Assembly (NCBI GenBank): GCA_965218235.1
Contig: OZ244595.1
Coordinates: 806,561-870,560 of the forward strand
Length of the DNA stretch: 64,000 nucleotides
Direction of reading: 5' to 3'
DNA from: Thermomicrobiales bacterium
Lineage (GTDB): Bacteria > Chloroflexota > Chloroflexia > Thermomicrobiales > UBA6265
Both the position numbers and the translations under genes were made by a program. Shown here piece by piece: positions 1-64,000 of the stretch (the stretch's first letter is position 1; the number at the start of each line of letters is the position of its first letter). The notes under the pieces are model-generated. The model was given only the letters and a program-made list of their open reading frames with translations. It was not told where the DNA came from and ran no database searches.

Positions 1-533
1 CTGGTCTGGACGATCGACCCGGCCAGGAGCTGGGACGCGACGGGGGACGACTGTTCAACTGGCTCGACGATCGAGAGTCCGACGGCCCGAGCGGGCAGGT
101 TTGCCGCGAGATGGACGCGACCGGCGCGGTGATCTCGGGCCGGCGGACGTTCGAACTCGCCGGGCGCTGGCAGGGCGACCATCACGACGGCGTGCCGATC
201 TTCGTCCTCACCCACCATGTGGACGACGGGGACGTGCCACCCGGCCAGGCGCGATTCGTCACCGATGTCGAGCGCTGCGCCCGTGAAGCCCGCGCGGCCG
301 CCGGGGACCGTGCGGTCATGGTCCACGGGGCGAGCGCGGCCCAGGCGCTTCTCCGAGCCGGGCTCATGGACGAGATGGAGATCCACCTGGTTCAGGTCCT
401 CCTTGGGGACGGCCGGCGGCTGTTCGACCATCTCGGGGGTCATCGCATCGAGCTCGACCTCGTCCGACGGCTCGAAGATCGAGACGTGACGCACCTCCGT
501 TATCGCGTCCATCGCCCCAAGGAGTCCGCATGA
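1..533 (+). CDS. RibD C-terminal domain (dihydrofolate reductase-like) protein, 5' end outside window
   Basis: The frame of ORF 111..533 stays open back to nt 3. It aligns by eye with the paralog at 1284..1913 (VPIFVLTHH / VPVVVVTHE; LMDEMEIHLVQVLLGDGRRLF / LLDEVAVDLVPVVMGKGRPYF). Its stop overlaps the next start (ATGA, 530-533). Confidence 0.7.
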   Translation, partial: GLDDRPGQELGRDGGRLFNWLDDRESDGPSGQVCREMDATGAVISGRRTFELAGRWQGDHHDGVPIFVLTHHVDDGDVPPGQARFVTDVERCAREARAAAGDRAVMVHGASAAQALLRAGLMDEMEIHLVQVLLGDGRRLFDHLGGHRIELDLVRRLEDRDVTHLRYRVHRPKESA

Positions 534-958
534 AGACGCTCTTCGTCGGTTACCGCGTCACGGATCTGGACCGCTCGCGCGATTTCTACACCACGCTGGG
601 CTACGTCCCACTGGGCTACGTCGAGACAGGTAGCGCCGCGGGCGGCGACGAGGGTCGCCTCATGATGCTCAAGTTCCCCGATGAAATGTCAGCCTCGCTC
701 GAATTGGTCCACCGTCCCGGCGACGGACGCGTCGAGGTGGGGAGCGGTTTCGACCACCTCGCGATCCAGGTGGACTCACTGGCCGCCACCCTGAAGAGGC
801 TGATCGAGGCCGGTCTGGAGCCGGAAGCTGTCCAGTACCCGGCGGGACCCCACGGCCCGAAGACGTCGATGCTCACCGACCCGGACGGTTACCGGATCGA
901 GCTGGTGGAGTGGCCGCCCGGACATCCCGACGGCATCACCGCGGCGGACTTCTCCTGA
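530..958 (+). CDS. VOC / glyoxalase-bleomycin resistance family protein
   Basis: 142-aa ORF with N-terminal GYRVTDLDRSRDFY and C-terminal LTDPDGYRIELVE motifs typical of the glyoxalase-I-like fold. Translationally coupled to the upstream gene. Confidence 0.75.
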   Translation: MKTLFVGYRVTDLDRSRDFYTTLGYVPLGYVETGSAAGGDEGRLMMLKFPDEMSASLELVHRPGDGRVEVGSGFDHLAIQVDSLAATLKRLIEAGLEPEAVQYPAGPHGPKTSMLTDPDGYRIELVEWPPGHPDGITAADFS

Positions 959-1283
959 GGCGATCACGGTGAGTCGAGTGACGAAGTCCGCCGTCGGTCA
1001 TCGCGGAAGCGAACCAGAGCCGTGCGGGTTCAGCCACCTGACCAGCTACGTTGGAACTGGCCGCGCGCATTACCGTCGACAACGATGCCCGGCGTGGTCG
1101 CGGCAGCGGCGGCCTGATGACGTGGACCGCGAGATCGAGGAGGTCGACACGCTGAACGTCGAGGCAGGCAGAGCGGCGCACCTGTACCGCGTCGCCACGG
1201 GTGACGCCCTCGCCCTGGTCGAGTGAAACGCCCCTTGTCGGGGTCGGCGAGGCGATTCCATCTTTGCGTTGAAGGAGGATGAC

Positions 1284-1913
1284 ATGGGAAAAGTCGTATC
1301 GTCGGCGGCAATGTCACTGGACGGCTACATCGCGAAGGACGACAACACGATCGGTCGATTGTTCGACTCCCTGCAGAACGGTGACGTGGAGGACTCCACG
1401 GCGTCGGAGGGCATCACGTTCCACCAGACCCCCCAAAGCGCCGACTACCGGCGCCGGTGGATGTCTGGGCTCGGTGCGCTGGTCTGTGGGCGGACCCTCT
1501 TCGATTACACCGACGGGTGGGGAGGACGGCACACCATGGATGTGCCGGTCGTCGTCGTCACCCACGAGGTGCCGACCGACTGGGTGGAGGCCCATCCGGG
1601 CGCCCCGTTCCACTTCGTCACCGGTGGCGTCGCGGAGGCGGTGGCCAGGGCCCAGGAGATTGCCGGACACCGCACCGTAGCGATCAGCGCCGGTACGGTT
1701 GCTCGGCAGTGTCTGGAACTCGGGCTGCTCGACGAGGTCGCGGTCGACCTGGTGCCCGTTGTGATGGGGAAAGGTCGGCCCTACTTCGGCAGTCTCAGCA
1801 TTGAGGATGCCCTGCTTGGCGATCCGACGGTTTGCATCCAGGGAGATCGGGTCACCCACCTGGTATTCCCCGTGATCCACACCGACGCCGCGGACGCCGC
1901 GGTCCAGAGCTAA
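1284..1913 (+). CDS. RibD C-terminal domain (DHFR-like) protein
   Basis: AGGAGG lies a few nt upstream of ATG 1284; the track start at 1269 would translate the RBS. Motifs AMSLDGYIA, VVVVTHE and VMGKGRPYF. Paralog of 1..533. Confidence 0.75.
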   Translation: MGKVVSSAAMSLDGYIAKDDNTIGRLFDSLQNGDVEDSTASEGITFHQTPQSADYRRRWMSGLGALVCGRTLFDYTDGWGGRHTMDVPVVVVTHEVPTDWVEAHPGAPFHFVTGGVAEAVARAQEIAGHRTVAISAGTVARQCLELGLLDEVAVDLVPVVMGKGRPYFGSLSIEDALLGDPTVCIQGDRVTHLVFPVIHTDAADAAVQS

Positions 1914-1936
1914 TCGAAGGGCGGACCGGCGGACTA

Positions 1937-2347
1937 ACGGACCCGCTGATCTGCTGCCAGCGCCTGTTCGACCTTACCCGAGGATGGGAGGCGATCATCC
2001 GACCGGCGGGTGTCCCGGTCTTCGTTGTGACGCAGTCCACCCCAACGGACTAGCCCTACCCTGAGGCACCGTTCATGTTCGTAACGGACGGTGTCGGGAG
2101 CGCCGTCCGGCAAGCTCGCGCGGTGGCAGGGGGAAAGGATGTCAGCATCGCGAGCCCGGCCATCACCCAGCACTGTCTGAACGCTGGCCTGCTGGACGAG
2201 ATCGTGGTCGAACTCGTGCCGGTCCTGATGGGTGAGGGCATCCGGTTCTTCGACCACCTGGCGGCCGCGCCGATCCGGCTCACGGATCCGGACGTCATTC
2301 AGGGCACCGGCGTCACCTATCTCCCGGAGCAGGTTCTGCGATCCTGA
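1937..2347 (+). pseudogene. Decayed third RibD_C (DHFR-like) paralog: 5'-truncated, with an in-frame TAG
   Basis: ORFs 1832..2053 and 2075..2347 share one frame, separated only by TAG at 2051-2053. The read-through text VFVVTQSTPTD*PYPEAPFMFVTDGVGSAV aligns with VVVVTHEVPTDWVEAHPGAPFHFVTGGVAEAV of the upstream gene, so the stop replaces a Trp codon (TGG to TAG). The first ~70 residues of the family are missing. Confidence 0.7.
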
Positions 2348-2372
2348 CGCGGTCCTGGACGAAGCATCATCG

Positions 2373-2417
2373 ACGTCACCGCCAACCACGTCACCGCCAA
2401 CGACATCACCGCCAACG
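2373..2417. repeat. Three tandem copies of a 15-bp unit (ACGTCACCGCCAACC / ACGTCACCGCCAACG / ACATCACCGCCAACG)
   Basis: Read directly from the sequence. Intergenic, just upstream of the RBS of the 2448 gene. Confidence 0.9.
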
Positions 2418-2447
2418 TTCGGCCCGAGGCCGAAGAGGAGACTCATC

Positions 2448-2870
2448 ATGGACTGGAAGCTCGAAGTGATCGTCATCCCGGTCTCCGACGTCGACCGCGC
2501 GAAGCGGTTCTACAGCGAACAGCTGGGCTTCAACGTGGACGTCGATCAGCGCATGAGCGAGACGTTTCGGGTCGTCCAGCTCACCCCGCCGGGGTCGGCC
2601 TGCTCGGTCACCATGGGTGACGGGCTCGCCGGCGACATGGTGCCCGGATCGCTGCGTGGACTGCAGCTCGTCGTGGCCGATGTCCCGGCGGCTCGCGCCG
2701 AGCTGGTCGAGCGCGGCGTCGAGGTCGGCCCGGTCAGCCACTTCGAGGACGGCGTGATGCACGACGGGCCGGGCGGCGACTGGAACTCGTTCATCTTCTT
2801 CAGCGATCCAGACGGGAACGCCTGGGCGGTCCAGCAGAAGCCTGCCCAGTCGGCACCAGACGCTCCCTGA
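2448..2870 (+). CDS. VOC / glyoxalase family protein
   Basis: GAAGAGGAG RBS at 2432-2440, ATG at 2448. MDWKLEVIVIPVSDVDRAKRFY and FFSDPDGNAWAVQQ motifs. The longer track ORF from 2232 reads through the tandem repeat and is unlikely. Confidence 0.75.
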   Translation: MDWKLEVIVIPVSDVDRAKRFYSEQLGFNVDVDQRMSETFRVVQLTPPGSACSVTMGDGLAGDMVPGSLRGLQLVVADVPAARAELVERGVEVGPVSHFEDGVMHDGPGGDWNSFIFFSDPDGNAWAVQQKPAQSAPDAP

Positions 2871-3403
2871 CATCGTCCCGGTCGCCGGCCCTCGACTTGG
2901 CACGGGCCCGGGCTGTTATCGTGCCGATCTTGTCCCACTCGATCGGCGCGATGACGATGTAGAGCGATCGGCAATATGCAGATGCCCCGTCCGATCACCA
3001 TGCTGTTTCACCCAGCACTGATGCGGTTCAAGTGGAACCGGTGAAGGACCGGGCCGAGCCCATTGCCGGTCGCTCGCAGTCGTACTCACCAGAGTCATCT
3101 TGGGCGTTGCAATAGCGCTGCCCGAGGAAGGGCAAGGTGAGTAACGCGCTATCAGCCATCGGTCATCCGGTATTAATTGCATTAGAGCGAGGCTCAGAAG
3201 AGTTGTCCTGATCGTGACTGGCCGTTTCCTTTCGCCTGCGGCGATGCCCGGCCATAAATGGACCGGGCTCAGGAACGGCGCGAAGCGTCCCCTCGGACCC
3301 GCCTGATCTTGAGAACGATGAGCCGATAACATTTCTGAGAGCTACTGTAGTTGACGGCGTTCCAACTCATTGTCGTCAGATTGATGGAAGAGGACAGTCC
3401 CAG

Positions 3404-4282
3404 ATGACACAAGACTCTAACAATCGATCGTCTCCGCGTTGGAGAGATGTTGGTGCCAAGCAAGATCCGATTCGTCTGGGATGGATCGGAGTGCTCTTAG
3501 CAGTCGCGGCCCTAATCGTAGCTGGAATAGCGGCTACGTTGGCTAGTACGCCGACTCCTTTGGAACTGGACGGGTTAACCGGGACTCCGGATGTTGATGC
3601 CAGGATCATCCAAACGCAGATCAGTCAACGTAGTGAGGATCGAGTGTTCGAGTTATCCGTCTGGTCACTTGGTAGTGTCGTAACGGCAGCCACTCTCCTC
3701 GTCGCCTTTAATTTCTTTCAGAATAGGACTGCGTCGGAGCGTGAGCGGCAGGCTTTGGATCGCACTATTGACGATGCCGTTGGGGATCGGTTCTCAGATC
3801 AGCAGCGAACCGTTCGAGAGTCTATGAGTCGTATAGAAACCAGTCTCAGTTCAGAAATCGACCGGATCGACAGGAAAGTTGATCACAACCGACAGCTTCA
3901 GACGGTCGACTGGAACGGTCATGAGGAAGCGTTGACGCAGCACAGTCGGTCACTGAGGGGCAACTTGGATATTTCGAAGACACAAATTTTCGATCTCGAG
4001 CGCCGTCTGATTCTGGAGGGTAAGTTGTCGGGATCAGCAGCTGACGTAAGCGCCAAGCGAGTAATGAGCTCCCAATCTGGGATCACGATAGGAGGTGTTC
4101 CGATTCAACTTCAACTTTCGCTTGACCATCTCCGCGCCGACTTGCAATCAGGGCACAAACTGGAGGCTACCTTAATCTACCGAATGGCTGAAGCTGTTAA
4201 TCCTGTCCCTGATCAGATCAAGCCTTTGTGGGAAGAGATATACGAGCTGATCGACCAACAACGAACGCGAGATTCGAATTGA
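3404..4282 (+). CDS. Hypothetical membrane protein with two predicted TM helices and a long charged, coiled-coil-like C-terminal region
   Basis: GGAAGAGGA RBS 9 nt before ATG 3404. Hydrophobic stretches WIGVLLAVAALIVAGIAATLA and VWSLGSVVTAATLLVAFNFF. Q/R/E/S/D-rich remainder. G+C is about 50% by hand count of one 60-nt line, versus about 77% in one core-gene line. No family recognised. Confidence 0.6.
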   Translation: MTQDSNNRSSPRWRDVGAKQDPIRLGWIGVLLAVAALIVAGIAATLASTPTPLELDGLTGTPDVDARIIQTQISQRSEDRVFELSVWSLGSVVTAATLLVAFNFFQNRTASERERQALDRTIDDAVGDRFSDQQRTVRESMSRIETSLSSEIDRIDRKVDHNRQLQTVDWNGHEEALTQHSRSLRGNLDISKTQIFDLERRLILEGKLSGSAADVSAKRVMSSQSGITIGGVPIQLQLSLDHLRADLQSGHKLEATLIYRMAEAVNPVPDQIKPLWEEIYELIDQQRTRDSN

Positions 4283-4302
4283 CAAGTCGGAAGGCCCCTT
4301 AA

Positions 4303-5508
4303 CTAATCCCTCTTGGACCCGTCCTGGTTGGCCTCCCGGCGGAGGGCGGCGTAGCTCTCGTAGCGCTCCCGGCCGATCTCGCCCCGATCGGTCGCGGCGA
4401 TGACGGCGCAGTCTGGCTCGTCGAGGTGCTCGCAGTCGTCGTAGTAGCACTGCCCGAGGACGGGCCGGAACTCGGGGAAGCACTCCGGCAGCTGCTCGCC
4501 CGCGACGGCGCTCATCGCCAGCGACCGCATCCCCGGCGTGTCGGCGACAAAGGTCCCCGGTGCGATCCTGTAGAGCTGCGTACCGATCGTCGTGTGGCGG
4601 CCCTTGCGGTTGGCGGCCGATACGTCGCCGATCAGCCGCTCGCCCGTCGGGTCGATCGCGTTGAGCAGGCTGGACTTGCCGACGCCCGACGGCCCGGCGA
4701 TCGCCGTGACCTTGCCGGTCAGCGCCGCCCGGAGCGCGTCGACGCCGTAGCCGTCGGCGACGCTGAGGAAGTGGAGCGGGTAGACGTTCCGGTAGTCCCG
4801 AAAATGCTCCTCGGCCAGCACCCGGGCGCCGTCGAGCCCGATCGGCTGCCCGTCCGGTCCGGGGTCGGCGGCGGCGAGGTCGAGCTTGTTGATCGCGATC
4901 CGGGGTGGGAGGTGCTGCGCCTCGGCCAGGACGAGGAAGCGGTCCAGCATCCGCAGGTGCGGCTCCGGGAAGCGAAGCGAGAAGAAGAAGATCACCTGGT
5001 CGCCATTGGCCAGGATGACCTGCTCGATCGCCTCGGCGCTGCGGGTCGGCCGGGACAGCACCCCGGTCCGCGGCGCCCGCCACTCGATCTGCCCCTCGTT
5101 CTCGCCGACGTCGATCACCGAGACCTGGTCGCCGACCGCGATCGGGTCGGTCCGGAGCCGGAACCGCTTGAGGCTGCCCTTGATCGTCGCGAGCAGCACC
5201 CGCGGCTCGCCCGAGAGCTGGACGTCGTACCAGAGCCCGTAGGACCGCAGCACCACGCCCGGAACGCCTCGCGGCGTTCGCCGGCCGAGCCCCTCGTCCG
5301 ACCCGGTCGCCGCGTCAACCCGGGATGGGACGTCCGTCATCGCCTGCCGGACGACGGCGCGGTCCGAGGAATCGGCGACCGAACCGGTATCGCTGATCCG
5401 TTCGCTCGAACTGAATCCGGTACCGGGAGCTATTCCGGTTCGAGCGCCGCCGCGGCCGATCGTTCCAGTCTGCTGGCGTCTGCCGCCTCGTCGTCCACGG
5501 TCCGTCAC
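4303..5508 (-). CDS. rsgA: Ribosome small-subunit-dependent GTPase A
   Basis: Circularly permuted GTPase signature NKLDL ... GPSGVGKSSLLNAI ... GRHTT ... ADTPG, plus the C-terminal zinc-finger CYYDDCEHLDEPDCAV. The start is uncertain: GTG 5508 or ATG 5340. Confidence 0.85.
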   Translation of the reverse strand: MTDRGRRGGRRQQTGTIGRGGARTGIAPGTGFSSSERISDTGSVADSSDRAVVRQAMTDVPSRVDAATGSDEGLGRRTPRGVPGVVLRSYGLWYDVQLSGEPRVLLATIKGSLKRFRLRTDPIAVGDQVSVIDVGENEGQIEWRAPRTGVLSRPTRSAEAIEQVILANGDQVIFFFSLRFPEPHLRMLDRFLVLAEAQHLPPRIAINKLDLAAADPGPDGQPIGLDGARVLAEEHFRDYRNVYPLHFLSVADGYGVDALRAALTGKVTAIAGPSGVGKSSLLNAIDPTGERLIGDVSAANRKGRHTTIGTQLYRIAPGTFVADTPGMRSLAMSAVAGEQLPECFPEFRPVLGQCYYDDCEHLDEPDCAVIAATDRGEIGRERYESYAALRREANQDGSKRD

Positions 5509-5828
5509 ATGTCAACCACGGGAATCCGTCCCCGAGGAGAGTGGCAAGACCCACCGAAACGCCTTCGCGGCCCCAACTGATGGCCCGCGGCTGGCGGTCG
5601 GTGGGTCGCTGTCGCCCGACAGGCGCACGCTCTCCGAATCTGTACGAAGGGTACTACCGATCGCCGTTGCCCATCGCCAGAATGACGATTCCGGCCGGAG
5701 ACTGGCGTTGCCGGGGCGGTCCGGTGACGGTCGGACGGCACTTCGGTGATACTGCCGGTGCCGACGACCGGGACAGAGTGGGTCATGCCGTCGTGCTGAA
5801 CGGCGAGCGGGGATCGGGGAGGGGCCGG

Positions 5829-6818
5829 ATGGCGGGCGGGAAGAGCGGCCGGTTGCCGCGCGGCGCTGACGCCTCGCCGGTCATCATCGCGGCCGCCGTC
5901 AATGGTGGCCGGGACCGCCGCGATCACCCGGCGATCCCCTACACCCCCGAGGAAGTCGCGGCCGAGGCGATCGCCTGCGTCGACGCCGGCGCGAGCATCG
6001 TCCACATCCACGCCCGGGGCCGCTACGGCGCCTGGTCGGCGTCGCCCGCCTGGTACTCCCACGCGATCCGCCGGATCCGCCACTACCGGCCCAACGTGCT
6101 GATCAGCCTGACCTCGATCCGACCCGACACGATCCCGGTCGATGTCATCCTCGGCCTGATCACGACGCTCTCCAACAGCGACAGCACCCGGCCCGACCTG
6201 ATCTCGGTCAACCTTGGCCACGTCATGCTCTGGGAGCCGGTCGCCGCCGGGGACGCCGCCGCCGGCAGGCCGATCCCCCGTCCCGTCCGGGGGATCGGCC
6301 TGCATCGTCGGACGGTCCACTACCCGAACAGCTACAGCGACGTCGTCGCCCTGCTCGATGCCTGCCGGACGCACGGCATCGTCCCGGAACTCGGGATCAT
6401 GGACCTCGGCTTCGTCAGCAACGCCGTGACGCTGCACGAGGACAGGTTGATCGGCGACGAGCCGTGGTGCCTGGTCGAGCTGGACAGCCCGCGCTACGGC
6501 GCCGGCGCGCAGGTCGCCCCGTCCAGCACCGAGGACTATGACGTCCTCACCAACCGGCTCCAGCGCTACCTGCCCGGCGCCCGATGGGCGGCCCACGGCA
6601 GCGGCCGGCCCGGCTTCGCCGTGATCGAGCGGGCGCTGGCGACCGGCGCCCACCTCCGGGTCGGCTTCGAGGACAGCGTCGTCGCGCCGGACGGCCGCCG
6701 CGCCAATGGCAACGCCGAACTGGTTGGCTGGGCGGCTGGCCGCGTCCGGGAAACCGGCCGGACCATCGCCACGGTCGATCATGCCCACACCATCGTCGCG
6801 GCGGGCGTCACGGTCTGA
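5829..6818 (+). CDS. BKACE family enzyme (3-keto-5-aminohexanoate cleavage enzyme-like, DUF849)
   Basis: VIIAAAVNGG ... PYTPEEVAAEAIACVDAGASIVHIHAR ... HLRVGFEDS are characteristic of the family. ATG 5829 is preceded by a G-rich RBS. The track start 5541 adds an unlikely 96-aa Arg/Gly-rich leader. Confidence 0.7.
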   Translation: MAGGKSGRLPRGADASPVIIAAAVNGGRDRRDHPAIPYTPEEVAAEAIACVDAGASIVHIHARGRYGAWSASPAWYSHAIRRIRHYRPNVLISLTSIRPDTIPVDVILGLITTLSNSDSTRPDLISVNLGHVMLWEPVAAGDAAAGRPIPRPVRGIGLHRRTVHYPNSYSDVVALLDACRTHGIVPELGIMDLGFVSNAVTLHEDRLIGDEPWCLVELDSPRYGAGAQVAPSSTEDYDVLTNRLQRYLPGARWAAHGSGRPGFAVIERALATGAHLRVGFEDSVVAPDGRRANGNAELVGWAAGRVRETGRTIATVDHAHTIVAAGVTV

Positions 6819-6950
6819 CCGATAGCCGATCCCGGGTCCATGGCGATCTGGCGCCGCAACGTATCGGCATCTCTCAACCGTCCGTCAATCGCGTGCTCAT
6901 CAATCGCAGCGAGGCGGTCAGCGCCAGGAACGCCGCCCCACGTCCCGACC

Positions 6951-6989
6951 GGGTTCAGCCGGTCGCCAGCATCGCGACCGGCTGAACCC
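6951..6989. terminator. Perfect 16-bp stem hairpin between convergent genes (probable bidirectional terminator)
   Basis: GGGTTCAGCCGGTCGC (6951-6966), a 7-nt loop, then GCGACCGGCTGAACCC (6974-6989). There is no clear U-tract. Confidence 0.5.
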
Positions 6990-7006
6990 GTGCCGTTGCC
7001 GGTGCC

Positions 7007-7453
7007 CTATTCCGCGACGCCGCTCTGCGCGAGCACCCGGCTCGGCCGGAGCCGGACCAGCAGCTCGCCCGCGACGGCGTTGCGCTTCCCGAGCGCCTCG
7101 GCCCGCTCCGCGCCCATGTAGCGGCCCCCGATCCGGGTGGCCCAGCTGAGCAGCTCGTCGGGATCCTCACTGACCTCGGCCATCCCCTCGACCAGCACGA
7201 ACGCGAACGGCAGGCGCTCGTCATCGACCGACAGCATCACCCGGTTGTCCCGCCGGATCGTGCGTCCCTTGACCGTCTCGGCCCCGGTGTTGAAGATCAG
7301 GTCGAAGCCCCACTCGTTGTCAGCCTCGTCGAGCACGTACCAGATCGGGGCGACGTGGGGACGGCCATCAGCCCGAACGGTCGCGAGCTTGCCCGTGCGG
7401 GTGTCCGTGTTCAGGAACGTCCGGATCTCGTCCGGAGCCATCGTCTGCGCCAT
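7007..7453 (-). CDS. Pyridoxamine 5'-phosphate oxidase family (PPOX-class, possibly F420/FMN-dependent) protein
   Basis: MAQTMAPDEIRTFL...GKLATVRADGRPHVAPIWYVLD...VMLSVDDE fits the split-barrel PNPOx-like family. GAAAGG RBS precedes ATG 7453. Confidence 0.7.
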   Translation of the reverse strand: MAQTMAPDEIRTFLNTDTRTGKLATVRADGRPHVAPIWYVLDEADNEWGFDLIFNTGAETVKGRTIRRDNRVMLSVDDERLPFAFVLVEGMAEVSEDPDELLSWATRIGGRYMGAERAEALGKRNAVAGELLVRLRPSRVLAQSGVAE

Positions 7454-7535
7454 GTCGTGGCCTTTCTGTCGCGGGATGGGTTGGCGAACGGGACGGCTTC
7501 TGGCCGGGCGATGGCAATCGCTCTGCCACCGCTTA

Positions 7536-7886
7536 CTAGGTGCTGCCCAGGCGGGCACCGGGCGGCGGCGACTGGCAGGGCTCGATGTGCCAGATCACCT
7601 CGGCGCCGCCGGACAGCACGACTTCCGCGACGAAGTCGGCCAGTTCCTCCCGGGCGACATAATAGTCGTTCTCGTGCGGGATCAGCTCGTCCGACTCCAG
7701 CCGGGTCCGGACGAGGTAGAACGGAGTCTGGGCGGCCCGCGCGTCGGTGAGCGGCGCGCCGTGCCGGTAGTGATAGCGGCTGCCCTGGGCGGCGCTGACC
7801 CAGTCGACGGCGGCCCAGCCGCTGCCGTCCGGGTTGTCCGGCACCCACAGCCGGTCGCTGATCGCTCGCTTCTGTTCCGGCGTCAT
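7536..7886 (-). CDS. Hypothetical protein (116 aa)
   Basis: GGGAG RBS before ATG 7886. It starts 20 nt after the MerR stop on the same strand, so operon placement is likely. No family recognised. Confidence 0.5.
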   Translation of the reverse strand: MTPEQKRAISDRLWVPDNPDGSGWAAVDWVSAAQGSRYHYRHGAPLTDARAAQTPFYLVRTRLESDELIPHENDYYVAREELADFVAEVVLSGGAEVIWHIEPCQSPPPGARLGST

Positions 7887-7906
7887 CGGTCGCTCCCGTT
7901 CACTGC

Positions 7907-8473
7907 TCAGTCCAGCCGGTCGATCACGGGCTGGGCCAGCCCGACGATCAGCTCGACCGCGTCGTTGAAGGCATCGTTGTTGGCTCCAGCCGGCGGGACC
8001 CGGATGTGGAGCTCGATATCCGTGTGCAGCAGGATCCGGCGCCAGGTGTCGGTCTGTGGCGCCACCTGGACGCCGAGCGCCGCTTCGATGTCGGCGTCCG
8101 ACATCTCGCCCAGTCGCTCCCGGATCTCGTCCAGGGGGTGGCGCTCGTCCTTGAGCCGGGCGATCAGCCGGAGCCGGAGCAGGTGGCCGAGGTCGTAGGT
8201 CGCGGATGGGCCACGCCCGTAGGCCGGCGCGAGCAGGCCGCGGCTGATGTAGTAGCGGATCGTCCGCGCCGGGATCCTGGTCTCTTCCTCGAGCTCGGTG
8301 ATCTCGTACCGGTAGCGTGGCACTGGGATCGGCGGGCGGCTCCCCCGGCCGATTGGCGGGATGGTTCGGCTCCGGCCCCGGGTGGTGCTGGCATCGCGCG
8401 CGGACCCGGCCCCGGACTGCGTCGGGCGGATAGGGGGTCGCTCGGTGCCTTCATCGTCGTAATCCACCACCAT
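7907..8473 (-). CDS. MerR family transcriptional regulator
   Basis: The HTH segment YEITELEEETRIPARTIRYYISRGLL is typical of MerR. It has an N-terminal Pro/Arg/Gly-rich extension, so the start is uncertain. Confidence 0.75.
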   Translation of the reverse strand: MVVDYDDEGTERPPIRPTQSGAGSARDASTTRGRSRTIPPIGRGSRPPIPVPRYRYEITELEEETRIPARTIRYYISRGLLAPAYGRGPSATYDLGHLLRLRLIARLKDERHPLDEIRERLGEMSDADIEAALGVQVAPQTDTWRRILLHTDIELHIRVPPAGANNDAFNDAVELIVGLAQPVIDRLD

Positions 8474-8743
8474 GGGCCCACTCCACCGGACCGGCGCTCC
8501 GCTCCTCGCTGGGCTGGCGCCGGGCCGCTCATCGGGGCATGGTGCGTCATGGGCCGGGTCGCTGCAATGTCAGGGCCGGTCGATCGGAGCTGATCGGCTG
8601 CCCGATCGTGAGCGTCATCTCGGGATCGGCACCGCATATGCGTAGCGTTCGGGTGGAGTGATGGATCGCCCGGACGGCGGCTCTGGCGTGGGCGACGGAT
8701 GACGGCGCCCCGCGACGATTGCATCTGAATCGAGGAGACACCG

Positions 8744-9589
8744 ATGACCGATGGCAGCGATCAGAACCGCGACGCGCTGGTGAACCTCGACCGGGACTAC
8801 GCGGCGAACGAGCTGGCGGTGGCGACCGAGATCCGTGACGGCGAGCTCGTCCTGAGCGGGGTCGTCGATTCGGACGAGAACCGTCAGGCCGCCGTCGATC
8901 TCGCTCAGCCCTACGCCGACGCGCTGGGCCTGCGGCTGAACGAGGGACTGGACGTCGAGGTCGTCGCGCCGGAGAACGCCTTCGAGGACGACGACCGGGC
9001 CGCCCAGGGCTTCGGCGACCTCAACGCCGTCCGCCTGAACGAAGGTGACGACTCGGTCCGGATCGACGCCGGGAATGACGACGACGAGCGGGCTGGCAGC
9101 GACGAGTCCGGTGGCTCTGACGGCGAGCAGGAGCGCGAGGACGTGATCTCGCTCGACGCCAGCTTCGCCGATGACCCTGGCACGACCAACGTCATCGATG
9201 TCGTCGAGGAAGGCGCGACCTACTTCCCGCCGACCGATCCGCCCACTGGCCGGTCCGACGACAACGATGGCTTCACGGTCCTGAGCGGGTTCGCCGACTC
9301 CTCGACCGACACCATCAGCTCCAACGCGGACGAGCCCGAGGACGATAGCCGGCGAGTCCCGACCGACGACGAGCTGGCCGACATCGTCCGGCGCGAGTTG
9401 CGCGAGGACGCCCTGACGACCGACCTCGCGATCCGCGTCAGCGCCCGGGGCAGCACCGTCATCCTGCGCGGTGAGGTCGATACGCTGGAGGACGCCGAGA
9501 ACGCCGAGGCGATCGCCAACGAGGTCCCGTCGGTGGTCGAGGTTCGTGAGGAACTGACGATTCTCGGTATCACCGAGCCGGAGCAGTAA
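8744..9589 (+). CDS. BON domain-containing, highly acidic protein
   Basis: GAGGAG RBS. BON-like segments sit at both ends (IRDGELVLSGVVDSDENRQAAVDLA and VSARGSTVILRGEVDTLEDAENAEAIANEVPSVVEV), separated by a D/E-rich linker. Confidence 0.7.
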   Translation: MTDGSDQNRDALVNLDRDYAANELAVATEIRDGELVLSGVVDSDENRQAAVDLAQPYADALGLRLNEGLDVEVVAPENAFEDDDRAAQGFGDLNAVRLNEGDDSVRIDAGNDDDERAGSDESGGSDGEQEREDVISLDASFADDPGTTNVIDVVEEGATYFPPTDPPTGRSDDNDGFTVLSGFADSSTDTISSNADEPEDDSRRVPTDDELADIVRRELREDALTTDLAIRVSARGSTVILRGEVDTLEDAENAEAIANEVPSVVEVREELTILGITEPEQ

Positions 9590-9923
9590 GGGATGCGGGT
9601 GATCGGCTGGCGCTATCACTGGCCCTGAAGAGGCCGGCTGAACCACGGTGGGTTCGGCGATGGTGGGCCGGTGGGGACGTTCCGAGCGGGCGTTGTTCAC
9701 CGTTTCTGACGGTTCGTGGCCAACGTCGTTCAGCCGGTACGCTGCGCTGCCACTCAGGGCCAGTCTGCGGTCTGGATCAGGTTGGAGCTCCGATGGGACT
9801 GGTCACTGGGTTCGACCGCCGTCGTGCGAGTCGTCGTCGCCAACGGGTGAAACCACCCACGCGGAATGGCGGGCCCCGTGCTACGCTCCAACCATTCACA
9901 CTCGCTGGTGAGTTCGTGGGGGA

Positions 9924-11147
9924 ATGCGTGTCATGGTGCAGGCTCAGGCTCAGGCTCAGGCTCAAGTTCAGGCTGGGACGCGGCAATCGGTTGCGAATCC
10001 GTTCGACGATCTGGCGCTCGACCGGCTCCGGCGCCGGACCAGCGCCAAGTGGCGGATGTACCCGGAGGACGTTCTGCCGCTCTGGGTCGCGGAGATGGAC
10101 GCCACCGTTGCGACGTGCGTCGTCGACGCCGTCCAAGAGGCCCTGCTGATGGGCGACACCGGCTATCCGGCCGGCCACGCCTGCGCCGAAGCGATGGCCG
10201 GCTTCGGCCAGGAGCGCTGGGGCTGGACCTTCGACCCCGAGACGACCGCCAAAGTGACCGACGTCATGACCGGGATCCTCGAGATCGTCCGCGTCACCAG
10301 CGTCGACGGTGAGGCGATCGTCCTGACGCCGCCCGTCTACCCCCCGTTCTACATGATCGCGAAGACACTGGGCCGGCCCGTCGTCGAGGCGCCGCTGACC
10401 AGCGACGACCGGATCGACCCGGAGACGCTCGAGCGTGTCTTCACCGAAGCGACCAGCGGCGGACGGTCAGCGACGCTGATCCTCTCGAACCCGCACAACC
10501 CGACCGGCACTGTCCACACCCGCGAGGAGCTGGAGACGGTCGCCCGGCTGGCCCGGCAGCACGGCGTCCGCGTCATTGCCGACGAGATCCACGCCCCGCT
10601 CCAGATGGCGACCTCGACGTTCGTCCCGTACCTCGACGCCGCCGGGACCGAGCGGGACTTCTCGGTCATGTCGGCCTCGAAAGGCTGGAACCTGGCCGGG
10701 TTCAAGGCGGCGCTCGTCATCCCCGGCGCCGACGGGACGGCGGAGGCGGCGAGCCTGGCGGGTCGGGCCGGGAACCACCCCGGTCACATCGGCCTGATCG
10801 CCCACACCGCAGCGATCACCCATGGTGGCGACTGGCTCGACGCGGCGATCGCCGGGATCGATGCCAACCGGGTAGCGCTGACGGGGATGCTGGCGGAGCA
10901 CCTGCCGGGGACCAGCTACCGGCCGCCGGAGAGTACCTACCTGGCCTGGGTAGACTGCCGGGCGCTTGGCCTCGGCGACGACCCGGCCCAGGTCTTCCTG
11001 GAGCGGGGCCGGGTCGCGCTGAGTTCCGGCGTGCCGTTCGGGCCGGGCGGCGCTGGCCACGTCCGCGTCAACCTCGCGACCTCACAGGCCGTCCTGACCG
11101 AGGCCGTGGCCCGGATGGCGTCCGTCCTTCCCGTTCCCACTGCCTGA
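9924..11147 (+). CDS. PLP-dependent C-S lyase / aminotransferase class I-II (MalY/PatB-like cystathionine beta-lyase)
   Basis: FDDLALDRLRRRTSAKW, PVYPPF, SNPHNPTG and SASKGWNLAG (PLP lysine) motifs. The start is ATG 9924 or ATG 9933. Confidence 0.8.
   Translation: MRVMVQAQAQAQAQVQAGTRQSVANPFDDLALDRLRRRTSAKWRMYPEDVLPLWVAEMDATVATCVVDAVQEALLMGDTGYPAGHACAEAMAGFGQERWGWTFDPETTAKVTDVMTGILEIVRVTSVDGEAIVLTPPVYPPFYMIAKTLGRPVVEAPLTSDDRIDPETLERVFTEATSGGRSATLILSNPHNPTGTVHTREELETVARLARQHGVRVIADEIHAPLQMATSTFVPYLDAAGTERDFSVMSASKGWNLAGFKAALVIPGADGTAEAASLAGRAGNHPGHIGLIAHTAAITHGGDWLDAAIAGIDANRVALTGMLAEHLPGTSYRPPESTYLAWVDCRALGLGDDPAQVFLERGRVALSSGVPFGPGGAGHVRVNLATSQAVLTEAVARMASVLPVPTA
9939..9974 (+). repeat. Hexanucleotide microsatellite (CAGGCT)4-CAAGTT-CAGGCT, encoding (QA)n at the lyase N-terminus
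   Basis: Read directly. In frame within codons 6-17 of the 9924 ORF. Confidence 0.9.
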
Positions 11148-11174
11148 GCCGAACCGATGTGAACCGGAGATGGA

Positions 11175-11206
11175 CCGGGACAGCACCATACCTGGCGCTG
11201 TCCCGG
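11175..11206. terminator. 10-bp stem hairpin between convergent genes
   Basis: CCGGGACAGC (11175-11184), a 12-nt loop, then GCTGTCCCGG (11197-11206), followed by T-rich TTCGTCGTTCGTCT. Confidence 0.5.
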
Positions 11207-11246
11207 TTCGTCGTTCGTCTGGCTGTTCGACATCGGCGCGGCGACG

Positions 11247-11738
11247 CTACCCGCGGATCACGCCCAGCGTTCGCCGGACCTCGCCGAGGTGGTAGGCGCA
11301 GTGAGCAACCATCCCGATTCCGCCCGTAATCGCCTTCGGATGGGTCCAGGTCGCCGGTTGGGCGACAGCGTTCTGGAGCGCGTCATAGGCTGCCTGGAGC
11401 GTGTCCTGGAGTCGCGTCCACTGGTCGTCATCGACCGCGCCGACCTGCCAGCTGCCGTCCCAGTCGACCTTGCCGGGCTGCTCGCCCCGCAGAAACCGGA
11501 GCGTTACGTTGATGTAGAAGGCGGTGTGGTTGACCTCGGCCGCGATGTTGGAGATCCCGTTGGCGGCCGGCTGGGAAGCCTCTTCAGCCGAGACCGTCGC
11601 CAGCGTCTGGAAGAAGGCGTCGCCGGGGTCGAGGAACATGCTCGGGCTGGAAACGCTCTCGAAGCATTCCTTCAGGACTTCCGACAGGCCGTCGGAGAAC
11701 TGGGTCAACGGGACCGTCTGCCGCGCTGTCATCTTCAA
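11247..11738 (-). CDS. DinB family protein
   Basis: TLATVSAEEAS ... NIAAEVNHTAFY ... AHCAYHLGEVRR (four-helix-bundle DinB-type His motifs). Paralog at 19302..19781. Confidence 0.7.
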   Translation of the reverse strand: MKMTARQTVPLTQFSDGLSEVLKECFESVSSPSMFLDPGDAFFQTLATVSAEEASQPAANGISNIAAEVNHTAFYINVTLRFLRGEQPGKVDWDGSWQVGAVDDDQWTRLQDTLQAAYDALQNAVAQPATWTHPKAITGGIGMVAHCAYHLGEVRRTLGVIRG

Positions 11739-12314
11739 TGTCCTTCCTGGTAGCCGGTCCTAGTAGCCGGTTACTCCGGTCCGATGTCCGGCCGCGGAGC
11801 TCAGGGTACCCGTCCATGCGGACAATCGGTGGCCTGATGGATCGCCGGCGGCCATCGACCAGCACCGCTCCCCGCCGTTGATTTGTCGGGAGGTCAACCG
11901 TCCCCACGGTCAAGACCTGGAGCACCGGAGCCGGGTGGAGCTCGAGCGTTCCTTGCCCGAATCCGTGTCCCGGAGCTCATTCCCTGGCTTGGCGCCGGGA
12001 CGTTCGTCGTGCTCCGGGCGATAGGGGCACCCAATGGGCGCCGTGACCGTCGACCTCCGGCCGGTCACCGGCGGAGTCGACTGATTCCGTAGTCCGACTC
12101 CGTAGTTCTACCGATGCGCGCCATGGCCTGCGTCCGGCAGACTGGGCCGGAGCCGGACACGGCGCGCCACCCGTTTGGAATCGACGGGTTGCCGCGGCGG
12201 CGATCGCCAAACGACTGTCCCAACCGTAACTGGCGCAACGTCGTATGCTGATCGCAACCTCCGACAACGCGCCTCGCTACCCGGAACTCCGTCGATCGAT
12301 CAGGAGTCACGTTC

Positions 12315-14390
12315 ATGGACCTCGTGCTGCTCCTCGCCCGTCTGCTCCTTGCCGGCGTCTTCGTCGTCGCTGGAATCGGCAAGCTGGTCGATCTTCCTGG
12401 CTCCCGCAGAGCCGCCGGCGAATTCGGTGTTCCGGATCGATTCGCCCCGGCGTTCAGTTTAGTCCTGCCCACCGCAGAACTCGTCGTCGCGGCCGCGCTG
12501 CTGCCCGTCGCGACGGCCCGATGGGGGGCGCTCGGGGCGCTGGCGCTGCTGCTGGTCTTCATCGGCGGGATCGGCTACCAGCTCGCGCGTGGTCGCACGC
12601 CCGACTGCCACTGCTTCGGCCAGATTCACTCCGCCCCGGCTGGCTGGCCCACGATCGGCCGCAATGCGGGGCTGGCCGCCATCGCGCTGCTCATCGCCGT
12701 GGGCGGGTGGAGCGATCCGGGGTCAAGCACTGTCGCCTGGTTGAGCGACCTGCCGGGAACAGGGATCGCTCTGGTCATCGCCGGACTGCTCGGGGTCGCG
12801 ATCCTGGCCGGGCTCGCCTGGATCGCCGTCAACCTCATCAGCCAGAACGGGCGTCTGCTGCTCCGGATCGAGGCGGTCGAGCAGGCCCTGGCCACCGCCG
12901 GCACGGCGCCAGCGGTGGCGCCGGTCACCGCCGCCGTGGTCAGCCCGAAGACGTTGCCGCTCGGGCTCGCGGTGGGAACGCCGGCCCCGGCGTTCTCACT
13001 GCCTGATCTCGATGGCGCGATGGTCTCGCTGGACACGCTCCGGGCGGGTGGAACACCGGTCCTGCTGCTCTTCACCGATCCGAACTGCGGCCCCTGTAAC
13101 CAGGTCATGCGCGAGGTCGGCCGGTGGGAGCGGGCCCTCGCGGGGCGCCCGGCGATCGCGGTGCTGAGTCGCGGGTCCCATGAGGCAAACGCCGCGAAGC
13201 GAGACGAGCACGGGCTGAGCACCCTGCTCATTCAGCCCAATCGGGATACCGCCGACGCCTACCGCACGCAGGGCACGCCAGCGGCGGTGTTGATCGGGCC
13301 TGACGGGACCATCGGCGCGCCGACCGCCGGCGGCCTGGACGCCGTTCGGGCGCTCGTCGCGAGCCTGATCCGGAACGGCGCCGCGACCTCGCCGGCGTCC
13401 GCCCCGGCCGACTCCTCGTCCAACGCCGCCCTGGCAACCCCGGCGACCCCGGCGGCCCCACTGTCCAACGACGCGCCCGAGTTCCAGCTCTCGGACCTCA
13501 CGGGCCGGCAGGTCTCGCTGAGCGATTTGCGCGCGGCCCGCCTGCCGGTCGTCCTGTACTTCACCGATCCACAGTGCGACCCCTGCGACGTTCTGATGCC
13601 GGACCTCGGCCGCTGGCAGCGGGACCACGGCGATCGCGTCACGGTCGCGCTCGTGAGCCGCGGCACGCCGGAGGCCAACCTGGCCAAAACGGAACGACAC
13701 GGCGTCGCCAACGTCCTGCTGCAGCGGGACATGGAGATCATCGAGGCCTATGGGGTGACTCAGGCCCCGGCCGTCGTCGTCGTCCAGCCGGACGGCACGC
13801 GAGATGGCGCGCCCGCATATGGTGACCTCGCGGTCAGGATGCTGGTCGCGCGGGTGGCTGATGTGCCGGAGATTCGCCCCGAGACCCCTGAGCCGGTTGC
13901 GACGGGACCGATGCTCCGGATCGGCGATCCCGTCCCGTCGATCCAGCTCCCGGCGATCGGGGGCGAACTGGCCGACCTCGCCAACGTCCGTGGCGCCGAG
14001 ACGGTGCTGCTGTTCTGGAGCCCCACCTGCGGCTACTGCCTGCGGATGCTGAATGACCTGAAGGCGTGGGAGGCCCAGCGGCCGGCCGGGTCCCCCCGGC
14101 TCGTGATCGTCTCGACCGGCACGGCCGAGATGACCGCGGCCCACGGCCTTCGCTCGCCGGTCGTGCTCGACCACGGGGTCGGGGTCGGGCGCCGCTTCGG
14201 GACCCACGGCACGCCGGCCGCAATCCGGATCGACGAGCACGGCAACGTCGCCTCGCCGGTCGCTTCGGGCGTGACGGCCGTCCTGGGGATGCTGTGGGCT
14301 GGCGCTCCGGCACCGATCGATCCAGAGCCGACCGCGACGGTAGTGGCGGCCAACGGGCACGGCGCACTGCCAACCGCGTCAAGGAACTAG
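12315..14390 (+). CDS. MauE/DoxX-type membrane domain fused to three tandem TlpA/redoxin-like thioredoxin-fold domains
   Basis: CAGGAG RBS. The N-terminal ~175 aa carry about 5 hydrophobic helices and the CHCFG motif. Three repeats of the pattern P.F.L.D..G..VSL..L.....V.L.F..P.C..C follow, with CxxC at C258-C261 (13086..13097), C421-C424 (13575..13586) and C572-C575 (14028..14039). Confidence 0.8.
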   Translation: MDLVLLLARLLLAGVFVVAGIGKLVDLPGSRRAAGEFGVPDRFAPAFSLVLPTAELVVAAALLPVATARWGALGALALLLVFIGGIGYQLARGRTPDCHCFGQIHSAPAGWPTIGRNAGLAAIALLIAVGGWSDPGSSTVAWLSDLPGTGIALVIAGLLGVAILAGLAWIAVNLISQNGRLLLRIEAVEQALATAGTAPAVAPVTAAVVSPKTLPLGLAVGTPAPAFSLPDLDGAMVSLDTLRAGGTPVLLLFTDPNCGPCNQVMREVGRWERALAGRPAIAVLSRGSHEANAAKRDEHGLSTLLIQPNRDTADAYRTQGTPAAVLIGPDGTIGAPTAGGLDAVRALVASLIRNGAATSPASAPADSSSNAALATPATPAAPLSNDAPEFQLSDLTGRQVSLSDLRAARLPVVLYFTDPQCDPCDVLMPDLGRWQRDHGDRVTVALVSRGTPEANLAKTERHGVANVLLQRDMEIIEAYGVTQAPAVVVVQPDGTRDGAPAYGDLAVRMLVARVADVPEIRPETPEPVATGPMLRIGDPVPSIQLPAIGGELADLANVRGAETVLLFWSPTCGYCLRMLNDLKAWEAQRPAGSPRLVIVSTGTAEMTAAHGLRSPVVLDHGVGVGRRFGTHGTPAAIRIDEHGNVASPVASGVTAVLGMLWAGAPAPIDPEPTATVVAANGHGALPTASRN

Positions 14391-14493
14391 ATGGCCAACT
14401 GTCGTCCCAGACCGGCCCCGGGACCTGATCCGGGCCGGTCTGCCATGCCAGTCACGGTTCTGATGGGCCAGAGACACGCAGGCGACTATCTGA

Positions 14494-14529
14494 CTATTGC
14501 GAGTAGTGCAATTCCGCGATAGATTGCGA
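14494..14529 (+). promoter_or_regulatory. Promoter-like motif CTATTGCGA-N13-GCGATAGATTGCGA (-35 TTGCGA, 17-nt spacer, -10 TAGATT)
   Basis: -35 at 14497-14502 and -10 at 14520-14525. A near-identical copy lies at 16742..16777. It sits 67 nt upstream of ATG 14597. Confidence 0.45.
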
Positions 14530-14596
14530 TTGATGTGATCCGAACCCTTTCGGCGCAGTACGCGCGATCCCATGTCTGAAAGGAATCCCGAACCCG

Positions 14597-15412
14597 ATGG
14601 AAACCGCACGCCGCGACGGCATCGCGCGATCGATCGCTGCCCGCTTCTCTCGCCGGACCGCGGTCCACGCGTCCGGGATCGGTCTCGCCGCCGGGCTCGT
14701 CGCGACATCGCCTTTGAGCGGTTCAGCGCGGGAAGCGACGCCCGACCCGCTCAGCGAGGACGCGACGTTCCTCTTCGTCCAGTCCGCCGCCTCCGGCACC
14801 TTCGCCGCCAACCCATTGGCTGGCACTCCCACCATTGACAGCGTCTCGGTCGGTGGCGGGGCGGACTACCTCCTGACCCTCGAAGGCCACACCGGCAACA
14901 CGATCTACTTCTCCGACCGGCCCGAGCGCATCTTCGGCGAGGCGCCGACCCAGGCCTTCCTGGATGGGCTCGGTTTCCAGCCCGACAACCCGCCCAACGC
15001 CGCGCTGGTCACCAACGACGCCGACGGCAACGAGGACATCCTCGTCGTCGAGCTACTGACGCCGAGCTATGACGCCGACGCCGGATCGATCACCTATGGG
15101 GCCAATATCCTGACCGCCTACGAGGGAAGCGGGCTGGCGCATGTGGCCGGTCGGCAGCGGGACGAGGATCTGGCGCCGACTTTTGGGGAAGCGAGTCTGT
15201 TCATCGACGACTGCCCCGACATCACCAACTGCTACAACGACAGATTGCAGCCGGTCGGTCTGGTGCCTGGCGGACCGATCGGTCTCTGCTGGGTGTGGAG
15301 CGAGGTGAGTTGTCAACCGTGCGACGGCCAGTCGATCCAGTCGCTGAACGACCTCTGCACGCAAACGTATCCGGACGATTGCGTCAATGGATGCGTCGTC
15401 CTGACCGCCTGA
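14597..15412 (+). CDS. TAT-signal secreted protein with an 8-cysteine C-terminal module
   Basis: The N-terminus FSRRTAVHASGIGLAAGLVA resembles a twin-arginine signal. All 8 Cys (206, 212, 231, 239, 242, 254, 262, 266) lie in the last 66 residues (nt ~15212..15409). No family recognised. Confidence 0.65.
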   Translation: METARRDGIARSIAARFSRRTAVHASGIGLAAGLVATSPLSGSAREATPDPLSEDATFLFVQSAASGTFAANPLAGTPTIDSVSVGGGADYLLTLEGHTGNTIYFSDRPERIFGEAPTQAFLDGLGFQPDNPPNAALVTNDADGNEDILVVELLTPSYDADAGSITYGANILTAYEGSGLAHVAGRQRDEDLAPTFGEASLFIDDCPDITNCYNDRLQPVGLVPGGPIGLCWVWSEVSCQPCDGQSIQSLNDLCTQTYPDDCVNGCVVLTA

Positions 15413-15488
15413 CGCCTCGTTCCCAAACGAGCGCTTCACTCGTCCGGCCAGTCATCCAATCCCCCGATCCATCGAAAGGACCAAGTTC

Positions 15489-16532
15489 ATGGGCCGTTCC
15501 CTTGTCGCCATCGCCTGTCTCCTCATGCTCAGTCTCAACGTCTGGTCCGTCCCCACCAGCGCTCAAGAGGCAACGCCCGCCGCAACTCCTGATGGCGCAG
15601 CCTCGCAGGCCACGGACTGCGTCGCCGGGACCGAGGAGCGCAACGCCGAGGTCGCTCGCCAGTGGGAGGCGGTCTGGGGCAATGAGGACGATGCCGCACT
15701 GGAGGCTCTGTCCCAGCCCGATATCACGCATCACGTGACCGATACCGAAGATATCTCCAACGTGGCGGACCTCCGCTCCCGGGTCCGGGCCTTCGCCGCG
15801 GCTTTCTCCGATCACACGCTGACGGTCGATGAGGTCATCGCCGATGGTGACTACGTCGTGGTCCGCTGGACCGCGACTGGCACCCAGACCGGCCCCTTCT
15901 TCGATCTGGAGCCGAGTGGCGTCGAGGCGACCTGGACCGGCATCAACATCTTTCGCTTCGAGTGTGGGCTCGTCGCTGAGAGCTGGAACGAGTTCGACGG
16001 GATCGGGCTCCGGGCGCAGCTGACCGGCGCGGACGACCCGACGGTGGGCGGTCCGGCGACACCGACCGCAGCCGCCACGCCGGCGGCCGACTGTGCCCCG
16101 ACCACGGAGCAGGACGTCGCCGGCGTCGCCACCCGCTGGGCGGATGTCTGGGATTCAGGCGATGTCGATCTCTACGACGAGCTGGCGTCTCCGGACTCCA
16201 TCCATCACTGGGGACTGGGCGATGACACGGCGTCCCTGGACGACTTCAAGGATCGGATCGGCGATTTCTTCACGGCCTTCCCGGACCTGACATCCACCGC
16301 GGAGGAGCCGATCGTCGAGGGCAATCTGGTCGCGATCCGCTGGTCGGAGACCGGAACGCAGACCGGCCCGCTGTTCGGCTTCGCGCCGACCGGCACCGAG
16401 GTCACCTGGACTGGGATCAACATCTTCCGGGTTGAGTGCGGCCAGGTCGTCGAGAGCTGGAGCGAGGCCGACGGGTTCGGGCTCCGCGACCAGCTTGAGG
16501 CCGCCTCCGGCGCCGCGACACCTGCCGCCTGA
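15489..16532 (+). CDS. Secreted protein with two tandem SnoaL-like (predicted ester cyclase / NTF2-like) domains
   Basis: Sec-type signal MGRSLVAIACLLMLSLNVWSVPTSAQ. Two internal repeats of ..RW..VW....D......HH....D....F..R....F.AF.D......VI..GD.V..RW..TGTQTGP.F...PTG.E..WTGINIFR.ECG..VESW.E.D, joined by a Pro/Thr/Ala linker. Confidence 0.75.
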   Translation: MGRSLVAIACLLMLSLNVWSVPTSAQEATPAATPDGAASQATDCVAGTEERNAEVARQWEAVWGNEDDAALEALSQPDITHHVTDTEDISNVADLRSRVRAFAAAFSDHTLTVDEVIADGDYVVVRWTATGTQTGPFFDLEPSGVEATWTGINIFRFECGLVAESWNEFDGIGLRAQLTGADDPTVGGPATPTAAATPAADCAPTTEQDVAGVATRWADVWDSGDVDLYDELASPDSIHHWGLGDDTASLDDFKDRIGDFFTAFPDLTSTAEEPIVEGNLVAIRWSETGTQTGPLFGFAPTGTEVTWTGINIFRVECGQVVESWSEADGFGLRDQLEAASGAATPAA

Positions 16533-16741
16533 TACCGCAAATCGAGGCGTTGGCCTGACGGTGTGCCCATGAGCATCTGGCGCCATGGCTATTCGCGGGA
16601 GGTGACGCGACGGTGCTGCGGCTGCCAGCGGCGTGGCTCCGGCTACGACGGCCGATCTCGCCGTTGCCCACGGCGGCCCGGCGGCCATGAGCCGAGCCTG
16701 AGACGATCTTGCCGAGTGACGGCATGGTAGCGACAATCAGC

Positions 16742-16777
16742 CTATTGCGATCCGTGACGTGCTGCGATAGGTTGCGA
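16742..16777 (+). promoter_or_regulatory. Second copy of the promoter-like motif CTATTGCGA-N13-GCGATAGGTTGCGA (-35 TTGCGA, 17 nt, -10 TAGGTT)
   Basis: -35 at 16745-16750 and -10 at 16768-16773. The downstream TGATGTG..CCG is also shared with the 14494 copy. It sits ~195 nt upstream of ATG 16973. Confidence 0.4.
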
Positions 16778-16972
16778 AATGGACACCAGGAGTGATGTGG
16801 GCCGGTGTTTACATCTCGGCGCCTACGTGACCGGCTCGCGTCAGCGTTCGATTCATGGAGGTGAGCGACGCGTGTCGAGCCGCGCGGGGTAAGAACAGCG
16901 TTCCGCCAACCGGTTGGCTGGGTCCAGTCGTCGTCGGATTCACCATCGCCCGCACAGGAAGGACATTGACCG

Positions 16973-18001
16973 ATGCGTCGTTCAGTAGTCGCCATCGCCT
17001 GGCTCCTCATGCTCACGCTCAACGTCTGGCTTACGCCCGCCAACGCTCAGGACGCGACGCCGGGCGCCGCAACGCCCTCCGCTAATTGCGCCATGAGCAC
17101 GGAGGAGCAGAACGTCAAAGTCGCCCGGCAGTGGTACGACGTCTGGGGCTCCGAAGACTCGGCCGTATTTGAGGACATCGTCCAGCCCGACATCATCCAT
17201 CACGGGGGCGTCGGCGAGGACGCATCCAACGTGGTAGACCTTCGCGCCCGAAGCGATGTCTTCGCCGTGGCGTTCCCGGACCTCAGCCTCGTGGTCGAGC
17301 AAGTCATCGCCGATGGCGACTACGTCGCGGTCCGTTGGATCGCGACCGGAACCCAGGACGGTCCGTTCTTCGACATCGAGCCGAGCGGTGTCGAGGCGAC
17401 CTGGACCGGCATCAACATCTTCCGCTTCGAGTGCGGCAAGATCGCCGAGAACTGGAATGAGTTCGATGTCGTTGGTCTCCAGGCGCAACTGACCGGGATG
17501 ACGGACCCGATCGTCGGCACCCTCGCGACCCCAGCCGCGGACGCCACGCCCGCCACCGGCTGCGCGCCGACCACTGAGCAGGACGTCGCCGACGTGGCCG
17601 CGCGCTGGGGCGACCTGTGGGACGAGGGCGACATCAACGTCTTCGACGAGCTCGCCTCCCCGGATTCCGTCCATCATTGGGGTCTGGGTCAGGACACGAC
17701 GTCCCTCGCCGACTTCAAGGATCGGATCGGCACCCTCTTCGCTGGTTTCTCCGACCTGCGCCAGACCAATGAGGAGCCGATCGTCGACGGCGACCTGGTC
17801 GCGATCCGCTGGACCATGACCGGCACGCAGGACGGGCCGATCTTCGGCTTCGCGCCGACCGGCGCCGAGGTCACCTGGACCGGCATCAACATCTTCCGGG
17901 TCGCGTGCGGCCAGATCGTCGAGAGCTGGAGCGAGGTCGACAGCCTCGGGCTCAAGTCCCAGCTGGAGGCGGCGTCCAGCACCGCGACGCCCGCCGCCTG
18001 A
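16973..18001 (+). CDS. Secreted tandem SnoaL-like (ester cyclase-like) protein, paralog of 15489..16532
   Basis: GGAAGGA RBS. Signal MRRSVVAIAWLLMLTLNVWLTPANAQ. Same two-domain layout and the same four Cys positions as the upstream paralog. Confidence 0.75.
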   Translation: MRRSVVAIAWLLMLTLNVWLTPANAQDATPGAATPSANCAMSTEEQNVKVARQWYDVWGSEDSAVFEDIVQPDIIHHGGVGEDASNVVDLRARSDVFAVAFPDLSLVVEQVIADGDYVAVRWIATGTQDGPFFDIEPSGVEATWTGINIFRFECGKIAENWNEFDVVGLQAQLTGMTDPIVGTLATPAADATPATGCAPTTEQDVADVAARWGDLWDEGDINVFDELASPDSVHHWGLGQDTTSLADFKDRIGTLFAGFSDLRQTNEEPIVDGDLVAIRWTMTGTQDGPIFGFAPTGAEVTWTGINIFRVACGQIVESWSEVDSLGLKSQLEAASSTATPAA

Positions 18002-18045
18002 CCTCCCTCACCGGAGCGTTGGCCTGGCTCACAGCCAATGCCAGC

Positions 18046-18100
18046 GAACAGCCGGCGCCCGGGGCGATGTCCTGGGTGCCGGCTGTTCGGTTTTCGTTTG
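18046..18100 (+). terminator. Rho-independent terminator candidate
   Basis: 11-bp stem GAACAGCCGGC (18046-18056) / GCCGGCTGTTC (18078-18088), followed by GGTTTTCGTTTG. Confidence 0.6.
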
Positions 18101-18182
18101 CCGTATCATGCTTCCCGGACGATTCGGTGGTCAATGACGGGCAGTGGGCGGCCCGTAGACCGGTGCAGAGGAGAGATCGATC

Positions 18183-19268
18183 ATGGCGTTGCCCCGGACG
18201 ATGATGGCGATCCGGACCTGGGCGCCGCAGGATTACCGGCTCGAGGAAGTGCCCGTCCCCGAGGTCGGCCAAGGCGAGGTGCTGATCGAGGTCGAGTCCG
18301 TCGGCATCTGCGCCTCGGACGTGAAGTGCTGGCACGGCGGTGGCCACTTCTGGCCGTCGGACGATGGGCCCGGCTATGTCGAGGCACCCGCCATCGCCGG
18401 GCACGAGTTCAGTGGCCACGTCGTCGCGCTGGGTGAGGGGGCGGCCGAGCGGCACGGCGTCGCGCTGGGCGACCGGGTCGTCGCCGAGCAGATCGTCCCC
18501 TGCAATGTCTGCCGCTTCTGCCGTGATGGCCACTACTGGATGTGTCAGCGCTCCTGGATCTTCGGCTTCAAGCAGGTGCTGGACGGCGGGATGGCTCGCT
18601 ACTGCCGGTTGCCGCGGGAGTCGCGGATCCATCAGGTGCCGGCGTCGTTGAGTGTCGGCGCGGCCGCCTACATCGAGCCGCTGGCCTGCGCCTGGCACGC
18701 CGTCGACCGCGGCGAGATCCTGCCCAACGACACCGTCGTCGTCTGCGGGATCGGCAACATCGGCCTCTGCATGGTCCAGATCGCGAAGCGGCATTTGGCC
18801 GGGACGGGACGGGTCGTCGCCCTCGGGACGCGCCAGAACCGTCTCGACCTCGCCCGGGAGCTGGGCGCCGACATCTGCATCGACGTCACCCAGGTGGACG
18901 CGGTCGCCGAGGTCATGGCCCTGACCGGCGGTTACGGCTGCGATGTCTACATCGAGACCAGCGGCAACCCGGACGGCGTCACCCAGGGGCTCGGGATGAT
19001 CCGCAAACTGGGGACGTTCGTGGAGTTCAGCGTCTTCAGCCGGCCGGCGACGGTCAACTGGACGGTGATCGGCGACAGCAAGGAGCTCACGATCCACGGT
19101 AGTCACCTCGGGCCGCACTGCTATCCGAAGGCGATCGCGGCGCTGGCCGACGGCACGATCGACGTCAGCCGTCTCGTCAACAACGTCTACCCGCTGGACC
19201 GGTTCGACGAGGCGATCCGGGAGGCCGTGACCGGCTCGGTGATGAAGAACCTCGTCCGGCCGATCTGA
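18183..19268 (+). CDS. Zinc-dependent medium-chain alcohol/polyol dehydrogenase (MDR family)
   Basis: GICASDVKCWHGG, GHEFSGHVVALGEG, structural-zinc Cys cluster CNVCRFCRDGHYWMC, and nucleotide-binding VVVCGIGNIGL. Confidence 0.8.
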   Translation: MALPRTMMAIRTWAPQDYRLEEVPVPEVGQGEVLIEVESVGICASDVKCWHGGGHFWPSDDGPGYVEAPAIAGHEFSGHVVALGEGAAERHGVALGDRVVAEQIVPCNVCRFCRDGHYWMCQRSWIFGFKQVLDGGMARYCRLPRESRIHQVPASLSVGAAAYIEPLACAWHAVDRGEILPNDTVVVCGIGNIGLCMVQIAKRHLAGTGRVVALGTRQNRLDLARELGADICIDVTQVDAVAEVMALTGGYGCDVYIETSGNPDGVTQGLGMIRKLGTFVEFSVFSRPATVNWTVIGDSKELTIHGSHLGPHCYPKAIAALADGTIDVSRLVNNVYPLDRFDEAIREAVTGSVMKNLVRPI

Positions 19269-19301
19269 TCGACTGGCCCGCCGATCCGGCCACGTCTCTT
19301 G

Positions 19302-19781
19302 TCAGGCCCGACCCAGCGGCAAGGACCGGCGGATCTCGCCGAGATGATAGGTGCAGTGCGCAATCAGGGCGATCCCGCGCTGGATCGGCTCGTCGTCCTG
19401 CCAGGCCGACGGGTCCGCCATCAGCATCAGTAGCTCGTCGTAGGCCGTGCCGAGCCCCGCGACCAGCGCCGCCCACTGCGCGTCGTCCACCTCACCAACC
19501 AGCCAGCTTGCGTCCCAGTCGACTCCCTCGGGCTGGCGTCCTTGCAGGTACTCGCCGATCGTCACGATGTAATAGGTCGTGTGGTTGACCTGGGCGGCGA
19601 TGTTCGAGGCGCCGGGGGCGACCGGCCGCGAAGCCTGTTCGGCGCTGACCGTCGCCAGCGTCTCGAACATCGCCGTCCCCCGGTCGAGGTACATCCCTTC
19701 GACCTTCTCGAACGTCTCGCGGAGGACGGCCATCATCGCCGCGGTCACGTCACCGAGGGGGTAGGTCTGTGGCGTTGTCAT
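19302..19781 (-). CDS. DinB family protein (paralog of 11247..11738)
   Basis: GGGAGTGAAG RBS before ATG 19781. TLATVSAEQAS ... NIAAQVNHTTYY ... AHCTYHLGEIRR. Confidence 0.7.
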   Translation of the reverse strand: MTTPQTYPLGDVTAAMMAVLRETFEKVEGMYLDRGTAMFETLATVSAEQASRPVAPGASNIAAQVNHTTYYIVTIGEYLQGRQPEGVDWDASWLVGEVDDAQWAALVAGLGTAYDELLMLMADPSAWQDDEPIQRGIALIAHCTYHLGEIRRSLPLGRA

Positions 19782-19822
19782 GCTGTCTTCACTCCCGCAG
19801 TGCTGGCGAAAAACGATGTCGT

Positions 19823-19849
19823 CCATCCCCTTCGTTCTGGAGGGGATGG
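19823..19849 (-). terminator. 9-bp stem hairpin downstream of the LLM gene
   Basis: CCATCCCCT (19823-19831) / AGGGGATGG (19841-19849). On the minus strand a T5 run follows 9 nt later. Confidence 0.4.
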
Positions 19850-19910
19850 GCGACGCGGGCGATTACGGCCCGGATCGACGCCTGGATACCGGCAGACGAC
19901 CATTTCGGGT

Positions 19911-20987
19911 TTAGTCGGCGACCGAGGCGAGCTCCCGGCCGGCCGGAGCCGCGGCGCCAGCGCCGAGCTGCTCGGCCATCAGCTCGAAGGTCCGGAGGCG
20001 GACGGCGAGGTCGGGGACGATGGTCATCAGCATGAGCTCGTCGGCTGCCGTCTGGTCGGCGAAGGTTCGGATCTCGGCGGCGACCTGTTCGGGCAGCCCG
20101 ACGAAGCGGCTCCCCGGCATCCGGCGCAGCATCGCCCGGTCGCTGTCGGTGAACTGGTAGGCCAGCGCCTCAGTCCGGGACGGCCGGGCGCCGCGCTGCC
20201 CGCGGACGATCATCAGCAGGAAGAAGTTGGACAGGTGCTGGAGCTCCGCGACTTCCTGCTCGGTCTCGCCGACGACGACCCCAACGGTCAGGACAGCGTA
20301 CGGCGTAGGGTAGCGCTCTGACGGGGAGAAGGTCTCCCGGTAGGTTGTCATCGCCGGGAGGGCTGTCGCGCCGCCGATATGGGCGGCGAAGGCGAGCCCG
20401 AGGCCGGCCTGGGCGGCCAGCTCGGCGCTGAACATGCTGGAGCCGAGCAGGAACACCGGCGGCAGGCGGACATCGCCGGGGACCGGCGTGATCTCGCGGA
20501 AGGGGTGGTCCTCGGGGAAGGAGCCGTCGTCGAAGGCGAGCAGTTCGGCCAGCAGCTGTGGGTAGTCGTCGCCGCTGAGCGCCTCGCGGGAGCGGCGCAG
20601 CGCGAAGGCCGTCAGCGTGTCCGTGCCGGGCGCGCGGCCGAGGCCGAGGTCGATCCGGCCAGGGTGCAGAGCCTCCAGTAGACGGAAGCCCTCGGCGATC
20701 CGGAGGGGCGGGTGGTTGGGCAACATGATCCCGCCGGCGCCGAGGCGGATCCGGTCCGTATGGGCAGCAAGGTGAGCGATCAGGATCTCGGGGGAGCCGG
20801 AGGCCAGTCCGGCCGAGTTGTGATGCTCCGACACCCAGAGGCGGTGGTAGCCGAGCCGGTCGCCGAGCTGGGCGACGGCGGTCGTCGCGGCGAGGGCCTC
20901 GCCGGAGCTCTGGCCGGATTCGATCGGGGAGAGGTCGAGGATCGAGATCGGGCGGGCGGTGGAGGTTGTTGTAACGGTCATGGTCAT
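19911..20987 (-). CDS. LLM-class (luciferase-like) flavin-dependent oxidoreductase
   Basis: ISILDLSPI...LGYHRLWVSEHHN...GAGGIMLPNHPPLRIAE...GRIDLGLGRAPGTD are typical of the family. AGGGAG RBS. Confidence 0.8.
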   Translation of the reverse strand: MTMTVTTTSTARPISILDLSPIESGQSSGEALAATTAVAQLGDRLGYHRLWVSEHHNSAGLASGSPEILIAHLAAHTDRIRLGAGGIMLPNHPPLRIAEGFRLLEALHPGRIDLGLGRAPGTDTLTAFALRRSREALSGDDYPQLLAELLAFDDGSFPEDHPFREITPVPGDVRLPPVFLLGSSMFSAELAAQAGLGLAFAAHIGGATALPAMTTYRETFSPSERYPTPYAVLTVGVVVGETEQEVAELQHLSNFFLLMIVRGQRGARPSRTEALAYQFTDSDRAMLRRMPGSRFVGLPEQVAAEIRTFADQTAADELMLMTIVPDLAVRLRTFELMAEQLGAGAAAPAGRELASVAD

Positions 20988-21077
20988 GCTCCCTGTGCGC
21001 GAGGATAGTCGCTTACCATTAGGAAGTATAAGCCATGATCCAGTCCCTGAGAGCGCTTGCCGGTCGGCGGTGACGGG

Positions 21078-21308
21078 TCACCGGGCCCACGGAAACTCGC
21101 CGTGATGGCTGCCGGAGGGCGTCGAGACGTGGGCTCCGGCCAGCAGCGCGACCACGATGCTGACCGAGCAATCGCCGGCGTTGCCGATCTGCCGGAGAGC
21201 GTCGCCAGGCACGAAGCTTGAGTCACCGATGCCGGCAACCTCGAACGTGCCGTCGATGCTGACGGTCAGCGATCCGGTCAGTACGGCGTAGACCTGGTCG
21301 ACGTCCAT
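21078..21308 (-). CDS. Cupin domain ORF with unresolved or decayed N-terminus
   Basis: Cupin-like text continues upstream of the first Met (..WRATLPPGASGPEHR|MDVDQVYAVLTGSL..). No ATG, GTG or TTG occurs in frame before the upstream stop at 21522-21524. Confidence 0.4.
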   Translation of the reverse strand: MDVDQVYAVLTGSLTVSIDGTFEVAGIGDSSFVPGDALRQIGNAGDCSVSIVVALLAGAHVSTPSGSHHGEFPWAR

Positions 21309-21827
21309 CCGGTGCTCCGGGCCGCTTGCTCCCGGTGGCAGCGTCGCCCGCCAGACGGCGAGCGCTGAGCGATGACGCGCTGGGCTGCCCAGGAGCGCGA
21401 CTGGGAGCGACTGATTGGCGCGCCGGGAACGGCCGCGGTCCGCTCCGGCCTTGCCGCATTCATCGAGTACTGGGGCGGCTTCGACCCGCCGCTTCGCCTC
21501 CGTCCGACGTGGTAAAGCCGGTCAAGGTCCCGCTCGCGCAACGGCGTTTCCCCTCAGTCGCTGATCGGCACGCAACGTCGTTGACCGTTGCGTGTCGTGC
21601 TCCTCCCATACCGGTGGCTGGATCGAGTCGACACCATCGGATCATGAGATCAGGTCCATGGCGGCTCCGTCCCGGCGTCCGTGTTTCGGCAGCGGCCCGA
21701 AGGTCCGTTGAAATGAGTGATTGACAGCCCGAAGCCGCTGTGGCACAAACCGGACTGCATTCCGGGGTGCCGAAAGACGATCAATGACGATTGACCTCGA
21801 TCAGGCACATCGAGAGGGGAAGCGACC

Positions 21828-22262
21828 GTGAACGCAACGTCTGATTCCGGCTCTGTGCCCTCCGGTGACGAGAGGGCGCGGATGCGTCGCAAGCATGTCT
21901 TCGCGATCAATGCCTCGCCCCCGTTCCTCGATGTGATCCGGGAGTTGTTCCAGGACGAGCGGTACAACGTCACGACGACCAACTTCGTGCCCAACACCTT
22001 CGCTCAGGTCGCCGCCCTGCAGCCCGACCTCCTGCTGATCGATCTCGTCGTCCAGACACGCGCCGGATGGGACCTGCTGGAGCAGCTGCGGACGGACGCG
22101 GCCACCAGCGAGATCCCGGTTATCGTGACCTCGACCGATCGTCACATGCTCGAACACGCCGAGGCCGACAGGGCCCGGTTCGCGGGGGACCGGTACATCG
22201 TCAAGCCATTCGACATCGAGGACATCCTGTCCACCGTGCATGATCTGATCGGTGTCGCCTGA
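21828..22262 (+). CDS. Stand-alone response-regulator receiver domain protein (atypical acidic pocket)
   Basis: CheY-like landmarks are present: LLLIDLVV (Asp), VIVTSTD (Thr/Ser) and YIVKPF (Lys). The usual N-terminal DD pair reads AINASP. GTG start. Confidence 0.6.
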   Translation: MNATSDSGSVPSGDERARMRRKHVFAINASPPFLDVIRELFQDERYNVTTTNFVPNTFAQVAALQPDLLLIDLVVQTRAGWDLLEQLRTDAATSEIPVIVTSTDRHMLEHAEADRARFAGDRYIVKPFDIEDILSTVHDLIGVA

Positions 22263-22320
22263 CACGACCGGAATCGGTTCGGGTTGTTGCGAGTCCCGCA
22301 CTGCCCGGCTGGACGTCAAC

Positions 22321-22366
22321 ACCCAGCGGGCCGCCGCGACATCATCGTCGTGGCGGCCCGCTGGGT
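22321..22366. terminator. 15-bp stem hairpin between convergent genes
   Basis: ACCCAGCGGGCCGCC (22321-22335), a 16-nt loop, then GGCGGCCCGCTGGGT (22352-22366). Confidence 0.5.
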
Positions 22367-22402
22367 TGGCAGGGGGTTGAGGGGTCCGCGCCGGGGACGG
22401 GG

Positions 22403-23635
22403 CTAGAGCAGGCGCATCACGACCGCGCAGTCGATGATCGCGCCGCTGGAGCCGAAGTCCGCGCCGTCCGGGCCAGTGAGCCAGCCCTGATCGGCAAGTC
22501 CGAGGATCTCGAACTCCTGCAGGTTGCGGGCTTGGTAGCCATTGTCGATGGCGTCCTGCGTCCAGGAGTAGATATTGGCGTCCCAGAGTGGACTGTAATC
22601 CGTGGCAACGGTCGGAATTCCGCCGAAGACATTCAGCGGTCCGCCGCCGTCGACGATGGCGCTGGTCAGTCCTTGCCGCTGCGGGTTGTCCGCGCCGGTC
22701 TGGCCGTTGGTCGCAACGAAGATCCGCTCGGTCGCGCTGAAGGCACCATCGTCGAAGCCGACCCGAATATCATTCAGTCCTGGCGCGAGCGTTGCGCCCT
22801 CGAGCGCGGCCACCATTTCGACGCTGGCATCAGTGCTCAGATAGAGGATCGGTCGTCCGAAGCTGAAGCCGGTCGTGAGCTTCATCGTGACCGTCATCTC
22901 GTCGGGGCAGATGTTCACGACGTGGTCGTGAACCAGGCTGTAGTCGGGAGCGGTGTCGCAGAAGTTGAGATCGGCGGCGTCGGTGTCATACGCCACAACG
23001 GGTGCGTTGTAGATTGCGCCGCCCCCGTTGGTGATCCGGATCACCGGTGTGTAGCCGTCGTCACCGACGGATCCGGGCATGGCGACGGACGGCGGGAAGG
23101 CGGCGTCGCCCTCGCCCGGCACGACCGTCAGGTCCGGGCTGAAGTCGACGGTGCCGCTTTCGAACGTCAGGGAGGCATCGGTCTCCAGGGTGGCATTGCG
23201 GACGCCCTGACCGGTTCCGGCGTAACCGAGCTTGGCCGAGTAGTTCAGGCCGAGCGCCGTGGCATTGCCCTGGTCGTTGGTGTCGGTCAGGATGTACCAG
23301 ACGTTGGTTCCGTCCGGCATGTGGCCGAGATAGAGTGGCATAGTGATCGTGCTCGTCGCGACGTCAACCGGACCGGACTTGAGGAGCTGGTATGGGCCGA
23401 TCAGCTCTCGCTGGGCTTCAGAGGGCACCGGTCCGAAGTAGCCGGCCTGGATGTCGGTTCCGATCGGGTTCAATGTCTCCGGACCGGCCTGGGAGTTGTC
23501 GGCCGGCGGTGCGGGTGGCGGCGTGCCGCCGTCCTGGGCGAGGGCCGGGGCGGACGAGCCGAGCATGAGCACGAGCGCGACGAAGAGCAGCAGCAGACGG
23601 CGACGAGACAGGTCGAACGTGGCTGGACGGAACAT
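22403..23635 (-). CDS. Secreted hypothetical protein (410 aa)
   Basis: GAAGGAG RBS before ATG 23635. Signal peptide RRRLLLLFVALVLMLGSSAPALAQ. No family recognised. Confidence 0.6.
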   Translation of the reverse strand: MFRPATFDLSRRRLLLLFVALVLMLGSSAPALAQDGGTPPPAPPADNSQAGPETLNPIGTDIQAGYFGPVPSEAQRELIGPYQLLKSGPVDVATSTITMPLYLGHMPDGTNVWYILTDTNDQGNATALGLNYSAKLGYAGTGQGVRNATLETDASLTFESGTVDFSPDLTVVPGEGDAAFPPSVAMPGSVGDDGYTPVIRITNGGGAIYNAPVVAYDTDAADLNFCDTAPDYSLVHDHVVNICPDEMTVTMKLTTGFSFGRPILYLSTDASVEMVAALEGATLAPGLNDIRVGFDDGAFSATERIFVATNGQTGADNPQRQGLTSAIVDGGGPLNVFGGIPTVATDYSPLWDANIYSWTQDAIDNGYQARNLQEFEILGLADQGWLTGPDGADFGSSGAIIDCAVVMRLL

Positions 23636-24084
23636 GGATGCTCCTTCGGGTAGCTGACAATGGGCACTGAACGGGGACGGCTCGGGTAGAGACGCGGCGA
23701 ATGCTTGAGCGACGATTCCTCCGTTGCGGGTCGATACCGGTCGTGGGACGCTCCGCGATGAGGTCCTCCTCACACCGTATCCGGAGAGTGTCAACGTCCC
23801 GGTGGCGCGGCGGTATCAGTTCCGTAAACGCCGGTGTCCGTCCAGTAAACAGAGCTCGGATGAGCAGTCCAGACCGGTGCCCCGGACCGGTACCAAACCG
23901 GCGATCAACCGTTCATGCTGAATTGCTCGAAGAGGTACGACGCACGATTCGTAAGCACGGCATGGATTGCGCGTAGGGATTGAGAGAACCCACGACCGGT
24001 CGGACATCGGCCGATCGGTTACGGCAGCGGTCAGTTCGCGACCGGTCGACTCAAGACAGACCAAGAGAGAACGAGGACACCCCA

Positions 24085-24603
24085 ATGGAGACGTTCGAAG
24101 CCGTCCGGACCGTGCTCGCGGTCCGCTCCTACACCGACCAAGCCGTCCCGTCGGAGATCGTCTGGAAGATCGTCGAATCAGCCCACCTGACCGCCAGCTC
24201 CTCCAACAAGCAACCGTGGCACTTCATCGTCGTCCAAGACCGCGAGACGCTTCGCCAGCTCGGCGAGGCGCTTTCCGGGAATGGGCCGTACATCGCCGAC
24301 GCCCCGCTCGCGATCGCCGTGGTGATCGACCGGACGCCGTCGGCGGTGTCCGATGGCAGCCGAGCGGTCCAGTCGATGCTGCTGACGGCGTGGTCCGAGG
24401 GGTTGGGTGGCAACTGGGTTGGCGGCGTCGGTCCGAACGCGGGTGCCCGGCCGATCCTGGGCATTCCCGAGGACCGCGACATCCTGGCGATCCTGCCGAT
24501 CGGCTACCCGACCAACCCCGGCGGCAAGGGCCAGAAGAACCGCAAGCCGTTCGACGAGGTCGTCTACGACGAGCAGTGGGGCCAGCCGTTCGCCCGGTCG
24601 TAG
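24085..24603 (+). CDS. Nitroreductase family protein
   Basis: METFEAVRTVLAVRSY...SSSNKQPWHFIVV...QSMLLTAWSEGLG. GAGGA RBS before ATG 24085. Confidence 0.75.
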   Translation: METFEAVRTVLAVRSYTDQAVPSEIVWKIVESAHLTASSSNKQPWHFIVVQDRETLRQLGEALSGNGPYIADAPLAIAVVIDRTPSAVSDGSRAVQSMLLTAWSEGLGGNWVGGVGPNAGARPILGIPEDRDILAILPIGYPTNPGGKGQKNRKPFDEVVYDEQWGQPFARS

Positions 24604-24701
24604 ACGCGGTCAGGCGGTCGTCCTGAAACGGAACACCCTGGGCAATCTGCTCGGGGTGTTCCGTTTCTCTCCTGTCTGGAACGACGATGACTTGCTGGTT
24701 G

Positions 24702-25349
24702 TCAGTTCGCCGGATCGGCCCGGTTCGCCAGCCGGAGATGATTGCCGACCCAGGTGACCAGCCAGGTCATCGCGATGACGCCGACCGCGATCCCGACCGC
24801 TGAGCCGGCCACGCCAGCGTAGCCGCCCGCCGCATCCGGGTTCAGGAACGGGTAGGGGTACCAGTCCACGATCGGCCCACGGATCAGCGAGTAGACGAGG
24901 TAGAGGATCGGGAAGGCCAGCCAGGGCAGCGCCTCCCGAAACGCGATCTGGACAGCTGGTGGTCGGATCAGCCAGTCGGCCAGCAGGACGATCGGGAAGA
25001 TTCGATGGACGACGTTGTTCACCCACGGCGTCGCGGTCTGGAGCTCATCGGTGTAGCCGCTCAGGAGCAACCCGTAGACGATGCCGGTCGTGACCATGTA
25101 GAGGACGGCCGCTCCGCGAATGAGTTCCGCCGTGCGTGACGGCGGTGAACCGACGCGGTTCAGCCCAAATGCGAGCAGCACGAGCACGGCGAGGATGTTG
25201 CTCTCGATCGTGAAGAAGCTGAAGAAGTTGCCGACGCTAAAGTCGGGTTTGATGTCGATCGAGTGGATGAGCTGGTAGAGGATCGCGATCAGCGAAAGCA
25301 GTGCGAAGGCGATCCGGTAGGCCGCGACCCACGTCGGTTGAGTTGACAC
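24702..25349 (-). CDS. Integral membrane protein (Pr6Pr/FAR-17a-like, about six TM helices)
   Basis: AGGAGGG RBS before GTG 25349. Repeated hydrophobic helices and FFTIESNIL / RIFPIVLLADWL motifs. Family assignment is tentative. Confidence 0.6.
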   Translation of the reverse strand: MSTQPTWVAAYRIAFALLSLIAILYQLIHSIDIKPDFSVGNFFSFFTIESNILAVLVLLAFGLNRVGSPPSRTAELIRGAAVLYMVTTGIVYGLLLSGYTDELQTATPWVNNVVHRIFPIVLLADWLIRPPAVQIAFREALPWLAFPILYLVYSLIRGPIVDWYPYPFLNPDAAGGYAGVAGSAVGIAVGVIAMTWLVTWVGNHLRLANRADPAN

Positions 25350-25538
25350 GCAACGCCCTCCTGCCGGACGGCCCGGCGATCCCTACCCCCGTTCAGACCG
25401 CCGCGTTCCGTCCACTTCCAATGGGGCTGAACCGCGGCGTCCGCCACGCCTATCTTCGCAGCAATCGGGTGAATGCACGACCGGACCCTTGGCTCGGACA
25501 ACCACGCCCGATCGTCGCGATCGTCGCTGGGCAAGCGC

Positions 25539-28247
25539 TCAACGGTCGTCGCGAACCTGATTGCCGGACATCGCCGCCCGGACCCGTTCCGGGGTAAATG
25601 GAACGGTCCGGAGGCGGGCGCCGGTGGCGGCAAAGATCGCGTTGCCGACGGCGGCGACCATCGGGCAGATCGCGCCCTCGCCGGCGCCGCATGACGGCTC
25701 GTCCGGCCGATCGATCAGGTCGATCGCGATCGCCGGGATGCCGGCGAAGCCGAGGATGGGGTAGCTGTCCCAGTCAAGTGCGGTGACGCGCGTCTCGTCC
25801 CAGGTCACCTCCTCGATCAGCGCCCGGCTGATTCCCTGGATGACGTTGCCCTCGATCTGGTTGCGGACGCCGTCCGGGTTCACGATTAGCCCGCAGTCAT
25901 GGGCGACGTAGACCCGGCTGACGCGGACGGCGCCGCTCGCCGGGACGACTTCGACCTCCGCGACGATGGCGACGTAGGCGTAGGCCGTTTCGTACCGGGC
26001 GAAGGCGACGCCGCGCCCGGTCAGCGCACCGTCGTCATTCGGCACTGGTCTGGCGGCATTCGACCCGGCGGGTCGTTGCTGCCAGCCGGCCAGCACGGCG
26101 GCCCGCTCGATCACGGCGATGGCGCGGGGATCGTCCAGGTGCCGGAGCCGGAACGCGACCGGGTCGGCCCCGGCGAGGGCGGCCAGCTCATCCATCGCCG
26201 TCTCGTTGGCGGTCGTGTTGGCGAGGCCACCGAGGCTGCGCAGGGCCGAGGGCCGCAGCGTTGGGTTCGTCACCCAGTGGGCGGTCAGCCGCTGGTTCGG
26301 GAAGCGGTAACTGGTCAGCGCGTTGCGGGTCCCACCGCCCCGGCCGAGCGGGGCGTAGGTGACCGGCGGCGACTTGAGCTGCGCGGCCAGCAGGTTGCCC
26401 GGCTGACCGCTGGGCCGGGTCGAGTGGGTCGGCGTCCAGACCTCGTAGGCCCAGGCGACGATGTCGTCGTCCGCACCGAGCCCGGTCCGGACCTCACAGA
26501 CCATCGCCGGCCCCTTGCCCTCCCAGGCGAACTCGCCCTGCCGCGACCAGATCACCCGGACGGGCCGTCCGACCGCCCGCGAGAGCAGGGCCGCGTCGGC
26601 CGCGACGTCGTCCGCCCCGTTGTGCCCGTAACAACCCGGTCCCTCCATATGGACGACGCGGACCGACGCTTCCGGCAGCCCGAGCACCGGCGCCAGCGCC
26701 TCTCGCAGCGAGAAGACGCCCTGCGACGCGCACCAGACCGTCGCGCCGTCCGGCCGGACATCGGCGACGGCGCAGGACGGCCCGATCGAGGCGTGGGCCT
26801 GCCACGGGTGCCGGTACGTCGCGGACAGGGTCTGCGTCGCCGCCGCGAAGCCCAGGTCGAGATCGCCGTCCGTCGCGATGTCCTGGTCGATGGTCGGTGC
26901 GTCGCGGATCGCGTCGAAGCGGTCGGCGAACGGCGGCAATCGGGCCGGCTCGGTCAACGTCGCCCGGAGCGCCTGGGCCGCGGCCAGCGCCTGGGCGTCC
27001 CGCTCGGCGACGACGCCGAGGAAGCTGCCGCTCCGGACCACGGCGACGATCCCTGGCAGGCCGTCGAGCGACGACTCGTCGACCGACACCAGCGTCGCGC
27101 CGACCCCGTCGATGGTCCGGACCATCGGCCGGATGACGCGGCCGTGGAGCATCCCGTCCAGCGTCAGGTCATGGACGTACGCTGCCCCGCCGGTCAGCTT
27201 GGCGAGCAGATCCACCCGCGGGACGGACTGCCCGACGACCTGATAGGCAGCCGGGTCCTTGAGCGTCACCTCGCCCGGCTCAACGATGGTCTGCCCGTCG
27301 ACGGGCGGATCACCGATCAGGTCGCCGTAGCCGATGCCAGGACCAAGCGAGGACGGATCGCGGATCACGCCGTCGGAGACGACCAGCCGATCGGACGGCT
27401 GATCGAGGCGCTGGGCGGCCCGGTCAAGCAGCGTTGTCCGGGCCCCGGCGGCGGCCCGCCGGAGGATGGGGCCAGCGCTCTGGATCGTCTTGCTGCCGGC
27501 CGTCGTTCCCTGATCCGGGGTCGTGGCGGTGTCGCCAGCGATCATCGTCAGGCAGTGGATTGGCAGATCGAGCTCCTCGGCGACGATCTGCGTCAGGGCG
27601 GTGCGGACCCCGGTCCCGAGCTCGACCTTGCCGGCCCGGATCGTGACGCGGCCGTCCGGGTGGAGCTCGATCAAGTCATTGAGCCGCTCGCCTGGTTCGC
27701 TCTCGGTCGCCGGTTCCGGTGTCGCGGGTGGGGTAAGGGACAACGCGGCGGCCGGGAGCGCCGCCGACAGTTTCGCCATCGCCCGGGCGGCGCGGCGGAC
27801 GGCCCGCATGATCCGGACGTGGGCGCCGCAGCGGCAGAGGTTGCCAGCGAGCGCGGCGTGGATCTCGGCGTTGGTCGGGTCGGGGGTCGTCGCGAGCAGC
27901 GCCGCGGTCGCGACGATCATGCCGGGGATGCAGTAGCCGCACTGGGCGGCCTGCTCATCGAGAAACGCCCGCTGGATCGGGTGAAGATCATTGCCGGGCG
28001 CGAGCCCTTCCAGCGTGGTGATCGCCGCCCCGGCCGCCTCCCGCACCGTCGTGACGCAGGACCGGATCGGCTCGCCGTCCCGCAGCACCGTGCAGACGCC
28101 GCACTGCGACAGCGCGCAGCCGATCTTCGCCCCATTGAGCCCGAGGTCGTTGCGCAGGGCGAGCAGCAGCAGGCTGTCCGGTTCGGCCGCGATGTCGTGG
28201 GTGTGGCCGTTGATGGTCAGAGTCATCGGGATTGTGGTTAGAGTCAT
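25539..28247 (-). CDS. Fused [2Fe-2S] small subunit and molybdopterin-binding large subunit of an IorA/IorB-type (aldehyde oxidase / xanthine dehydrogenase family) oxidoreductase
   Basis: The N-terminal ~155 aa carry both ferredoxin cluster motifs (GCALSQCGVCTV...SC and QCGYCIPG...CRCG). An Ala/Pro linker leads into IorB-like sequence (GKVELGTGVRTALTQIVAEELD...TPDQGTTAGS). No signal peptide. Confidence 0.8.
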   Translation of the reverse strand: MTLTTIPMTLTINGHTHDIAAEPDSLLLLALRNDLGLNGAKIGCALSQCGVCTVLRDGEPIRSCVTTVREAAGAAITTLEGLAPGNDLHPIQRAFLDEQAAQCGYCIPGMIVATAALLATTPDPTNAEIHAALAGNLCRCGAHVRIMRAVRRAARAMAKLSAALPAAALSLTPPATPEPATESEPGERLNDLIELHPDGRVTIRAGKVELGTGVRTALTQIVAEELDLPIHCLTMIAGDTATTPDQGTTAGSKTIQSAGPILRRAAAGARTTLLDRAAQRLDQPSDRLVVSDGVIRDPSSLGPGIGYGDLIGDPPVDGQTIVEPGEVTLKDPAAYQVVGQSVPRVDLLAKLTGGAAYVHDLTLDGMLHGRVIRPMVRTIDGVGATLVSVDESSLDGLPGIVAVVRSGSFLGVVAERDAQALAAAQALRATLTEPARLPPFADRFDAIRDAPTIDQDIATDGDLDLGFAAATQTLSATYRHPWQAHASIGPSCAVADVRPDGATVWCASQGVFSLREALAPVLGLPEASVRVVHMEGPGCYGHNGADDVAADAALLSRAVGRPVRVIWSRQGEFAWEGKGPAMVCEVRTGLGADDDIVAWAYEVWTPTHSTRPSGQPGNLLAAQLKSPPVTYAPLGRGGGTRNALTSYRFPNQRLTAHWVTNPTLRPSALRSLGGLANTTANETAMDELAALAGADPVAFRLRHLDDPRAIAVIERAAVLAGWQQRPAGSNAARPVPNDDGALTGRGVAFARYETAYAYVAIVAEVEVVPASGAVRVSRVYVAHDCGLIVNPDGVRNQIEGNVIQGISRALIEEVTWDETRVTALDWDSYPILGFAGIPAIAIDLIDRPDEPSCGAGEGAICPMVAAVGNAIFAATGARLRTVPFTPERVRAAMSGNQVRDDR

Positions 28248-28502
28248 GAAGAGTCTTTCAAGCGCGACAGATGTCGTCCGATTTGTGGTACAGGGTAGTT
28301 CGTTGCACGATACCTGCCGGTCGGGAGCTGGTGTCGTTGCGCTTTTCGATCACTGGAGAGGGTTTGTGCGGCGTTCATTCGCCTGAAAACTTCGACAGAT
28401 GGGAAGGAGCAGCTGATTCGAGTGTCGGAGTTGTGGCAAATCATGGGAAGATCACCTGTATGGCTCTGAATCTGGAGACGGCAAGAGAGGGCGGCCGGGA
28501 TC

Positions 28503-28691
28503 ATGGCGATGACGATCGATGCACGAGTCGAAGTCTGGAAACAGGAATTGCTCGAGTTGTCCAACCGCAATCCACTCCTGAGCATGAGTCGGTCGACAAC
28601 TCGCATGGCAACGCTCAGGATTACGGCTCCCTCAGCCGGTGAGATCTACGCCCACCTTGCCGACGGTGGGCGGCCGCTCATCCTGATGTGA
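28503..28691 (+). pseudogene. N-terminal DUF4011-like fragment of the large helicase gene, ended by an in-frame TGA
   Basis: MAMTIDARVEVWKQELLELSNRNPLLSM matches the usual N-terminus of DUF4011 helicases. It shares the frame of 28770..33395 and is separated from it only by TGA at 28689-28691. Confidence 0.65.
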
Positions 28692-28769
28692 ACCGAACCC
28701 TCGCTCCCGCTCGACCAAGAGGCATTCAGCGACCGCGCTGACCTGCAGGCCACACCGGACGATGACTTC

Positions 28770-31700
28770 GTGGTTGGCAAGCTCGACGGTGTGGCCAATT
28801 CGGATCCCGATCTCAGGACCGCGTCCAGCAAGCCGACGGACAAGCTTCCCGCAAAGGGCACTGTTCGGGTCGGTCTGTCCCCTGAGCGGGCAATCCATGT
28901 CAGCCGGGCAGTGCGGAAAAGAGCTCGAGAGTCGGAGCAGGAGCAGGGCATCAACACGCTGTTTGCGGCCTGCGGGACGTTGAAATGGCGTGAGTCCGCT
29001 ACGGGCAGTGGTTCCGACGCCTGGCGTTATGCCCCGCTGCTTCTCCTGCCGGTGCGAATCGAAGAGAATGTCCGGGCCGGCCGTCATACTCTGTTGGCGA
29101 CGGGCGACGACCCGGAATACAACCAGACACTAGCCGAGCGACTTCGCCGCGATTTTCGGATCGAGTTGCCCATCGACGTCGATGTCAGCGACGCGGACGA
29201 CATGGCCGGACTGGCGGCGATACTCCAGGCAGTTCGGTCGGCGGTCGCACTGATGCCGGACTGGGAGGTTCTGGACGAAGTAAATGTCGGGACGTTCAAG
29301 TTTCACAAGCTGCGGATGTTCCAGGATCTTGATGAGCACCGCGATGTCGCGATCCGTCACCCGATCGTGCAGGCACTTGCCGACCCAAACCGGACGGTCG
29401 CGGGCCTGCCGTCCGATGTGCCTCGCCCCGAGGATCTGGACCGGGTGGTCACACCGAAGCAGACCTTTAGTGTGCTGGACGCTGATGCGAGCCAGATGTG
29501 GGCGATCCAGGCGGCGAAACGGGGTAGCAACCTGATCGTTCAGGGGCCGCCGGGTACGGGCAAGAGCCAGACGATCGCGAATATCATCGCCGAATGCCTC
29601 GCGGCCAACAAGACGGTGCTCTTCGTCTCTGAGAAAGCCGCTGCAATCGAGGTCGTTCATCGTCGCCTGACCCAGCGCGGTCTGGGCGAGTTCTGCCTGA
29701 TGCTCCATAGCCAGAAATCGAATAAGCTCCAAATCGTTCGCGACCTTGCGGCGCGGCTCACTCCGGCGACGGTCGATGGTGACCCGCGACAGGAAGATCA
29801 TGATCTTGACCGGCTCGGGCAGGTTCGCGAGCGATTGAATGCCTACGCGACCTCGCTGCATCGGCGACACGAGCCGCTGGGCCGGTCAGCATTCGAAGTC
29901 CACGGCCTGCTCACAGCCCTCGACGACAACGGAGAACTTCCTGATCTCGTTGCCTCAATGCCTTCGGTCTCGATGCTGACATGGAGTGCTCTGGAAGGCT
30001 GGCAGACCATCGTTGGGGAAGCGGTTCGATCTGCACCAGTTCTGGCGGAAGGCGACCTTCACATCTGGGCGGGTTTTCGGCTCCGGGAGATCGGCTTTAC
30101 TGAGCGCTCGGAACTCACCCAGCTCCTGACTGATATGTCTGCGACGTTGAACGATACCGAAGGATCGGGCGCCCGGCTAGCGTCGACGCTCGGGATGCCT
30201 GCGCCCGAAACGATTCCGGCCGCCAGGGCACTTCGAGATCTGGCGGAAGCGATCCCGGTCGAGCGCGTCCTGCGTGCTGACTGGCTCGGGGCCGACCAGC
30301 ACGCCAGAGCGACGATGCTGTTGAACGAGGCGATGGAGCGGACCCGCTCGGCCACCGAGATGCGGACTGGATTGTTCTCGCGCTACGGTGACCGCATCCT
30401 GCGGGTCGCCACCCCGGAGACGATCGCGACCTATGAGACGGGGTGGTTCAGTCGCCTGTTCTCGGGGCCTCACCGTGGAGCCCGGGCTGCCGTTCGAGCT
30501 GCGTCGATCGACGCTAAGCAGCGATCGGTCACCAAGGAACTCGCCGATCTCCGTCGCGCAGCCGAACTCCATGGACAACTCGCCTGGTTCGGGGAGCAGG
30601 AGACTCCCCTCCGGACAGCACTCGGAGTCGATCTCGACCCAACGGGCATCGCGGACGCCGGCGCGCTCGCCGAGCGTCAGGCTGACCTCGCTGCCTCAGC
30701 CAGTCTCATCGACCGATATCGTCTCCGGTCCGTTCCGGCGTCGCTGGTCGCGGCGATCGGTCAGCCAGGCGCCGGAGTCCGTGTAGCGACGGCGCTTTCC
30801 GAATTGAACGACTGCATGACCCGACTTATTAGCCACCTCGCGGGATTGCAACGGTTCTTCGAACCGGAAACAATGGTGGTTCGAAGCGATACCACCATCG
30901 TCCCAATCGATCAGGGGACCGTTGGGCTCGGCCGGGAATGGCTAGAGGCGCGCCTCCAGCGGATGGACGACCTTGACGACTGGCTACGGGCGCAACGGGC
31001 GGCCGATGCCATCCGGGCCGCCGGTCTCACGGATGCCGTTGCTGAGCTCGAGCGCAAGGGCGTCGACACCGTCCGCTGGGTGGATACCCTCACCCGAACG
31101 GCCCTGCGGCGTTGGCTGGATTACGCCTATCGTCAGGACGGGATGCTCTCCCGCTTCAGCGGTGCCGACCACGAGCGGGACATCTCCGCGTTTCGGGATC
31201 TCGACCGCCGTCAGGTCGACTTCGCGGTGCGGCGCATCCGCCGTCGTCTAGCCACGGGCCAGCCCAACCTGAATGGGGCCGTGGGAGAGCCGGGCATTCT
31301 GCTCAAGGAGGCGAACAAGCGGCGCAACGTCAAGCCGCTGCGCTGGCTGTTCGCCCGGATCCCGACCCTGGTCCCGATCCTCAAGCCCTGTCTGATGATG
31401 AGTCCATTATCGGTTGCCCAGTTCCTGCCAGCCGACCAGTACCACTTCGATGTGATCATGTTCGATGAGGCATCGCAGGTTCGCCCGCACGACGCGATCG
31501 GCTCGATCATGCGGGGGACACAGCTCATCGTCGCCGGTGACGAGCAGCAGTTGCCCCCGACGAGTTTCTTCGACCGGTCCTCGACCGAGACTGAGGATGA
31601 TTCAGACGAAGATGACAGTCTTGCGGCGATGGAGAGTATCCTCGGCGCTTTGTCAGCCAAGCAGATGCCGACCGCGCCGCTGCTCTGGCACTACCGAAGC

Positions 31701-33395
31701 AGGCATGAGGACCTGATCGCCTTCTCCAACCACAACATCTACGACGGCCGGCTCATCACGTTCCCGTCCCCCAGCGCCGAGCGCGGACCGCGGGCCGGCG
31801 TGCGGCTGGAGTACGTCCCGGATGGCGTCTACGACGTAGGCATGGGCACATTTGGGGGCTCGTCGGACCGCTCCAATCCGGTCGAGGCCAAGCGGGTGGT
31901 CGAACTAGTGATGGCGCATGTCCGGGAGCGACCGGATGAGTCTCTGGGGGTCGTCGCCCTCAACGAGGATCACGCGCAAACAATCCAGTCGGCCCTTTTC
32001 GTCGCCCAGCAAGCCACCCCCGAGCTCCAGGAGTTCTTCCGTGAGGACCGCCCAGATCCGTTCTTCGTCAAGCCCCTGGAATTGATTCAAGGGGACGAGC
32101 GCGACGTGATCTTAATCAGCATCGGCTTCGGACGGAACGCGAAGGGGGTGCTGTCGCACAACTTTGGGCCGATCAACAACGAAGGCGGGGAGCGCCGCCT
32201 GAACGTGCTGGTCACCCGCGCGCGTGAACAGATCGTCGTTGTGTCATCCATTCGCGCCGGCGACATCGACCTGAACCGGACTCAGAAGCTTGGGCCGAAG
32301 CTGCTGCGCGACTATCTCGACTTCGCTGAGCGGGGCGCGGTCGCGTTGTCGCAGGCAACCCGAGGCGGTGATGGCGCGTTCGAGTCGCCATTCGAAGCTA
32401 GCGTTTGCGTGGCGCTTGAGTCGGCCGGCCATACCGTGCGCAGGCAGGTCGGCGCATCGTCGTTCCGGATTGACCTGGCGATCGTGGATCCTCGTCAGCC
32501 GGGGCGCTATCTGCTGGGCATCGAATGCGACGGCGCGACCTATCACTCGTCGAAGACTGCGCGAGACCGTGACCGGTTGCGGCAGGAGATCCTCGAGGGT
32601 CTGGGCTGGACGATCCATCGGGTCTGGTCGACCGACTGGATTAGGAACCCGCAGCGCGCACTGGCCAAGCTGACGGACCGCATCGAAGCTTTGCTCGCCC
32701 AACCAGTTGCGAAACGTCCCGTCCTTCGTGAGTTATCTCCGCCGCAGCCAACCGAGACCGTTATCCAGGCGGACAGTCCGACTCTGTCGTCAGGGAAGTC
32801 AATGGGTCGTCCCGGGACTGAAACGTTTGTGATCCCGACTGACCGCCCGCCGCTGCTGCCGCCATACCGAATGGCGCGGTTGACGACTCGCACCGGAGAA
32901 CTAACGGCTACACCGATCGCCCTGGTCGCGGAGGTCGTCATCGAGTGCGTCACGATCGAAGGGCCGATCCATCGCGAACTTCTGGGACGGCGGATCGCCG
33001 GAGTTTGGGGACATGGTCGTCAGGGCAACCGAATCGTCTCCCATCTGGACGCGGCGGTGGCGCTTGCCGTTCTACATGGGAACATCCGCCAGTTCGACGC
33101 GTTCCTATGGCCCACGACGAGTCTCGGTCTGGTCGCTCGCGGTCCGGCGATCGAAGGGGAGCCCCGGGCGATGGGGGTCATTGCCGGGGAGGAACTCGTT
33201 CTGGGTATGGTTGCGGTGCTCGGTCAGGCGCTGTCGCTTCCGGCCGACGAGCTAATTACCCAGACGACCCGTGCGTTCGGCTTTCAGCGCGTAGGAGCCG
33301 ACAACCGCGCTCGTCTTGTCGGAGTCCTTGGCGCCGCAGTTGCCAGCAAACAGATAGAGGCGGTCGGGGAGATGTATCGGCTGCCCAGAACGTAG
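28770..33395 (+). CDS. Large DUF4011 / Upf1-like SF1 helicase (AAA_11/AAA_12) / PD-(D/E)xK (DUF559-like) nuclease / DUF3320 protein; longest intact ORF from GTG 28770
   Basis: Walker A GPPGTGKSQT (~29544), FDEASQ (~31461), VAGDEQQLPPT, YRSRHE, VLVTRAREQ. Vsr/DUF559-like block FRIDLAIVDP...IECDGATYHSS..ARDRDRLRQ..LE.LGW.IHRVWSTDW (~32385..32660). DUF3320-like tail. Hand-counted lines inside the gene gave 48% and 53% G+C. Confidence 0.8.
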   Translation: MVGKLDGVANSDPDLRTASSKPTDKLPAKGTVRVGLSPERAIHVSRAVRKRARESEQEQGINTLFAACGTLKWRESATGSGSDAWRYAPLLLLPVRIEENVRAGRHTLLATGDDPEYNQTLAERLRRDFRIELPIDVDVSDADDMAGLAAILQAVRSAVALMPDWEVLDEVNVGTFKFHKLRMFQDLDEHRDVAIRHPIVQALADPNRTVAGLPSDVPRPEDLDRVVTPKQTFSVLDADASQMWAIQAAKRGSNLIVQGPPGTGKSQTIANIIAECLAANKTVLFVSEKAAAIEVVHRRLTQRGLGEFCLMLHSQKSNKLQIVRDLAARLTPATVDGDPRQEDHDLDRLGQVRERLNAYATSLHRRHEPLGRSAFEVHGLLTALDDNGELPDLVASMPSVSMLTWSALEGWQTIVGEAVRSAPVLAEGDLHIWAGFRLREIGFTERSELTQLLTDMSATLNDTEGSGARLASTLGMPAPETIPAARALRDLAEAIPVERVLRADWLGADQHARATMLLNEAMERTRSATEMRTGLFSRYGDRILRVATPETIATYETGWFSRLFSGPHRGARAAVRAASIDAKQRSVTKELADLRRAAELHGQLAWFGEQETPLRTALGVDLDPTGIADAGALAERQADLAASASLIDRYRLRSVPASLVAAIGQPGAGVRVATALSELNDCMTRLISHLAGLQRFFEPETMVVRSDTTIVPIDQGTVGLGREWLEARLQRMDDLDDWLRAQRAADAIRAAGLTDAVAELERKGVDTVRWVDTLTRTALRRWLDYAYRQDGMLSRFSGADHERDISAFRDLDRRQVDFAVRRIRRRLATGQPNLNGAVGEPGILLKEANKRRNVKPLRWLFARIPTLVPILKPCLMMSPLSVAQFLPADQYHFDVIMFDEASQVRPHDAIGSIMRGTQLIVAGDEQQLPPTSFFDRSSTETEDDSDEDDSLAAMESILGALSAKQMPTAPLLWHYRSRHEDLIAFSNHNIYDGRLITFPSPSAERGPRAGVRLEYVPDGVYDVGMGTFGGSSDRSNPVEAKRVVELVMAHVRERPDESLGVVALNEDHAQTIQSALFVAQQATPELQEFFREDRPDPFFVKPLELIQGDERDVILISIGFGRNAKGVLSHNFGPINNEGGERRLNVLVTRAREQIVVVSSIRAGDIDLNRTQKLGPKLLRDYLDFAERGAVALSQATRGGDGAFESPFEASVCVALESAGHTVRRQVGASSFRIDLAIVDPRQPGRYLLGIECDGATYHSSKTARDRDRLRQEILEGLGWTIHRVWSTDWIRNPQRALAKLTDRIEALLAQPVAKRPVLRELSPPQPTETVIQADSPTLSSGKSMGRPGTETFVIPTDRPPLLPPYRMARLTTRTGELTATPIALVAEVVIECVTIEGPIHRELLGRRIAGVWGHGRQGNRIVSHLDAAVALAVLHGNIRQFDAFLWPTTSLGLVARGPAIEGEPRAMGVIAGEELVLGMVAVLGQALSLPADELITQTTRAFGFQRVGADNRARLVGVLGAAVASKQIEAVGEMYRLPRT

Positions 33396-33416
33396 ATTCA
33401 CACACGATACCAAAAA

Positions 33417-33456
33417 GGCAGGGCCGAGAATGCTAAATCCCCGGCCCTGCCTTTCT
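33417..33456. terminator. Bidirectional rho-independent terminator
   Basis: AAAAA, then GGCAGGGCCG (33417-33426), a 15-nt loop, CGGCCCTGCC (33442-33451), then TTTCT. It lies between convergent genes. Confidence 0.75.
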
Positions 33457-33485
33457 GATGTCGCTTGGACTCCCGTCGATGGCCC

Positions 33486-35897
33486 TTACGCCGACAACGC
33501 CTGGATCGCGGCCAGGACCTTGGCTGGGGTGTAGGGGGTCTGGCGGAGGCGGGCGCCGGTCGCGTCGAAGATCGCGTTGCTGACGGCCGCCGCGATCGGG
33601 CAGATGGCGGGCTCGCCGGCGCCGAGGGGCGGCTGATCCGGCCGGTCGATCAGCTCGATCTCGATCAGCGGGATGTCGGCGAACCCCATGATCGAGTAGG
33701 TCGACCAGTCCAGGCTCGTGACCGCTGCGGCGTCGAAGGTGACTTCCTCCTTGAGCGCCCGGCCGATCCCCTGGATCACGCAGCCGTCGATCTGGTTCAT
33801 CAGCCCATTCGGATTGATGATCAGCCCGCAGTCATGCCCGACGACGATCCGGTCGACCCGGACCGTCCCGTCGGCCGGGTTGACCGTCACCTCGGCGATC
33901 GTCGCGGCGTAGGCGAACGCGGTCTCGTAGCGGGCGAACGCGATCCCGCGACCGGTCACGGTGCCATCGGCCGCCGGGACGACGCCGGACGATTGCGGAC
34001 CGGACGGTCGGGCCTGCCAGCCCGCCCGGGTCGCGGCCCGCTGGATGACCTCGATCGCTCGGGGGTCGGCCAGGTGCCGGAGCCGGAACTCGACCGCGTC
34101 GGCCCCGGCCAGCGCCGCCAGTTCCTCCATGAAGCTCTCGTTGGCTGTCACATTGGCGACCGCGCCAAGACTCCGGAGCGCCGAGGGACGCAGCGGTGGC
34201 GTCTCGACCCAGTTCACGGTCAGGCGCTGGTTGGGGATGGAGTAGTCGTTCGGCGCGTTGCGGTCGCCGCCGACCTGTCCGAGCGGGGCGGTCTCGACCG
34301 GTGGGTCGATCTGCTGCCCGACGAGCATGTTGCCGGGCTGGCCACCGGGCCGGGTCGAGTGGGTGGGGGTGAAGACAGTGTAGTCCCAGGCGACGATGTT
34401 GCCGTCCGAGTCGAGCCCGCCGCGGATGTCCATCACCATCGCCGGACCCTTGGGCTCCCAGGCGAACTCGCCCTGCCGCGACCACAGGAGCCGGACCGGC
34501 CTCCCGACCGCCTGCGACAGGACCGCCGCGTCGGCACAGACGTCGTCGGCGCCGTTGTGGCCGTAGCAGCCGGCCCCCTCCTTGTAGATCACACGGACCT
34601 GCTCCGGCGCCAGCCCGATGATCGGGCCGATCGCCGCCGGCAGCGCGTAGACGCCCTGGGAGGCCGAGTAGATCGTCGCGTCGTCGGGCCGGACGTCGGC
34701 GATCGAGCAGGACGGTCCCATCGAGGCATGGGCCTGGAACGGGTGCTGGTAGGTTGCCTCCAGCATCCTGGTCGTCCGGGTCGTGAAGGCACCGTCGACG
34801 TCGCCGGTCCGGACGGTCTCGTCGGTCTCGGCCGGCATCTCCCGGATCAGGTCGTAGAGCTGGTTGATGTCGGGCAGCGTCTCGGTCTGCGTCCACGTCA
34901 CCTTGATCGCGTCGGCGTAACGGAGCGCCTGCTCCTCGCGCTCCGTCACGACCCCGACGAAGGAGCCGTTCTGGACGATGGCGATCAGCCCCGGCTGCCC
35001 CTGGACGGCACTGTCGTCGATGCTGGCGACCGTCGAGCCGATCCCGTTTAGGGTGCGGACGTAGGGCCGGATCACCCGGGCGTGGACCATCCCTTCGACG
35101 GTGAGGTCGTGGATGTAGGCCTCGCCGCCGGTCAGCTTGGTCGTGATGTCGATCCGCGGGATGGACTGGCCGACCACCCGGTAGGCGTCGTAGGGCTTGA
35201 CGGGGGCGTCGCCGGTGATGGCCTGGCCGAACGACGCGGTCGCGAGCTGGCCGTAGGTAACGGTCTTCGTCGAATCGAACAGCGCCGTGACGACGCCAGA
35301 CTCGACCTGCAGGTTGTCGACCGGGACCGCGAGCTGCTCGGAGGCGCGGGTCAGCAGCACGAGGCGGGCTTCGGCCGCGGCCTGCTGGAGGACGGGGCCG
35401 GCGACCTGGATGCTCTTGCTGCCGGCCGTCGTGCCCTGGTCGGGCGTCGTCAGGGTGTCGCCGGCGATCAGGGTGGCGGACGCGAAATCGACGTCGAGCT
35501 CCTCGACCACGATCTGGGTGAGCGAGGTCCAGAGCCCGGTCCCGAGCTCGACTTTGCCGCAGTAGATCGTGACCTTGCCCTCGCCGTCGATGCTCAGCCA
35601 GGAGTCGATCGTGTCGCCGGTGACGTCGCGGGTCTGGACGTCCTGGCCGGTCTGGTCGGCCGGCGTCGCGACGATGCCGGGGCCGGTCGTCGGCGTTCCG
35701 GCTGGAGTGCCCGCCGGTGCGACGGTCGGCTCCTGCGCCATCAGGCCGGCCCGGCGGAAGGCCGCGGCGAGACTGAAGCCGATCACGACGCCACCGGAGC
35801 CCTTGAGCAGGGTGCGGCGGCTGACCGGCGAGACGCGGGCTTCGGACTCGAACGGTGCGTCAGGAGAGACGGGGGCCTCGGGAGGTGCTGCGGTCAT
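33486..35897 (-). CDS. IorB-type molybdopterin-binding oxidoreductase large subunit with a TAT signal
   Basis: AAAGGA RBS before ATG 35897. Twin-arginine motif SRRTLLKGSGGVVIGFSLAAAF. Roughly 55-60% identical by eye to the C-terminal part of 25539..28247. Confidence 0.8.
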   Translation of the reverse strand: MTAAPPEAPVSPDAPFESEARVSPVSRRTLLKGSGGVVIGFSLAAAFRRAGLMAQEPTVAPAGTPAGTPTTGPGIVATPADQTGQDVQTRDVTGDTIDSWLSIDGEGKVTIYCGKVELGTGLWTSLTQIVVEELDVDFASATLIAGDTLTTPDQGTTAGSKSIQVAGPVLQQAAAEARLVLLTRASEQLAVPVDNLQVESGVVTALFDSTKTVTYGQLATASFGQAITGDAPVKPYDAYRVVGQSIPRIDITTKLTGGEAYIHDLTVEGMVHARVIRPYVRTLNGIGSTVASIDDSAVQGQPGLIAIVQNGSFVGVVTEREEQALRYADAIKVTWTQTETLPDINQLYDLIREMPAETDETVRTGDVDGAFTTRTTRMLEATYQHPFQAHASMGPSCSIADVRPDDATIYSASQGVYALPAAIGPIIGLAPEQVRVIYKEGAGCYGHNGADDVCADAAVLSQAVGRPVRLLWSRQGEFAWEPKGPAMVMDIRGGLDSDGNIVAWDYTVFTPTHSTRPGGQPGNMLVGQQIDPPVETAPLGQVGGDRNAPNDYSIPNQRLTVNWVETPPLRPSALRSLGAVANVTANESFMEELAALAGADAVEFRLRHLADPRAIEVIQRAATRAGWQARPSGPQSSGVVPAADGTVTGRGIAFARYETAFAYAATIAEVTVNPADGTVRVDRIVVGHDCGLIINPNGLMNQIDGCVIQGIGRALKEEVTFDAAAVTSLDWSTYSIMGFADIPLIEIELIDRPDQPPLGAGEPAICPIAAAVSNAIFDATGARLRQTPYTPAKVLAAIQALSA

Positions 35898-35928
35898 CGG
35901 GTGATCCTTTCCCACGACGTCGGATGAA

Positions 35929-36408
35929 CTACGCGGTGGCGCCGGCGGCCCGCTGGATGGCGCGGACGATCCGGACGTGGGTCCCACAGCGGCAGAGGTT
36001 GCCGGCGAAGGCCGTGTTGATGTCGTCCTGGGTCGGCTCCGGTGTGGATTCGAGCAGTGCGGCGGCGGTCATCATCATGCCGGGGATGCAGTAGCCGCAC
36101 TGGGCGGCCTGCTCGGCGATGAACGCCTGCTGGATCGGGTGGAGCTCGCTGCCGGGCGCGAGCCCTTCGAGGGTCGTGATCTCGGAACCGGCGACGGACT
36201 GGACCTGGGTGACGCAGGAGCGGATCGGCTGTCCATCCTGGTGGACGGTGCAGGCGCCGCACTGGGCCAGGCCGCAGCCGAACTTGGCGGCGTGAAGGCC
36301 GAGCTCGTTGCGGAGCACGTAGAGGAGCGGCGTGTCGGGCGTGGCCTGGACCTCGTGCGGCTGGCCGTTGATCGAGAGGGTGAGGGGCGTGGCCGGGGTG
36401 CTCTGCAT
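35929..36408 (-). CDS. IorA-type (2Fe-2S)-binding small subunit
   Basis: GAAGGAG RBS before ATG 36408. GCGLAQCGACTV...SC and QCGYCIPG...CRCG motifs. It sits 31 nt upstream of the large-subunit start. Confidence 0.85.
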   Translation of the reverse strand: MQSTPATPLTLSINGQPHEVQATPDTPLLYVLRNELGLHAAKFGCGLAQCGACTVHQDGQPIRSCVTQVQSVAGSEITTLEGLAPGSELHPIQQAFIAEQAAQCGYCIPGMMMTAAALLESTPEPTQDDINTAFAGNLCRCGTHVRIVRAIQRAAGATA

Positions 36409-36484
36409 CTGCAGCTCCTTCGTCGATTGTGGTCCACGACGACCACATGGTGTCCCCTGAGGTGGGGACGGCAGGAAGAATCTC

Positions 36485-36513
36485 ATTATCGTAGCCAGTC
36501 GGGCCGTGGTCAA
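36485..36513 (-). promoter_or_regulatory. Sigma-70-like promoter candidate for the split iorA/iorB-like operon (TTGACC-17 nt-GATAAT on the minus strand)
   Basis: -35 is the complement of 36508-36513 and -10 is the complement of 36485-36490. The ~75-nt leader contains two 6-bp-stem hairpins (36430-36447 and 36452-36469). Confidence 0.45.
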
Positions 36514-37008
36514 TGTCTCAGCAGTACCCGGTTTCTCCAAAGACAAACACTTCGGAGAAATGGTGACTAGTCAACGATTGAATATCATGCTCGACGAACC
36601 CAGATGTGAATGTCGTGTCAGCCCTCCCATCACGATGGTTGATCACCACCGGCCGGACACGACGAATCCACCTGGCGAATCACGCAGGATCGTCCCTCGA
36701 TGCAACGAGTCGATCGCCGATGGGTAGGTCCGGTCCTCTCACGCCAGGCTCCGTATACTGCCTGAGACACCGGCGGAGGTGACCCAGGTGGTGTAGGTTG
36801 CTCATGTCGTCCGGCGTGGACCACACCCCGGCCTGGACGGGAACCATCCAGACATCGACAATCGCTGGTCGGTTCATCCCGGCCGGATTTCTTGCTGTCC
36901 GCCGACATCATCAACCGACCGTCACCCACGACAATCATTCGCATCCGCCCTCGCTCGTCATCGGAGCCGATCCTCTCTCGATGGTTCTGAGCGAAGGGAA
37001 CACGACGG

Positions 37009-38283
37009 ATGCACGACACCAACCCGAAAACGCGCCGGGGACGTTTCGACATCGGGCTTGAACCGGCGGTCGCGGCGCTTTTTCGGAGCTGGCTGCTCTG
37101 GAACCTCGGCTTCGCCCTCTACGCCACCGTCTCGACCCTGTACCTGCGGCAGATCGGCGCGAGCTACGACGAGATCGGGCTCGTCCTCGGCGGTGCCGCC
37201 GTCGGCCGAACGATTCTCTCGATCCCGGCCGGAATCCTCGCCGACCGCCAGTCGCCGGCGCTGATCCTCGTCGGCACGATGGCGCTGCCGGTCCTCGGTA
37301 TGGTCGGGCTGCTCGCCAGCACGGTCTGGTGGCAGGCGCTCGGGGCCGTGCTGGTCGTCGAGCTATCCGGACTCGGCGTCCCGGCGCTGTCGAAGCTGCT
37401 GTCGGCCTCGGCGACGGCGGAGACCCAGACCCGCGCCTTCACCTGGCTCTACACCGTCGCCCCGCAGTCGGCGTCCCTGATCGGCCCGGCCGTCAGCGGC
37501 CTGCTGGCGGACGCGAACGGCTTCGACGTGGTCTTCGTCGCGGCCGCGGCCTGCTTCGCCGCGGGCGTGGCCGTGCTCATCCCGCTGGTGCGGGCGAGCA
37601 GGGGCATCACTGGTCCAGCCCCGGAGGCAAGCACGTCAACAACGGTCGCCCCGTCAGGCGCCGACGTTGCGCCCGCTCCAGATGGATCGGCCGCAACGAT
37701 CCGGGAGGCGCTGCACCAGCCCGGGGTCCGGTTCGTCGTGCTGCTCCACGTCCTGGTGCCGCTGCTGCCGTACACCGGACTCATCCTGCTGGCGAATTTC
37801 CTCGTCGACGAGCGCGGGGTATCGGTCGCGACGGTCGGTCTGCTCGGCTCGGTCAGCGCCGGGGCGGCCCTCGTCGTCGGGCTCGTGCTGGGCCGGTGGC
37901 GCCGGCTCGCGAACCCGTTCACCGGGCTGGCGCTCTGCCTTGGCGGCGGCGCGCTGGCGCTCGGGCTGGTCTGGCTGGGCGGCCCGTTCGTCGTGCTGGT
38001 CGTGGCGGTCGTCCTCCGCGGCGCCCTCAGCCCGGTCTTCGCCCTGCTGTCCGTCGCCGTCGCCCAGGTCACCCCGCCGCACCTGCGCGGCCGCGTCTTC
38101 GGCATCGCCGAGACCGGCGCCGGGGTGGGCGACATCGCCGCTCCCGTCCTCGCCGGCGGCCTCTACCAGACCAACCCGGTCCTCCCGCTGGTCGCCGGCC
38201 TGATCACGACCGCCCCGCTGGCGGTCTGGGTGGCGCTGGTCCGCAATCGCTATCGCACCGACGCGGGTAGTCTCCCAGACTGA
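37009..38283 (+). CDS. MFS transporter
   Basis: About 12 hydrophobic helices, the loop motif GILADRQSP, 424 aa, and an AAGGGA RBS. Confidence 0.8.
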   Translation: MHDTNPKTRRGRFDIGLEPAVAALFRSWLLWNLGFALYATVSTLYLRQIGASYDEIGLVLGGAAVGRTILSIPAGILADRQSPALILVGTMALPVLGMVGLLASTVWWQALGAVLVVELSGLGVPALSKLLSASATAETQTRAFTWLYTVAPQSASLIGPAVSGLLADANGFDVVFVAAAACFAAGVAVLIPLVRASRGITGPAPEASTSTTVAPSGADVAPAPDGSAATIREALHQPGVRFVVLLHVLVPLLPYTGLILLANFLVDERGVSVATVGLLGSVSAGAALVVGLVLGRWRRLANPFTGLALCLGGGALALGLVWLGGPFVVLVVAVVLRGALSPVFALLSVAVAQVTPPHLRGRVFGIAETGAGVGDIAAPVLAGGLYQTNPVLPLVAGLITTAPLAVWVALVRNRYRTDAGSLPD

Positions 38284-38391
38284 TGTGACTCTGAGTCCCG
38301 GTCGAGGGGTTGGGTCACAAGGTCGCGTCGCGTGGCTGGTATGGTATATGTAAACCACATGTTTGCAGGTGAACACGAGGGGCAAGCGACG

Positions 38392-38841
38392 ATGCGATGG
38401 TCCAGCCAAACCTTCGAGGCGTACGAGATCGGGACGGTCCGGGCGACCACGGGCCGGACGATCACCGAGGCCGACATCGTCCTTCATGCCGGGCAGACGG
38501 GCGACTTCTACCCCCATCACATGGATGAGGCCTGGTGCCAGACGCAGCCGATCGGGCGCCGGATCGCCCACGGCACCCTGATCCTCAGCGTTGCGGTCGG
38601 GATGACGGCCAGCGACATCAACCCGCTGGCGATCTCCTATGGCTACGATCGCGTCCGGTTCGTTCGTCCGGTCTTCATTGGCGACACCATCCGCGTCCGG
38701 TCCACCATCAGTGGCAAACGCGACCATACCCGCCGGACCGGCGCGGGCATCGTCGCCGAGGCGGTCGAGGTTCTCAACCAGGACGATGAGCTCGTCCTGG
38801 TCTGCGAGCATCTCTATCTGGTCGAGCGCGAGGCTGAATGA
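38392..38841 (+). CDS. MaoC-like (hot-dog fold) dehydratase
   Basis: [24 protein letters not shown]...IAHGTLILS...[16 protein letters not shown] 38392 has a GAGGGG RBS; the track start is 38332. Confidence 0.7.
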
Positions 38842-39941
38842 GCGCCAGCCCGGATCTGGGTCACGAACCGCTGGCATTGGTTCCCAGCGCCGCGATGCGC
38901 CCGCCCATGCCGGAGCGGCCGCGGCCGGTCGTGCTGGTCGGGGCCGGTGGGATCGTCCGTGACGCCCACCTTCCTGCCTACCGCAAGGCCGGGTTCCCGG
39001 TCGTCGCGGTCGTGAACCGCGACCTGGCCCGGGCGCGGCGGCTGGCGAGCGATTTCGCCATCCCGGCAGTCCATGGATCGCTCGACGAGGCGATCGCGGC
39101 GGCGCCACCGGGGACGGTCTTCGATCTGGCCCTGCCGGCGGCGGCCCAGCTCGATGCCCTCGAACGCCTCCCCACAGGGGCGAGCGTGCTGATTCAGAAG
39201 CCGATGGGGGAGAACCTCGAGCAGGCAACCAGGTTCCGGCGGGTCTGCGAGGAGCGTCATCTCAACGCCGCCGTCAATTTCCAGCTCCGATACGCCCCCG
39301 CCGTGCTCGCCGCCCGGAATCTGATCGCGCGGGGAGTGATCGGGGAACTGACCGATCTGGAGATCCGGATCGCGGTCCGGACGCCGTGGCACCTCTGGCC
39401 GTTCCTGCGCGATGTCCCCTTCGCCGAGATCTACTACCACAGTATCCACTACCTCGATCTTTGCCGGTCCTTCCTGGGCGACCCGGCCGGCGTCTGGGCC
39501 AGCACGTTGCCGCACCCGGCCACGCCCGGTTTGGATGGGTCGCGGAGCATGTATATCCTTGACTACGGGGCCCGGGTCCGCGTCACGATCTCCGCCAACC
39601 ACCATCACGGATACGGCGACGGGCACGCCGAGGCGTTCATCCAGTGGTCGGGCACGGCCGGGGCAATTCGCGCTACCCTCGGGGTCCTGATGCGGTACCC
39701 CGAGGGGGCGCCTGACCGGTTCGAGCTCTGCGAGCTGCGCGGTGAGGTCGCCCAATGGCGCGACCTGCCGATCAGGGGAAGCTGGTTCCCGGACGCCTTC
39801 ATCGGGACGATGGCGAGCGTGATGCGCAGCGCCGACGGGCTCGATCTGACGCCCGCCACCGCGCCGGCCGACGCCTGGCAGACGATGCTTCTCGCCGATG
39901 CCGCCGTCCGCTCCAGCCAGTCAGGCGCCACGCGGGTCTGA
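38838..39941 (+). CDS. Gfo/Idh/MocA family oxidoreductase
   Basis: Rossmann N-terminus [18 protein letters not shown]. The start overlaps the upstream stop (ATGA). Confidence 0.7.
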
Positions 39942-39968
39942 TGTGGTCCGGGTGACCAGCTGATGACA

Positions 39969-40790
39969 TCAGGGCTCTGGATGGTGGTCGGGAGACGGGT
40001 CCGCGTCCGGGAGGATGCCCGCGGCATGACCGATCCGCGTCGCGCACTGGCGGACCAACGGGAGGGACGAGGCGATGAAGGCATCGTGGTCCCGGGCCAG
40101 AGCCGCCACGGCCAGGGCCGCCCGGGTCTGGGAGCGGGGTGCGCCGATCAGCACGGCGAGGTCGCTGACCCCCTCGGTCTGCTCGCCGCGGACGGCCTCG
40201 TAGCCCTGAGCCCGGATGACGTCGAGTCGGTCATCGAGCCGCTGTTCGCCGGTCCCGGTCCTGGCTGGATGTGGCCGCGCGGTCCCCGGTTCCAGCAGGA
40301 GCTCCGCGCGCTCGTCCGGAGGGAGGCTGGCCAGGAGCAGGCGGCCGGAGGCACTCTCCAGGACCGGGATCGAGCTGCCGACTTCGACCGAGAGCCGCAC
40401 CCGCGTCATGCCTTCCTCCTGGTGGAGCACGATCAGCCGGCCGTGCTGGATCACCCCCAGATGACAGGACTGGCCGAGCGCGATCGCCAGCTCGCGCATC
40501 GACCGCCGCGCCACCCGGATCAGATAGTCATAGGGCGAATGGGTCTGCCCCAGCTCGTAGAGCCGGAGCGTCAGGTCGTAGGCGCCCGAGACCGGATCGC
40601 GCCGGAGATAGCCGCGCCGCTCCAGGACGGTCAGCATCCGGAAGAGCTCGCTCGGCCCGCGCCCGAGGTGCCGCGCGATCTGGGCCTGCGTCTGCGGACG
40701 ACGCTGGCCCGACAGGTACTCCAGGATGTCAAGTCCCTTCTCCAGTGCGGGGACGGCGTAGTTGGGGCTTCGGCCAGAGTCCTGGCTCAT
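39969..40790 (-). CDS. IclR family transcriptional regulator
   Basis: ALEKGLDILEYL...QAQIARHLGRGPSELFRMLTVLERRGYL (wHTH) followed by an IclR effector domain. A GAGGGA RBS favours ATG 40790 over 40808. Confidence 0.8.
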   Translation of the reverse strand: MSQDSGRSPNYAVPALEKGLDILEYLSGQRRPQTQAQIARHLGRGPSELFRMLTVLERRGYLRRDPVSGAYDLTLRLYELGQTHSPYDYLIRVARRSMRELAIALGQSCHLGVIQHGRLIVLHQEEGMTRVRLSVEVGSSIPVLESASGRLLLASLPPDERAELLLEPGTARPHPARTGTGEQRLDDRLDVIRAQGYEAVRGEQTEGVSDLAVLIGAPRSQTRAALAVAALARDHDAFIASSLPLVRQCATRIGHAAGILPDADPSPDHHPEP

Positions 40791-40801
40791 GCTGTTCCCT
40801 C

Positions 40802-40834
40802 TTGACATCGTTCATTGATGAATGCAATATTCAT
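40802..40834 (+). promoter_or_regulatory. Promoter (TTGACA-17 nt-CAATAT) overlapped by AT-rich palindromes (TTCAT-TG-ATGAA; ATGAAT-GCAAT-ATTCAT), a probable IclR operator
   Basis: -35 at 40802-40807 and -10 at 40825-40830. Palindromes at 40811-40822 and 40818-40834. This is the divergent intergenic region between the IclR gene and the 40907 operon. Confidence 0.5.
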
Positions 40835-40906
40835 CCACGAACCACATGCGAATACCGAACCATCTGACTCGACTCCCTCGACCGACGACGATTGAGAAGC
40901 TCGCCG

Positions 40907-42049
40907 ATGCGCCTGACCGGAATAACCTGGAACCATACCCGGGGCTATCTCCCGCTGGTGGCGACTGCCCAGCGATACGAGGAGTTGCACCCCGGTGTCG
41001 GCATCTCCTGGGAGCGACGGTCGCTCCAGGCCTTCGCCGACGCGCCGGTCGACCAGCTGGCCGAGCGGTACGACCTGATCGTGCTGGATCACCCGTGGGC
41101 CGGGTCGCTGGGCCGGAACGGGCAGATCGTACCGCTCGACGAGCATCTGCCGGCGGCGTTCCTTGATGACCAGCGTCGCCACAGCGTCGGTCGGTCCCAT
41201 GAGAGTTATAGCGCCGGCGGCCACCAGTGGGCTCTGGCGATCGACGCCGCCACCCCGGTCGCCTCGTGGCGCCCGGACGTGATGGGGACAGCCGGCGCCA
41301 CGGTTCCGGAGACGTGGGACGACCTGTTGGCGCTCGCCCGGCGAGGGCTCGTCGCGCTCCCGGCCATCCCGCTCGACAGCCTGATGCACCTCTACATGCT
41401 CTGGATCGGTCTGGGCGAGACGCCGTTTACGTCGCCCGATCACGCCGTCCCCGCGGATACCGGCGTCGAGGCGCTGGAGGTGTTGCGCGAACTGGTCTCG
41501 CTCTGCGATCCACGCTGCCTCACGCGCAATCCGATCCAGACGTTCGAGGCGATGACGACGACCGATGATATTGGCTACTGCCCGTTCGCCTACGGCTACG
41601 TTCCCTATGCCCGTCGGGACTTCACCGCACGGCCGCTGCGTTTCGGATCACTCGTCGGCTTCCCCGGCTGTCCCCTGCGGTCGACGCTCGGCGGGACCGG
41701 CCTGGCGATCTCGCGGCGCTGCGCGGACATCCCGCTCGCGCTTGATTATGCCCGCTACGTCGCCGGCGCCGAATGCCAGACACACCTCTACGTGGCGGTC
41801 GGTGGTCAGCCGGGGTACCGGTCGGCCTGGATGGACACCGATGTCAACGCCCGCTGCGGCAGCTTCTTCGCCGCGACGCTGAAGACCGTCGATGACGCCT
41901 TCCTCCGGCCCACCTACAACGGGTACATCGGGTTCCAGGACCGGGCGGGCCCCGTCATTCACGGTTACCTCCACGACGGCGGCGACCCGCGCCCCGTGGT
42001 GGAGGCGGTCGATCGGCTCTATCGGGAAAGCAGGGAACAGGGTGATTGA
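40907..42049 (+). CDS. Solute-binding-protein-like (ABC SBP family 1 fold) protein without a signal peptide
   Basis: Begins directly MRLTGITWNHTRGYLPL with no hydrophobic leader. SBP-like length and composition. The family call is tentative. Confidence 0.55.
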   Translation: MRLTGITWNHTRGYLPLVATAQRYEELHPGVGISWERRSLQAFADAPVDQLAERYDLIVLDHPWAGSLGRNGQIVPLDEHLPAAFLDDQRRHSVGRSHESYSAGGHQWALAIDAATPVASWRPDVMGTAGATVPETWDDLLALARRGLVALPAIPLDSLMHLYMLWIGLGETPFTSPDHAVPADTGVEALEVLRELVSLCDPRCLTRNPIQTFEAMTTTDDIGYCPFAYGYVPYARRDFTARPLRFGSLVGFPGCPLRSTLGGTGLAISRRCADIPLALDYARYVAGAECQTHLYVAVGGQPGYRSAWMDTDVNARCGSFFAATLKTVDDAFLRPTYNGYIGFQDRAGPVIHGYLHDGGDPRPVVEAVDRLYRESREQGD

Positions 42050-43256
42050 GACGGGATCGAACCTCCGCGAGACCGCGACGATCACCGGTCCGGCCGTCCT
42101 CCCCGAGGCGGTCCGGCCGTTGCACGGGCTGGTCGTGCTGGACCTGAGCCAGTTCCTCGCCGGGCCGTCCTGTGCACTGCGCCTGGCCGACCTGGGCGCG
42201 ACGGTCATCAAGGTCGAGCGCCCGCGGACCGGGGAGCTCGGTCGTCAGCTGTACATCTCCAACCTCGAGCTGGACGGCGACAGCACGCTGTTCCATTCGA
42301 TCAACCGGAACAAGCGCAGCTACGCCGCCAATCTCAAGGACCCAGACGATCTTGCCCGGGTCAGAACGCTGATCGCCCAAGCCGATGTGCTGATCCAGAA
42401 CTTCCGACCCGGCGTGATCGAGCGGCTCGGGCTCGACTACGAGACCGTCCGGCTGCTCAACCCCCGGCTGGTCTACGGGTCGATCTCGGGCTACGGACCG
42501 GAGGGACCATGGCGGGACCGGCCGGGGCAGGATCTGCTCGCCCAGTCCCTGTCCGGGCTGGCCTGGCTGAGCGGCGACCGGGACCAGGGCCCGGTGCCGA
42601 TGGGTCTGGCCGTGGCGGACCTGTTCGCCGGTGCGCACCTCACCCAGGGGTTGCTCGCCTGCCTGGTTCGCCGCGGGATCATCGGTCAGGGTGGCCACGT
42701 CGAGGTCAGCCTGCTGGAGTCGGCCCTTGACGTCCAGTTCGAGGTCATCACGACCCATCTCAACGACGGTGGGCGTCTGCCCGGACGGAGCGCGGTCAAC
42801 AACGCCCATGCCTATCTCGGTGCGCCTTACGGCATCTTCCCGACCGCCGACGGCTTTCTGGCGCTGGCCATGAACCCGGTGCCGCGCATTGGGGAGCTGC
42901 TGGGCTGCCCGGAGCTCGCTGTCTACTCCGACCCGGCGACGTGGTTCAGCCACCGGGATGCGATCAAGGCCACGCTCGCCGATCACCTCACCGGTGAGAC
43001 CACCGATCACTGGCTGGCCCTGCTGGACACCGCGGACGTCTGGTGTTCCGACGTCTTCACCTGGGACCAGCTCGTCCGGCACGACGGGTTCCGGGTGCTC
43101 AACATGACCCAGCGCGTGAGACGGACGAATGGCGCGTCGCTGGAGACGCTGCGCTGCCCGATCCGGATCGACGGCGGGATCCTGACCTCGCCGGTCGGCG
43201 CACCGATCGTTGGGGAGCATAACGCCGAGCTCGGCGAGGAGTTCCGGCTGGAGTAG
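42042..43256 (+). CDS. Family III CoA-transferase (CaiB/BaiF type)
   Basis: GLVVLDLSQFLAGPSCALRLADLGATVIKVERP...ADVLIQNFRPG..ERLGL. GTG 42042 overlaps the upstream stop (GTGATTGA). Confidence 0.8.
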   Translation: MIETGSNLRETATITGPAVLPEAVRPLHGLVVLDLSQFLAGPSCALRLADLGATVIKVERPRTGELGRQLYISNLELDGDSTLFHSINRNKRSYAANLKDPDDLARVRTLIAQADVLIQNFRPGVIERLGLDYETVRLLNPRLVYGSISGYGPEGPWRDRPGQDLLAQSLSGLAWLSGDRDQGPVPMGLAVADLFAGAHLTQGLLACLVRRGIIGQGGHVEVSLLESALDVQFEVITTHLNDGGRLPGRSAVNNAHAYLGAPYGIFPTADGFLALAMNPVPRIGELLGCPELAVYSDPATWFSHRDAIKATLADHLTGETTDHWLALLDTADVWCSDVFTWDQLVRHDGFRVLNMTQRVRRTNGASLETLRCPIRIDGGILTSPVGAPIVGEHNAELGEEFRLE

Positions 43257-43330
43257 TCGGGACGGACCAGCGCGACAATCACCGGCCAGCGGCGACGAAG
43301 CCCAATCCGAATGCAGGGAGGACACCTGAG

Positions 43331-45805
43331 GTGCAGAGCGAGTTTCAGCCATACGAACGGGCCGCCCGTCACCCGATCGTGAGCGACCGGCCGGCGCTGC
43401 GCTTCTTCGAGGGCGCGCTGCTCGGCAACGGCGGGCTGGGCGTCGTCGTCACCGAGCGGCCGGACGCCATCGAGATCACGCTCGGCCACAACAACGTCTG
43501 GGACGTCCGGCTCGACGAGCGCCACGCCGCGGAGATCGGCACGTTCGCCGAGGTCTTCGCGAAGGTTCGGGCGATCGACCCGTCGCTGACGACCCTGGAC
43601 GATGACCCGTGGTACGCCGCGTACTGCCGGACCATGGCCGATGACTACGACAGCCCGTACCCGCGACCCTTCCCCTGCGGCCGGATCGTCTTCGGCTTCG
43701 ACCGCCGCGACGTCGAGGTGCTCGGTCACGAGCTGGATGTCGCCAATGGGCTCTGCCGGGTCGCCCTGCTGGCCGGAGGCGAGCGCGTCACCGTCCGGAT
43801 CTTCGTCGATCAGACCGCGGATCAGGTCTGGATCGAGACGGTCGACGTGGACGGCAAGCCGGCGCCCGGCCCGTTCAACCGGGTCCGGGTGATGCCGGAG
43901 ACGGTCGCCGCCCCGCCGGCCGGAACGGCGCCGGGCGAGCATGGGGGGCTCCCGTTTCCGTCCTTCGCCATCCCGGCCGGGCTCGCGGCCGACGTTCTCG
44001 CCTTCCACCAGCGGCTGCCGGCGACGACCAACACCGGGGCCGATCAGATTCAGCGGGAGCCGGACCGGGCGTTCCGCGTCACGCTCCGGACGTCGGTCTC
44101 GCTTGGCCAGCGCGACCGGCCGGACGTGTTCGGGTCGCGGGTCGCGATGGGTCCGCTGGAGCGAGCGGTCCCGGCCGGCCCGGCGTTCGTCGCCTGCATC
44201 CGTCTGGACGAAGGGCTGGCGGTGGCGATACCCGCGACGGCTGGCGACCCGCCGGCCGCCAACGCGGACGGGTTCGCGGAGGCCTGGCGGCAGTCGGACG
44301 CTGTCTGGCGGGCGTACTGGGACCGTTCCGGCGTGGCGCTCGACGACGAGGACCTCGAGCGCCTCTGGTACCACAACCTTTACTTCCTCAACTGCGCTGT
44401 CGCCGCCGGCGTCCAGACGCCGGGTCTCTGGGCCAACTGGTGCTACCGCGAGATCGGCACCAAATGGCACGGCGACTACCACATGAACTACAACACCCAG
44501 CAGCCCTTCTGGGTGACGTTCTCCAGCAATCACCTTGACAAGCACCTGCCCTACGTCGACCTGGTCGAGCGGCTGCTCCCGGAGAGTCGGCGCTGGGCGT
44601 CGGACTACTACGGCCTGCGCGGGGCCTGCTTCCCACACTCGGCCTACCCGCTGGAGAACACCGTCCCGCCCTATCCCGTCCCGACCTGGGGCTGGGAGAT
44701 CTGCGAGACGCCATGGACCGTCCAGAGCCTGTGGTGGCACTACCAGTACGGCGGCGATGTCGACTTCCTCCGGGATCGCGCCTTCGGCCCGATCGCCGAG
44801 GCGGTCCGGTTCCTGATCGACTACGCCCGGCGACCGGAGGCGAGCGGTCCGGACTGGGGCGATGATCACCTTCACCTGTTCCCGTCGGTCGTCCCCGAGC
44901 TCTACGGTCTGACACCCGGCCTGCGCCACAACGCCGACATCCTGGTCGACCTGACCCTGACCCGGTTCGTCCTGAACGCCTACGTCTCGGCCTGCGGCGT
45001 CCTCGGGCGCGATGTCGCCACCGAGCCGATGCTGGCCGAGGCGCGGGAGCTGCGCGACCTCCTGCCGCCCAACCCGACGGCCCGATCGGAGCGCTTCGGG
45101 ACGGTCTTCGTCTCCGTCACGAACGAGGACCCGGAGATCGTCTACAACGTCCCGATCCCGGCGATGCCGGTCTTCCCCGGCGAGGAGATCGGGCTCGGAT
45201 CCGACCCGGCGCTGTTGGGGGTCGCCGTCAACTCGTACCGCAACCAGCGGAACGAGGGCGGCAACGAGCTGGTCTTCAGCCACCTTCAGGGCGCCCGGCT
45301 CGGAGTGCTCGACCTCGAGAAGTTCAAGCGGCAGGTGCGCTACTGCCTGCTGCCGAACGGGACTTGCACCGACCTCGCCCTCCAGTCGCTCGGCCGGTAC
45401 TCCGACCAGACCCGGTTCGACTTCATGGGCGACATGGGAATCTGGCTGGAGAACTTCGCGCTGCCGGTCGTCATCAACGAGTGCCTGCTCCAGAGCCACG
45501 ACGGGAACCTGCGGCTGTTCCCCAACTGGCCGCTGGGGAACCAGGCGGCGTTCCGGACGCTGCGGACGGTTGGCGCGTTCCTGGTCAGCGCAGCCTGCGC
45601 CGGTGGCTCGGTCCAGGAGGTCGAGGTTACGAGCGAGGCCGGTGGCTCGCTGCGACTGGTCAACCCGTGGCCCGGCCTGGTGCTCTGCCGGTCCCCGGCC
45701 GGCGAGCGGCAACTCGATGGCGCGGTGCTGACCCTTGAGACGCGACCGGGCGAGACGCTGACGTTTCGCCCCAGCGAGGGGAGGGCAGCGGGCATCAACC
45801 GATAA
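43331..45805 (+). CDS. Putative glycoside hydrolase, GH95-like (alpha/alpha)6 family
   Basis: GGGAGGA RBS and GTG start. The segment WHGDYHMNYNTQQPFW..NHLDKHLPYVDLVERL..YYGLRGACFPHS resembles the GH95 catalytic-domain pattern. The function is not certain. Confidence 0.5.
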   Translation: MQSEFQPYERAARHPIVSDRPALRFFEGALLGNGGLGVVVTERPDAIEITLGHNNVWDVRLDERHAAEIGTFAEVFAKVRAIDPSLTTLDDDPWYAAYCRTMADDYDSPYPRPFPCGRIVFGFDRRDVEVLGHELDVANGLCRVALLAGGERVTVRIFVDQTADQVWIETVDVDGKPAPGPFNRVRVMPETVAAPPAGTAPGEHGGLPFPSFAIPAGLAADVLAFHQRLPATTNTGADQIQREPDRAFRVTLRTSVSLGQRDRPDVFGSRVAMGPLERAVPAGPAFVACIRLDEGLAVAIPATAGDPPAANADGFAEAWRQSDAVWRAYWDRSGVALDDEDLERLWYHNLYFLNCAVAAGVQTPGLWANWCYREIGTKWHGDYHMNYNTQQPFWVTFSSNHLDKHLPYVDLVERLLPESRRWASDYYGLRGACFPHSAYPLENTVPPYPVPTWGWEICETPWTVQSLWWHYQYGGDVDFLRDRAFGPIAEAVRFLIDYARRPEASGPDWGDDHLHLFPSVVPELYGLTPGLRHNADILVDLTLTRFVLNAYVSACGVLGRDVATEPMLAEARELRDLLPPNPTARSERFGTVFVSVTNEDPEIVYNVPIPAMPVFPGEEIGLGSDPALLGVAVNSYRNQRNEGGNELVFSHLQGARLGVLDLEKFKRQVRYCLLPNGTCTDLALQSLGRYSDQTRFDFMGDMGIWLENFALPVVINECLLQSHDGNLRLFPNWPLGNQAAFRTLRTVGAFLVSAACAGGSVQEVEVTSEAGGSLRLVNPWPGLVLCRSPAGERQLDGAVLTLETRPGETLTFRPSEGRAAGINR

Positions 45806-45895
45806 CGTAGCGGGTTCTTCGATTCATGCTGGCCGGGCGTCTGGCCGTCGGCGTCGGGGCGACGACGTTTCGACACGATTCACAGGGAGACGACG

Positions 45896-47659
45896 ATGAC
45901 TCAGCAACAGGATGGGACGACCCCGGATGCGGCGAGTGAGATGCCGGTGACGGGCAGCTGGGCGGCCAGGACGCTGTCCCGCCGGCAGGCGGTCGTGGGG
46001 GCCGGGGCGGCGGTCGCCGGCGTGGGGGGCGGACTGTCGTGGCTGCGCAACCCGACGCCGCTCCAGGCCGCGCGGCAGCAGAGCACTCCGGCGGCGGAGT
46101 TCCGGCCGTCACTGCACACCTACCCGTTGGTCCAGGAGAAGAAGACCCTGCGGGTCCTGATCCCGCACTGGGGGATCAACTGGGCCGAGAACGCCTTCAC
46201 GCAGTGGTACGAGGACCGGACCAACGTCCACATCGAGTGGACGGTCGTGGAGGACGAGATCGCGCTGACCCAGCTCAATCTGCAACTGGCGAGCGGCGAT
46301 TATCCTGACATCATCATGGGCTTCAACTGGGCGCCCTTCGAGCTGACTCCGACGACCATCTCGGCCTACGGCGGTCAGGGGCTCTTCGTTCCACTGAACG
46401 ACTACCTCGCGACCAGCGCGCCCAACTACAACACCTACGTCCTGCCCGAATACCCGATCGCCGAGAAGCTCGTCACGATGCCGGACGGCGAGATCTACTC
46501 CCTGCCGCACGTCAACGACTGCTACCACTGCCAGTTCACCACCCAGAAGCTCTGGATCCAGACTGCCTGGCTGGAGCAGCTCGGAATGACGGCGGCGACG
46601 ACGCTGGATGAGTTCGAGGCCGTCCTCCGCGCCTTCAAGGACATGGACCCGAACGGGAACGGCAGCCCGGACGAGATCCCGCTGACCTCGCAGACCGGCT
46701 GGCCGCTCGATGGCTTCTTCATGAGCCCGTTCACGCCCAACCCCGGCAAGCCCTGGCTGTACCGGGACGGCGGCAAGGTCACCGCCGCCTACATGCAGGA
46801 CGGCTGGGTCCAGGGCAGCAATTACCTGCGCCGCCTGCTCGAGGGGCAGTTGCTCAGCCCGGACGCCTTCACCCAGAACGAGGAGCAGATCACCGGGCTT
46901 GGCAACAACAACCGGATCGGCGCGGCACCGGGCGTCGTCCAGGGCAACTTCGTCCGGCTGACGGACGGGGCGGCTGGTCTCTGGTCGACCTTCCTGATCC
47001 AGGCCCCGCTGGCCGGTCCCGACGGCACCCGGCGGAGCTTCCGCCGGTTCAACGAGGCCAACCTCGGCAACGTCTTCGTCGTGACCGACAAGTGCGAGGA
47101 TCCGGCGCTGGCCGTCGCCTGGGCCGACGGGCTGTACGAGTGGGAGACCGGGCTGCGCGCGACTTTCGGCGTCCCGGATGTCGACTGGCGCTGGGCGGAC
47201 GGCACCGAGCTGGGCATCGACGGGGAGCCGGCCCGCTACTCGCGGATTCCCGGTGACCCGAACGCGCCGGAGGACACCTCGGACAACGACTCCGCCTGGA
47301 ATCAGCTCGGCCCCCTGTTCCGCTCGAACAAGGACCGGCTCTCCGAGGCGGTGCTCAACGATCCCGACGTCAGCGCGGAGGTCCTGCTCTATCGCGGCTG
47401 CAAGGAGCAGCTGGAGCCGTTCGGCACCACCGAGGACATGGACGTGCTGCGCCCGATCTTCACGCCGGACGAGGCGACCCGGGTCAGCGAGCTCGAGACG
47501 GTCATCGCTGGCTACGTCGAGGAGCAGCTCGCCCTGCAGGTGACCGGGCAGGTCGACGCCGAAGCGGGGCGAGGCGACTTCCTCGACCAGCTCAGCGGCC
47601 TTGGCATCGAGGAGTACCTGTCGATCCAGCAGACCGCCCACGACCGGATGGGCGCCTAG
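45896..47659 (+). CDS. Large extracellular solute-binding protein (LplA/YtcQ-type, carbohydrate ABC transporter)
   Basis: TAT-like leader LSRRQAVVGAGAAVAGVGG. 587 aa. Followed by two permease genes. Confidence 0.75.
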   Translation: MTQQQDGTTPDAASEMPVTGSWAARTLSRRQAVVGAGAAVAGVGGGLSWLRNPTPLQAARQQSTPAAEFRPSLHTYPLVQEKKTLRVLIPHWGINWAENAFTQWYEDRTNVHIEWTVVEDEIALTQLNLQLASGDYPDIIMGFNWAPFELTPTTISAYGGQGLFVPLNDYLATSAPNYNTYVLPEYPIAEKLVTMPDGEIYSLPHVNDCYHCQFTTQKLWIQTAWLEQLGMTAATTLDEFEAVLRAFKDMDPNGNGSPDEIPLTSQTGWPLDGFFMSPFTPNPGKPWLYRDGGKVTAAYMQDGWVQGSNYLRRLLEGQLLSPDAFTQNEEQITGLGNNNRIGAAPGVVQGNFVRLTDGAAGLWSTFLIQAPLAGPDGTRRSFRRFNEANLGNVFVVTDKCEDPALAVAWADGLYEWETGLRATFGVPDVDWRWADGTELGIDGEPARYSRIPGDPNAPEDTSDNDSAWNQLGPLFRSNKDRLSEAVLNDPDVSAEVLLYRGCKEQLEPFGTTEDMDVLRPIFTPDEATRVSELETVIAGYVEEQLALQVTGQVDAEAGRGDFLDQLSGLGIEEYLSIQQTAHDRMGA

Positions 47660-47796
47660 CACTCACCGGAGTCTGAGCGACGCGCCAGCACCGCCGTCGG
47701 TCACGGGCGGTGCTGGCACCGCGTATCCGGTGCCGGGACGTCAAGCCGGTGCGGCGGCGCGGGTCTCGGGATCCGTCATGGGCAGGAGGACAGCGA

Positions 47797-48693
47797 ATGG
47801 CCCAGAACTTCATTGGCGAGCGTGGGGTCGACCGGGGCTTCACGGTCGGGAACTACCTGATCCTCGGCTTCTTCCTGATCGTGGTGGCGTACCCGCTGAT
47901 CTGGGTCGTGAGCGCGTCGATGAGCAACCCGACGGAGGTGATCGCCGGGCGGATGTGGCTCTGGCCGGTCGACATCACCTTCGACGGCTACCGGGCGGTC
48001 TTCAACCACGAGCGCGTGCTGATCGGCTTCCGCAACTCGTTCTTCTACACCGTCGCCGGCACGTTCGTCAGCGTCGTGCTGACGATCCTGGCGGCCTACC
48101 CGCTGTCCCGCCGCGACCTGCCCGGCCGCAACGTGATCATGTTCCTCTTCGTCTTCACCATGCTGTTCGGCGGAGGGCTGATCCCGACGTATCTCGTCGT
48201 TCGCGCCACGGGGATGCTCAACACGCCGTGGGCGATGATCATCCCGGCCGCCCTGTCGGTCTACAACATGATCATCACCCGGACGTTCTTCCAGTCCACG
48301 ATCCCGGAGGAACTGCGCGAGGCTGCCCAGCTCGACGGGTGCAGCGATTTCCGCTTCCTCTGGGACGTCGTCCTGCCGCTGTCGGGCCCGATCATCGCGG
48401 TCAACGCCCTGTTCTACGCCGTCGCGCAGTGGAACGCCTTCTTCAACGCCCTGATCTATCTGATCAACCCGGACCTGTACCCGCTGCAGTTGATCCTGCG
48501 CGAGATCCTCGTCCAGAACCAGGTCGATCTGTCGCAGATCTCCGACATCGACCGCCTCGTCCAGCAGCAGCAGATCCGCGACCTGCTCAAGTACGCGCTG
48601 ATCGTCGTGGCGAACCTGCCGATCCTGCTGATCTACCCCTTCGTCCAGCGCCACTTCGTCCGTGGTGTGCTGATCGGCTCGCTCAAGGGCTAG
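47797..48693 (+). CDS. Carbohydrate ABC transporter permease
   Basis: GGCAGGAGGA RBS before ATG 47797. EAA-loop-like segment EELREAAQLDGCSDFRFLWDVVLP. Six TM helices. Confidence 0.8.
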   Translation: MAQNFIGERGVDRGFTVGNYLILGFFLIVVAYPLIWVVSASMSNPTEVIAGRMWLWPVDITFDGYRAVFNHERVLIGFRNSFFYTVAGTFVSVVLTILAAYPLSRRDLPGRNVIMFLFVFTMLFGGGLIPTYLVVRATGMLNTPWAMIIPAALSVYNMIITRTFFQSTIPEELREAAQLDGCSDFRFLWDVVLPLSGPIIAVNALFYAVAQWNAFFNALIYLINPDLYPLQLILREILVQNQVDLSQISDIDRLVQQQQIRDLLKYALIVVANLPILLIYPFVQRHFVRGVLIGSLKG

Positions 48694-48728
48694 GCGGGCG
48701 GCGGTGACCACCCCGAAAGGAGACCGAC

Positions 48729-49712
48729 ATGGCCCCGCTCGTTCCGACCCAGGCGCGGGACGCCCGCGCGACCGACCAGACGGCCCGGCGCGACCGGACC
48801 CGGACGGGGCGGTCCAGCGTCCGGCGCAACTGGCAACTCTACGCAATGCTGGCGTTGCCGATGCTCTGGCTGCTGGTCTTCATGTACGTTCCGATGTGGG
48901 GGGCGCAGATCGCCTTCCGGGATTACCGGCCGGCGGACGGGTTCGCCGGGCTCTCCAGCGCCCCGTGGGTAGGTCTGGAGCACTTCCGGCGCTTCGTCGA
49001 CTCCTACAACTTCTGGCCGATCATCCGCAACACGCTGGTCCTGAACCTGTACTCGCTGGCGGCGGGCTTTCCGCTGCCGATCATCCTGGCGCTGTCGCTG
49101 AACTACGCCACCCGGGCCTGGTTCCGTAAGACCGTCCAGATGGTGAGCTACGCGCCGCACTTCATCTCGACGGTCGTGATCGTCGGTATGCTGTTCCAGT
49201 TCGTCGCCAGCGAGGGGTTGTTCAACCAGTTGCTGGGGCTGATCGGGGTCGACCCCATCGCCTTCATGTCCGAACCGCAGTACTGGAAGTCGCTGTACGT
49301 CTGGTCCGGCGTCTGGCAGAACGTCGGGTTCAGCTGCATCATCTACCTGGCCGCGCTGGCCGGGATCGACCCGACGCTGCACGAGGCGGCGATCGTCGAC
49401 GGCGCCAACAAGTTCCAGCGGATGCGGGACATCGACATCCCGGGGATCATGCCGGTCGCGATCATCCTGCTGATCCTCAACGTCGGCTCGCTGCTGAGCA
49501 CGGGGTTCGAGAAGATCATCCTGATGCAGAACGCGCTCAACACGAGCACCTCCGAGGTGATCGATACCTACGTCTATCGGGTCGGGCTCGCCTCCGAGAT
49601 CCCGCAGTTCTCCTACGCCGCCGCGATCGGCCTGTTCAAGGCCGTGATCGGACTGATCCTGATCTACGGCGTGAACTACCTCGCCCGGCGGCGCGGCACC
49701 AGCCTCTGGTAG
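48729..49712 (+). CDS. Carbohydrate ABC transporter permease (LplB-like)
   Basis: GAAAGGAG RBS. EAA-loop segment LHEAAIVDGANKFQRMRDIDIPGI. Multiple TM helices. Confidence 0.8.
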   Translation: MAPLVPTQARDARATDQTARRDRTRTGRSSVRRNWQLYAMLALPMLWLLVFMYVPMWGAQIAFRDYRPADGFAGLSSAPWVGLEHFRRFVDSYNFWPIIRNTLVLNLYSLAAGFPLPIILALSLNYATRAWFRKTVQMVSYAPHFISTVVIVGMLFQFVASEGLFNQLLGLIGVDPIAFMSEPQYWKSLYVWSGVWQNVGFSCIIYLAALAGIDPTLHEAAIVDGANKFQRMRDIDIPGIMPVAIILLILNVGSLLSTGFEKIILMQNALNTSTSEVIDTYVYRVGLASEIPQFSYAAAIGLFKAVIGLILIYGVNYLARRRGTSLW

Positions 49713-49935
49713 GCGGTGCCCGCGATCCACGGACGATCGTGGCCGGAACAGGGCCGGCTGGTCACGATCAGCTCCCGAACGTCCGATTCCCTGAGTTGCT
49801 GGGCAGACGCCCGGTCGATTTCCGGCGCCGCCGTTCGTCGTATGGTCAGGGCGATCGTCGAATGTCGACGATCGCCCGGCGTCCGCCGGACCTGTCGGCG
49901 GCGCGTCCGGTAACGATCGAAGGGAACGTCCGATC

Positions 49936-50322
49936 ATGGGACAGCCAGTCGTCCATTTCGAGATCATCGGCAAGGACCCGAACCAGCTCCGTACGTTCTT
50001 CGGCGACCTGTTCGGCTGGGAGTTCGATACCGATGCTCCGGTCGCGGGGGCGGTCTCGGAGCCGGGGAACTACGGGTTCGTCGATCGCAACACGACCGGC
50101 GACGGCGTCGGGATTCCGGGCGGCATCGGCGGTGGCGCTGGGTACGAGACCCATGCCGTCTTCTATGTCGGGGTTCCGGACGTGGAGACGGCGCTCTGGC
50201 ACGCCGAGCGGCTGGGCGGGACGCGGCTGATGGGACCGGCGACGAACGTCAACGGAGGCGTCGTCGTCGGTCAGTTCCGCGACCCCGAGGGCAACCTGAT
50301 CGGCGTGGCTGGACCGACGTAG
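49936..50322 (+). CDS. VOC / glyoxalase family protein
   Basis: PVVHFEIIGKDPNQLRTFFGDLFGW ... FRDPEGNLIGV. GAAGGGA RBS. Confidence 0.75.
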   Translation: MGQPVVHFEIIGKDPNQLRTFFGDLFGWEFDTDAPVAGAVSEPGNYGFVDRNTTGDGVGIPGGIGGGAGYETHAVFYVGVPDVETALWHAERLGGTRLMGPATNVNGGVVVGQFRDPEGNLIGVAGPT

Positions 50323-50430
50323 CCGGACGCGACAGTCACGGTCGAACGGCCCCGTGGAGACTTACGGCCCCGGAACATCAGCTCATCCCGAGGCCGTTGG
50401 CGTATTCGCTCGAAGATGAACGTCGGTCGC

Positions 50431-51864
50431 CTAGAACTGGGCGTCGAACAGGGCCCAGCGCAGGAAATAGACGAGAAAGGCGGCCGCGACGACGTGGAGA
50501 CCGACCGGCACCTTCGTCGCCTTGCCGCGGGCGATCTTGATCAGGACATAACTGACGAAGCCGACGCCGATCCCGTTGGTGATGTTGTAGGTTAGCGGCA
50601 TGACGAGGATCGTCAGGACGACCGGGACGCCGATCTCGAGGTCGCTGAGATCGATCCGGCGGCCAGACCCCGCCTCGGTGTCGGTCAGGACCGACGCCAT
50701 CAGGATGCCGACGATGATCAGCGCCGGGGCCGTCGCCACGCCGGGGATCGCCGTGACGAGGTTGACGAACGGCAGCGCCAGCAGGAACAGGACGCCGGTC
50801 GTGACCGAGACCAGCCCGGTCCGGCCGCCGGCCTCGACCCCCGCCAGGCTCTCGATGTAGGACGTCGCCGACGAGGCGCTCGCGGCCCCACCGGCGATCG
50901 CGGCGACGGAGTCGACGAGGAGCGGCTTCTGGGCGTCCGGTAACTGGCCGCTCCGGTCGAGGTAGCCGGCCCGGTTGCCGACGCCGATCAGCGTACCCAT
51001 CGTGTCGAAGAAGTCGGCCAGCAGGATGCTGAAGACGACCAGCACCGCCGTCAGCCCGCCGAGCGTGCTCCAGTAGTTGAAGCTGAACTCGCCGAGCAGC
51101 CCGAAGTCCGGCCCGGCGAAGGGCTCGTCCGGGAAGGTCGCGACGTCGCCGGGAACGATGAAGGCGACGATGGTCGCGATCACGATCCCGACCAAAATCC
51201 CGGCCCGGAAACCCCGCGCCATCAGGACGAGCGTGACGATCAGGCCGACGATGGCGACGAAGATTGGCCAGGTGTCGAGCGCGGCGAGGGCCGGCATCCC
51301 GTCCGTCGTCGAGATGGCGATGCCGGCGTTGCGCAGGCCGATGAACAGGATGAAGAAGCCGATCCCGACCGCGATCGCCTGCTTGAGGACGAACGGGACG
51401 AGATCGAGGACGTAGCGCCGCACGCCGGCCAGCACCAGGATGGTCGCGACGATGCCCTCGGTGACGATGACGCCCATCGCCTCCGGGAAGCTCAGGCCGA
51501 GCGAGCCGACCAGCGTGAACGAGACGATCGCGTTGATCCCCAGCCCGGGGGCGATCGCGATCGCCATGTTGGCGTAGAGTCCCATGAGGATCGTCATCAC
51601 CCCGGCGACGAGGCAGGTGACGGTCGCGACCTGGCGGATCTCGAGGCCGCCGCCGCCTAGGTTCAGGATGATCGGGTTGACGGCGATGATGTAGGCCATG
51701 ACCAGGAACGTGCTCAGTCCGGCCAGTACTTCCGTCCGGACGTTCGTGTCGAACCGCGAGAGGTGGAACAGCCGCTCCAGCAGACCACTGGCGCCGGACG
51801 CCGGGGCGTTGCGCGAGGGCGTGTTGTGCGACGGGAGCGATGCGGCCGAGCGTCGTTGTGCCAT
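50431..51864 (-). CDS. NCS2 family nucleobase permease (AzgA / adenine-guanine-hypoxanthine permease type)
   Basis: FDTNVRTEVLAGLSTFLVMAYIIAVNP and about 12 TM helices. GAGGA RBS before ATG 51864. Confidence 0.8.
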   Translation of the reverse strand: MAQRRSAASLPSHNTPSRNAPASGASGLLERLFHLSRFDTNVRTEVLAGLSTFLVMAYIIAVNPIILNLGGGGLEIRQVATVTCLVAGVMTILMGLYANMAIAIAPGLGINAIVSFTLVGSLGLSFPEAMGVIVTEGIVATILVLAGVRRYVLDLVPFVLKQAIAVGIGFFILFIGLRNAGIAISTTDGMPALAALDTWPIFVAIVGLIVTLVLMARGFRAGILVGIVIATIVAFIVPGDVATFPDEPFAGPDFGLLGEFSFNYWSTLGGLTAVLVVFSILLADFFDTMGTLIGVGNRAGYLDRSGQLPDAQKPLLVDSVAAIAGGAASASSATSYIESLAGVEAGGRTGLVSVTTGVLFLLALPFVNLVTAIPGVATAPALIIVGILMASVLTDTEAGSGRRIDLSDLEIGVPVVLTILVMPLTYNITNGIGVGFVSYVLIKIARGKATKVPVGLHVVAAAFLVYFLRWALFDAQF

Positions 51865-51908
51865 GGTGGGTTGTTCCTCGTCTCATTGTCAGCGCGACAC
51901 GATTCGTC

Positions 51909-51923
51909 TGTACGTACACTATA
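51909..51923 (-). promoter_or_regulatory. TATAGT (-10-like, minus strand) abutting the perfect 10-bp palindrome TGTACGTACA upstream of the permease
   Basis: Palindrome at 51909-51918. The complement of 51918-51923 reads TATAGT. It lies ~50 nt upstream of ATG 51864. Confidence 0.3.
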
Positions 51924-52700
51924 GGGTCCGTGCGCGGCGATGGGAAGCGTACGGCTGGATATCGGCGGACGGGCACCGGTGGGGCACCGGCTATCGCCCT
52001 ACGGCGAGGCCCGGCCGTAACTGACCGGGCTCAACGACATTGGTCACAGCGTCGCTGGCTCATTCGATCACCGGAGCCTCCATGTACCGCGTACCGCTGA
52101 CGATCACCAAAGCGCTGATGCACTCCGTCCGGGATACGGCGGCGCGGGCGATACTGGCGGGGCGAGGGATTGATCGGCGGCGACGATGGGCCGATCTCCT
52201 GACGGCGCGGTGCGGCGCGGCGGAGAGGAGCGACGATGGGCTACGAGGAGGCCAGGCGGCTGGCGGGGGAGGCGTCGGACCTCGAGTTCGAAGGCCGGAG
52301 CGACGACGCCATGGGCGTCTACGGCGAGGCGCTCGAGATCGCCCACCGCGACGCGGACCCATGGGACCTCGCCGTGTTCCTGTCGACGATGGCGTCGTTC
52401 CTGATGCGGCGGAAGCGATACGATCTCGCCCTGACGCTGTTCGAGGAGGCGATCCCACTCCACCGGGCCCATTCCGAGCCTGACCGGCTGGCGCACTGGC
52501 TGATGCGGACGGCCGAGTGCCTCCGCAAGCTCGGGCTGGACGACCGGGCGACCGTCTACTTCGACCGGGGGCTGGCCCTGTCGCGCCAGCACGCCGAGGG
52601 CGGGGTACTGTTCGACCGGCTGTTGTCCAGCGCTGCCTTCCACCAGACGCTCGGCCACCGCGACCAGGCGCTGGCCCTCTACCTGGAGGCGCTGCCGCTA

Positions 52701-53563
52701 GAGCGTGTCATGGACTTCCGAGTGGCAGGAGCGAGAGTTTGTGAAGCATGAGGCAGGCAAAGGCGACGAAATGCAAGCCGGCCACGGTCGTGGGCAGGCG
52801 CTCATAGTCCTTGGCCAGCCGCCGGAAGCGCGTCGCCCAGGCGAACGAGCGCTCCACCACCCAGCGCCGCGGCAGCAAGACGAAGCCCTTCTTTGCTCCC
52901 GGCAGCCGGACCACGACCAGCTCGATCCCGCGTGCCTCCGCCTCGTCAGCCGGCTCCTCCCCCGTGTAGCCCTGATCGACCCAGGCCAGTTCCACGGTGT
53001 TGCCGGTCGCCGCCTGCACCGCGTCCGCCAGCTCGCCCACCTGCGCCCGCTCCTGATCGTTGGCCGGCGTCACGCGCAGCGCCAGCAGGTGCCCCAGCGT
53101 GTCGACCGCCGCGTGGAGCTTGCTGCCGCGGGTCTTCTTGTGCCCGTCGTAGCCGGCCCGGTGCCCGCTCTCCGGGGTGCCGCGCAGGGTCCGCGCGTCC
53201 AGGATCACCGCGGTGGGATCGGGATCGCGGCCGCTCGCTTCGCGCAGCAGCGCCCGCAGGTCGTGGACCATCTCCTCGAAGCAGCCGGCGGCGATCCAGC
53301 GCAGCGTCTGCTGGTGGACCGCTGCCCACGGCGGCAGATCGCCGGGCAGATAGCGCCACGGCGAGCCGGTCCGCACCATCCAGCGCAGGGCGTTGAAAAC
53401 CTCGCGGGGATCATGCCGGCGCTGCGGGGCGTCCGGGGTCATCAGCGTCAGGTAGGGGGCGACGAAGGCCCACTCGTCGTCCGTCACGTCGCTCGGGTAG
53501 GGCTTGCGGGAGATCGTGCTCATTTGCTGAGTTTACGACCCCCGCAGAGTCCATGACACGCTC
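52701..53563 (-). mobile_element. IS5-family insertion sequence (~863 bp)
   Basis: 16-bp perfect terminal inverted repeats GAGCGTGTCATGGACT (52701-52716; complement of 53548-53563). Flanks read ..CTA|IS|TAG.., consistent with insertion at CTAG with a TA or CTAG duplication. A single transposase ORF fills the element. Confidence 0.85.
52708..53523 (-). CDS. IS5-family DDE transposase
   Basis: PYPSDVTDDEWAFVAPYL...FNALRWMVRTGSPWRYLP...KGFVLLPRRWVVERSFAWATRFRRLAKDYER are typical of IS5/IS4-superfamily DDE_Tnp_1 proteins. Confidence 0.85.
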   Translation of the reverse strand: MSTISRKPYPSDVTDDEWAFVAPYLTLMTPDAPQRRHDPREVFNALRWMVRTGSPWRYLPGDLPPWAAVHQQTLRWIAAGCFEEMVHDLRALLREASGRDPDPTAVILDARTLRGTPESGHRAGYDGHKKTRGSKLHAAVDTLGHLLALRVTPANDQERAQVGELADAVQAATGNTVELAWVDQGYTGEEPADEAEARGIELVVVRLPGAKKGFVLLPRRWVVERSFAWATRFRRLAKDYERLPTTVAGLHFVAFACLMLHKLSLLPLGSP

Positions 53564-54101
53564 TAGTCCGGGAGCACGGCGAGCCGCGTGATCTCTCGCG
53601 CTGCCTGAAGAACGTCGCGATCGGCTTCCAGAAGACGCGGCAGTACCCGCGGGCGCGTCGTCACTTCGAGGAGGCGCTGCAGGTCCGGCGGCGGCACTCG
53701 ACGCCCCGCGACCTCGCCCACAGCATGATCAACACGGCGAAGTGGATGACGGAGATGGGCCGCTGGGACCGCGCCCTGGAGCTGTGCGAGGAGGCCCTGC
53801 CCGTCGCCCGCGAGCAGGCCACCCGCGCCGACCTCGTCCTCTGCCTGACGATCGCCGCACACGGCCTGCGCCGGGGTGGTGAGCCCATCCGGGCGATGGA
53901 GCTTTTCCGTGAATCTGAGGAGGTGAAGGGGAGATCGGTGGCGTTAGCCCAGGAGTGATGACGATGCCGGCCAGGCCGTTCGATCCGGCCCGGCCGACCC
54001 CCGCACCATCAAGCGGTGATCTCGCTCGAGGCGCCCAACCGTCAGACCAGGAATCGCGAGCCATTGGAGTAGCTCGCTGAGTTGAGGCTCAATGAGACAC
54101 T

Positions 54102-54455
54102 TCACGAGACCTTGATCATCCGCTCGACCAGCGTGGCGCATCTCTGGAGCGTCGTCCGACTGACCGTGCTCCTCCGATACAACAAACGACGATGATCAAC
54201 GGCCCGAATCTGATCGCAGAGGATGTCGGAGTCGTCGTCCAGGCCGGTTTCAGACGCATCGACATGGACGCGAGTGGGGATATTCTTGATCTGTCGCGAC
54301 ATGGGAAGGACGATCGAGACCCAACGGGCGGCGTTGACGCCGTCGACCGAAAGGATCAACGCCGGGCGAATCCCGCTCTGCTCATGCCCCAGGGTGGGCT
54401 CGAAGTCGATCTCCCAGATCTCTCCCTGCCGCGGGAATGGGTTCGCCGTCGTCAC
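54102..54455 (-). CDS. MazF/PemK-family type II toxin (endoribonuclease)
   Basis: GEIWEIDFEPTLGHEQSGIRPALILS...VLPMS...ILCDQIRAVDHRRL fits the PemK pattern. It overlaps the upstream antitoxin gene by 4 nt. Confidence 0.8.
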   Translation of the reverse strand: MTTANPFPRQGEIWEIDFEPTLGHEQSGIRPALILSVDGVNAARWVSIVLPMSRQIKNIPTRVHVDASETGLDDDSDILCDQIRAVDHRRLLYRRSTVSRTTLQRCATLVERMIKVS

Positions 54456-54709
54456 GGCTTCGGTTCGTCGTGGAGACCATCAAGCAGGGTTCCGTCGAAT
54501 ACCTTGACCTCATCCTGCAGTACGGACCACTGGACAGGATCGGCGCGAATCGTCGCGATCTTCTCTTGATAATCCGCCCAGAAGCTCGCGTCGTCATACT
54601 GGCTGACGGCTTCCTCGACGATCGTGCTGATCGACTGCTTCCGCGCCGCGGCGAGTTGCTGGAGACGGTCTCGAGTCTTCGTCTGAATTCTGATCGTGGC
54701 TGTGTTCAT
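54452..54709 (-). CDS. Ribbon-helix-helix (CopG-like) antitoxin
   Basis: GGGAGGGA RBS before ATG 54709. MNTATIRIQTKTRDRLQQLAAARKQSISTIVEEAV has the RHH pattern. ATGA overlap with the toxin start. Confidence 0.7.
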   Translation of the reverse strand: MNTATIRIQTKTRDRLQQLAAARKQSISTIVEEAVSQYDDASFWADYQEKIATIRADPVQWSVLQDEVKVFDGTLLDGLHDEPKP

Positions 54710-54767
54710 GTCGTCCCTCCCGGCGGTGTGGCGATCACAGGGACCATCCGTGGTTGTCACGCATTCT

Positions 54768-54784
54768 GTGTCACATTATGACAC
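54768..54784 (-). promoter_or_regulatory. Inverted repeat GTGTCA-CATTA-TGACAC next to a TATAGT -10-like box: probable toxin-antitoxin operator/promoter
   Basis: Perfect 6-5-6 palindrome ~60 nt upstream of the antitoxin ATG. A further GTCAC half-site lies at 54756-54760. The complement of 54783-54788 reads TATAGT. Confidence 0.5.
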
Positions 54785-54810
54785 TATATTGCGAGCGTTC
54801 ATGGCAAAGA

Positions 54811-55821
54811 TCATCTCGTTCGCGCTGGACCGGTTGATCCACGCACCATCAGCTCGACCGGTAGGTCCATCCCGTCGACGATACCGTCCTCTCCGGCGAT
54901 CCGGCCGAGGAGCAGTCGGACCGCCGCCGCGCCGATGTCCTCGAACGAGATCCGGATCGAGGTCAGCGGCGGGTCGGTGAAGCGGGTCAGCTCGATGTCG
55001 TCGCAGCCGACGACCGAGACGTCCTTGGGGATCCGTAGCCCGCGCCGCCGCAGGGCGTGCATCGCCCCGATCGCCATGTAGTCGTTCAGGACGAAGACCG
55101 CCGTGATCCCCGGTGCCCGGTCCAGCAACGTGTTCATCGCCCGGTAGCCGCCTTCGGCGGTCCACGAGCCGTTCTCGACCAGCCGGCTGGCCCAGTCCGA
55201 ATCCGCCCGCCCGATCCCCGCCGCGAAGCTGTGCAGCCGGCCGACGATCGGCTGCCAGACGGGGTCGCCGGTAATCGCGGCGATCTCCCGGTGGCCCAGG
55301 GCAGTGAGGTGGTCCGCGGTGAGCCGGCCGGTCTGGCGGTGATCCTCGACGACATGCGGGATGCCGGCGCCGAAGCTGGAGACGGCGCTGACGCTCGGGA
55401 TGGTTCCGAGGAGGTCGATCAGTGGAGTGTAGGTCTGATGGGCGATCGCGGCGCTGACGACCCCGTCGACCCGGCGCTCAAGCAGCTGCTGGACGAGCTG
55501 GTCGATGTGCGCGCCGTCCCCCTCGGCCAGCGTGAAGATCGAGAAGTAACCCTGCGCCGTCGCCTCTCGCTCGACGCCGCGCATCAGCGGCGTCAGGACG
55601 TACGACGCCAGTCCTGAGGCGACGAAGCCGATCGACCGGGTGCTGCGCGTCTTGAGGCTGCGGGCAACGGTGTTGGGGACGTAGCCCAGCTCCGCGGCCG
55701 CCGCCAGGATCCGCTCCCGGGTGGCGGGGGCGATCCGCCCCTCGCCATTGAGCGCCTTGCCGACGGTCTGGAAACTCACGCCCGCGTGCTCGGCGATGTC
55801 GCGCAGGGAGACGTGAGCCAT
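54811..55821 (-). CDS. LacI family transcriptional regulator
   Basis: MAHVSLRDIAEHAGVSFQTVGKALNG...ILAAAAELGYVPNTVARSLKT (HTH_LacI) followed by a periplasmic-binding-fold domain. GGAAGGAAAGGA RBS before ATG 55821. Confidence 0.85.
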   Translation of the reverse strand: MAHVSLRDIAEHAGVSFQTVGKALNGEGRIAPATRERILAAAAELGYVPNTVARSLKTRSTRSIGFVASGLASYVLTPLMRGVEREATAQGYFSIFTLAEGDGAHIDQLVQQLLERRVDGVVSAAIAHQTYTPLIDLLGTIPSVSAVSSFGAGIPHVVEDHRQTGRLTADHLTALGHREIAAITGDPVWQPIVGRLHSFAAGIGRADSDWASRLVENGSWTAEGGYRAMNTLLDRAPGITAVFVLNDYMAIGAMHALRRRGLRIPKDVSVVGCDDIELTRFTDPPLTSIRISFEDIGAAAVRLLLGRIAGEDGIVDGMDLPVELMVRGSTGPARTR

Positions 55822-55946
55822 CGGGGTCCTTTCCTTCCATCCGCTCGTGGCCCTGCCAGCGGCTGACTTTCCGCTGACCATTCGGGTCGTCACATTCGGC
55901 GGCAACACTACCGCAGACAGGCCACGATTTGCCCCGGTTCGTCCGG

Positions 55947-56006
55947 TTGACGGCGACGAAAGCATAGGATAAGCTCATCGCCATAACGTGAGCGAACGTT
56001 CGCGCA
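55947..56006 (+). promoter_or_regulatory. Promoter candidate (TTGACG-17 nt-TAAGCT) followed by the LacI-type operator TGAGCGAACGTTCGCGCA
   Basis: -35 at 55947-55952 and -10 at 55970-55975. The 18-bp palindrome at 55989-56006 has a perfect 12-bp core GCGAACGTTCGC and the central CG typical of LacI-family operators. Confidence 0.6.
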
Positions 56007-56177
56007 TCGGTCGTCGGGATGGAGTTGACTGCGGCCGGTCGGGCCGCGACTGATACGGTCCCGAGCGATCCTGGCTCAGCGGCGGAGGTGTCGCGAGCGG
56101 CCATTTTCGGGATCGAGGTCATCGTCCCAGTCGTGATCAGCCCGCCGGATCAGCCGCTCCAACGAAGGGGTCGTCCA

Positions 56178-57272
56178 GTGACGAACGCACGGAAACGCGT
56201 CCTGCTCATCGGTGCCGGTGGTTTCGCCAACGTCTGGGTTCACGAGTTCCTGCCCGCGTTCCAGGATCGGATCGAGGTCGTCGGCCTCGTCGACATCAAC
56301 CCCGAGACGCTCCGCCGGGCCGGCGACCGGCTCGGTGTCCCGGACGGCCAGCGCTTCCTCAGCATGGAGGAGGGGTTCGCCGGGACCACGGCCGACGCCT
56401 GCATCATCGTCGTCCAGCCCTTCCTTCGCTGGCAGGCCGTCAACCTGGCCGTCGCCCACGGTCTGCCGATCCTGGCCGAGAAGCCGATCGCCGACTCCTG
56501 GGAGACGAGCCTCGCCATCCTGAACCTCGTCCGGACGACCGGGACGAAGATGGCCGTCGTCCAGAACTACCGCTACTCCCGCCCTATCCGCACGCTCAAG
56601 CGCGTCCTCGAGAGCGGGGAGCTGGGCCGGACCAACTTCATCTCGTCCCGCTTCGCCGCCGACTACACGATCGAGACGGCCGGCGGCGCCTTCCGCCACC
56701 AGATTCCCTACGCGATGCTCTACGAGGGCGCCGTTCATCACTTCGACCAGTTCCGCAACCTGGCGGACGCCGACGGCGAATCCATCGCCGGCTTCCAGTG
56801 GAATCCGGCCTGGACGACGTTCGCCAACGACACGACGGCCGCCTTCCTGATCCGGATGACCAACGGCGTCGTCGGCCAGTTCGAGATCAACCACCTCGCC
56901 CGCGGCACCCAGAACGGCTGGCACGAGGAGGGCTACCGCGTCGAGTGCGAGCACGGCGCCGTCACGATCGACGGCGACGGGCTGGTCCGGACCCATGTCC
57001 ACCTCGGTGACAACCGGCTCCAGGTGACTGATGTCGCGCCGGTGGTCGGGGAGCACGAGGACCATCTCCAGGTCATCGCCGACTTCCTCGACTGGCTGGA
57101 CGGCGGGCCGGTCCCGAGGACGAACATCGAGGACAACATCCAGACCGCCGCGCTCTCGTTCGCGGCCGTCGAGGCGGTCCGGACGAACGCGATGATCGAT
57201 ATCCGAGCCATGGCGGAGGCGGGGCTTGCCTCGATCGCCGCCGGGGATGCCGTGTCGCTGGCAACGCGCTGA
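56178..57272 (+). CDS. Gfo/Idh/MocA family oxidoreductase
   Basis: KRVLLIGAGGFANVWVHEFLPAF Rossmann N-terminus right after GTG 56178 (GAAGGGG RBS). The track start 56019 would add 53 non-family residues. Confidence 0.7.
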   Translation: MTNARKRVLLIGAGGFANVWVHEFLPAFQDRIEVVGLVDINPETLRRAGDRLGVPDGQRFLSMEEGFAGTTADACIIVVQPFLRWQAVNLAVAHGLPILAEKPIADSWETSLAILNLVRTTGTKMAVVQNYRYSRPIRTLKRVLESGELGRTNFISSRFAADYTIETAGGAFRHQIPYAMLYEGAVHHFDQFRNLADADGESIAGFQWNPAWTTFANDTTAAFLIRMTNGVVGQFEINHLARGTQNGWHEEGYRVECEHGAVTIDGDGLVRTHVHLGDNRLQVTDVAPVVGEHEDHLQVIADFLDWLDGGPVPRTNIEDNIQTAALSFAAVEAVRTNAMIDIRAMAEAGLASIAAGDAVSLATR

Positions 57273-57308
57273 TCGTCCTTCGATCGATCAACCACGAGGA
57301 GGTGGGAG

Positions 57309-57689
57309 ATGCCGGTTATCCGGTCCGTCGACGACAAGCCCGAGTGGGTCCAGTGGAGCAACTTCGGTGTTGGCATCGTCCACGACGCCGAGCCGTTTGA
57401 CCGCCATTTCCACGACGCCCATGAGTACTGGTTCATCTACTCCGGCCGGGCTCGGGTCATGAGCGAAGGGCAGGAGTACGAGATCGGGCCAGGCGACATC
57501 CTGGTCACGAGGATGGGCGACGAGCACGACATCCTCGAGATCCTGGATGGACCGCTCAGATCGTTCTGGGTCGAAGATCGGTTGCAGGGCCAGCGGCGTC
57601 CCGGGCACCTGCACCTGCCGGACGAGCAGCCGGACCGCTCCGGACGAAGCGAATCCGACGGACCGGTAACGGCGAAAGGGGAGGGTTGA
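57309..57689 (+). CDS. Cupin domain protein
   Basis: GAGGAGG RBS. HFHDAHEYWFIYSGRARV...GPGDILVTRMGDEH has the two-motif cupin pattern. Confidence 0.7.
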   Translation: MPVIRSVDDKPEWVQWSNFGVGIVHDAEPFDRHFHDAHEYWFIYSGRARVMSEGQEYEIGPGDILVTRMGDEHDILEILDGPLRSFWVEDRLQGQRRPGHLHLPDEQPDRSGRSESDGPVTAKGEG

Positions 57690-57777
57690 TCCGAGTCGTA
57701 AAGATGAGATTCGAGCCTGAAGGAACCGGAGCCTCACCATCCGTCCCGTGTAGCAACGACGTAGAAGGAGCACTTCG

Positions 57778-59169
57778 ATGACGAACCGCACCGACCGCCC
57801 CCTGCACGACATGTTCAAGATCAATGGCTCTGCGTTCACGCGCCGAAGCCTGCTCGCCGCCGGCGGTGGGACAGCCGCGCTGCTGGCGGCTGGCCGCTTC
57901 GCCGGTCCCGCCGCCGCTCAGGATCCGGCCGAGCTGGTCTTCCAGTACTGGGGTTCGCCCCAGGAGCAGGACGCCGTCAAGGGGATGACCGACAGCTTCA
58001 ATGCGCAAAACCCCGACGTCTCGGTCCGCGCCCAGTACGTCGCCAACGATGGCTACAACGAGCGCATGACGACCGCGCTGGCCGGTGGCACCGTCCCGGA
58101 CGTCGCCTACATCGACCCCGGCATGGCCTTCGACTGGGCCGCCAACGGCCATACCCTCGATTTGACCGACTATGTCACCAACGACACCGAGACCGGCGAT
58201 CTCATGCCGAACACCAATTACACGTACAACGGGGGCCGGATCCTGAGCACCAGCCTCGCGCTCACGATCAACTGCGTCCTCTACAACAAGACCCTCTTCG
58301 GGGACGCCGGCGTCGCGGCGCCGCCGACCACCGGTGAGACGGCCTGGACCTGGGACCAGTTCGTCGACACCGCGAAGCAGCTAACGAAGGACCGTGACGG
58401 CCGCAACGCCCTCGACCCCGGTTTCGACCCGGAGAGCATCGATGTCTACGGGACTACCCTCCCGTACTGGCTCCCGATGCTCTGGAGCAACAACGCCGGC
58501 GTTGCCTCCGAAGACGGCCTGACGTTCACGATGAACTCGCCCGAGGCGCTCGACGTCCTCCAGAAGCTCCAGGACCTGATCTACGTCCACCACGTCTCGC
58601 CGACGCCGGCGGCATCCGACGCGCTGCCCGCGACCAACGTGCTCATGCAGACAGGCAAGCTCGCCATGGACTGCAACGGCGCCTTCGTCATCCTTGACTA
58701 CGCCAACAACGAGGGCCTCGACTGGGGGCTCGGCGTGCTGCCGAAGCATCAGGTCCCGGCGGTCGACCTGGCCGGCATCCCGCTCGTCGTCTCAGGTACG
58801 ACCCAATTCCCGGACCAGGCCTACGAGTTCTATCGCTGGCGCTACAGCCCGGAGCGGATCGACCTCTACGCCCGCGGTCTCTGGATGCCGGCCCTGCAGA
58901 AGTACTACACCGACGAGGCCAGCATCAATCTCTGGCTGGACCCGGCCAACGGCGTCTACCCGCCGGAGGCCCGTCAGGTCCTGATCGATTACCCGCTCAA
59001 CCACTCCAATGATCAGGCGCCGATCTACTGGCTGAAGAACTTCAACCAGCTCAACATCGAGGTCATCGGTCCGGCCTTCGAGGCGCTCTTCGCCGGCGAG
59101 GGCGACGCGGCCACGCTGTTCAACGCCGCCGCGACGGCGGCTGCCCCGCTGATGCAGGGCCGTAACTAG
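57778..59169 (+). CDS. Sugar ABC transporter substrate-binding protein (CUT1 family), TAT-like signal
   Basis: FTRRSLLAAGGGTAALLAAG leader. LVFQYWGSPQEQDAV. Paralog at 61433..62887. Confidence 0.8.
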   Translation: MTNRTDRPLHDMFKINGSAFTRRSLLAAGGGTAALLAAGRFAGPAAAQDPAELVFQYWGSPQEQDAVKGMTDSFNAQNPDVSVRAQYVANDGYNERMTTALAGGTVPDVAYIDPGMAFDWAANGHTLDLTDYVTNDTETGDLMPNTNYTYNGGRILSTSLALTINCVLYNKTLFGDAGVAAPPTTGETAWTWDQFVDTAKQLTKDRDGRNALDPGFDPESIDVYGTTLPYWLPMLWSNNAGVASEDGLTFTMNSPEALDVLQKLQDLIYVHHVSPTPAASDALPATNVLMQTGKLAMDCNGAFVILDYANNEGLDWGLGVLPKHQVPAVDLAGIPLVVSGTTQFPDQAYEFYRWRYSPERIDLYARGLWMPALQKYYTDEASINLWLDPANGVYPPEARQVLIDYPLNHSNDQAPIYWLKNFNQLNIEVIGPAFEALFAGEGDAATLFNAAATAAAPLMQGRN

Positions 59170-59284
59170 CTGGCCTCGTGGGGATGGTCGCCGGTCCGGC
59201 CATCCCCGCGCGGCTCCATCTGCCGCCACGACCCGCCTCTGACCTGCTTCAGGGTGAGCGACGAACCAGAGAGGTGACAAGCGT

Positions 59285-60229
59285 ATGGTCAACGCCATTG
59301 AATCGAACCTGGCGGTGGACCACGTCCGGGCCGAGCCAGTCCGCAAGCAGCGGGTCCGGTCGGAGACGCTCTGGGGGATGCTCTGCGTCGCGCCGGCGGT
59401 GATGGGATTCCTGCTGTTCGAGTTCGGCCCGATGGTCGCCAGCTTCATCCTGACCCTGTCCGACTGGAGCGTTTCCGGCCAGACGCACTGGCTTGGCCTC
59501 CAGAACTTCCAGACGATCTTCCAGGATGACGCGCTGTTCCGGAAGGCGGCCCGAGTCACCCTCACCTACGCGGCGGTTAGTGTCCCGCTCCAGATCGTCG
59601 TCGCCTTCCTGCTGGCGCTGCTGCTCAACGAGCGCATCAAGGGGCTGCCGATCTTCCGGACGATCTTCTACCTGCCGGCGACGGTCCCGCTGGTCGCGTC
59701 GAGCGTGCTCTGGCTCTGGATGTTCAACCCGGACTTCGGTCTGCTCAACACCATCATCACCAGGGTCGGCCTGCCCGAACAGCAGTGGATCTACTCGTCC
59801 GACACGGTGCTGCCGTCGCTGATCCTGATGAGCCTCTGGGGCGTCGGCCCGATGATGATCATCTTCCTGGCCGGGCTGACCGCCATCCCGCAGCACCTCT
59901 ACGAGGCGGTCTCGCTCGACGGCGGCAACGTCTTCAACCGCCTCTGGAGCGTGACGATCCCGATGATCACGCCGACGATCTTCTTCAACCTCATCCTCAG
60001 CGTGATCGGCGCGCTTCAGACGTTCATCCAGGCCTACGTCATCACCGACGGAGGGCCGAACAACGCCAGTCTGTTCTACGGGCTCTATCTCTACCGCAAG
60101 GCGTTCGAACTCGGCGATCTCGGCTACGCGGCCGCTCTGGGCGTGATCCAGTTCGCGGTCATCGCCGTGTTGACCGTGATCGTCTTCTCGACATCCAACC
60201 GCTGGGTCCATTACGGGGGAGAGGATTAG
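59285..60229 (+). CDS. Sugar ABC transporter permease (MalF/UgpA-like)
   Basis: Six TM helices and EAA loop LYEAVSLDGGNVFNRLWSVTIPMI. Confidence 0.8.
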   Translation: MVNAIESNLAVDHVRAEPVRKQRVRSETLWGMLCVAPAVMGFLLFEFGPMVASFILTLSDWSVSGQTHWLGLQNFQTIFQDDALFRKAARVTLTYAAVSVPLQIVVAFLLALLLNERIKGLPIFRTIFYLPATVPLVASSVLWLWMFNPDFGLLNTIITRVGLPEQQWIYSSDTVLPSLILMSLWGVGPMMIIFLAGLTAIPQHLYEAVSLDGGNVFNRLWSVTIPMITPTIFFNLILSVIGALQTFIQAYVITDGGPNNASLFYGLYLYRKAFELGDLGYAAALGVIQFAVIAVLTVIVFSTSNRWVHYGGED

Positions 60230-61132
60230 ATGGCGACCATCCGTACCGATGACGCGCTCGGGGTCCGGGCGCCCCGACGTTCCTTCCTGCAGAGCCAGCG
60301 CGCGAGGCGGCGGATCGCGCTGGGCATCGCCTACGCGATCTGTCTGGTCTTCAGCGTGGCCATGTTGTTCCCCTTCGCCTGGCTGGTCCGCAGCTCCGTG
60401 ATGAGCCTGAACCAGATCTTCGTCTTTCCTCCAGAATGGATCCCCCGGCCCTGGCTCTGGAGCAACTACGACGAGGCGCTGACCGAGACCATCCCGTTCG
60501 GCCGGTACTTCATGAACACGCTGGTCATTGTTGTGCTCGTCGTGACGGGCACCGTGATCTCCTCGACGCTGGCGGCCTACGGCTTCGCCCGGCTGCGCTG
60601 GCCAGGTCGGGACATCGTCTTCGGAATCATGCTCAGCACCCTGATGCTGCCCTACGCGGTGACGCTGATCCCAACCTTCATCATCTGGAGCCACCTCGGG
60701 CTGACCAACACGATCATTCCGCTGACGCTGCCGGCCTGGTTCGGCGGCGGGATGTTCAACATCTTCCTGCTCCGCCAGTTCTTCCGGACGATCCCGCGTG
60801 ATCTCGACGACGCGGCCCGCCTCGACGGCGCTTCGCCGCCCCGGATTCTCTGGGACATCATCGTCCCGCTCAGCCGCCCGGCCCTGATCACGGTCGGCAT
60901 CTTCTCGTTCCTCGCCACCTGGAACGACTTCCTCAACCCGCTGATCTACCTGACCGACGATCGCAAGTACACCCTGGCGCTGGGCCTGGCTCAGTTCAAG
61001 GGCCTCTACAACTCCGAGTGGGGCTTGCTCATGGCCGCCTCGACCGTCGTGCTCATTCCAACGCTCGTCCTGTTCTTCATTGCCCAGCGGTACTTCATCG
61101 CCGGAATCGCCGTGACCGGCCTCAAGGGCTAG
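60230..61132 (+). CDS. Sugar ABC transporter permease (MalG/UgpE-like)
   Basis: Its start abuts the upstream stop. EAA loop LDDAARLDGASPPRILWDIIVPL. Confidence 0.8.
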   Translation: MATIRTDDALGVRAPRRSFLQSQRARRRIALGIAYAICLVFSVAMLFPFAWLVRSSVMSLNQIFVFPPEWIPRPWLWSNYDEALTETIPFGRYFMNTLVIVVLVVTGTVISSTLAAYGFARLRWPGRDIVFGIMLSTLMLPYAVTLIPTFIIWSHLGLTNTIIPLTLPAWFGGGMFNIFLLRQFFRTIPRDLDDAARLDGASPPRILWDIIVPLSRPALITVGIFSFLATWNDFLNPLIYLTDDRKYTLALGLAQFKGLYNSEWGLLMAASTVVLIPTLVLFFIAQRYFIAGIAVTGLKG

Positions 61133-61150
61133 GGGAGGGAGAGGACAACT

Positions 61151-61168
61151 GCCGCCCCGGAGGGCGGC
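61151..61168 (+). terminator. Small GC hairpin just after the permease stop
   Basis: GCCGCCC-CGGA-GGGCGGC (7-bp stem, 4-nt loop). No U-tract. Confidence 0.3.
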
Positions 61169-61175
61169 GACACGA

Positions 61176-61344
61176 CCCCTCCCCAACCCCTCCCCGGCCC
61201 GGATCGTCCCTTCGGTCCTCACCGTCCGGAGAGGGGCTCCGTTTCCGCAGCGTCGTTCCGGACTACGACGCCGGAGGCAGCCAGACACCCCTCTCCGGCC
61301 GCGAGCCCGCAGGCGAGCAGGGTCGGGGAGGGGCTGGGGAAGGG
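61176..61344. repeat. 169-bp nested-palindrome, G-quadruplex-prone repeat element (copy 1)
   Basis: Outer arms CCCCTCCCCAACCCCTCCCC (61176-61195) and GGGGAGGGGCTGGGGAAGGG (61325-61344) are 18/20 complementary. Inner arms CCGGAGAGGGG (61226-61236) and CCCCTCTCCGG (61288-61298) pair perfectly. It shares the 13-mer GGAGAGGGGCTCC with copy 2. Confidence 0.8.
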
Positions 61345-61432
61345 TTATCCGGCAAGCCACCACGCCGTTTAGCTCCCGCCGCCCACCGTTCACCGTCCAT
61401 TTGACATCGCCGTAGATCTGAAAGGGAATGCA

Positions 61433-62887
61433 ATGACGCACGGTAATGAACCCCGTACCGCCTCCGCTGCCCACCCCGCCACCGCCTTCGAGGCGATCAT
61501 GCAGGCGCTGGACCGGGCGCAACTCTCCCGCCGCAAGCTGCTCGTTGGGACGGCGGCGGCCAGCGCGGCCGTCGCCGCCGGAGCCGCCAGTGGCCCGCGG
61601 TTCGCGGCCGCGCAGGACGCGACGGAGATCGTCTTTACCTACTGGGGCTCGCCGCAGGAGCAGGACGCCGTCGCCAGCATGTGCGACAGCTTCAACGAGC
61701 AGAACCCGACCATCCAGGTCCGGGCCCAGTACATCCCCAACGACGGCTACATCGAGAAGATCACCACGATGCTGGCGTCCAACACGCTGGCCGATGTCGC
61801 CTACATGGACGCCGCCCAGGCGTGGGATATCACCGTTGGTGGCGCGACGCTGGACCTGGCCCAGTTCGTCGCCGGCGATGCAGAATCGGGCACCCTCGTC
61901 CCGAACACCAACTACGTCTACGACGGCGGCAAGGTAATGAGCACCAGTCTCGCCATCGGCATCATCCTGACCTATTACAACAGGAAGCTGTTCGACGACG
62001 CCGGGATCCCTGTCCCGTCCTCGAAGGCCGCCGACGCGATGGCCTGGCCGGCCTTCGTCGATCTCGCCAAGAGCCTGACGAAAGACCGCTCCGGCCGCGA
62101 CGCCCACGACCCCGAGTTCGACGCCGGGAGCATCGACGTCTACGGCGTCACCTTCCAGCAGTTCCTCGAGGGTTATATGCCCTACATCCTGAGCAACGGC
62201 GGGAACTTCGCCAGCGCCGACGGGACTCAGCTGCTGCTCAACCAGCCCGAGGCGGTCGAGGCACTCCAGAACCTCCAGGACCTGATCTACGTCCACCACG
62301 TCGCCCCGACACCCGCCCAGTCGTCGGCGCTCCCCGCCACGGATGTCCTGATGCAGACCGGCAAGATCGCGATGGATCTGAACGGCATGTGGAAGGTCCT
62401 CGACTATAGCCAGCACGAGGGGCTGGACTGGGGCGTCGCGCCGCTGCCGTACTTCAAGGAGCCGGTCACCGTCCGGTTCGGCATCCCGATCATCGTCTCG
62501 GCCCAGACCGCCAACCCGGCCGCGACCTACGAGTTCTACCGGTGGCGCTACAGCCCGGACCGGATCGACCTCTACCGCCGCGGCCTCTGGATGCCGATCG
62601 AGCAGGCGTCCTACACGGACGAGACGAAGATCGCGGCCTGGATCGACGCCGAGGAGGGCGTCTACCCGGAGAACGCCCGCGACGTCTTCATCGACTACGC
62701 CCTCAACAACGCGCCCTACCAGACGCCGGGCTACTGGCTGAAGAACCTCAACCAGATCCTGCTCGAGGCCGTCACTCCGGCCCTCGACCTGATCTGGACC
62801 GGCGAGGCGACGGCCCAGGCGGCGATGGATCAGGCCGTCGCCAACGCGACTCCGCTGATGCAGGGCGTCTACCAGCCCCCGGCTTGA
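61433..62887 (+). CDS. Sugar ABC transporter substrate-binding protein (CUT1 family), TAT-like signal; paralog of 57778..59169
   Basis: LSRRKLLVGTAAASAAVAAG leader. IVFTYWGSPQEQDAV. AAAGGGA RBS. Confidence 0.8.
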   Translation: MTHGNEPRTASAAHPATAFEAIMQALDRAQLSRRKLLVGTAAASAAVAAGAASGPRFAAAQDATEIVFTYWGSPQEQDAVASMCDSFNEQNPTIQVRAQYIPNDGYIEKITTMLASNTLADVAYMDAAQAWDITVGGATLDLAQFVAGDAESGTLVPNTNYVYDGGKVMSTSLAIGIILTYYNRKLFDDAGIPVPSSKAADAMAWPAFVDLAKSLTKDRSGRDAHDPEFDAGSIDVYGVTFQQFLEGYMPYILSNGGNFASADGTQLLLNQPEAVEALQNLQDLIYVHHVAPTPAQSSALPATDVLMQTGKIAMDLNGMWKVLDYSQHEGLDWGVAPLPYFKEPVTVRFGIPIIVSAQTANPAATYEFYRWRYSPDRIDLYRRGLWMPIEQASYTDETKIAAWIDAEEGVYPENARDVFIDYALNNAPYQTPGYWLKNLNQILLEAVTPALDLIWTGEATAQAAMDQAVANATPLMQGVYQPPA

Positions 62888-62903
62888 CGGACGGCGGGCG
62901 TAA

Positions 62904-63071
62904 CCCCACCCCTCCCCATCTCGCATCTGCGGATGCGGATGGAGAGGGGCTCCATGCTGGTCGTGCCTGAAGCCCTCTGTGATTGGCGTGGTCGTTCGCG
63001 ACGTTCTCCCCCTCTCCATCCGATGAGTCCTTGAAGAGGCGAATCGAGATGGGGAGGGGGCCGGGGGTGGG
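62904..63071. repeat. 168-bp nested-palindrome, G-quadruplex-prone repeat element (copy 2)
   Basis: Two hairpin units: CCCCTCCCCATC (62909-62920) / GATGGAGAGGGG (62938-62949), and CCCCTCTCCATC (63009-63020) / GATGGGGAGGGG (63048-63059). The outer C-tract 62904-62917 faces the G-tract GGGGAGGGGGCCGGGGGTGGG (63051-63071). Confidence 0.8.
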
Positions 63072-63105
63072 CTCTGGCCCGATCACCATCACATGGAGGA
63101 CAGGC

Positions 63106-64000
63106 GTGAGCCAACGTGACCCAGTCGTCGTTCTGATCGGTACGCTCGACACCAAGGGCACCGAGTACGCCTTCGTCCGCGATCGCCTGCGGGATCAGGG
63201 TGTCGCCGTCACGGTCGTCGATGCCGGCGTCCTGGGAACGCCGGGGTTCGATCCGGACATCTCCCGTGAGGAGGTGGCCCGCGGCGGCGGCGCCGATCTC
63301 CAGGACCTCGTGGCCGCCGGCAATCGCGGCGCCGCCGTGACGGCCATGGGGGAGGGGGCCGCCGCGGTCGTCGGTCGGCTGCACGCCGCCGGGCAGCTCG
63401 ACGCCGTCTTCGGTCTCGGCGGGTCGGGCGGGTCGTCGCTGTTCGCCCGGGCCGTCCGGGATCTGCCGGTCGGGGTGCCGAAGCTGCTCGTCTCGACCGT
63501 CGCCGCCGGCGACACGCGGCCCTACGTCGGCTCGACCGACCTGACGATGATGTACTCCGTCGTCGACATCGCCGGGATCAACTCGCTCTCGGTCCGGATC
63601 CTGACCAACGCCGCCGCCGCGATCGCCGGGATGGCCCGGGCAGCGGCCGAGCATGACTCCCTCTCTCCATCCGCGGATGGGGAGGGGGTCGGGGGGTGGG
63701 GCTCGTCCGCCGGTCGCCCACTGATCGGCGCGACCATGTTCGGTGTCACCACCCCGGCGGTGACCGCCGCCCGCGAGCGGCTGGAGGCGCTGGGCTACGA
63801 GGTGCTGGTCTTCCACGCGACCGGCTCCGGCGGTGACACGATGGAGGCGCTGGTCCGGAGCGGCATCATCACCGGCGTGCTTGACATCACGACGACGGAA
63901 CTGGCCGACGAACTGGCCGGCGGGATCTGCGCGGCCGGGCCGCACCGGCTGGAGGCGGCCGGGACGCGCGGACTGCCGCAGGTCGTCTCGCTCGGGGCGC
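63106..64000 (+). CDS. UPF0261 family (Tm-1-like ATP-binding domain) protein, 3' end outside window
   Basis: GGAGGA RBS and GTG 63106, open to the window end (not in the ORF track because it has no stop). VVVLIGTLDTKGTEY, GLGGSGGSS, VGVPKLLVSTVAAGDTRPYVG, DLTMMYSVVDIAGIN, ATMFGVTTP and VFHATGSGG match the family pattern. Confidence 0.75.
   Translation, partial: MSQRDPVVVLIGTLDTKGTEYAFVRDRLRDQGVAVTVVDAGVLGTPGFDPDISREEVARGGGADLQDLVAAGNRGAAVTAMGEGAAAVVGRLHAAGQLDAVFGLGGSGGSSLFARAVRDLPVGVPKLLVSTVAAGDTRPYVGSTDLTMMYSVVDIAGINSLSVRILTNAAAAIAGMARAAAEHDSLSPSADGEGVGGWGSSAGRPLIGATMFGVTTPAVTAARERLEALGYEVLVFHATGSGGDTMEALVRSGIITGVLDITTTELADELAGGICAAGPHRLEAAGTRGLPQVVSLGA
63657..63701. repeat. Short copy of the G-rich palindromic repeat, embedded in frame inside the UPF0261 gene
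   Basis: CTCCCTCTCTCCATCCGCGGATGGGGAGGGGGTCGGGGGGTGGGG aligns with the right half of copy 2, minus ~22 loop nt. It encodes ..SLSPSADGEGVGGWG.. in the interdomain linker. Confidence 0.75.

What the first reader, a model, noticed from the sequence alone, without database searches (positions are those of the whole stretch)
12315..15412. MauE/DoxX membrane domain fused to three CxxC thioredoxin-fold domains, next to a TAT-signal protein with an 8-Cys tail
The 691-aa product of 12315..14390 has a MauE-like N-terminus with about 5 helices and a CHCFG motif. Three sequential TlpA/redoxin-like domains follow, each with its own CxxC (CGPC, CDPC, CGYC). A triple array on one membrane anchor is unusual.

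The next gene (14597..15412) encodes a protein with a twin-arginine-like leader. Its only cysteines, eight of them, cluster in the last 66 residues. The two downstream secreted SnoaL-type proteins each carry four conserved Cys.

In methylamine dehydrogenase systems, MauE and the thioredoxin-like MauD are needed to mature the TAT-exported, disulfide-rich small subunit. By analogy, this locus could be a self-contained extracytoplasmic disulfide-maturation module with dedicated client proteins. That is inference only.
Basis: partly seen in the sequence, partly recalled or inferred. Interest (0 to 1): 0.7.

Follow-up and report, generated by a model that had tools for sequence, protein, structure and literature searches.

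The report
MauE–MauD-type disulfide machine with tagged clients
A membrane enzyme of the newly recognised MauE type, fused to three thioredoxin-like domains, sits beside exported cysteine-rich proteins that carry a shared address tag also found on methylamine dehydrogenase's small subunit, which points to a widespread, undescribed pairing between this disulfide machine and its clients.

Summary
Gene 12315-14390 encodes a MauE membrane domain (five helices, invariant PDCHCFG) followed by three CxxC thioredoxin-fold domains. Gene 14597-15412 encodes a twin-arginine-leader protein whose eight Cys all lie in the last 66 residues. Two secreted tandem-SnoaL proteins follow, each with four invariant Cys.

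The triple array is not rare. Hundreds of Thermomicrobiales and Chloroflexia proteins have three to five such domains, and two-domain forms occur in many phyla. A 2026 preprint shows that MauE can replace DsbB and notes MauE-thioredoxin fusions.

What appears new:
- In 42 of 83 loci, spanning at least seven phyla, the gene beside the fusion encodes a very Cys-rich protein (median 38 Cys). It carries a conserved leader, [F/L]-D-x-L-[A/T]-[R/K]-x-L-A…[S/T]-R-R.
- Genuine MauA leaders match this leader.
- TatA genes sit directly beside the fusion in three loci.
- Three Streptomyces plasmids encode enzyme and client as one protein.

The MauE/MauD/MauA analogy is therefore well supported, but "dedicated" and "extracytoplasmic" are not settled. 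The 271-aa family is also found away from the fusion. The charge distribution strongly predicts that the active sites face the cytoplasm. If that is true, disulfides would form before Tat export.

The parts
12315..14390 (+). Gene for the 691-aa MauE-MauD-type fusion: membrane domain plus three CxxC thioredoxin-fold domains
   Evidence: ORF and GC3. Pfam and NCBIfam matches. 100% identical database protein P0001.
12315..12707 (+). MauE four-helix core (residues 1-131), with invariant K23 in helix 1 and E55 in helix 2
   Evidence: PF07291 at 100.5 bits. Invariant columns. AlphaFold2 helices. Aligns with Paracoccus MauE residues 9-163.
12606..12614 (+). C98-H99-C100, the CXC redox motif within invariant PDCHCFG, in the loop between helices 3 and 4
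   Evidence: CHC occurs in 79 of 83 loci and 111 of 120 database hits. The active-site role of CXC was shown for two MauE homologues (bioRxiv 10.64898/2026.03.05.709764).
12756..12887 (+). Fifth transmembrane helix, continuing into the conserved amphipathic helix QNGRLLxR (residues 148-191). It corresponds to the MauD membrane anchor and places the thioredoxin domains on the same side as the CXC loop.
   Evidence: AlphaFold2 helix 148-191. Q177, G179, R180 and R184 are conserved. MauD has 'LMRQVGLLHER' after its own anchor.
12963..13373 (+). Thioredoxin-fold domain 1, type A (MauD-like), active site CGPC at 13086-13097
   Evidence: TIGR02661 MauD matches residues 217-353. Aligns with MauD residues 44-178. 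BLASTP against Paracoccus MauD gives E 1.6e-13.
13467..13799 (+). Thioredoxin-fold domain 2, also type A (47% identical to domain 1), active site CDPC at 13575-13586. Most relatives carry a type B domain at this position.
   Evidence: The closest solved structures are ResA.
13923..14264 (+). Thioredoxin-fold domain 3, type B, active site CGYC at 14028-14039
   Evidence: The closest solved chain is 3kcm, a Geobacter thioredoxin-family protein.
14597..15412 (+). Gene for the 271-aa client candidate (uncharacterised family, no Pfam or NCBIfam match)
14597..14728 (+). Leader (residues 1-44): n-region motif RDGIARSIA, invariant twin arginine R19-R20 (14651-14656), weakly hydrophobic h-region, and an SGSA|RE cleavage-like site
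   Evidence: Alignment. The leader HMM recurs beside MauE-thioredoxin genes. Pfam TAT_signal does not reach E<=1 for this protein.
14768..15211 (+). Conserved beta-rich core domain (residues 58-205) of unknown function
   Evidence: AlphaFold2 pLDDT is about 80-95 in this stretch. No structural or sequence relative in the PDB.
15212..15409 (+). Cys-rich tail (residues 206-271) with eight conserved Cys. The spacing between Cys varies across the family.
15489..16532 (+). Secreted tandem-SnoaL protein 1, with four invariant Cys (44, 159, 202, 317), one pair per SnoaL domain. Possible further client.
16973..18001 (+). Secreted tandem-SnoaL protein 2, a paralogue (68.5% identity), with the same four Cys
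18045..18089 (+). Terminator-like hairpin (20-bp stem followed by a T-run) just after the last SnoaL gene. No such site was detected between the four genes.
   Evidence: This is a consensus scan only.

Best explanation
The 691-aa protein is a single-chain MauE-MauD system with extra domains.

**Membrane part.** It is a true MauE domain, with the CXC redox pair (here CHC) and the conserved Lys and Glu that are proposed to hold a quinone. A fifth helix, equivalent to MauD's anchor, tethers three CxxC thioredoxin-fold domains on the same face as the CXC loop. Two of these are MauD-like (CGPC, CDPC). The third belongs to a second conserved type (CGYC).

**Proposed mechanism (inferred).** Electrons taken from substrate cysteines pass from the thioredoxin domains to the CXC pair and then to membrane quinone. 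The tethered domains therefore introduce disulfides and probably also shuffle them, much like a membrane-bound DsbB-DsbA or PDI-like array.

**Clients.** The clients are exported Cys-rich proteins that carry a special leader: an [F/L]-D-x-L-[A/T]-[R/K]-x-L-A motif a few residues before an invariant twin arginine. The 271-aa neighbour is one such client, and its eight tail Cys would form four disulfides. The two SnoaL proteins, each with two Cys pairs, are plausible additional substrates.

**What is shown and what is inferred.**
- Shown: the domain homologies, the conserved residues, and the recurrent adjacency between fusion and leader-bearing gene.
- Taken from the literature: MauE oxidase activity.
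- Inferred: the direction of electron flow, the client relationship, and an outward-facing orientation.
For: **Homology.**
- MauE and thioredoxin-fold matches.
- Alignment to genuine MauE and MauD.
- K23, E55, C98, C100, F101 and G102 are invariant. These are the residues that the MauE preprint singles out. That preprint also shows that two MauE homologues complement E. coli dsbB and need the CXC pair.
- Five helices place the CXC loop and the thioredoxin domains on one side.
- An A+B domain core is conserved in nearly all 83 loci.

**Client link.**
- The iterated leader HMM finds 57 ORFs in 42 of 83 loci.
- 46 of the 57 lie within 1.5 kb of the fusion. The density is 0.21 per kb there, against 0.018 per kb at 1.5-5 kb and 0.006 per kb beyond 5 kb.
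- 53 of the 57 are on the same strand as the fusion.
- These proteins have a median of 38 Cys (11% of residues) and up to 100 Cys in 551 aa.
- Of 57 loci with at least 1.5 kb on both flanks, 35 have such an ORF.
- Genuine MauA leaders match the leader HMM: E 5.4e-4 and 3.1e-3 in a database of 14,778 ORFs, after my recalled MauA leader was verified.
- The mau gene order is E-D-A.
- Three Streptomyces plasmids encode MauE, a thioredoxin domain and a Cys-rich domain as one polypeptide.
- Closer relatives keep the 271-aa gene beside the fusion, sometimes upstream and sometimes downstream.
- A terminator-like site appears only after the fourth gene.

**Outward orientation.**
- The thioredoxin domains resemble ResA, TlpA and MauD.
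- The co-located SnoaL proteins have Sec-type signals and invariant Cys pairs.
Against: - **Topology.** Lys+Arg counts are strongly skewed toward the CXC/thioredoxin side: loop 1 has 3.9, loop 3 has 3.3 and the stretch after helix 5 has 2.2. The N-terminus has 0, loop 2 has 0.3 and loop 4 has 0.3. The positive-inside rule would therefore put the active sites in the cytoplasm. The same skew is visible in Paracoccus MauE and MauD (sequences).
- **Tat leaders.** Invariant twin-arginine leaders are not obviously needed if oxidation happens after export.
- **Incomplete linkage.** About half of the loci, including most A-B-B three-domain fusions, have no leader-bearing gene nearby. A 65%-identical homologue of the 271-aa protein lies away from any fusion.
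- **No direct activity data.** The Foldseek search found no similarity to DsbB or VKOR. The 'DsbB-like' function therefore rests on one preprint about distant, unfused homologues.
- **Weak MauA match.** The MauA-leader match is short and scores only 17-19 bits.
Confidence: 0.55

Rival explanations
1. The components are the same but the orientation is opposite. The CXC loop and all thioredoxin domains face the cytoplasm. The machine oxidises and folds leader-tagged clients at the inner face of the membrane, so that they can be exported already disulfide-bonded by the Tat pathway, which transports folded proteins. The n-region motif of the leader would serve as the docking or hold-back signal.
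For: - **Charge bias.** 9.4 Lys+Arg on the CXC/thioredoxin side against 0.6 on the other, with acidic residues at the N-terminus and in loop 4.
- **MauD anchor.** Genuine MauD has an uncharged N-terminus and Arg residues after its anchor. From memory and unverified, periplasmic ResA and CcmG show the reverse pattern.
- **Twin arginine.** It is 100% and 95% conserved in leaders from at least seven phyla.
- **TatA adjacency.** TatA-like genes lie 0-357 bp from the fusion in L051, L053 and L058. Only one other occurs in about 1.1 Mb of flanking sequence.
- **Streptomyces single-chain form.** An RR motif, a weakly hydrophobic segment and a positively charged stretch sit between the thioredoxin domain and the Cys-rich domain. 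This is the signature of the Tat-dependent last transmembrane segment in dual Sec/Tat membrane proteins, whose preceding loop is cytoplasmic (PMC5449189, PMC3471235).
- **Biological rationale.** It would explain why mau clusters carry their own MauE and MauD for the Tat-leader protein MauA.
Against: - Two MauE homologues restore DsbA-dependent phenotypes in E. coli lacking dsbB, and TOPCONS predicts a periplasmic CXC loop for them (bioRxiv 10.64898/2026.03.05.709764).
- The closest relatives of the thioredoxin domains are extracytoplasmic.
- The Sec-signal SnoaL proteins in the same gene cluster could not be served by an inward-facing enzyme.
- Keeping dozens of disulfides intact in a reducing cytoplasm is difficult.
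- Many of the positive residues are invariant and could be functional rather than topogenic.
- No topology predictor could be run here.
Confidence: 0.3
2. The fusion is simply the organism's general extracytoplasmic disulfide oxidase, and its proximity to the 271-aa and SnoaL genes in this lineage has no functional meaning. The neighbours are ordinary secreted proteins among many substrates.
For: - The A-B-B three-domain fusion sits beside rsgA and other housekeeping genes in 11 Thermomicrobiales loci. rsgA also lies 6.8 kb upstream in the window.
- Most A-B-B fusions lack leader-bearing neighbours.
- The 271-aa family is large and dispersed.
- L089, a 52%-identical A-A-B fusion, has no such neighbour.
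- The preprint argues that MauE is a generalist.
Against: - Leader-bearing Cys-rich genes are about 35-fold enriched within 1.5 kb of the fusion compared with beyond 5 kb, and 53 of 57 are on the same strand.
- The 271-aa gene stays beside the fusion even though its position differs: downstream in the window, upstream in L001, L088 and L004.
- A single-chain enzyme-client form exists in Streptomyces.
Confidence: 0.2
3. The thioredoxin domains act as reductants or isomerases only, like TlpA and ResA. They would keep cysteines reduced, for example for metal or cofactor insertion, with MauE supplying electrons.
For: - The best sequence relatives with solved structures are ResA reductases.
- ResA, TlpA and StoA appear among the NCBIfam hits.
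- CGPC is the classical reducing thioredoxin motif (general knowledge).
- The preprint cites an earlier report that MauE may be a reductase.
Against: - MauE has a single CXC pair and no second Cys pair to carry electrons across the membrane as DsbD or CcdA do.
- Complementation of dsbB indicates oxidase activity (preprint).
- The clients are repeat-rich, EGF- or Stig1-like Cys-rich proteins typical of disulfide-stabilised modules.
- All ResA and TlpA NCBIfam scores fall below their cut-offs.
Confidence: 0.07
4. The eight-Cys tail of the 271-aa protein binds a metal or an Fe-S cluster that is loaded in the cytoplasm, which would explain the Tat leader. It would not form disulfides, so the protein would not be a substrate of the fusion.
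For: Tat leaders are typical of cofactor-containing proteins. The tail contains one CxxC (C239-x2-C242).
Against: - Cys spacing varies through insertions and deletions across the family, and the family matches no Pfam or NCBIfam model, Fe-S families included.
- Proteins with the same leader in other loci have 20-100 Cys in repeat modules that are implausible as metal sites.
- Adjacency to a thiol oxidase recurs.
Confidence: 0.08

Closest known systems
MauE + MauD + MauA of methylamine dehydrogenase (mau) clusters (Paracoccus denitrificans, Methylobacterium)
   Same: - The N-terminal domain is homologous to MauE, including RGRTxDCxCF.
- Thioredoxin domain 1 is homologous to MauD, including a comparable membrane anchor followed by a Q-x-G-x-L-x-x-R motif.
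- The gene order is MauE, then MauD, then a Cys-rich protein with a long twin-arginine leader.
- MauA leaders match the leader profile.
   Different: - MauE and MauD are fused here, and two further thioredoxin-fold domains are added.
- No mauA, mauB or mauG lies in the window, and the client matches no Pfam family, MauA's included.
- CXC is CHC rather than CGC.
- The MauD equivalog score is below its cut-off: 89 against 188.6.
Stand-alone MauE as a DsbB-like disulfide-forming enzyme (Gonzalez et al., bioRxiv 10.64898/2026.03.05.709764)
   Same: The CXC motif followed by F-G in the loop between helices 3 and 4, together with the conserved Lys in helix 1 and Glu in helix 2, are all invariant here. 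The preprint notes that 8.2% of MauE entries are fused to thioredoxin-superfamily domains.
   Different: - The preprint does not mention multi-domain arrays, the leader, Cys-rich neighbours or a Tat link.
- It describes MauE as a generalist with a periplasmic active site. Here the charge bias points the other way, and clients are genomically linked.
VKOR-thioredoxin fusions and DsbB-DsbA
   Same: The logic matches: a small helical membrane protein with a redox Cys pair near a quinone is joined to, or partnered with, a thioredoxin-fold domain by an extra transmembrane helix.
   Different: No detectable fold or sequence relationship: the best Foldseek match to the PDB has E 0.86, with no DsbB or VKOR among the hits, and there is no Pfam hit. 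The motif is CXC rather than CXXC, and there are three catalytic domains rather than one.
Protein disulfide isomerase (PDI) and DsbC
   Same: Several thioredoxin-fold domains in one chain serve substrates with many disulfides. Domain 3 has the DsbC-type CGYC dipeptide (general knowledge).
   Different: All three domains here are catalytic and membrane-tethered. No reductive recycling partner (DsbD or CcdA) was seen among the neighbouring genes whose families were scanned, 4.3-25.3 kb of the window. An isomerase role is speculation.
Dual Sec/Tat-inserted membrane proteins (actinobacterial Rieske Sco2149, Sco3746; PMC3471235, PMC5449189)
   Same: The Streptomyces single-chain relatives (L091, L092) have Sec-type helices, then a cytoplasm-type loop, a twin arginine, a weakly hydrophobic last segment, a positive patch and a C-terminal domain.
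   Different: This applies to the Streptomyces relatives, not to the window protein. Their loop would hold a whole thioredoxin domain, and the exported domain is Cys-rich rather than cofactor-binding. The resemblance is untested.
Streptomyces mauE/mauD candidate RiPP clusters (decRiPPter, PMC7794033)
   Same: mauE and mauD homologues occur outside mau clusters, beside genes for small proteins with at least 8 Cys.
   Different: Those were read as peptide natural-product clusters. No leader motif, Tat link or thioredoxin arrays were described.

Membership tests
MauE (PF07291) | Profile match above the curated threshold | tested here: met
   100.5 bits against a cut-off of 27, residues 1-128. Aligns with Paracoccus MauE at E 6e-24.
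MauE (PF07291) | CXC redox motif followed by F-G in the loop between helices 3 and 4, plus conserved Lys (helix 1) and Glu (helix 2) | tested here: met
   C98, H99, C100, F101, G102, K23 and E55 are invariant in 18 and in 32 sequences. The loop position is confirmed by the AlphaFold2 model.
MauE (PF07291) | CXC loop faces the periplasm or outside | tested here: inconclusive
   Lys+Arg counts of 9.4 against 0.6 predict the opposite. The preprint's TOPCONS prediction and dsbB complementation support an outward orientation for distant homologues. No topology predictor was available.
MauE (PF07291) | Quinone-dependent disulfide-forming activity (replaces DsbB) | not testable with these tools
   Known only from the preprint, for two other MauE proteins.
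MauD (TIGR02661) | Equivalog-level profile score | tested here: not met
   89.2 bits against a cut-off of 188.6. The relationship is homologous but not equivalog.
MauD (TIGR02661) | Membrane anchor followed by a thioredoxin fold with CxxC | tested here: met
   Helix 148-191 followed by CGPC. Aligns with MauD residues 44-178.
mau (methylamine dehydrogenase) gene cluster | Presence of mauA and mauB (and mauG) beside mauE and mauD | tested here: not met
   None among the neighbouring genes whose families were scanned, 4.3-25.3 kb of the window. The client matches no Pfam family, MauA's included.
DsbB / VKOR | Sequence or fold homology | tested here: not met
   No Pfam hit. The best Foldseek match to the PDB has E 0.86, with no DsbB or VKOR among the hits. 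This is a functional analogy only.
TlpA/ResA-like redoxins (PF08534, PF00578) | Thioredoxin fold with CxxC and a profile match above threshold | tested here: met
   AhpC-TSA at 123.9 bits and Redoxin at 84.1 bits, three stretches each. The ResA subfamily model scores below its cut-off, 90.8 against 170.
Twin-arginine (Tat) signal peptide | S/T-R-R-x-hydrophobic motif, weakly hydrophobic h-region, AxA-type cleavage site | tested here: met
   FSRRTAV has an invariant RR. Across 56 leaders the two Arg are 100% and 95% conserved.
Twin-arginine (Tat) signal peptide | Match to curated Tat-signal profiles (PF10518, TIGR01409) | tested here: not met
   No hit for the window protein at E<=1 in Pfam or at E<=0.01 in NCBIfam. 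A related leader from L044 gives PF10518 at E 0.092.
Twin-arginine (Tat) signal peptide | Tat-dependent export | not testable with these tools
   Indirect support only: TatA-like genes lie beside the fusion in three loci.
SnoaL-like (PF07366) | Profile match above threshold | tested here: met
   200.7 and 203.5 bits, two domains in each protein.

The most novel reading that the evidence does not exclude
MauE-MauD-type machines, including the classical ones of methylamine dehydrogenase clusters, face the cytoplasm. They form the disulfides of a dedicated set of Cys-rich proteins before these are exported folded by the Tat pathway. The conserved n-region motif ([F/L]-D-x-L-[A/T]-[R/K]-x-L-A) ahead of the twin arginine would be the signal that routes clients to the machine. 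This would be a natural, widespread system for oxidative folding before export. It would also explain why MauA needs its own MauE and MauD.
Probability: 0.3. Interest if true: 0.85.

Novelty: new variant of a known kind. Interest (0 to 1): 0.68.

Why it matters
**Background.** MauE is only now being recognised as possibly the second most common disulfide-forming membrane enzyme in bacteria. How it finds substrates is unknown, and what MauE and MauD do for the methylamine dehydrogenase small subunit has been open since the 1990s.

**What this locus adds.**
- The analysis points to a defined clientele: Cys-rich proteins that carry a recognisable leader shared with MauA.
- These clients are genomically linked to MauE-thioredoxin fusions in at least seven phyla.
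- TatA genes sometimes lie beside the fusion, and three Streptomyces plasmids encode enzyme and client as a single chain.

**Why it is useful.**
- It supplies concrete, testable enzyme-substrate pairs.
- It gives a sequence tag for predicting substrates.
- It exposes a sharp topological question. If the active sites face inward, as the charge distribution suggests, this would be a natural route for disulfide formation before Tat export.
- It could also be of practical interest for producing disulfide-rich proteins.

Tried and rejected
**Searches that found nothing useful**
- Foldseek against the PDB gave nothing significant for the 271-aa model (best E 0.039, TM about 0.2) or for the MauE-domain model (best E 0.86).
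- A profile search of the 271-aa family against PDB sequences found nothing below E 0.029.
- Exact-sequence look-ups of P0001 and P0133 were not on record, so the source genome could not be retrieved.
- The Rfam and tRNA scans of the window were empty.
- The sigma-70 scan found no plausible promoter for the cluster.
- Literature searches for MauE together with twin-arginine, cysteine-rich or DoxX found nothing relevant beyond the 2026 preprint and the decRiPPter paper. The 'Alvarez' reductase paper could not be located.
- tblastn of the MauE domain against plasmids returned only three Streptomyces records, probably because of low-complexity filtering.
- The preprint's supplementary sequences are not held, so the charge bias of the two tested MauE proteins could not be compared.

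**Ideas rejected**
- That the full-length 271-aa family is the universal partner of the fusion. It lies beside the fusion in only 3 of 83 loci (window, L001, L004), plus L087 and L088.
- That extra hydrophobic segments separate the thioredoxin domains. The segments found are thioredoxin-core strands.
- That Ppx, CHAD and M20 synteny extends to the window. Only rsgA is shared.

Full report
**1. Observation**

The four genes exist as described and have coding-type composition, with GC3 of 0.83-0.88 in a window of about 68% GC.

- The 691-aa product of 12315-14390 matches Pfam MauE over residues 1-128 (100.5 bits) and DoxX weakly. AhpC-TSA, Redoxin and Thioredoxin_2 each match three stretches, at about 217-353, 385-495 and 537-650.
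- NCBIfam places the first thioredoxin domain nearest MauD and the others nearest ResA-like redoxins. All of these scores fall below the equivalog cut-offs.
- Its only cysteines are C98/C100 (CHC), CGPC at 258, CDPC at 421 and CGYC at 572.
- An AlphaFold2 model of residues 1-192 (pLDDT 85) shows five long helices. The CHC motif sits in the loop between helices 3 and 4. The fifth helix (148-191) runs on into a conserved amphipathic stretch, QNGRLLxR.
- With five helices, the CHC loop and the thioredoxin domains must lie on the same side of the membrane.
- The 271-aa product of 14597-15412 matches no Pfam or NCBIfam model. All eight of its Cys lie in the last 66 residues.
- The two downstream proteins are tandem SnoaL proteins with Sec-like signal peptides. 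Their four Cys are invariant in 115 homologues.

**2. How common the fusion is**

- The fusion family is large. Of 8000 scored candidates, 1213 hit at E<1e-5. Most of the 120 best are 650-710 aa with the same layout, and some are 810-1133 aa with four or five CxxC domains. Source names point to Thermomicrobiales and Chloroflexota.
- A scan of one genome per species returned 80 loci. Two-domain forms of about 490-530 aa occur in Actinomycetota, Acidobacteriota, Gemmatimonadota, Verrucomicrobiota, Nitrospirota, Pseudomonadota and others. Three-domain forms occur mainly in Thermomicrobiales and Chloroflexia.
- Nearly all share an 'A' domain (MauD-like, usually CGPC) followed by one or more 'B' domains (CGFC or CGYC).
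- The window protein belongs to a minority A-A-B subtype. Its domains 1 and 2 are 47% identical, and both resemble MauD. Most relatives are A-B-B.
- The triple array is therefore not unusual in this lineage.

**3. Relation to the true Mau proteins**

- I recalled the MauA leader from memory and then verified it. It is 100% identical to mauA on a Methylobacterium plasmid and 72-79% identical in Paracoccus.
- The annotated clusters have the order mauF-B-E-D-A.
- The fusion profile aligns Paracoccus MauE over residues 9-163, including RGRTqIDCGCF. It aligns MauD residues 44-178 onto thioredoxin domain 1.
- MauD's anchor is followed by LMRQVGLLHER, which resembles the fusion's ISQNGRLLLRIEA.
- The protein is therefore a MauE-MauD fusion with two added domains.

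**4. What is known about MauE**

- A March 2026 preprint (bioRxiv 10.64898/2026.03.05.709764) reports that MauE from Caldithrix and Desulfatibacillum restores motility and PhoA activity in E. coli lacking dsbB.
- It shows that the CXC pair is required, and that a Lys in helix 1, a Glu in helix 2 and the F-G after CXC are conserved.
- It reports that TOPCONS puts the CXC loop in the periplasm, and that 8.2% of MauE entries are fused to thioredoxin-superfamily domains.
- K23, E55, C98, C100, F101 and G102 are invariant in the family studied here.
- The preprint does not mention Tat, leaders, Cys-rich neighbours or multi-domain arrays.
- Foldseek finds no DsbB or VKOR similarity for the MauE-domain model. 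'DsbB-like' is thus a functional analogy, not family membership.

**5. The neighbour and its leader**

- The 271-aa family is large and unannotated: 897 hits in the clustered database, and 3304 representatives at E<=0.001 in the exhaustive search.
- Each member has three parts. First comes a leader with invariant RR, then a conserved beta-rich core (residues 58-205), and finally a Cys-rich tail in which the spacing between Cys varies.
- The AlphaFold2 model has pLDDT 75.8. Neither the model nor the family profile has a relative in the PDB.
- Searching the 83 loci with the full-length profile found the family beside the fusion only in the window, in L001 (three copies) and in L004 (two copies).
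- Clustering of neighbouring ORFs revealed a different pattern. In many distant loci the adjacent gene on the same strand encodes an extremely Cys-rich protein whose N-terminus resembles the leader of the 271-aa protein.
- A leader-only HMM, iterated three times, finds 57 ORFs in 42 of 83 loci.
  - 46 of them lie within 1.5 kb of the fusion. Densities are 0.21, 0.018 and 0.006 per kb in the near, middle and far bins.
  - 53 of the 57 are on the same strand as the fusion.
  - 35 of 57 loci with adequate flanks have one.
- The passenger regions have a median of 38 Cys and up to 100 Cys in 551 aa. One contains Stig1-type repeats.
- The leader consensus is MDSHRFDDLARSLAKRLSRRQALKGLGAGLAAAL. Its Asp is 96% conserved, and the two Arg are 100% and 95% conserved.
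- In a database of 14,778 ORFs, genuine MauA leaders match at E 5.4e-4 (Paracoccus, FRFDDMVEKLSRRVAGQTSRRSVIG) and 3.1e-3 (Methylobacterium). A generic Tat signal elsewhere in the window reaches only E 0.03. The match is short and should be regarded as suggestive.
- An acidobacterial neighbour with 76 Cys carries a visibly related leader that falls below the threshold.

**6. Further links between enzyme, clients and Tat**

- Three Streptomyces plasmids encode one 510-aa polypeptide. It consists of MauE (CHC), a fifth helix, a thioredoxin domain (CGAC), the segment 'RSTIARRALLFASATMVPTVISTRAMARG…RPKRVK', and a Cys-rich domain. PGAP annotates it as a single MauE/DoxX protein. This gene fusion supports the enzyme-client relationship.
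- TatA-like genes lie 0-357 bp from the fusion in L051, L053 and L058. Only one other TatA-like gene occurs in all the flanks, 9.7 kb away. By my own estimate, three of four events falling in about 6% of the sequence gives p of roughly 7e-4.
- An earlier genome-mining paper noted Streptomyces mauE and mauD homologues beside genes for precursors with at least 8 Cys (PMC7794033).

**7. How specific the link is in this lineage**

- Closer relatives keep the 271-aa and SnoaL genes beside the fusion, but on varying sides. L001 (71% identity) and L088 (67%) have them upstream. L087 (55%) has a frameshifted copy 2 kb upstream. L089 (52%) has none.
- A Zn-dependent alcohol dehydrogenase gene follows the fusion in L001 and L089. 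In the window it comes after the three inserted genes.
- rsgA lies immediately beside the fusion in 11 distant Thermomicrobiales loci and is 6.8 kb upstream here.
- A homologue of the 271-aa protein at 65% identity lies far from any fusion, and only one copy is present in this window.
- A terminator-like hairpin appears only after the second SnoaL gene.
- Taken together, the fusion looks like a core enzyme. Client genes tend to gather near it but are not restricted to that position.

**8. The unresolved point: orientation**

- Across the family, Lys+Arg average 3.9 in loop 1, 3.3 in loop 3 (the CXC loop) and 2.2 after helix 5.
- On the opposite side they average 0 at the N-terminus, 0.3 in loop 2 and 0.3 in loop 4, and that side is acidic.
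- Paracoccus MauE and MauD show the same pattern (sequences).
- By the positive-inside rule, the CXC loop and the thioredoxin domains would be cytoplasmic.
- Three further observations fit this reading.
  - The clients have invariant twin-arginine leaders.
  - TatA genes lie beside the fusion in three loci.
  - In the Streptomyces single-chain form, an RR motif, a weakly hydrophobic segment and a positive patch lie between the thioredoxin and Cys-rich domains. This is the signature of the Tat-dependent final segment of dual Sec/Tat membrane proteins (PMC5449189, PMC3471235).
- This coherent alternative would have the machine form disulfides at the cytoplasmic face before Tat export.
- Against it stand four points.
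  - The preprint reports complementation of dsbB.
  - The nearest relatives of the thioredoxin domains are extracytoplasmic.
  - Sec-type SnoaL proteins with invariant Cys pairs are co-located with the fusion.
  - Many of the positive residues are invariant and may be functional rather than topogenic.
- I could not run a topology predictor. I commit to the outward-facing model at moderate confidence and give the inward-facing model about 0.3.

**9. Verdict**

- The sequence observation is confirmed.
- The protein is a new variant of a known kind, the MauE-thioredoxin fusions.
- The recurrent pairing with clients tagged by a MauA-like leader, and the link to Tat, do not appear in the literature I could search.

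Noticed in passing
L091 3749-5281 and L092 3938-5473 (Streptomyces sp. NBC_01562 and NBC_01450 plasmids); a third copy on the NBC_01483 plasmid NZ_CP109439.1: A single 510-aa protein joins MauE (CHC), a fifth helix, one thioredoxin domain (CGAC), an internal twin-arginine segment with a weakly hydrophobic stretch and a positive patch, and a Cys-rich C-terminal domain. Enzyme and client are fused, and the layout looks like a dual Sec/Tat membrane protein.
   Followed up: partly
L051 12082-12387, L053 10585-10959, L058 9020-9814: TatA-like genes lie 0-357 bp from the MauE-thioredoxin gene in three loci (two Chloroflexia, one Deltaproteobacteria). Only one other TatA-like ORF was found in all flanks (L057, 9.7 kb away).
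   Followed up: partly
window 12315-12890 (fusion residues 1-192); also Paracoccus MauE and MauD in L083: Lys+Arg are concentrated on the CXC/thioredoxin side (9.4 on average) and almost absent on the other side (0.6). This contradicts the outward orientation reported for MauE if the positive-inside rule applies.
   Followed up: partly
window 4303-5508 (-): An RsgA GTPase gene. Its 50%-identical homologue sits immediately upstream and divergent from the three-domain fusion in 11 distant Thermomicrobiales loci. This suggests the fusion occupies an old, core genomic position and that the intervening 6.8 kb is lineage-specific.
   Followed up: partly
window 11247-11738 (-) and 19302-19826 (-): Two DinB_2-family paralogues (51.6% identical) bracket the block that runs from the fusion to the alcohol dehydrogenase. 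DinB_2 genes also lie upstream of the fusion in L001 and L089. DinB-superfamily proteins are often thiol-dependent enzymes (general knowledge).
   Followed up: no
window 28770-33395 (+): A 1541-aa helicase-like ORF with Walker-type motifs sits in an island of lower G+C (0.62-0.65). The island lies between two paralogous molybdenum-hydroxylase-like genes (25539-28247 and 33486-35987, both on the - strand). The second has a Tat-like VSRRTLLKGSGG leader. This may be an inserted mobile or defence gene.
   Followed up: no
L001 9106-9360: A short SnoaL fragment lies in the 1-kb gap just upstream of the fusion. It is probably the remnant of a second SnoaL gene.
   Followed up: no
P0071 and P0077 (database proteins, 709 and 713 aa): These three-domain fusions carry an extra C-terminal mini-domain with six Cys (CxxCxxxC…CxxxC…C) directly after the last thioredoxin domain, with no intervening hydrophobic segment.
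   Followed up: no
all loci; window 12606-12614: The middle residue of the CXC motif is His in 79 of 83 genome loci and in 111 of 120 database hits (Arg in 8). The preprint reports mostly Gly or Ala for MauE in general. One of the two genome-scan search patterns contained CHC, so the genome figure is biased.
   Followed up: partly
L087 612-1542: The homologue of the 271-aa gene is split between two reading frames, with the leader in one and the body in the other. This is either an assembly error or a pseudogene.
   Followed up: no
L065 7019-8167: An acidobacterial ORF of 383 aa with 76 Cys lies directly upstream of the fusion. It has a visibly related leader (ILDEVSRFMASHLKRREAM) that the leader HMM misses, so the count of 42 of 83 loci is probably an underestimate.
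   Followed up: partly

What the first reader, a model, noticed from the sequence alone, without database searches (positions are those of the whole stretch)
28248..33485. Giant DUF4011 / Upf1-like helicase / PD-(D/E)xK / DUF3320 gene on a lower-GC islet between two paralogous molybdoenzyme loci
One reading frame of about 1630 codons (28503..33395) combines four parts:
- A DUF4011-type N-terminus (..VEVWKQELLELSNRNPLL..).
- A complete SF1 Upf1-like helicase core (GPPGTGKSQT, FDEASQ, VAGDEQQLPPT, VLVTRAREQ).
- A Vsr/DUF559-like PD-(D/E)xK nuclease block (IECDGATYHSS..RDRDR..VWSTDW).
- A DUF3320-type tail.

The gene is alone on the + strand. It sits between two same-orientation paralogs of an IorA/IorB-type oxidoreductase (25539..28247 and 33486..36408), and a strong bidirectional terminator closes it at 33417..33456. 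Hand-counted 60-nt lines gave 57% G+C just upstream of the gene and 48% and 53% inside it, versus 77% in the left flanking gene. That pattern suggests an acquired insertion.

This domain architecture is widespread but has no assigned function. Helicase-plus-nuclease fusions of the same helicase clade (Nhi, type II Mokosh) are established anti-phage proteins. A stand-alone nucleic-acid-targeting or defence role is therefore a reasonable but untested hypothesis.
Basis: partly seen in the sequence, partly recalled or inferred. Interest (0 to 1): 0.75.

Follow-up and report, generated by a model that had tools for sequence, protein, structure and literature searches.

The report
Broken helicase-nuclease defence gene in hotspot
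This is a large helicase-plus-nuclease gene of a family already catalogued as a candidate anti-phage system; it lies in a small swap-in/swap-out slot between two metabolic gene clusters, and the copy in this genome is cut short by a premature stop codon.

Summary
The gene and its four-part architecture are real: DUF4011, a Upf1-like SF1 helicase, a Vsr-like MTES_1575 nuclease and a DUF3320 tail. The 1630-codon frame, however, carries an in-frame TGA at codon 63, where relatives have a conserved Gly. The longest intact ORF is 28770..33395 (1541 aa). It lacks the conserved N-terminal motif.

The architecture is not unassigned. It matches PADLOC's candidate defence model PDC-S37 end to end (1360 bits). 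It is a sub-threshold relative of NCBIfam's anti-phage ProA (1304 vs 1500) and Hhe (838 vs 2000).

Comparison with related Thermomicrobiales contigs shows the slot just downstream of the right-hand IorB gene is variable:
- empty (L010);
- a window-like allele (L012);
- a 51%-identical allele (L001, L002/L013, L009);
- a GmrSD/HEC-06 type IV restriction enzyme (L011);
- a 1.2-kb low-GC filler (L005).

Flanking proteins are 82-97% identical (one at 68%). Synonymous divergence between the two helicase alleles (dS 1.41) far exceeds that of the adjacent genes (0.25-0.33). This points to allele replacement, not in-place drift.

Verdict: an ordinary member of a known candidate-defence family, probably recently inactivated, in a modestly interesting defence micro-hotspot with no integrase.

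The parts
28248..28502 (.). Divergent intergenic region between the fused Ior gene and the helicase gene (54.9% G+C). It presumably holds both promoters. It does not align with the equivalent region of the empty-site or allele-B contigs.
   Evidence: no sigma-70 consensus match
28503..28688 (+). First 62 codons of the ancestral gene, starting at ATG. They hold the conserved N-terminal DUF4011 positions W12, L16, N23, L25 and P43. The stop now separates them from the rest of the gene.
28689..28691 (+). In-frame TGA (codon 63), at the position of the conserved Gly in 'IVGTEP' of relatives. A single GGA-to-TGA change is the simplest cause (inferred). TGA is the commonest stop codon in this window.
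28770..33395 (+). Longest intact ORF (GTG start, 1541 aa, stop TAG). The public collection holds exactly this product as P0001, so the source record calls the gene from the downstream GTG.
28545..29144 (+). DUF4011 domain (aa 15-214). The TGA interrupts it.
   Evidence: 93.4 bits, profile positions 1-158 of 158
29484..29741 (+). Start of helicase RecA1 lobe (AAA_11 first part, aa 328-413). Includes Walker A GPPGTGKSQT at 29544-29573.
29760..31322 (+). Helical insertion of about 520 aa (about aa 420-940) inside RecA1. No Pfam match. In the surrogate model it is an all-helix bundle.
31335..31577 (+). Rest of RecA1: Walker B / motif II FDEASQ (aa 987-992) and motif III VAGDEQQLPPT (aa 1010-1020).
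31644..32249 (+). Helicase RecA2 lobe (AAA_12, aa 1048-1249). Includes the RRLNVLVTRA arginine-finger motif.
32391..32684 (+). Vsr-like PD-(D/E)xK nuclease (REase MTES_1575 / DUF559, aa 1297-1394). Invariant residues D1324, E1341, D1343 and H1348 are all present (…FRIDLAIVDP…LGIECDGATYH…).
32916..33392 (+). C-terminal tail of two winged-helix-like modules (DUF3320 at aa 1470-1512). A disordered linker (aa 1406-1444) precedes it.
   Evidence: PMC3710099 equates DUF3320 with a wHTH
33405..33463 (.). G+C-rich hairpin between the convergent helicase and IorB genes. It is a good intrinsic terminator for IorB (UUUUU tail on the - strand) and a weaker one for the helicase. Its sequence resembles the L012 hairpin, not that of the empty site.
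25539..28247 (-). Left flank: fused 2Fe-2S + molybdopterin-binding oxidoreductase (IorA/IorB-like, 902 aa).
33486..36546 (-). Right flank: IorB-like MoCoBD gene (33486..35987) and IorA-like 2Fe-2S gene (within 35929..36546). These conserved genes were used as anchors for the synteny survey.

Best explanation
**What it is.** The gene is a single-gene helicase-nuclease of the DUF4011 / Hhe / ProA superfamily. Its best match is PADLOC's candidate defence family PDC-S37. It is accessory cargo in a small variable slot immediately downstream of the right-hand IorB gene, in a Thermomicrobiales-like lineage.

**How it would work when intact (inferred from anatomy and from Hhe).**
- A Upf1/Sen1-like SF1B motor uses ATP to translocate 5'->3' along invader nucleic acid.
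- The covalently attached Vsr-like PD-(D/E)xK domain is the effector and cuts that nucleic acid.
- The N-terminal DUF4011 region, the ~520-aa helical insertion and the tandem winged-helix tail would provide substrate recognition or autoinhibition.

**State of this copy.** A nonsense change (Gly63 to TGA) has cut off the conserved N-terminus. The copy is most likely a recently inactivated pseudogene. At best it makes an N-terminally truncated 1541-aa product.

**Shown versus inferred.** Shown: family membership, motif integrity, the stop codon, presence/absence polymorphism, allele incongruence, and purifying selection in the past. Inferred: the anti-phage role of this subfamily, DNA as the substrate, and loss of function from the stop.
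For: **Family.**
- PADLOC PDC-S37: 1360 bits, aa 2-1626 against profile positions 2-1545 of 1550. The nearest relatives behave the same way.
- NCBIfam anti-phage ProA 1304 bits and Hhe 838 bits, as sub-threshold relatives.
- Hhe protects against lambda, T3, T7 and PhiV-1, and the nuclease mutant E1731A abolishes protection (bioRxiv 10.1101/2022.06.16.496414, citing Gao 2020).

**Motor and nuclease.**
- Sequence hits in the PDB are only Upf1-like helicases (IGHMBP2, UPF1, SEN1). Fold hits of the surrogate N-terminal model are SETX, Upf1, Sen1 and Aquarius.
- The C-terminal model (pLDDT 85.9) matches the DUF559-like 3hrl (TM 0.74) and the I-Bth0305I catalytic domain (TM 0.82), plus winged-helix modules.
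- All 215 positions that are >=95% conserved across 60 family members are retained here. Only 8 positions deviate from a >=90% consensus.

**Stop codon.**. The conserved residues W12, L16, N23, L25 and P43 lie upstream of it.

**Accessory status and hotspot.**
- Empty site in L010; window-like allele in L012 (83% aa over the last 187 residues); allele B at 51% in L001, L002/L013 and L009.
- GmrSD/HEC-06 in L011; low-GC filler in L005.
- DNA identity to L001 is 86.5% and 89.4% up to the ends of the Ior genes, then collapses.
- Helicase dS 1.41, dN 0.43, dN/dS 0.31, against dS 0.33 and 0.25 for the adjacent Ior genes.
- L012 and L013 are the closest pair at IorB (95.5% DNA identity) yet carry different alleles.
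- Window versus L012 helicase tail: dS 0.37, dN/dS 0.25, comparable to IorB dS 0.26. Allele A was therefore inherited vertically under constraint, and the stop is recent.

**Composition and mobility.** GC3 is 3.3 SD below the window mean. Superfamily members are on 490 plasmid records, 213 of them conjugative.
Against: - No experiment on PDC-S37 was found. PDCs are described as mostly unvalidated (PMC12988326). I could not locate the ProA primary paper.
- The window protein fails the curated cutoffs of both experimentally named families.
- Several relatives sit in plain metabolic neighbourhoods (L003, L004, L016). A large DUF4011 gene is a core gene in P. aeruginosa (PMC10250203). No other window ORF hits PADLOC at 1e-10.
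- No integrase, tRNA or flanking direct repeat marks the islet.
- High G+C bias at synonymous sites of the flanking genes may depress their dS. Two other flank genes reach 0.71-0.79, so the dS contrast is less extreme than 1.41 against 0.25 suggests.
- The stop could be a sequencing error. The substrate (DNA or RNA) is not established.
Confidence: 0.7

Rival explanations
1. The gene is intact and functional in the organism, and the TGA at 28689 is an assembly or sequencing error. The locus would then encode a normal 1630-aa PDC-S37-type protein.
For: There is only one lesion in 1630 codons. All catalytic motifs and all 215 highly conserved positions are kept. The allele was under purifying selection until recently: dN/dS 0.25 against L012.
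Against: The public record itself calls the 1541-aa product from the downstream GTG, so the stop is in the deposited sequence. The change is a substitution, not a homopolymer indel, which is the less typical kind of assembly error. No other sequenced copy of the allele-A N-terminus was available to compare, because L012 covers only the C-terminus.
Confidence: 0.15
2. The protein is a housekeeping genome-maintenance or repair helicase-nuclease, not a defence factor. Its position between metabolic genes would reflect ordinary chromosomal residence.
For: The immediate neighbours are metabolic. Relatives in L003, L004 and L016 are also among metabolic or housekeeping genes, including MutS. In P. 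aeruginosa a large DUF4011 gene is core (PMC10250203). Vsr-type nucleases and Upf1/Dna2-like helicases act in repair.
Against: A housekeeping gene would not be absent from a relative with 94.5% identical flanks (L010). It would not be replaced by a type IV restriction enzyme (L011), nor exist as two alleles at 51% identity whose distribution conflicts with the flank phylogeny. It would not tolerate a nonsense mutation. The superfamily is common on conjugative plasmids and is catalogued as defence or candidate defence.
Confidence: 0.1
3. The truncated 1541-aa product starting at GTG 28770 is made and still active, or has altered regulation. The stop would be a functional N-terminal trimming rather than inactivation.
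For: The downstream ORF keeps most of DUF4011 (from aa 90), the whole motor, the nuclease and the tail. In the surrogate model the first ~66 residues form a small unit joined to the rest by a disordered linker at residues 68-104, so the remainder could fold without them.
Against: The lost segment contains the family's conserved N-terminal motif (W12, L16, N23, L25, P43), and it models with high confidence (pLDDT 83-91), which suggests it matters. There is no convincing ribosome-binding site before GTG 28770. Most full-length relatives start at the upstream position.
Confidence: 0.05

Closest known systems
PADLOC PDC-S37 (putative single-gene defence candidate, PADLOC-DB v2.0.0)
   Same: End-to-end HMM match: 1360 bits, aa 2-1626 against profile positions 2-1545 of 1550. 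Same length class (~1550-1650 aa), stand-alone gene, same domain order. The nearest relatives P0002, P0121 and P0004 match identically.
   Different: This copy carries a premature stop. It shares at most 57% identity with any sequence in the 5.8-billion-protein collection. PDC-S37 itself has no published phenotype that I could find.
Hhe / HheA (Gao et al. 2020; NCBIfam NF042953; DefenseFinder Gao_Hhe)
   Same: A DUF4011 N-terminus, a Upf1-like SF1 helicase and a Vsr-family nuclease in one polypeptide. Single-gene system. In Hhe the nuclease glutamate is essential (E1731A). The equivalent E1341 in …IECDG… is conserved here.
   Different: 838 bits against a curated cutoff of 2000. The best-aligned stretch covers only the C-terminal helicase lobe and nuclease (aa 812-1403). 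Hhe is ~1800-1900 aa, and Hhe-like hits such as P0096 show no DUF3320 in their Pfam lists. Hhe is found in Enterobacteria, often on Klebsiella plasmids.
ProA (NCBIfam NF058533, 'anti-phage protein ProA')
   Same: Co-linear over the whole window protein (aa 5-1596 against profile positions 356-1903), including the DUF3320 tail. 1304 bits.
   Different: Below the equivalog cutoff of 1500. The window protein lacks the first ~355 profile positions, ProA's extra N-terminal region. The primary literature for ProA was not found, so its phenotype is known to me only from the family name.
Upf1-like SF1B helicases fused or paired with nucleases (Dna2, Nhi, Mokosh MkoA/MkoC)
   Same: Same helicase clade by sequence (IGHMBP2, UPF1, SEN1) and by fold (SETX, Upf1, Sen1, Aquarius, Dna2). 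Same logic of a motor plus a nuclease.
   Different: Mokosh uses a PLD nuclease. Nhi is a much shorter protein (PADLOC model 470 positions). Their PADLOC models match only the RecA2 lobe (MkoA 1e-21, MkoC 2e-20) or barely at all (Nhi E 0.008). None has DUF4011, the ~520-aa helical insertion or the DUF3320 tail.
Core defence hotspots (e.g. P. aeruginosa cDHS1/cDHS2, PMC10250203)
   Same: Conserved core flanking genes bracket variable cargo that includes defence genes. No single mobile element explains the contents. In P. aeruginosa a DUF4011 gene also sits at the hotspot border.
   Different: This slot is tiny (0.2-5 kb, one gene at a time), in Thermomicrobiales, and bracketed by two paralogous Ior loci. 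Here the DUF4011 gene is the cargo, not the core flank.

Membership tests
PADLOC PDC-S37 | Full-length match to HMM PDLC05009 | tested here: met
   1359.9 bits, E = 0, aa 2-1626 against profile positions 2-1545 of 1550
PADLOC PDC-S37 | Single-gene system with no conserved partner gene | tested here: met
   Neighbours differ completely between the window/L001, L003, L004, L016 and L017
PADLOC PDC-S37 | Demonstrated anti-phage activity | not testable with these tools
   No paper in the library mentions PDC-S37. PDCs are described as mostly unvalidated (PMC12988326).
NCBIfam ProA (NF058533, equivalog) | Whole-protein score at or above the curated cutoff of 1500 bits | tested here: not met
   1304.1 bits. 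Relatives P0002, P0121 and P0004 score 1287-1359.
NCBIfam ProA (NF058533, equivalog) | Full-length architecture including the N-terminal ~355 profile positions | tested here: not met
   The alignment starts at profile position 356 for aa 5
Hhe (NF042953 / PADLOC PDLC02194) | Whole-protein score at or above the curated cutoff of 2000 bits | tested here: not met
   838.1 bits in NCBIfam and 593 bits in PADLOC. The best stretch covers only aa 812-1403.
Hhe (NF042953 / PADLOC PDLC02194) | DUF4011 + SF1 helicase + Vsr-family nuclease in one protein, with the catalytic Glu present | tested here: met
   Pfam domains. E1341, D1343 and D1324 are invariant in the family and present here.
Upf1-like SF1B helicase | Walker A, Walker B (DEAS), motif III (GDxxQLPP) and an Arg-finger motif; AAA_11 and AAA_12 profiles; Upf1-like fold | tested here: met
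   PDB sequence hits to IGHMBP2, UPF1 and SEN1. Fold hits to SETX, Upf1 and Sen1 came from the surrogate P0062 model, which is 48-49% identical to the window protein.
Vsr-like PD-(D/E)xK nuclease (REase MTES_1575 / DUF559) | Profile match above cutoff, conserved acidic catalytic residues, and Vsr-like fold | tested here: met
   PF18741: 128.6 bits against a cutoff of 38.2, profile positions 1-96 of 96. Invariant D, E, D and H. Model matches 3hrl (TM 0.74) and 3r3p (TM 0.82).
Mokosh type II (MkoC) / Nhi | Full-length match; PLD nuclease (Mokosh) or the Nhi model | tested here: not met
   MkoA and MkoC models hit only aa ~980-1256. Nhi has E 0.008. There is no PLD domain.
Defence hotspot / variable islet | Conserved flanks with presence/absence and alternative cargo in close relatives | tested here: met
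   L010 is empty. L012 has allele A. L001, L002/L013 and L009 have allele B. L011 has GmrSD. L005 has a filler.
Defence hotspot / variable islet | The alternative cargo includes a recognised defence gene | tested here: met
   L011 12651-14333: GmrSD_N and GmrSD_C (5.7e-38 and 1.4e-22); PADLOC Orf5 564 bits, HEC-06 247 bits, mREase_IV
Defence hotspot / variable islet | Hallmarks of a mobile element (integrase or transposase, tRNA target, direct repeats) | tested here: not met
   No tRNA in the window. No significant flanking repeats. The adjacent ORFs examined are all metabolic.
Functional (intact) gene | Uninterrupted reading frame from the conserved start | tested here: not met
   TGA at codon 63, 28689-28691

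The most novel reading that the evidence does not exclude
The intergenic slot just downstream of IorB may be a recombination-driven defence micro-hotspot with no integrase in a desert- or rock-dwelling Thermomicrobiales lineage. Homologous recombination in the conserved Ior flanks would move single defence genes in and out. Deeply diverged PDC-S37 alleles (51% identical, dS about 1.4) would be kept in the population by phage-driven balancing selection, alongside a GmrSD enzyme, an unknown small ORF, empty sites and decaying copies like this one. If so, the locus gives natural-population evidence that the still-unvalidated PDC-S37 family is a real immune gene. It would also be a case of gain, replacement and loss caught in one population.
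Probability: 0.45. Interest if true: 0.5.

Novelty: new member of a known kind. Interest (0 to 1): 0.35.

Why it matters
On its own the gene is a divergent member (at most 57% identity to anything known) of a helicase-nuclease family that defence-annotation tools already flag. It also appears to be broken.

The added value is the context. Among contigs with closely related flanks, the same slot between two Ior loci is empty, holds either of two very different alleles of this gene, or holds a type IV restriction enzyme. That is independent population-genetic support that PDC-S37-type proteins behave as defence cargo, in Chloroflexota/Thermomicrobiales. It also shows that 'same position in a relative' does not mean 'vertically inherited'.

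Intact alleles for a first functional test of PDC-S37 are available: L001/L002, or the window gene with codon 63 repaired.

Tried and rejected
- **Recoding at the TGA (selenocysteine or readthrough).** Rejected. TGA is the commonest ordinary stop in the window, and relatives have Gly there.
- **In-place rapid evolution or pseudogene decay as the cause of 51% identity to the syntenic copy.** Rejected. Both alleles keep full frames, dN/dS is 0.31, and dS is 4-6 times that of the adjacent genes. The allele distribution also conflicts with the IorB tree.
- **A mobile element.** No tRNA, no flanking direct or inverted repeats beyond chance, and no integrase among the adjacent ORFs examined.
- **Exact insertion junctions.** The upstream intergenic regions of the empty, allele-A and allele-B loci do not align. 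Only the 3' side could be compared.
- **The source organism.** The exact protein is in NCBI/ENA on a 1.84-Mb contig with no name, and the exact-product lookup failed. The genome scan did not return the source itself, only Thermomicrobiales MAGs at 77-81%. Megablast against plasmids found nothing relevant.
- **Primary literature for ProA and PDC-S37.** Not found.
- **Structure of the repaired N-terminus.** Its fold search showed only the Upf1-like core and gave no assignment for DUF4011.
- **Sigma-70 promoter and terminator scan.** It found no promoter and missed the hairpin because of its loop-length limit.


Full report

Pfam finds each claimed part above its curated threshold:

| Domain | Residues | Score |
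|---|---|---|
| DUF4011 | aa 15-214 | 93 bits |
| AAA_11 | two stretches, best aa 328-413 | 60.6 bits |
| AAA_12 | aa 1048-1249 | 52.6 bits |
| REase MTES_1575 | aa 1297-1394 | 128.6 bits (E 9e-38); DUF559 is a weaker overlapping hit |
| DUF3320 | aa 1470-1512 | 50.7 bits |

The frame is not open, however. Codon 63 (28689-28691) is TGA. The longest uninterrupted ORF is 28770..33395 (GTG start, 1541 aa). The public protein collection holds exactly this product (P0001, one 1.84-Mb NCBI/ENA contig).

TGA is the commonest ordinary stop in the window. In an alignment with 59 relatives, the stop falls on the Gly of a conserved '…IVGTEP…' stretch. A single GGA-to-TGA change is the simplest cause; this is an inference.

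The 62 codons upstream are clearly homologous to the family N-terminus. They contain its nearly invariant positions W12, L16, N23, L25 and P43.

The flanks are as described:
- Left: a fused 2Fe-2S + molybdopterin-binding gene, 25539..28247 (-).
- Right: a split paralog, MoCoBD at 33486..35987 (-) and 2Fe-2S within 35929..36546 (-).
- Each window Ior protein is ~58% identical to the other paralog (measured against the L001 copies).

The hairpin between the convergent genes (33405-33463) folds at -34.6 kcal/mol (+ strand) and -49.5 kcal/mol (- strand), with z about -6.6. Only the minus-strand (IorB) transcript has a clean U-run after the stem.

The composition signal is real but was overstated:
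- Gene G+C is 63.7%, against 72.0% and 70.6% in the flanking genes.
- GC3 is 74%, against 90% and 92%.
- That GC3 is 3.3 SD below the mean of 44 other window ORFs.

**2. What family is it?**

PADLOC-DB's model PDC-S37 matches end to end: 1360 bits, aa 2-1626 against profile positions 2-1545 of 1550.

NCBIfam's equivalog models for two named anti-phage proteins match below their cutoffs:
- ProA: 1304 bits against a cutoff of 1500. The alignment starts only at profile position 356, so the window protein lacks ProA's extra N-terminal region.
- Hhe: 838 bits against a cutoff of 2000. The best-aligned stretch covers the C-terminal helicase lobe and the nuclease.

The closest relatives (P0002, P0121, P0004) behave identically.

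Mokosh models hit only the RecA2 lobe, and Nhi barely registers.

What the literature says about these families:
- PDCs are 'putative defense candidates' found by a guilt-by-embedding approach, and most are unvalidated (PMC12988326). No paper in the library mentions PDC-S37.
- Hhe (Gao 2020) protects E. coli against lambda, T3, T7 and PhiV-1. It loses activity with the nuclease mutation E1731A (bioRxiv 10.1101/2022.06.16.496414).
- DUF3320 was earlier equated with a winged HTH, and MTES_1575 with a novel Vsr-family REase (PMC3710099).

So 'no assigned function' is out of date. The protein is a new, divergent member of a known candidate-defence kind, at most 57% identical to anything in 5.8 billion clustered proteins.

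**3. Anatomy and integrity.**

By sequence, the only solved relatives are Upf1-like SF1B helicases: IGHMBP2, UPF1 and SEN1.

I modelled the C-terminal 376 residues (aa 1255-1630). The model has mean pLDDT 85.9 and shows three parts:
- an alpha/beta nuclease domain;
- a disordered linker (aa 1406-1444);
- two winged-helix-like modules.

Foldseek against the PDB matched the nuclease to the DUF559-like NGO0050 (3hrl, target TM 0.74) and to the Vsr-like catalytic domain of I-Bth0305I (3r3p, TM 0.82). The tail matched SelB, cullin and kleisin-type winged helices. E-values are weak because the query is multi-domain.

The repaired N-terminus could not be submitted. I therefore modelled a surrogate that is 48-49% identical (P0062, 1034 aa, pLDDT 85.6). 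It shows:
- an ordered unit at residues 1-66, joined by a disordered linker to a beta-rich DUF4011 body;
- the RecA1 lobe;
- a ~520-residue all-helical insertion.

Its fold hits are SETX, Upf1, Sen1, Aquarius and Dna2.

Across 60 family members, all 215 positions conserved at >=95% are retained in the window protein. These include:
- Walker A, G348-T357;
- DEASQ, aa 988-992;
- GDxxQLPP, aa 1012-1019;
- RRLNVxxTRA, aa 1231-1240;
- nuclease residues D1324, E1341, D1343 and H1348.

The protein departs from a >=90% consensus at only 8 non-catalytic positions. Apart from the stop, the gene looks healthy.

**4. Context: a variable slot, not a fixed gene and not a one-off insertion.**

The window's neighbours are metabolic. 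No other window ORF hits PADLOC at 1e-10. There is no tRNA and no flanking repeat.

I used the exact-protein lookups and the IorB gene as an anchor in the genome and metagenome collections. This recovered nine related contigs. The genome-collection hits are named Thermomicrobiales MAGs, so the window is probably from that order. This is an inference; the source itself carries no name.

The slot immediately downstream of IorB contains the following:

| Contig(s) | IorB identity to window | Slot contents |
|---|---|---|
| L010 | 94.5% (protein) | Nothing. A ~225-bp spacer with its own hairpin, then the fused Ior gene and the same downstream gene order as the window |
| L012 | 94.7% | A window-like helicase allele: 83% aa and 86% DNA identity over the last 187 codons |
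| L001, L002 (= L013), L009 | ~95% | A second allele, only 51-52% identical |
| L011 | 84% | A 51-53% G+C segment encoding a convergent GmrSD-type type IV restriction enzyme (Pfam GmrSD_N/C; PADLOC Orf5 564 bits, HEC-06, mREase_IV). This family is reported as experimentally active. |
| L005 | 81% | A 1.24-kb, ~50% G+C filler with an unassignable 186-aa ORF, then the fused Ior gene |
| L007 | 80% | Lower-GC DNA with an SNF2/RapA-like helicase |
| L006 / L014 | 77-78% | Ordinary metabolic genes |

**5. Are the syntenic copies orthologs?**

Between the window and L001, flanking proteins are 82-97% identical, with one at 68%. DNA identity is 86.5% and 89.4% right up to the ends of the Ior genes (28224 and 33484). 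In between, only 70-73% patches remain.

Nei-Gojobori estimates:
- Helicase: dS 1.41, dN 0.43, dN/dS 0.31.
- The two adjacent Ior genes: dS 0.33 and 0.25.
- All other flank genes: dS 0.11-0.79.

The two alleles are therefore considerably older than the split of their host genomes, and they evolved under purifying selection. That rules out both in-place decay and simple fast drift.

One caveat applies. Extreme G+C bias at synonymous sites of the flanks probably depresses their dS somewhat.

Allele distribution is also incongruent with the flanks. L012 and L013 are the closest pair at IorB (95.5% DNA identity), yet they carry different alleles. In a neighbour-joining tree, the window groups with P0002, which has a different left flank, before it groups with allele B.

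The 3' hairpin travels with the allele. The window's hairpin resembles L012's. Allele B keeps the hairpin of the empty site.

By contrast, the window and L012 copies of allele A differ by dS 0.37 and dN/dS 0.25, against dS 0.26 for their IorB genes. Allele A was therefore inherited with its flanks and under constraint, and the nonsense mutation must be recent.

**6. Wider distribution.**

Superfamily members at 29-40% identity occur on 490 plasmid records:
- Klebsiella, 243 records, many annotated 'hhe';
- Ralstonia megaplasmids;
- rhizobia;
- haloarchaea.

Of these, 213 are conjugative plasmids. Members are almost absent from phage genomes.

The neighbourhoods of other subfamily members are mixed:
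- Metabolic in L003, L004 and L016.
- Defence-island-like in L017, which has VapC, a methylase with Vsr, HigB and ImmA-like genes.

In P. aeruginosa a large DUF4011 gene is a core gene bordering defence hotspot cDHS1 (PMC10250203).

**7. Best explanation and rivals.**

Best explanation (confidence about 0.7). This is a PDC-S37-type single-gene helicase-nuclease carried as accessory, probably defensive, cargo in a small slot with no integrase, bracketed by the Ior loci. When intact:
- a Upf1-like 5'->3' motor would track along invader nucleic acid;
- the tethered Vsr-like PD-(D/E)xK domain would cut it, by analogy with Hhe's nuclease dependence;
- the DUF4011 region, the helical insertion and the winged helices would serve recognition or autoinhibition.

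All of these mechanistic steps are inferred. This copy was recently inactivated by Gly63 to stop.

Rivals:
- The stop is a sequencing error (0.15).
- The protein is a housekeeping repair enzyme (0.10). The presence/absence pattern, the replacement by GmrSD and the allele incongruence contradict this.
- The truncated 1541-aa product is active (0.05).

**8. Novelty and score.**

This is a new member of a known kind. The family and architecture are already in defence-annotation databases, and the copy is broken, so the gene itself is of modest interest.

The micro-hotspot is a useful but unsurprising extension of the defence-hotspot concept to Thermomicrobiales. It shows empty, two-allele and restriction-enzyme states. 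It also offers natural support for the untested PDC-S37 family. Interest 0.35.

Noticed in passing
window 54102-54760 (-): A PemK/MazF toxin gene (54102-54455, Pfam 5.4e-26) overlaps by 4 nt with an upstream ribbon-helix-helix antitoxin gene (54452-54760). G+C is 0.59-0.61 in a 0.67 window. This is a second small low-GC islet and a type II toxin-antitoxin pair.
   Followed up: partly
L011 12651-14333 (-): A GmrSD-family (DUF262/DUF1524) type IV restriction enzyme in 51-53% G+C DNA occupies the same convergent position after IorB that the helicase occupies in the window. Its best PADLOC hits are Orf5 and HEC-06.
   Followed up: yes
L005 11977-13214: A 1.24-kb, ~50% G+C filler lies between the two Ior loci in a Thermomicrobiales MAG. 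It carries a 186-aa ORF (12464-13024) with no Pfam or PADLOC match. It could be unknown cargo or a remnant.
   Followed up: partly
L007 9204-13465 (-): In another Thermomicrobiales MAG, the DNA after IorB drops to 62-64% G+C. It encodes a 1094-aa SNF2/RapA-like helicase plus a 326-aa RapA_C-like protein. I could not tell whether this is defence cargo or housekeeping RapA.
   Followed up: partly
L001 4984-6516 (-) versus window 25350-25538: L001 and L002 carry an extra PLP-dependent decarboxylase gene between the 214-aa membrane-protein gene and the fused Ior gene. The window and L010 lack it, and L011 has a fragment (15743-16738). This is a second indel polymorphism a few kb from the helicase slot.
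   Followed up: no
window 25539-28247 versus 33486-36546: The two Ior paralogs are organised differently. The left one is a single fused 2Fe-2S+MoCoBD gene (902 aa). The right one is split into two genes. Both forms are conserved in L001 and L010. They are same-orientation repeats of ~71% DNA identity flanking the slot.
   Followed up: partly
L017 16257-18788: Next to a PDC-S37-type gene in an unrelated metagenome contig lies a C5 DNA methylase, a 310-aa unknown and a stand-alone Vsr, arranged like a restriction-modification system. VapC, HigB and ImmA-like genes are also nearby. This is a defence-island-like context, unlike the window's.
   Followed up: no
NCBIfam NF058533: NCBI's annotation library names a 1903-position 'anti-phage protein ProA' family that is co-linear with this protein. 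Four literature searches (also 9) found no paper describing it.
   Followed up: partly

What the first reader, a model, noticed from the sequence alone, without database searches (positions are those of the whole stretch)
28503..28772. A single in-frame TGA at codon 63 interrupts the giant helicase gene
ORF 28503..28691 and ORF 28770..33395 are in the same frame. The only interruption is TGA at 28689-28691 (..GGRPLILM*TEPSLPLDQ..). The 62 residues before it are the conserved DUF4011 N-terminus, so they belong to the same gene.

Four explanations are possible: a very recent nonsense mutation that inactivated a costly or toxic gene, a sequencing error, reinitiation at GTG 28770 giving an N-terminally truncated protein, or stop-codon read-through. 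Everything downstream is intact for more than 1500 codons. That argues the lesion is recent or tolerated.
Basis: seen in the sequence. Interest (0 to 1): 0.55.

Follow-up and report, generated by a model that had tools for sequence, protein, structure and literature searches.

The report
Nonsense-mutated anti-phage helicase-nuclease gene
A large accessory gene of a candidate anti-phage helicase-nuclease family carries one premature TGA stop where its relatives encode glycine, most likely a recent knock-out in a family that has been broken several times independently in related bacteria, so it is real but ordinary.

Summary
ORF 28503..28691 and ORF 28770..33395 share a frame, and TGA 28689-28691 is the only stop between them. 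The 62 upstream codons are the true N-terminus of a 1630-codon DUF4011 / Upf1-like helicase / MTES_1575 nuclease / DUF3320 gene. This gene matches PADLOC candidate PDC-S37 end to end.

The stop replaces a glycine that is conserved in the close subfamily. The three nearest alleles have GGG, GGG and GGT, so GGA>TGA is the simplest route.

- **Recoding:** TGA is the commonest genuine stop in the window. I found no SECIS element, no RNA structure, and no ribosome-binding site before GTG 28770.
- **Decay:** the rest of the gene shows none.
- **Setting:** the gene sits alone in a variable hotspot between two molybdenum-hydroxylase operons of a Thermomicrobiales genome. Relatives carry an intact allele, an IS5-split allele, a GajB-like helicase, or nothing at this site. 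More distant homologs are broken by a MITE and by a frameshift.

Best reading: a recent loss-of-function nonsense mutation, possibly leaky at the level usual for UGA. An assembly error cannot be excluded without reads. Interest is low to moderate.

The parts
28503..33395 (+). Whole disrupted gene: 1630 codons with one internal TGA. Domains in order are DUF4011, AAA_11/AAA_12 (Upf1-like SF1B helicase), MTES_1575 (Vsr-like nuclease) and DUF3320.
   Evidence: Translation. Pfam. PADLOC PDC-S37 with E=0, 1360 bits, residues 2-1626 against profile 2-1545 of 1550. PDB sequence hits only to the Upf1, IGHMBP2, SEN1 and DNA2 helicase cores.
28480..28495 (+). Purine-rich block GGCAAGAGAGGGCGGC upstream of ATG 28503. 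It is the likely ribosome-binding region of the true start.
   Evidence: Predicted anti-SD duplex of -7.4 kcal/mol, in the top 7% of the background and within the range of other genes in the window. The block is 16/16 identical in the sister allele L090, although the coding sequence has diverged.
28503..28688 (+). Codons 1-62: the conserved N-terminal module of DUF4011 (invariant W12, L16, L17, N23, L25, P43).
   Evidence: Alignments. BLASTP E=5e-18 and hhalign E=5.5e-18. In the AF2 model of homolog P0002 this module is confident, pLDDT 78-96, with helix-strand-helix-strand.
28689..28691 (+). Premature TGA at codon 63, followed by A (UGA-A context). It replaces a conserved glycine.
   Evidence: The column holds Gly in 41 of 119 homologs and in nearly all of the 30 closest. 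The codon is GGG in L084 and L088 and GGT in L090. It maps to the first residue after the last strand of the N-terminal module, at the start of a disordered linker.
28692..28769 (+). 26 in-frame codons between the stop and the first possible restart codon. They belong to the variable, low-confidence linker.
   Evidence: Translation. The linker varies in length and sequence among homologs. The equivalent stretch of the P0002 model has pLDDT 40-55.
28770..33395 (+). Remaining ORF (1541 codons from GTG) as called by gene finders. It holds the rest of DUF4011, the helicase, the nuclease and DUF3320, and all conserved motifs are intact.
   Evidence: It is present in the protein collection as P0001, and the 62-aa ORF as P0121. 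Walker A GPPGTGKS and DEASQ are retained. Only 3 of 198 otherwise invariant columns are broken. There is no SD before GTG 28770.
33413..33456 (.). GC-rich hairpin flanked by an A-run and a T-rich run, between the convergent ends of the helicase gene and the 833-aa gene. It is a likely bidirectional terminator and the 3' edge of the cassette.
   Evidence: It is conserved in the sister locus L090.
25539..28247 (-). Flanking core gene: a fused [2Fe-2S] and molybdopterin-binding oxidoreductase (902 aa), divergent from the helicase.
   Evidence: Pfam. Orthologs of 83-85% identity, and of at least 90%, lie next to the same hotspot in relatives.
33486..35987 (-). Flanking core gene: a molybdopterin-binding oxidoreductase (833-aa ORF; orthologs are 803 aa), convergent with the helicase.
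   Evidence: Pfam. It is 98% aa identical to L090, with dS 0.11.

Best explanation
The locus is one gene for a single-protein helicase-nuclease of the DUF4011 family. It is the PADLOC candidate PDC-S37 type, a relative of the validated defence proteins Hhe and ProA. The gene is an accessory cassette in a variable hotspot between two molybdenum-hydroxylase operons of a Thermomicrobiales genome.

A single base change turned a conserved glycine codon into TGA at codon 63, most simply GGA to TGA. Ribosomes that start at ATG 28503 therefore release a 62-residue peptide. The remaining 1567 codons have no ribosome-binding site of their own, so they go largely untranslated and the gene is switched off.

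The event is recent compared with the age of the allele, because nothing downstream has decayed. I infer that losing this large, probably costly or self-damaging defence gene is tolerated or favoured. A few per cent of ribosomes may still read UGA as Trp, as in other bacteria, and make trace full-length protein.

**Shown:** gene unity, the position and identity of the lost codon, standard use of TGA, absence of recoding signals, absence of decay, and the hotspot context.
**Inferred:** that the change is real rather than an assembly error, that it abolishes function, and that loss is selectively tolerated.
For: - **One gene:** DUF4011 spans the stop. PDC-S37 aligns continuously over residues 2-1626. 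The 62-aa piece matches homolog N-termini at E~5e-18.
- **Conserved Gly:**. The nearest alleles read IVG-TEP against the window's LM*-TEP, with codons GGG, GGG and GGT.
- **TGA is an ordinary stop here:** it ends 31 of 58 high-GC3 ORFs. That set includes some antisense shadow ORFs, but most well-supported genes also end in TGA.
- **No recoding signal:** no Rfam hit, folding z-score -0.13, no tRNA gene in the window.
- **No restart signal:** SD pairing is -3.4 kcal/mol at GTG 28770 against -7.4 at ATG 28503.
- **No decay:** 3 of 198 invariant columns are broken against 0-7 in intact homologs. dN/dS to L090 is 0.12-0.22.
- **Accessory cassette:** GC3 is 0.74 against about 0.85-0.92 for neighbours. 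The same site holds an intact allele (L084/L085), an IS5-split allele (L090), a GajB-like helicase (L089), or nothing (L086/L087).
- **Independent disruptions in the close subfamily:** a 189-bp MITE in L001 and a 1-nt insertion in L003.
- **Defence role of the wider family:** Hhe is a validated single-gene helicase-nuclease system (PMC11482910, PMC11232893).
Against: - No reads are available, so a consensus error or a minority variant cannot be excluded.
- No strain closer than 56% protein identity was found in any collection, so there is no direct sister allele with a sense codon.
- From GGG or GGT, two substitutions are needed, so the GGA intermediate is assumed.
- Complete absence of decay is equally what a still-functional gene would show.
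- The apparent excess of N-terminal lesions among homologs is biased, because hits ranked by score favour genes broken near an end.
- Among 80 distant family members in reference genomes, 79 are uninterrupted. Inactivation is therefore not general to the family.
Confidence: 0.7

Rival explanations
1. Sequencing, assembly or consensus error: the organism really has a glycine codon here and the gene is intact.
For: - The gene is otherwise flawless.
- One base restores the conserved Gly.
- The source appears to be a single 1.84-Mb contig known from one assembly only.
- The sister contigs come from a metagenome assembly at only 16-21x, judging by their names. A consensus there could carry a minority variant.
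Against: - The lesion is a substitution rather than a homopolymer indel, and substitutions are the rarer kind of consensus error (general knowledge).
- The flanks align to L089 at 97% with almost no gaps.
- Three related alleles carry lesions of other kinds. Two of them, an IS5 element and a MITE, cannot be base-calling errors. Genuine inactivation of this gene is therefore common in this clade.
Confidence: 0.15
2. Tolerated or exploited leakiness: UGA-A is read by Trp-tRNA at a low rate, giving a small amount of full-length protein with Trp63. This could be enough for a defence enzyme, or could serve as a throttle on a toxic one.
For: - UGA read-through by Trp-tRNA(Trp) is about 2-4% in wild-type E. 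coli (PMC10570021).
- Trp occupies this alignment column in 24 of 119 more distant homologs, so Trp63 is probably tolerated.
- The residue lies at the edge of a disordered linker.
- The gene shows no decay.
Against: - No stimulatory RNA structure or motif lies downstream.
- None of the 119 homologs aligned has a stop at this position, and 79 of 80 distant genomic copies are uninterrupted throughout. The stop is therefore not a conserved feature.
- Read-through rates in Thermomicrobiales are unknown.
- Absence of decay is also expected for a very young pseudogene.
Confidence: 0.08
3. Functional split: the 62-residue N-terminal module and an N-truncated protein restarted at GTG 28770 (or 28791) are both made, and they work together or separately.
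For: - The break falls exactly between a confidently folded N-terminal module and a disordered linker. That is the place where a split would do least damage.
- Gene callers report both ORFs.
Against: - There is no SD before GTG 28770 or 28791. Both pair at -3.4 kcal/mol, the background median.
- The restart codon lies 76 nt after the stop, which is long for coupling.
- No homolog is naturally split here.
- The N-terminal module holds the most conserved residues of DUF4011.
Confidence: 0.04
4. Recoding of TGA: selenocysteine insertion, or a genome-wide reassignment of TGA to Gly (code 25) or Trp (code 4).
For: Only the coincidence that the lost residue is Gly, the meaning of UGA in code 25.
Against: - TGA terminates about half of the well-supported genes in the window, and the genome is 67% G+C.
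- There is no SECIS or other Rfam match and no significant structure after the UGA.
- No homolog has Cys in this column.
Confidence: 0.01

Closest known systems
PADLOC phage-defence candidate PDC-S37 (PDLC05009)
   Same: Full-length, collinear match (E=0, 1360 bits, profile 2-1545 of 1550). It has the same single-gene architecture of DUF4011, SF1B helicase, MTES_1575 nuclease and DUF3320. The syntenic intact allele P0003 matches equally well.
   Different: The window copy carries a premature stop at codon 63. PDC-S37 is itself only a computational candidate, and I found no paper naming it.
Hhe (HheA), a validated single-gene helicase-nuclease anti-phage system (NCBIfam NF042953, PADLOC PDLC02194)
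   Same: A DUF4011-containing protein with an Upf1-like helicase and a Vsr-like nuclease that acts as a single gene (PMC11482910, PMC11232893, PMC12278908). The helicase C-lobe and nuclease align strongly, at 839 bits.
   Different: The score is far below the family cut-off (839 against 2000). Only residues 812-1403 align, so the N-terminal half and the insertion domain differ.
Anti-phage protein ProA (NCBIfam NF058533)
   Same: This is the best NCBIfam match, collinear over residues 5-1596 at 1305 bits.
   Different: The score is below the equivalog cut-off of 1500. The first ~355 profile positions have no counterpart here. I found no paper on ProA in the library.
Young pseudogenes of defence genes in variable defence hotspots
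   Same: - A core-gene-flanked site with alternative cargo in close relatives.
- Atypical composition.
- Deeply diverged alleles inside conserved flanks.
- Repeated inactivation by nonsense mutation, IS, MITE and frameshift.

The P. aeruginosa core hotspot cDHS1 is, incidentally, bordered by a DUF4011 gene (10.1101/2022.11.11.516204).
   Different: Here the hotspot holds a single gene rather than an island. No integrase, tRNA or repeats mark it. The flanks are paralogous metabolic operons.

Membership tests
PADLOC PDC-S37 | Full-length match to the PDC-S37 profile HMM | tested here: met
   E=0, 1360.7 bits, residues 2-1626 against profile 2-1545 of 1550.
PADLOC PDC-S37 | Single-gene system with no conserved partner genes | tested here: met
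   The gene lies alone between housekeeping Mo-hydroxylase genes. The intact allele in L084 has the same layout.
PADLOC PDC-S37 | Uninterrupted reading frame encoding the whole protein | tested here: not met
   TGA at codon 63.
PADLOC PDC-S37 | Protection against phage | not testable with these tools
   The family is a computational candidate, and no paper in the library names it.
Hhe (NCBIfam NF042953) | Score at or above the curated equivalog cut-off (2000 bits) | tested here: not met
   838.6 bits, with only residues 812-1403 aligned.
ProA (NCBIfam NF058533) | Score at or above the curated equivalog cut-off (1500 bits), with the full profile covered | tested here: not met
   1305 bits, with only profile positions 356-1903 covered. 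The intact homologs P0002 and P0003 behave the same way.
Pfam DUF4011 (PF13195) | Domain match above the gathering score | tested here: met
   94.4 bits against a cut-off of 22.2, residues 15-214, spanning the stop.
Upf1-like SF1B helicases (AAA_11/AAA_12) | Walker A, Walker B and both RecA-like lobes present | tested here: met
   GPPGTGKS at 348-355 and DEASQ at 988-992 are invariant in the alignment. AAA_11 and AAA_12 are above cut-off. PDB hits are to UPF1, IGHMBP2, SEN1 and DNA2.
MTES_1575 / Vsr-like endonuclease (PF18741) | Full-length domain match | tested here: met
   E=9.4e-38, profile 1-96 of 96, residues 1297-1394.
Bacterial selenoprotein gene | SECIS hairpin just downstream of UGA, and Cys in homologs at that position | tested here: not met
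   No Rfam match at E<=1. Folding z-score is -0.13. The column holds G, W, R, P, L and S but no C.
Genomes with UGA reassigned (codes 4 and 25) | UGA not used as a terminator, and genes fragmented under the standard code | tested here: not met
   31 of 58 high-GC3 ORFs end in TGA, and ORFs of 800-1500 codons are intact under code 11.

The most novel reading that the evidence does not exclude
The UGA is kept rather than merely not yet repaired. In this reading a leaky stop, placed exactly at the hinge between the conserved N-terminal module and the disordered linker, throttles a self-toxic helicase-nuclease to a few per cent of normal output. Because UGA read-through varies from cell to cell (PMC10570021), it might also produce cell-to-cell differences in defence. 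The IS, MITE and frameshift lesions in sister alleles would then be cruder solutions to the same cost problem.
Probability: 0.06. Interest if true: 0.55.

Novelty: new member of a known kind. Interest (0 to 1): 0.25.

Why it matters
**As a finding:** it matters little. It is a clean example of a very young pseudogene, or an assembly error, in an accessory defence gene. Annotators should mark 28503..33395 as one disrupted gene rather than two proteins.

**The surroundings** have some value.
- They define a core-flanked defence hotspot in Thermomicrobiales with at least four states: a nonsense allele, an IS5-split allele, an intact allele, a GajB-like helicase, or an empty site.
- They show that PDC-S37-type genes there are exchanged as deeply diverged alleles.
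- They show that these genes are knocked out repeatedly by different mutational routes.

This fits the view that such helicase-nucleases are costly. It also offers natural on/off allele pairs for testing whether PDC-S37 is a real defence system.

Tried and rejected
**Leads that gave nothing**
- Exact look-ups of the window's own proteins to find the source record returned nothing on record. The organism is placed only as Thermomicrobiales, by homolog names and synteny.
- A degenerate 69-nt pattern across the site found nothing in the JGI metagenomes, so population variation could not be assessed.
- Megablast against plasmids found no related replicon.
- Promoter and terminator scans around the 5' end found nothing.
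- Foldseek of the DUF4011 N-terminal model against PDB gave no match at E<=0.001. A PDB sequence search found only the helicase core.
- Literature searches for PDC-S37 and ProA found nothing usable.

**Hypotheses rejected**
- Selenocysteine insertion and UGA reassignment.
- A natural two-gene arrangement.
- A dedicated internal start at GTG 28770.

**Caveat on the lesion count**
I considered claiming that N-terminal lesions are enriched in this family. I do not make that claim. Score-ranked hit lists favour genes broken near an end, and 79 of 80 distant genomic copies are intact.
Full report
**1. The observation**

The sequence is as described. ATG 28503 opens a 62-codon ORF that ends at TGA 28689-28691. 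GTG 28770 opens a 1541-codon ORF that ends at 33395. The two are in the same frame, and translating 28503..33395 gives one internal stop in the context ...GGRPLILM*TEPSLPLDQ.... Both pieces are stored as separate proteins in the public protein collection. Each comes from a single 1,837,268-bp contig held by NCBI and ENA.

**2. It is one gene**

With the stop masked, the 1630-residue product has these Pfam domains:

| Domain | Residues |
|---|---|
| DUF4011 (spans the stop) | 15-214 |
| AAA_11 and AAA_12 | 328-413 and 1048-1249 (best stretches) |
| MTES_1575 | 1297-1394 |
| DUF3320 | 1470-1512 |

The PADLOC profile for candidate PDC-S37 aligns without a break from residue 2 to 1626 (E=0, 1360 bits). 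The 62-residue peptide alone matches the N-terminus of the closest homolog at E=5e-18. It matches a profile of 24 homolog N-termini at E=5.5e-18.

The predicted Shine-Dalgarno pairing before ATG 28503 is -7.4 kcal/mol, typical of genes in this window. The purine-rich block GGCAAGAGAGGGCGGC (28480-28495) and the ATG are conserved in a sister allele.

**3. What the stop replaced**

I aligned 119 homolog N-termini. The stop column holds Gly in 41 of them, and in nearly all of the 30 closest. More distant members have Trp (24), Arg (19) and others, but never Cys. The nearest alleles compare as follows:

| Allele | Relation to the window gene | Residues | Codon |
|---|---|---|---|
| Window | n/a | LILM*TEP | TGA |
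| P0002 / L088 | closest homolog, 56% aa identity | LTIVGTEP | GGG |
| P0003 / L084 | syntenic allele, 51% aa identity | QSIVGTEP | GGG |
| L090 | sister-genome allele | LTIVGTEP | GGT |

The simplest history is GGN drifting to GGA, followed by a single G>T change to TGA. The GGA step is an inference.

**4. Alternatives to a plain nonsense mutation**

- **Genetic code.** The window is 67% G+C. TGA ends 31 of 58 ORFs with the composition of real genes, so it is the commonest terminator here.
- **Selenocysteine or programmed read-through.** Rfam gives no match at E<=1 in 28200..29200. The 100 nt around and after the stop fold no better than shuffles (z=-0.13). The window holds no tRNA gene.
- **Restart.** GTG 28770 and GTG 28791 each pair with the anti-SD at -3.4 kcal/mol, the median for start-like triplets inside the gene. 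They lie 76 nt or more beyond the stop.
- **Natural split.** Of the 30 closest homologs, three begin downstream. One is cut by a contig end (L002). One has a 189-bp MITE-like insert with perfect 15-bp terminal inverted repeats after codon ~57 (L001). One has a 1-nt insertion near codon 40 (L003). None is a natural two-gene arrangement.

**5. State of the rest of the gene**

In a 29-sequence full-length alignment, the window protein departs from 3 of 198 columns that are invariant in all the others. The changes are F>C, I>V and A>S. Intact homologs depart from 0-7 such columns.

Walker A (GPPGTGKS), DEASQ and the nuclease motifs are retained. Against the sister allele in L090, dN/dS is 0.12-0.22 along the gene. 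The divergence therefore accumulated under purifying selection, and the stop is young compared with the age of the allele.

**6. Where the stop falls in the protein**

The AlphaFold2 model has mean pLDDT 79.7 and pTM 0.73. It shows three parts:
- a confident N-terminal module (helix 7-18, strand 39-44, helix 47-55, strand 62-65; pLDDT 78-96);
- a low-confidence linker (about residues 71-120; pLDDT 40-55);
- a well-folded core.

The Gly equivalent to the stop is the first residue after strand 62-65. The mutation therefore cuts the protein exactly at the hinge between the conserved N-terminal module and the disordered linker.

The module contains the most conserved residues of DUF4011 (W12, L16, L17, N23, L25, P43). 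No solved structure resembles the domain.

**7. Genomic setting**

The gene is flanked by two sets of molybdenum-hydroxylase genes. The 902-aa Fer2-MoCoBD gene at 25539-28247 is divergent from it. The MoCoBD gene at 33486-35987 is convergent with it. A GC-rich hairpin at 33413-33456 lies between the convergent ends. The helicase gene has GC3 of 0.74, against about 0.85-0.92 for its neighbours.

Homolog names and synteny place the genome in the Thermomicrobiales. Relatives with the same flanks differ at this site:

| Locus | Flank similarity to the window | Content of the site |
|---|---|---|
| L084 / L085 | 86-90% nt; 902-aa gene ortholog 85% aa | Intact DUF4011 allele, 1635 aa as called on the contig (1652-aa protein P0003), 51% aa identical |
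| L086 / L087 | 87-90% nt; 902-aa gene ortholog 83% aa | Empty, 215-bp spacer |
| L089 | 97% nt | 562-aa GajB/UvrD-like helicase |
| L090 | dS 0.11-0.16 | DUF4011 allele split by a 797-bp IS5-family element near codon 445 |

The window and L090 share their cassette ends, the SD block and the last ~70 codons. The rest of the gene is only 50-68% identical at the protein level, with saturated synonymous sites. These are old alleles exchanged within conserved flanks. The site behaves as a small defence hotspot.

**8. How it most likely works, or fails to**

The intact protein is presumably a single-chain sensor-effector. It combines an Upf1-like 5'-3' SF1B motor with a Vsr-like nuclease, as in Hhe. 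Hhe protects E. coli as a single gene and is triggered by phage DNA-metabolism functions (PMC11482910; also PMC11232893, PMC12278908).

In the window copy, translation from ATG 28503 ends after 62 residues, and I infer that the enzyme is essentially not made. UGA is read by Trp-tRNA at about 2-4% in wild-type E. coli (PMC10570021). Trp occurs naturally at this column in distant homologs. A trace of active full-length protein is therefore conceivable, but nothing in the sequence suggests that this is selected.

**9. Comparison with known families**

The gene is a full-length member of the PADLOC candidate PDC-S37, apart from its broken frame. It is related to Hhe and ProA but falls below both cut-offs (839 against 2000 bits for Hhe, 1305 against 1500 for ProA), and it lacks ProA's first ~355 profile positions. 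The intact homologs P0002 and P0003 score the same way.

The phenomenon itself, a nonsense mutation in an accessory defence gene, is well known.

**10. Verdict**

The feature is real and was read correctly by the first stage. My probabilities are:

| Explanation | Probability |
|---|---|
| Recent loss-of-function mutation | about 0.7 |
| Assembly or consensus error | about 0.15 |
| Some tolerated or exploited expression (leaky read-through, or split and restart) | about 0.1 |
| Recoding | about 0.01 |

Interest is low to moderate at 0.25. What there is comes from the hotspot and from the repeated, mechanistically different knock-outs of this gene family in related genomes.

The bias caveat stands. 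The lesions I found came from score-ranked lists, and 79 of 80 distant genomic copies are intact.

Noticed in passing
L001 2677-2865: A 189-bp MITE-like insertion with perfect 15-bp terminal inverted repeats (CTAGAGCCTGTTAGG / CCTAACAGGCTCTAG). It interrupts the homologous helicase gene (P0007) after codon ~57, only a few codons from the position of the window's stop.
   Followed up: partly
L003 around 925-935: A 1-nt insertion (an extra G between CTT and ATT) shifts the frame of the homolog P0008 near codon 40. Its called protein therefore starts downstream. This is a short-read (Logan) assembly, so an assembly error is possible.
   Followed up: partly
L090 3071-9084: A sister-genome allele of the same helicase at the same site is split into 540-aa and 1197-aa pieces by a 797-bp IS5-family element (NF033580, DUF4096). 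In this locus the 902-aa Fer2-MoCoBD ortholog is also called as two adjacent genes (218 aa and 678 aa), whereas it is fused in the window.
   Followed up: partly
L089 7798-9486; L086 9786-10000: The same inter-operon site holds a 562-aa GajB/UvrD-like helicase in the closest relative (97% flank identity), with no GajA-like partner between the flanking genes. In another relative the site is empty (215-bp spacer). It therefore behaves as a small defence hotspot.
   Followed up: partly
window 28503-33395 compared with L090: The window and L090 helicase alleles share the 5' SD block, the 3' terminator and the last ~70 codons at flank-like identity. The remaining ~1550 codons are 50-68% identical, with saturated third positions. 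This mosaic suggests allele replacement by recombination inside conserved ends.
   Followed up: partly
window 33413-33456: A GC-rich hairpin (AAAAAGGCAGGGCCG ... CGGCCCTGCCTTTCT) lies between the convergent helicase gene and the 833-aa gene. It is a likely bidirectional intrinsic terminator and is conserved in L090. The simple terminator scan missed it.
   Followed up: partly
window 28503-33395: The helicase gene has GC3 of 0.74, against about 0.85-0.92 for neighbouring genes. This fits a horizontally acquired gene.
   Followed up: yes
window 1224, 2051, 6983 (+ strand): These are other stops with open, coding-like composition on both sides in the same frame. They may be ordinary same-frame gene junctions, antisense shadows or further broken genes. 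The stop at 60227 is an ordinary junction between adjacent same-frame genes.
   Followed up: no
window 25539-28247 and 33486-36546: The hotspot is flanked by paralogous Mo-hydroxylase gene sets. One has the [2Fe-2S] domain fused to the catalytic subunit, and the other keeps it as a separate gene. They are about 71-76% identical to each other at the nucleotide level, which could itself promote recombination at this site.
   Followed up: no
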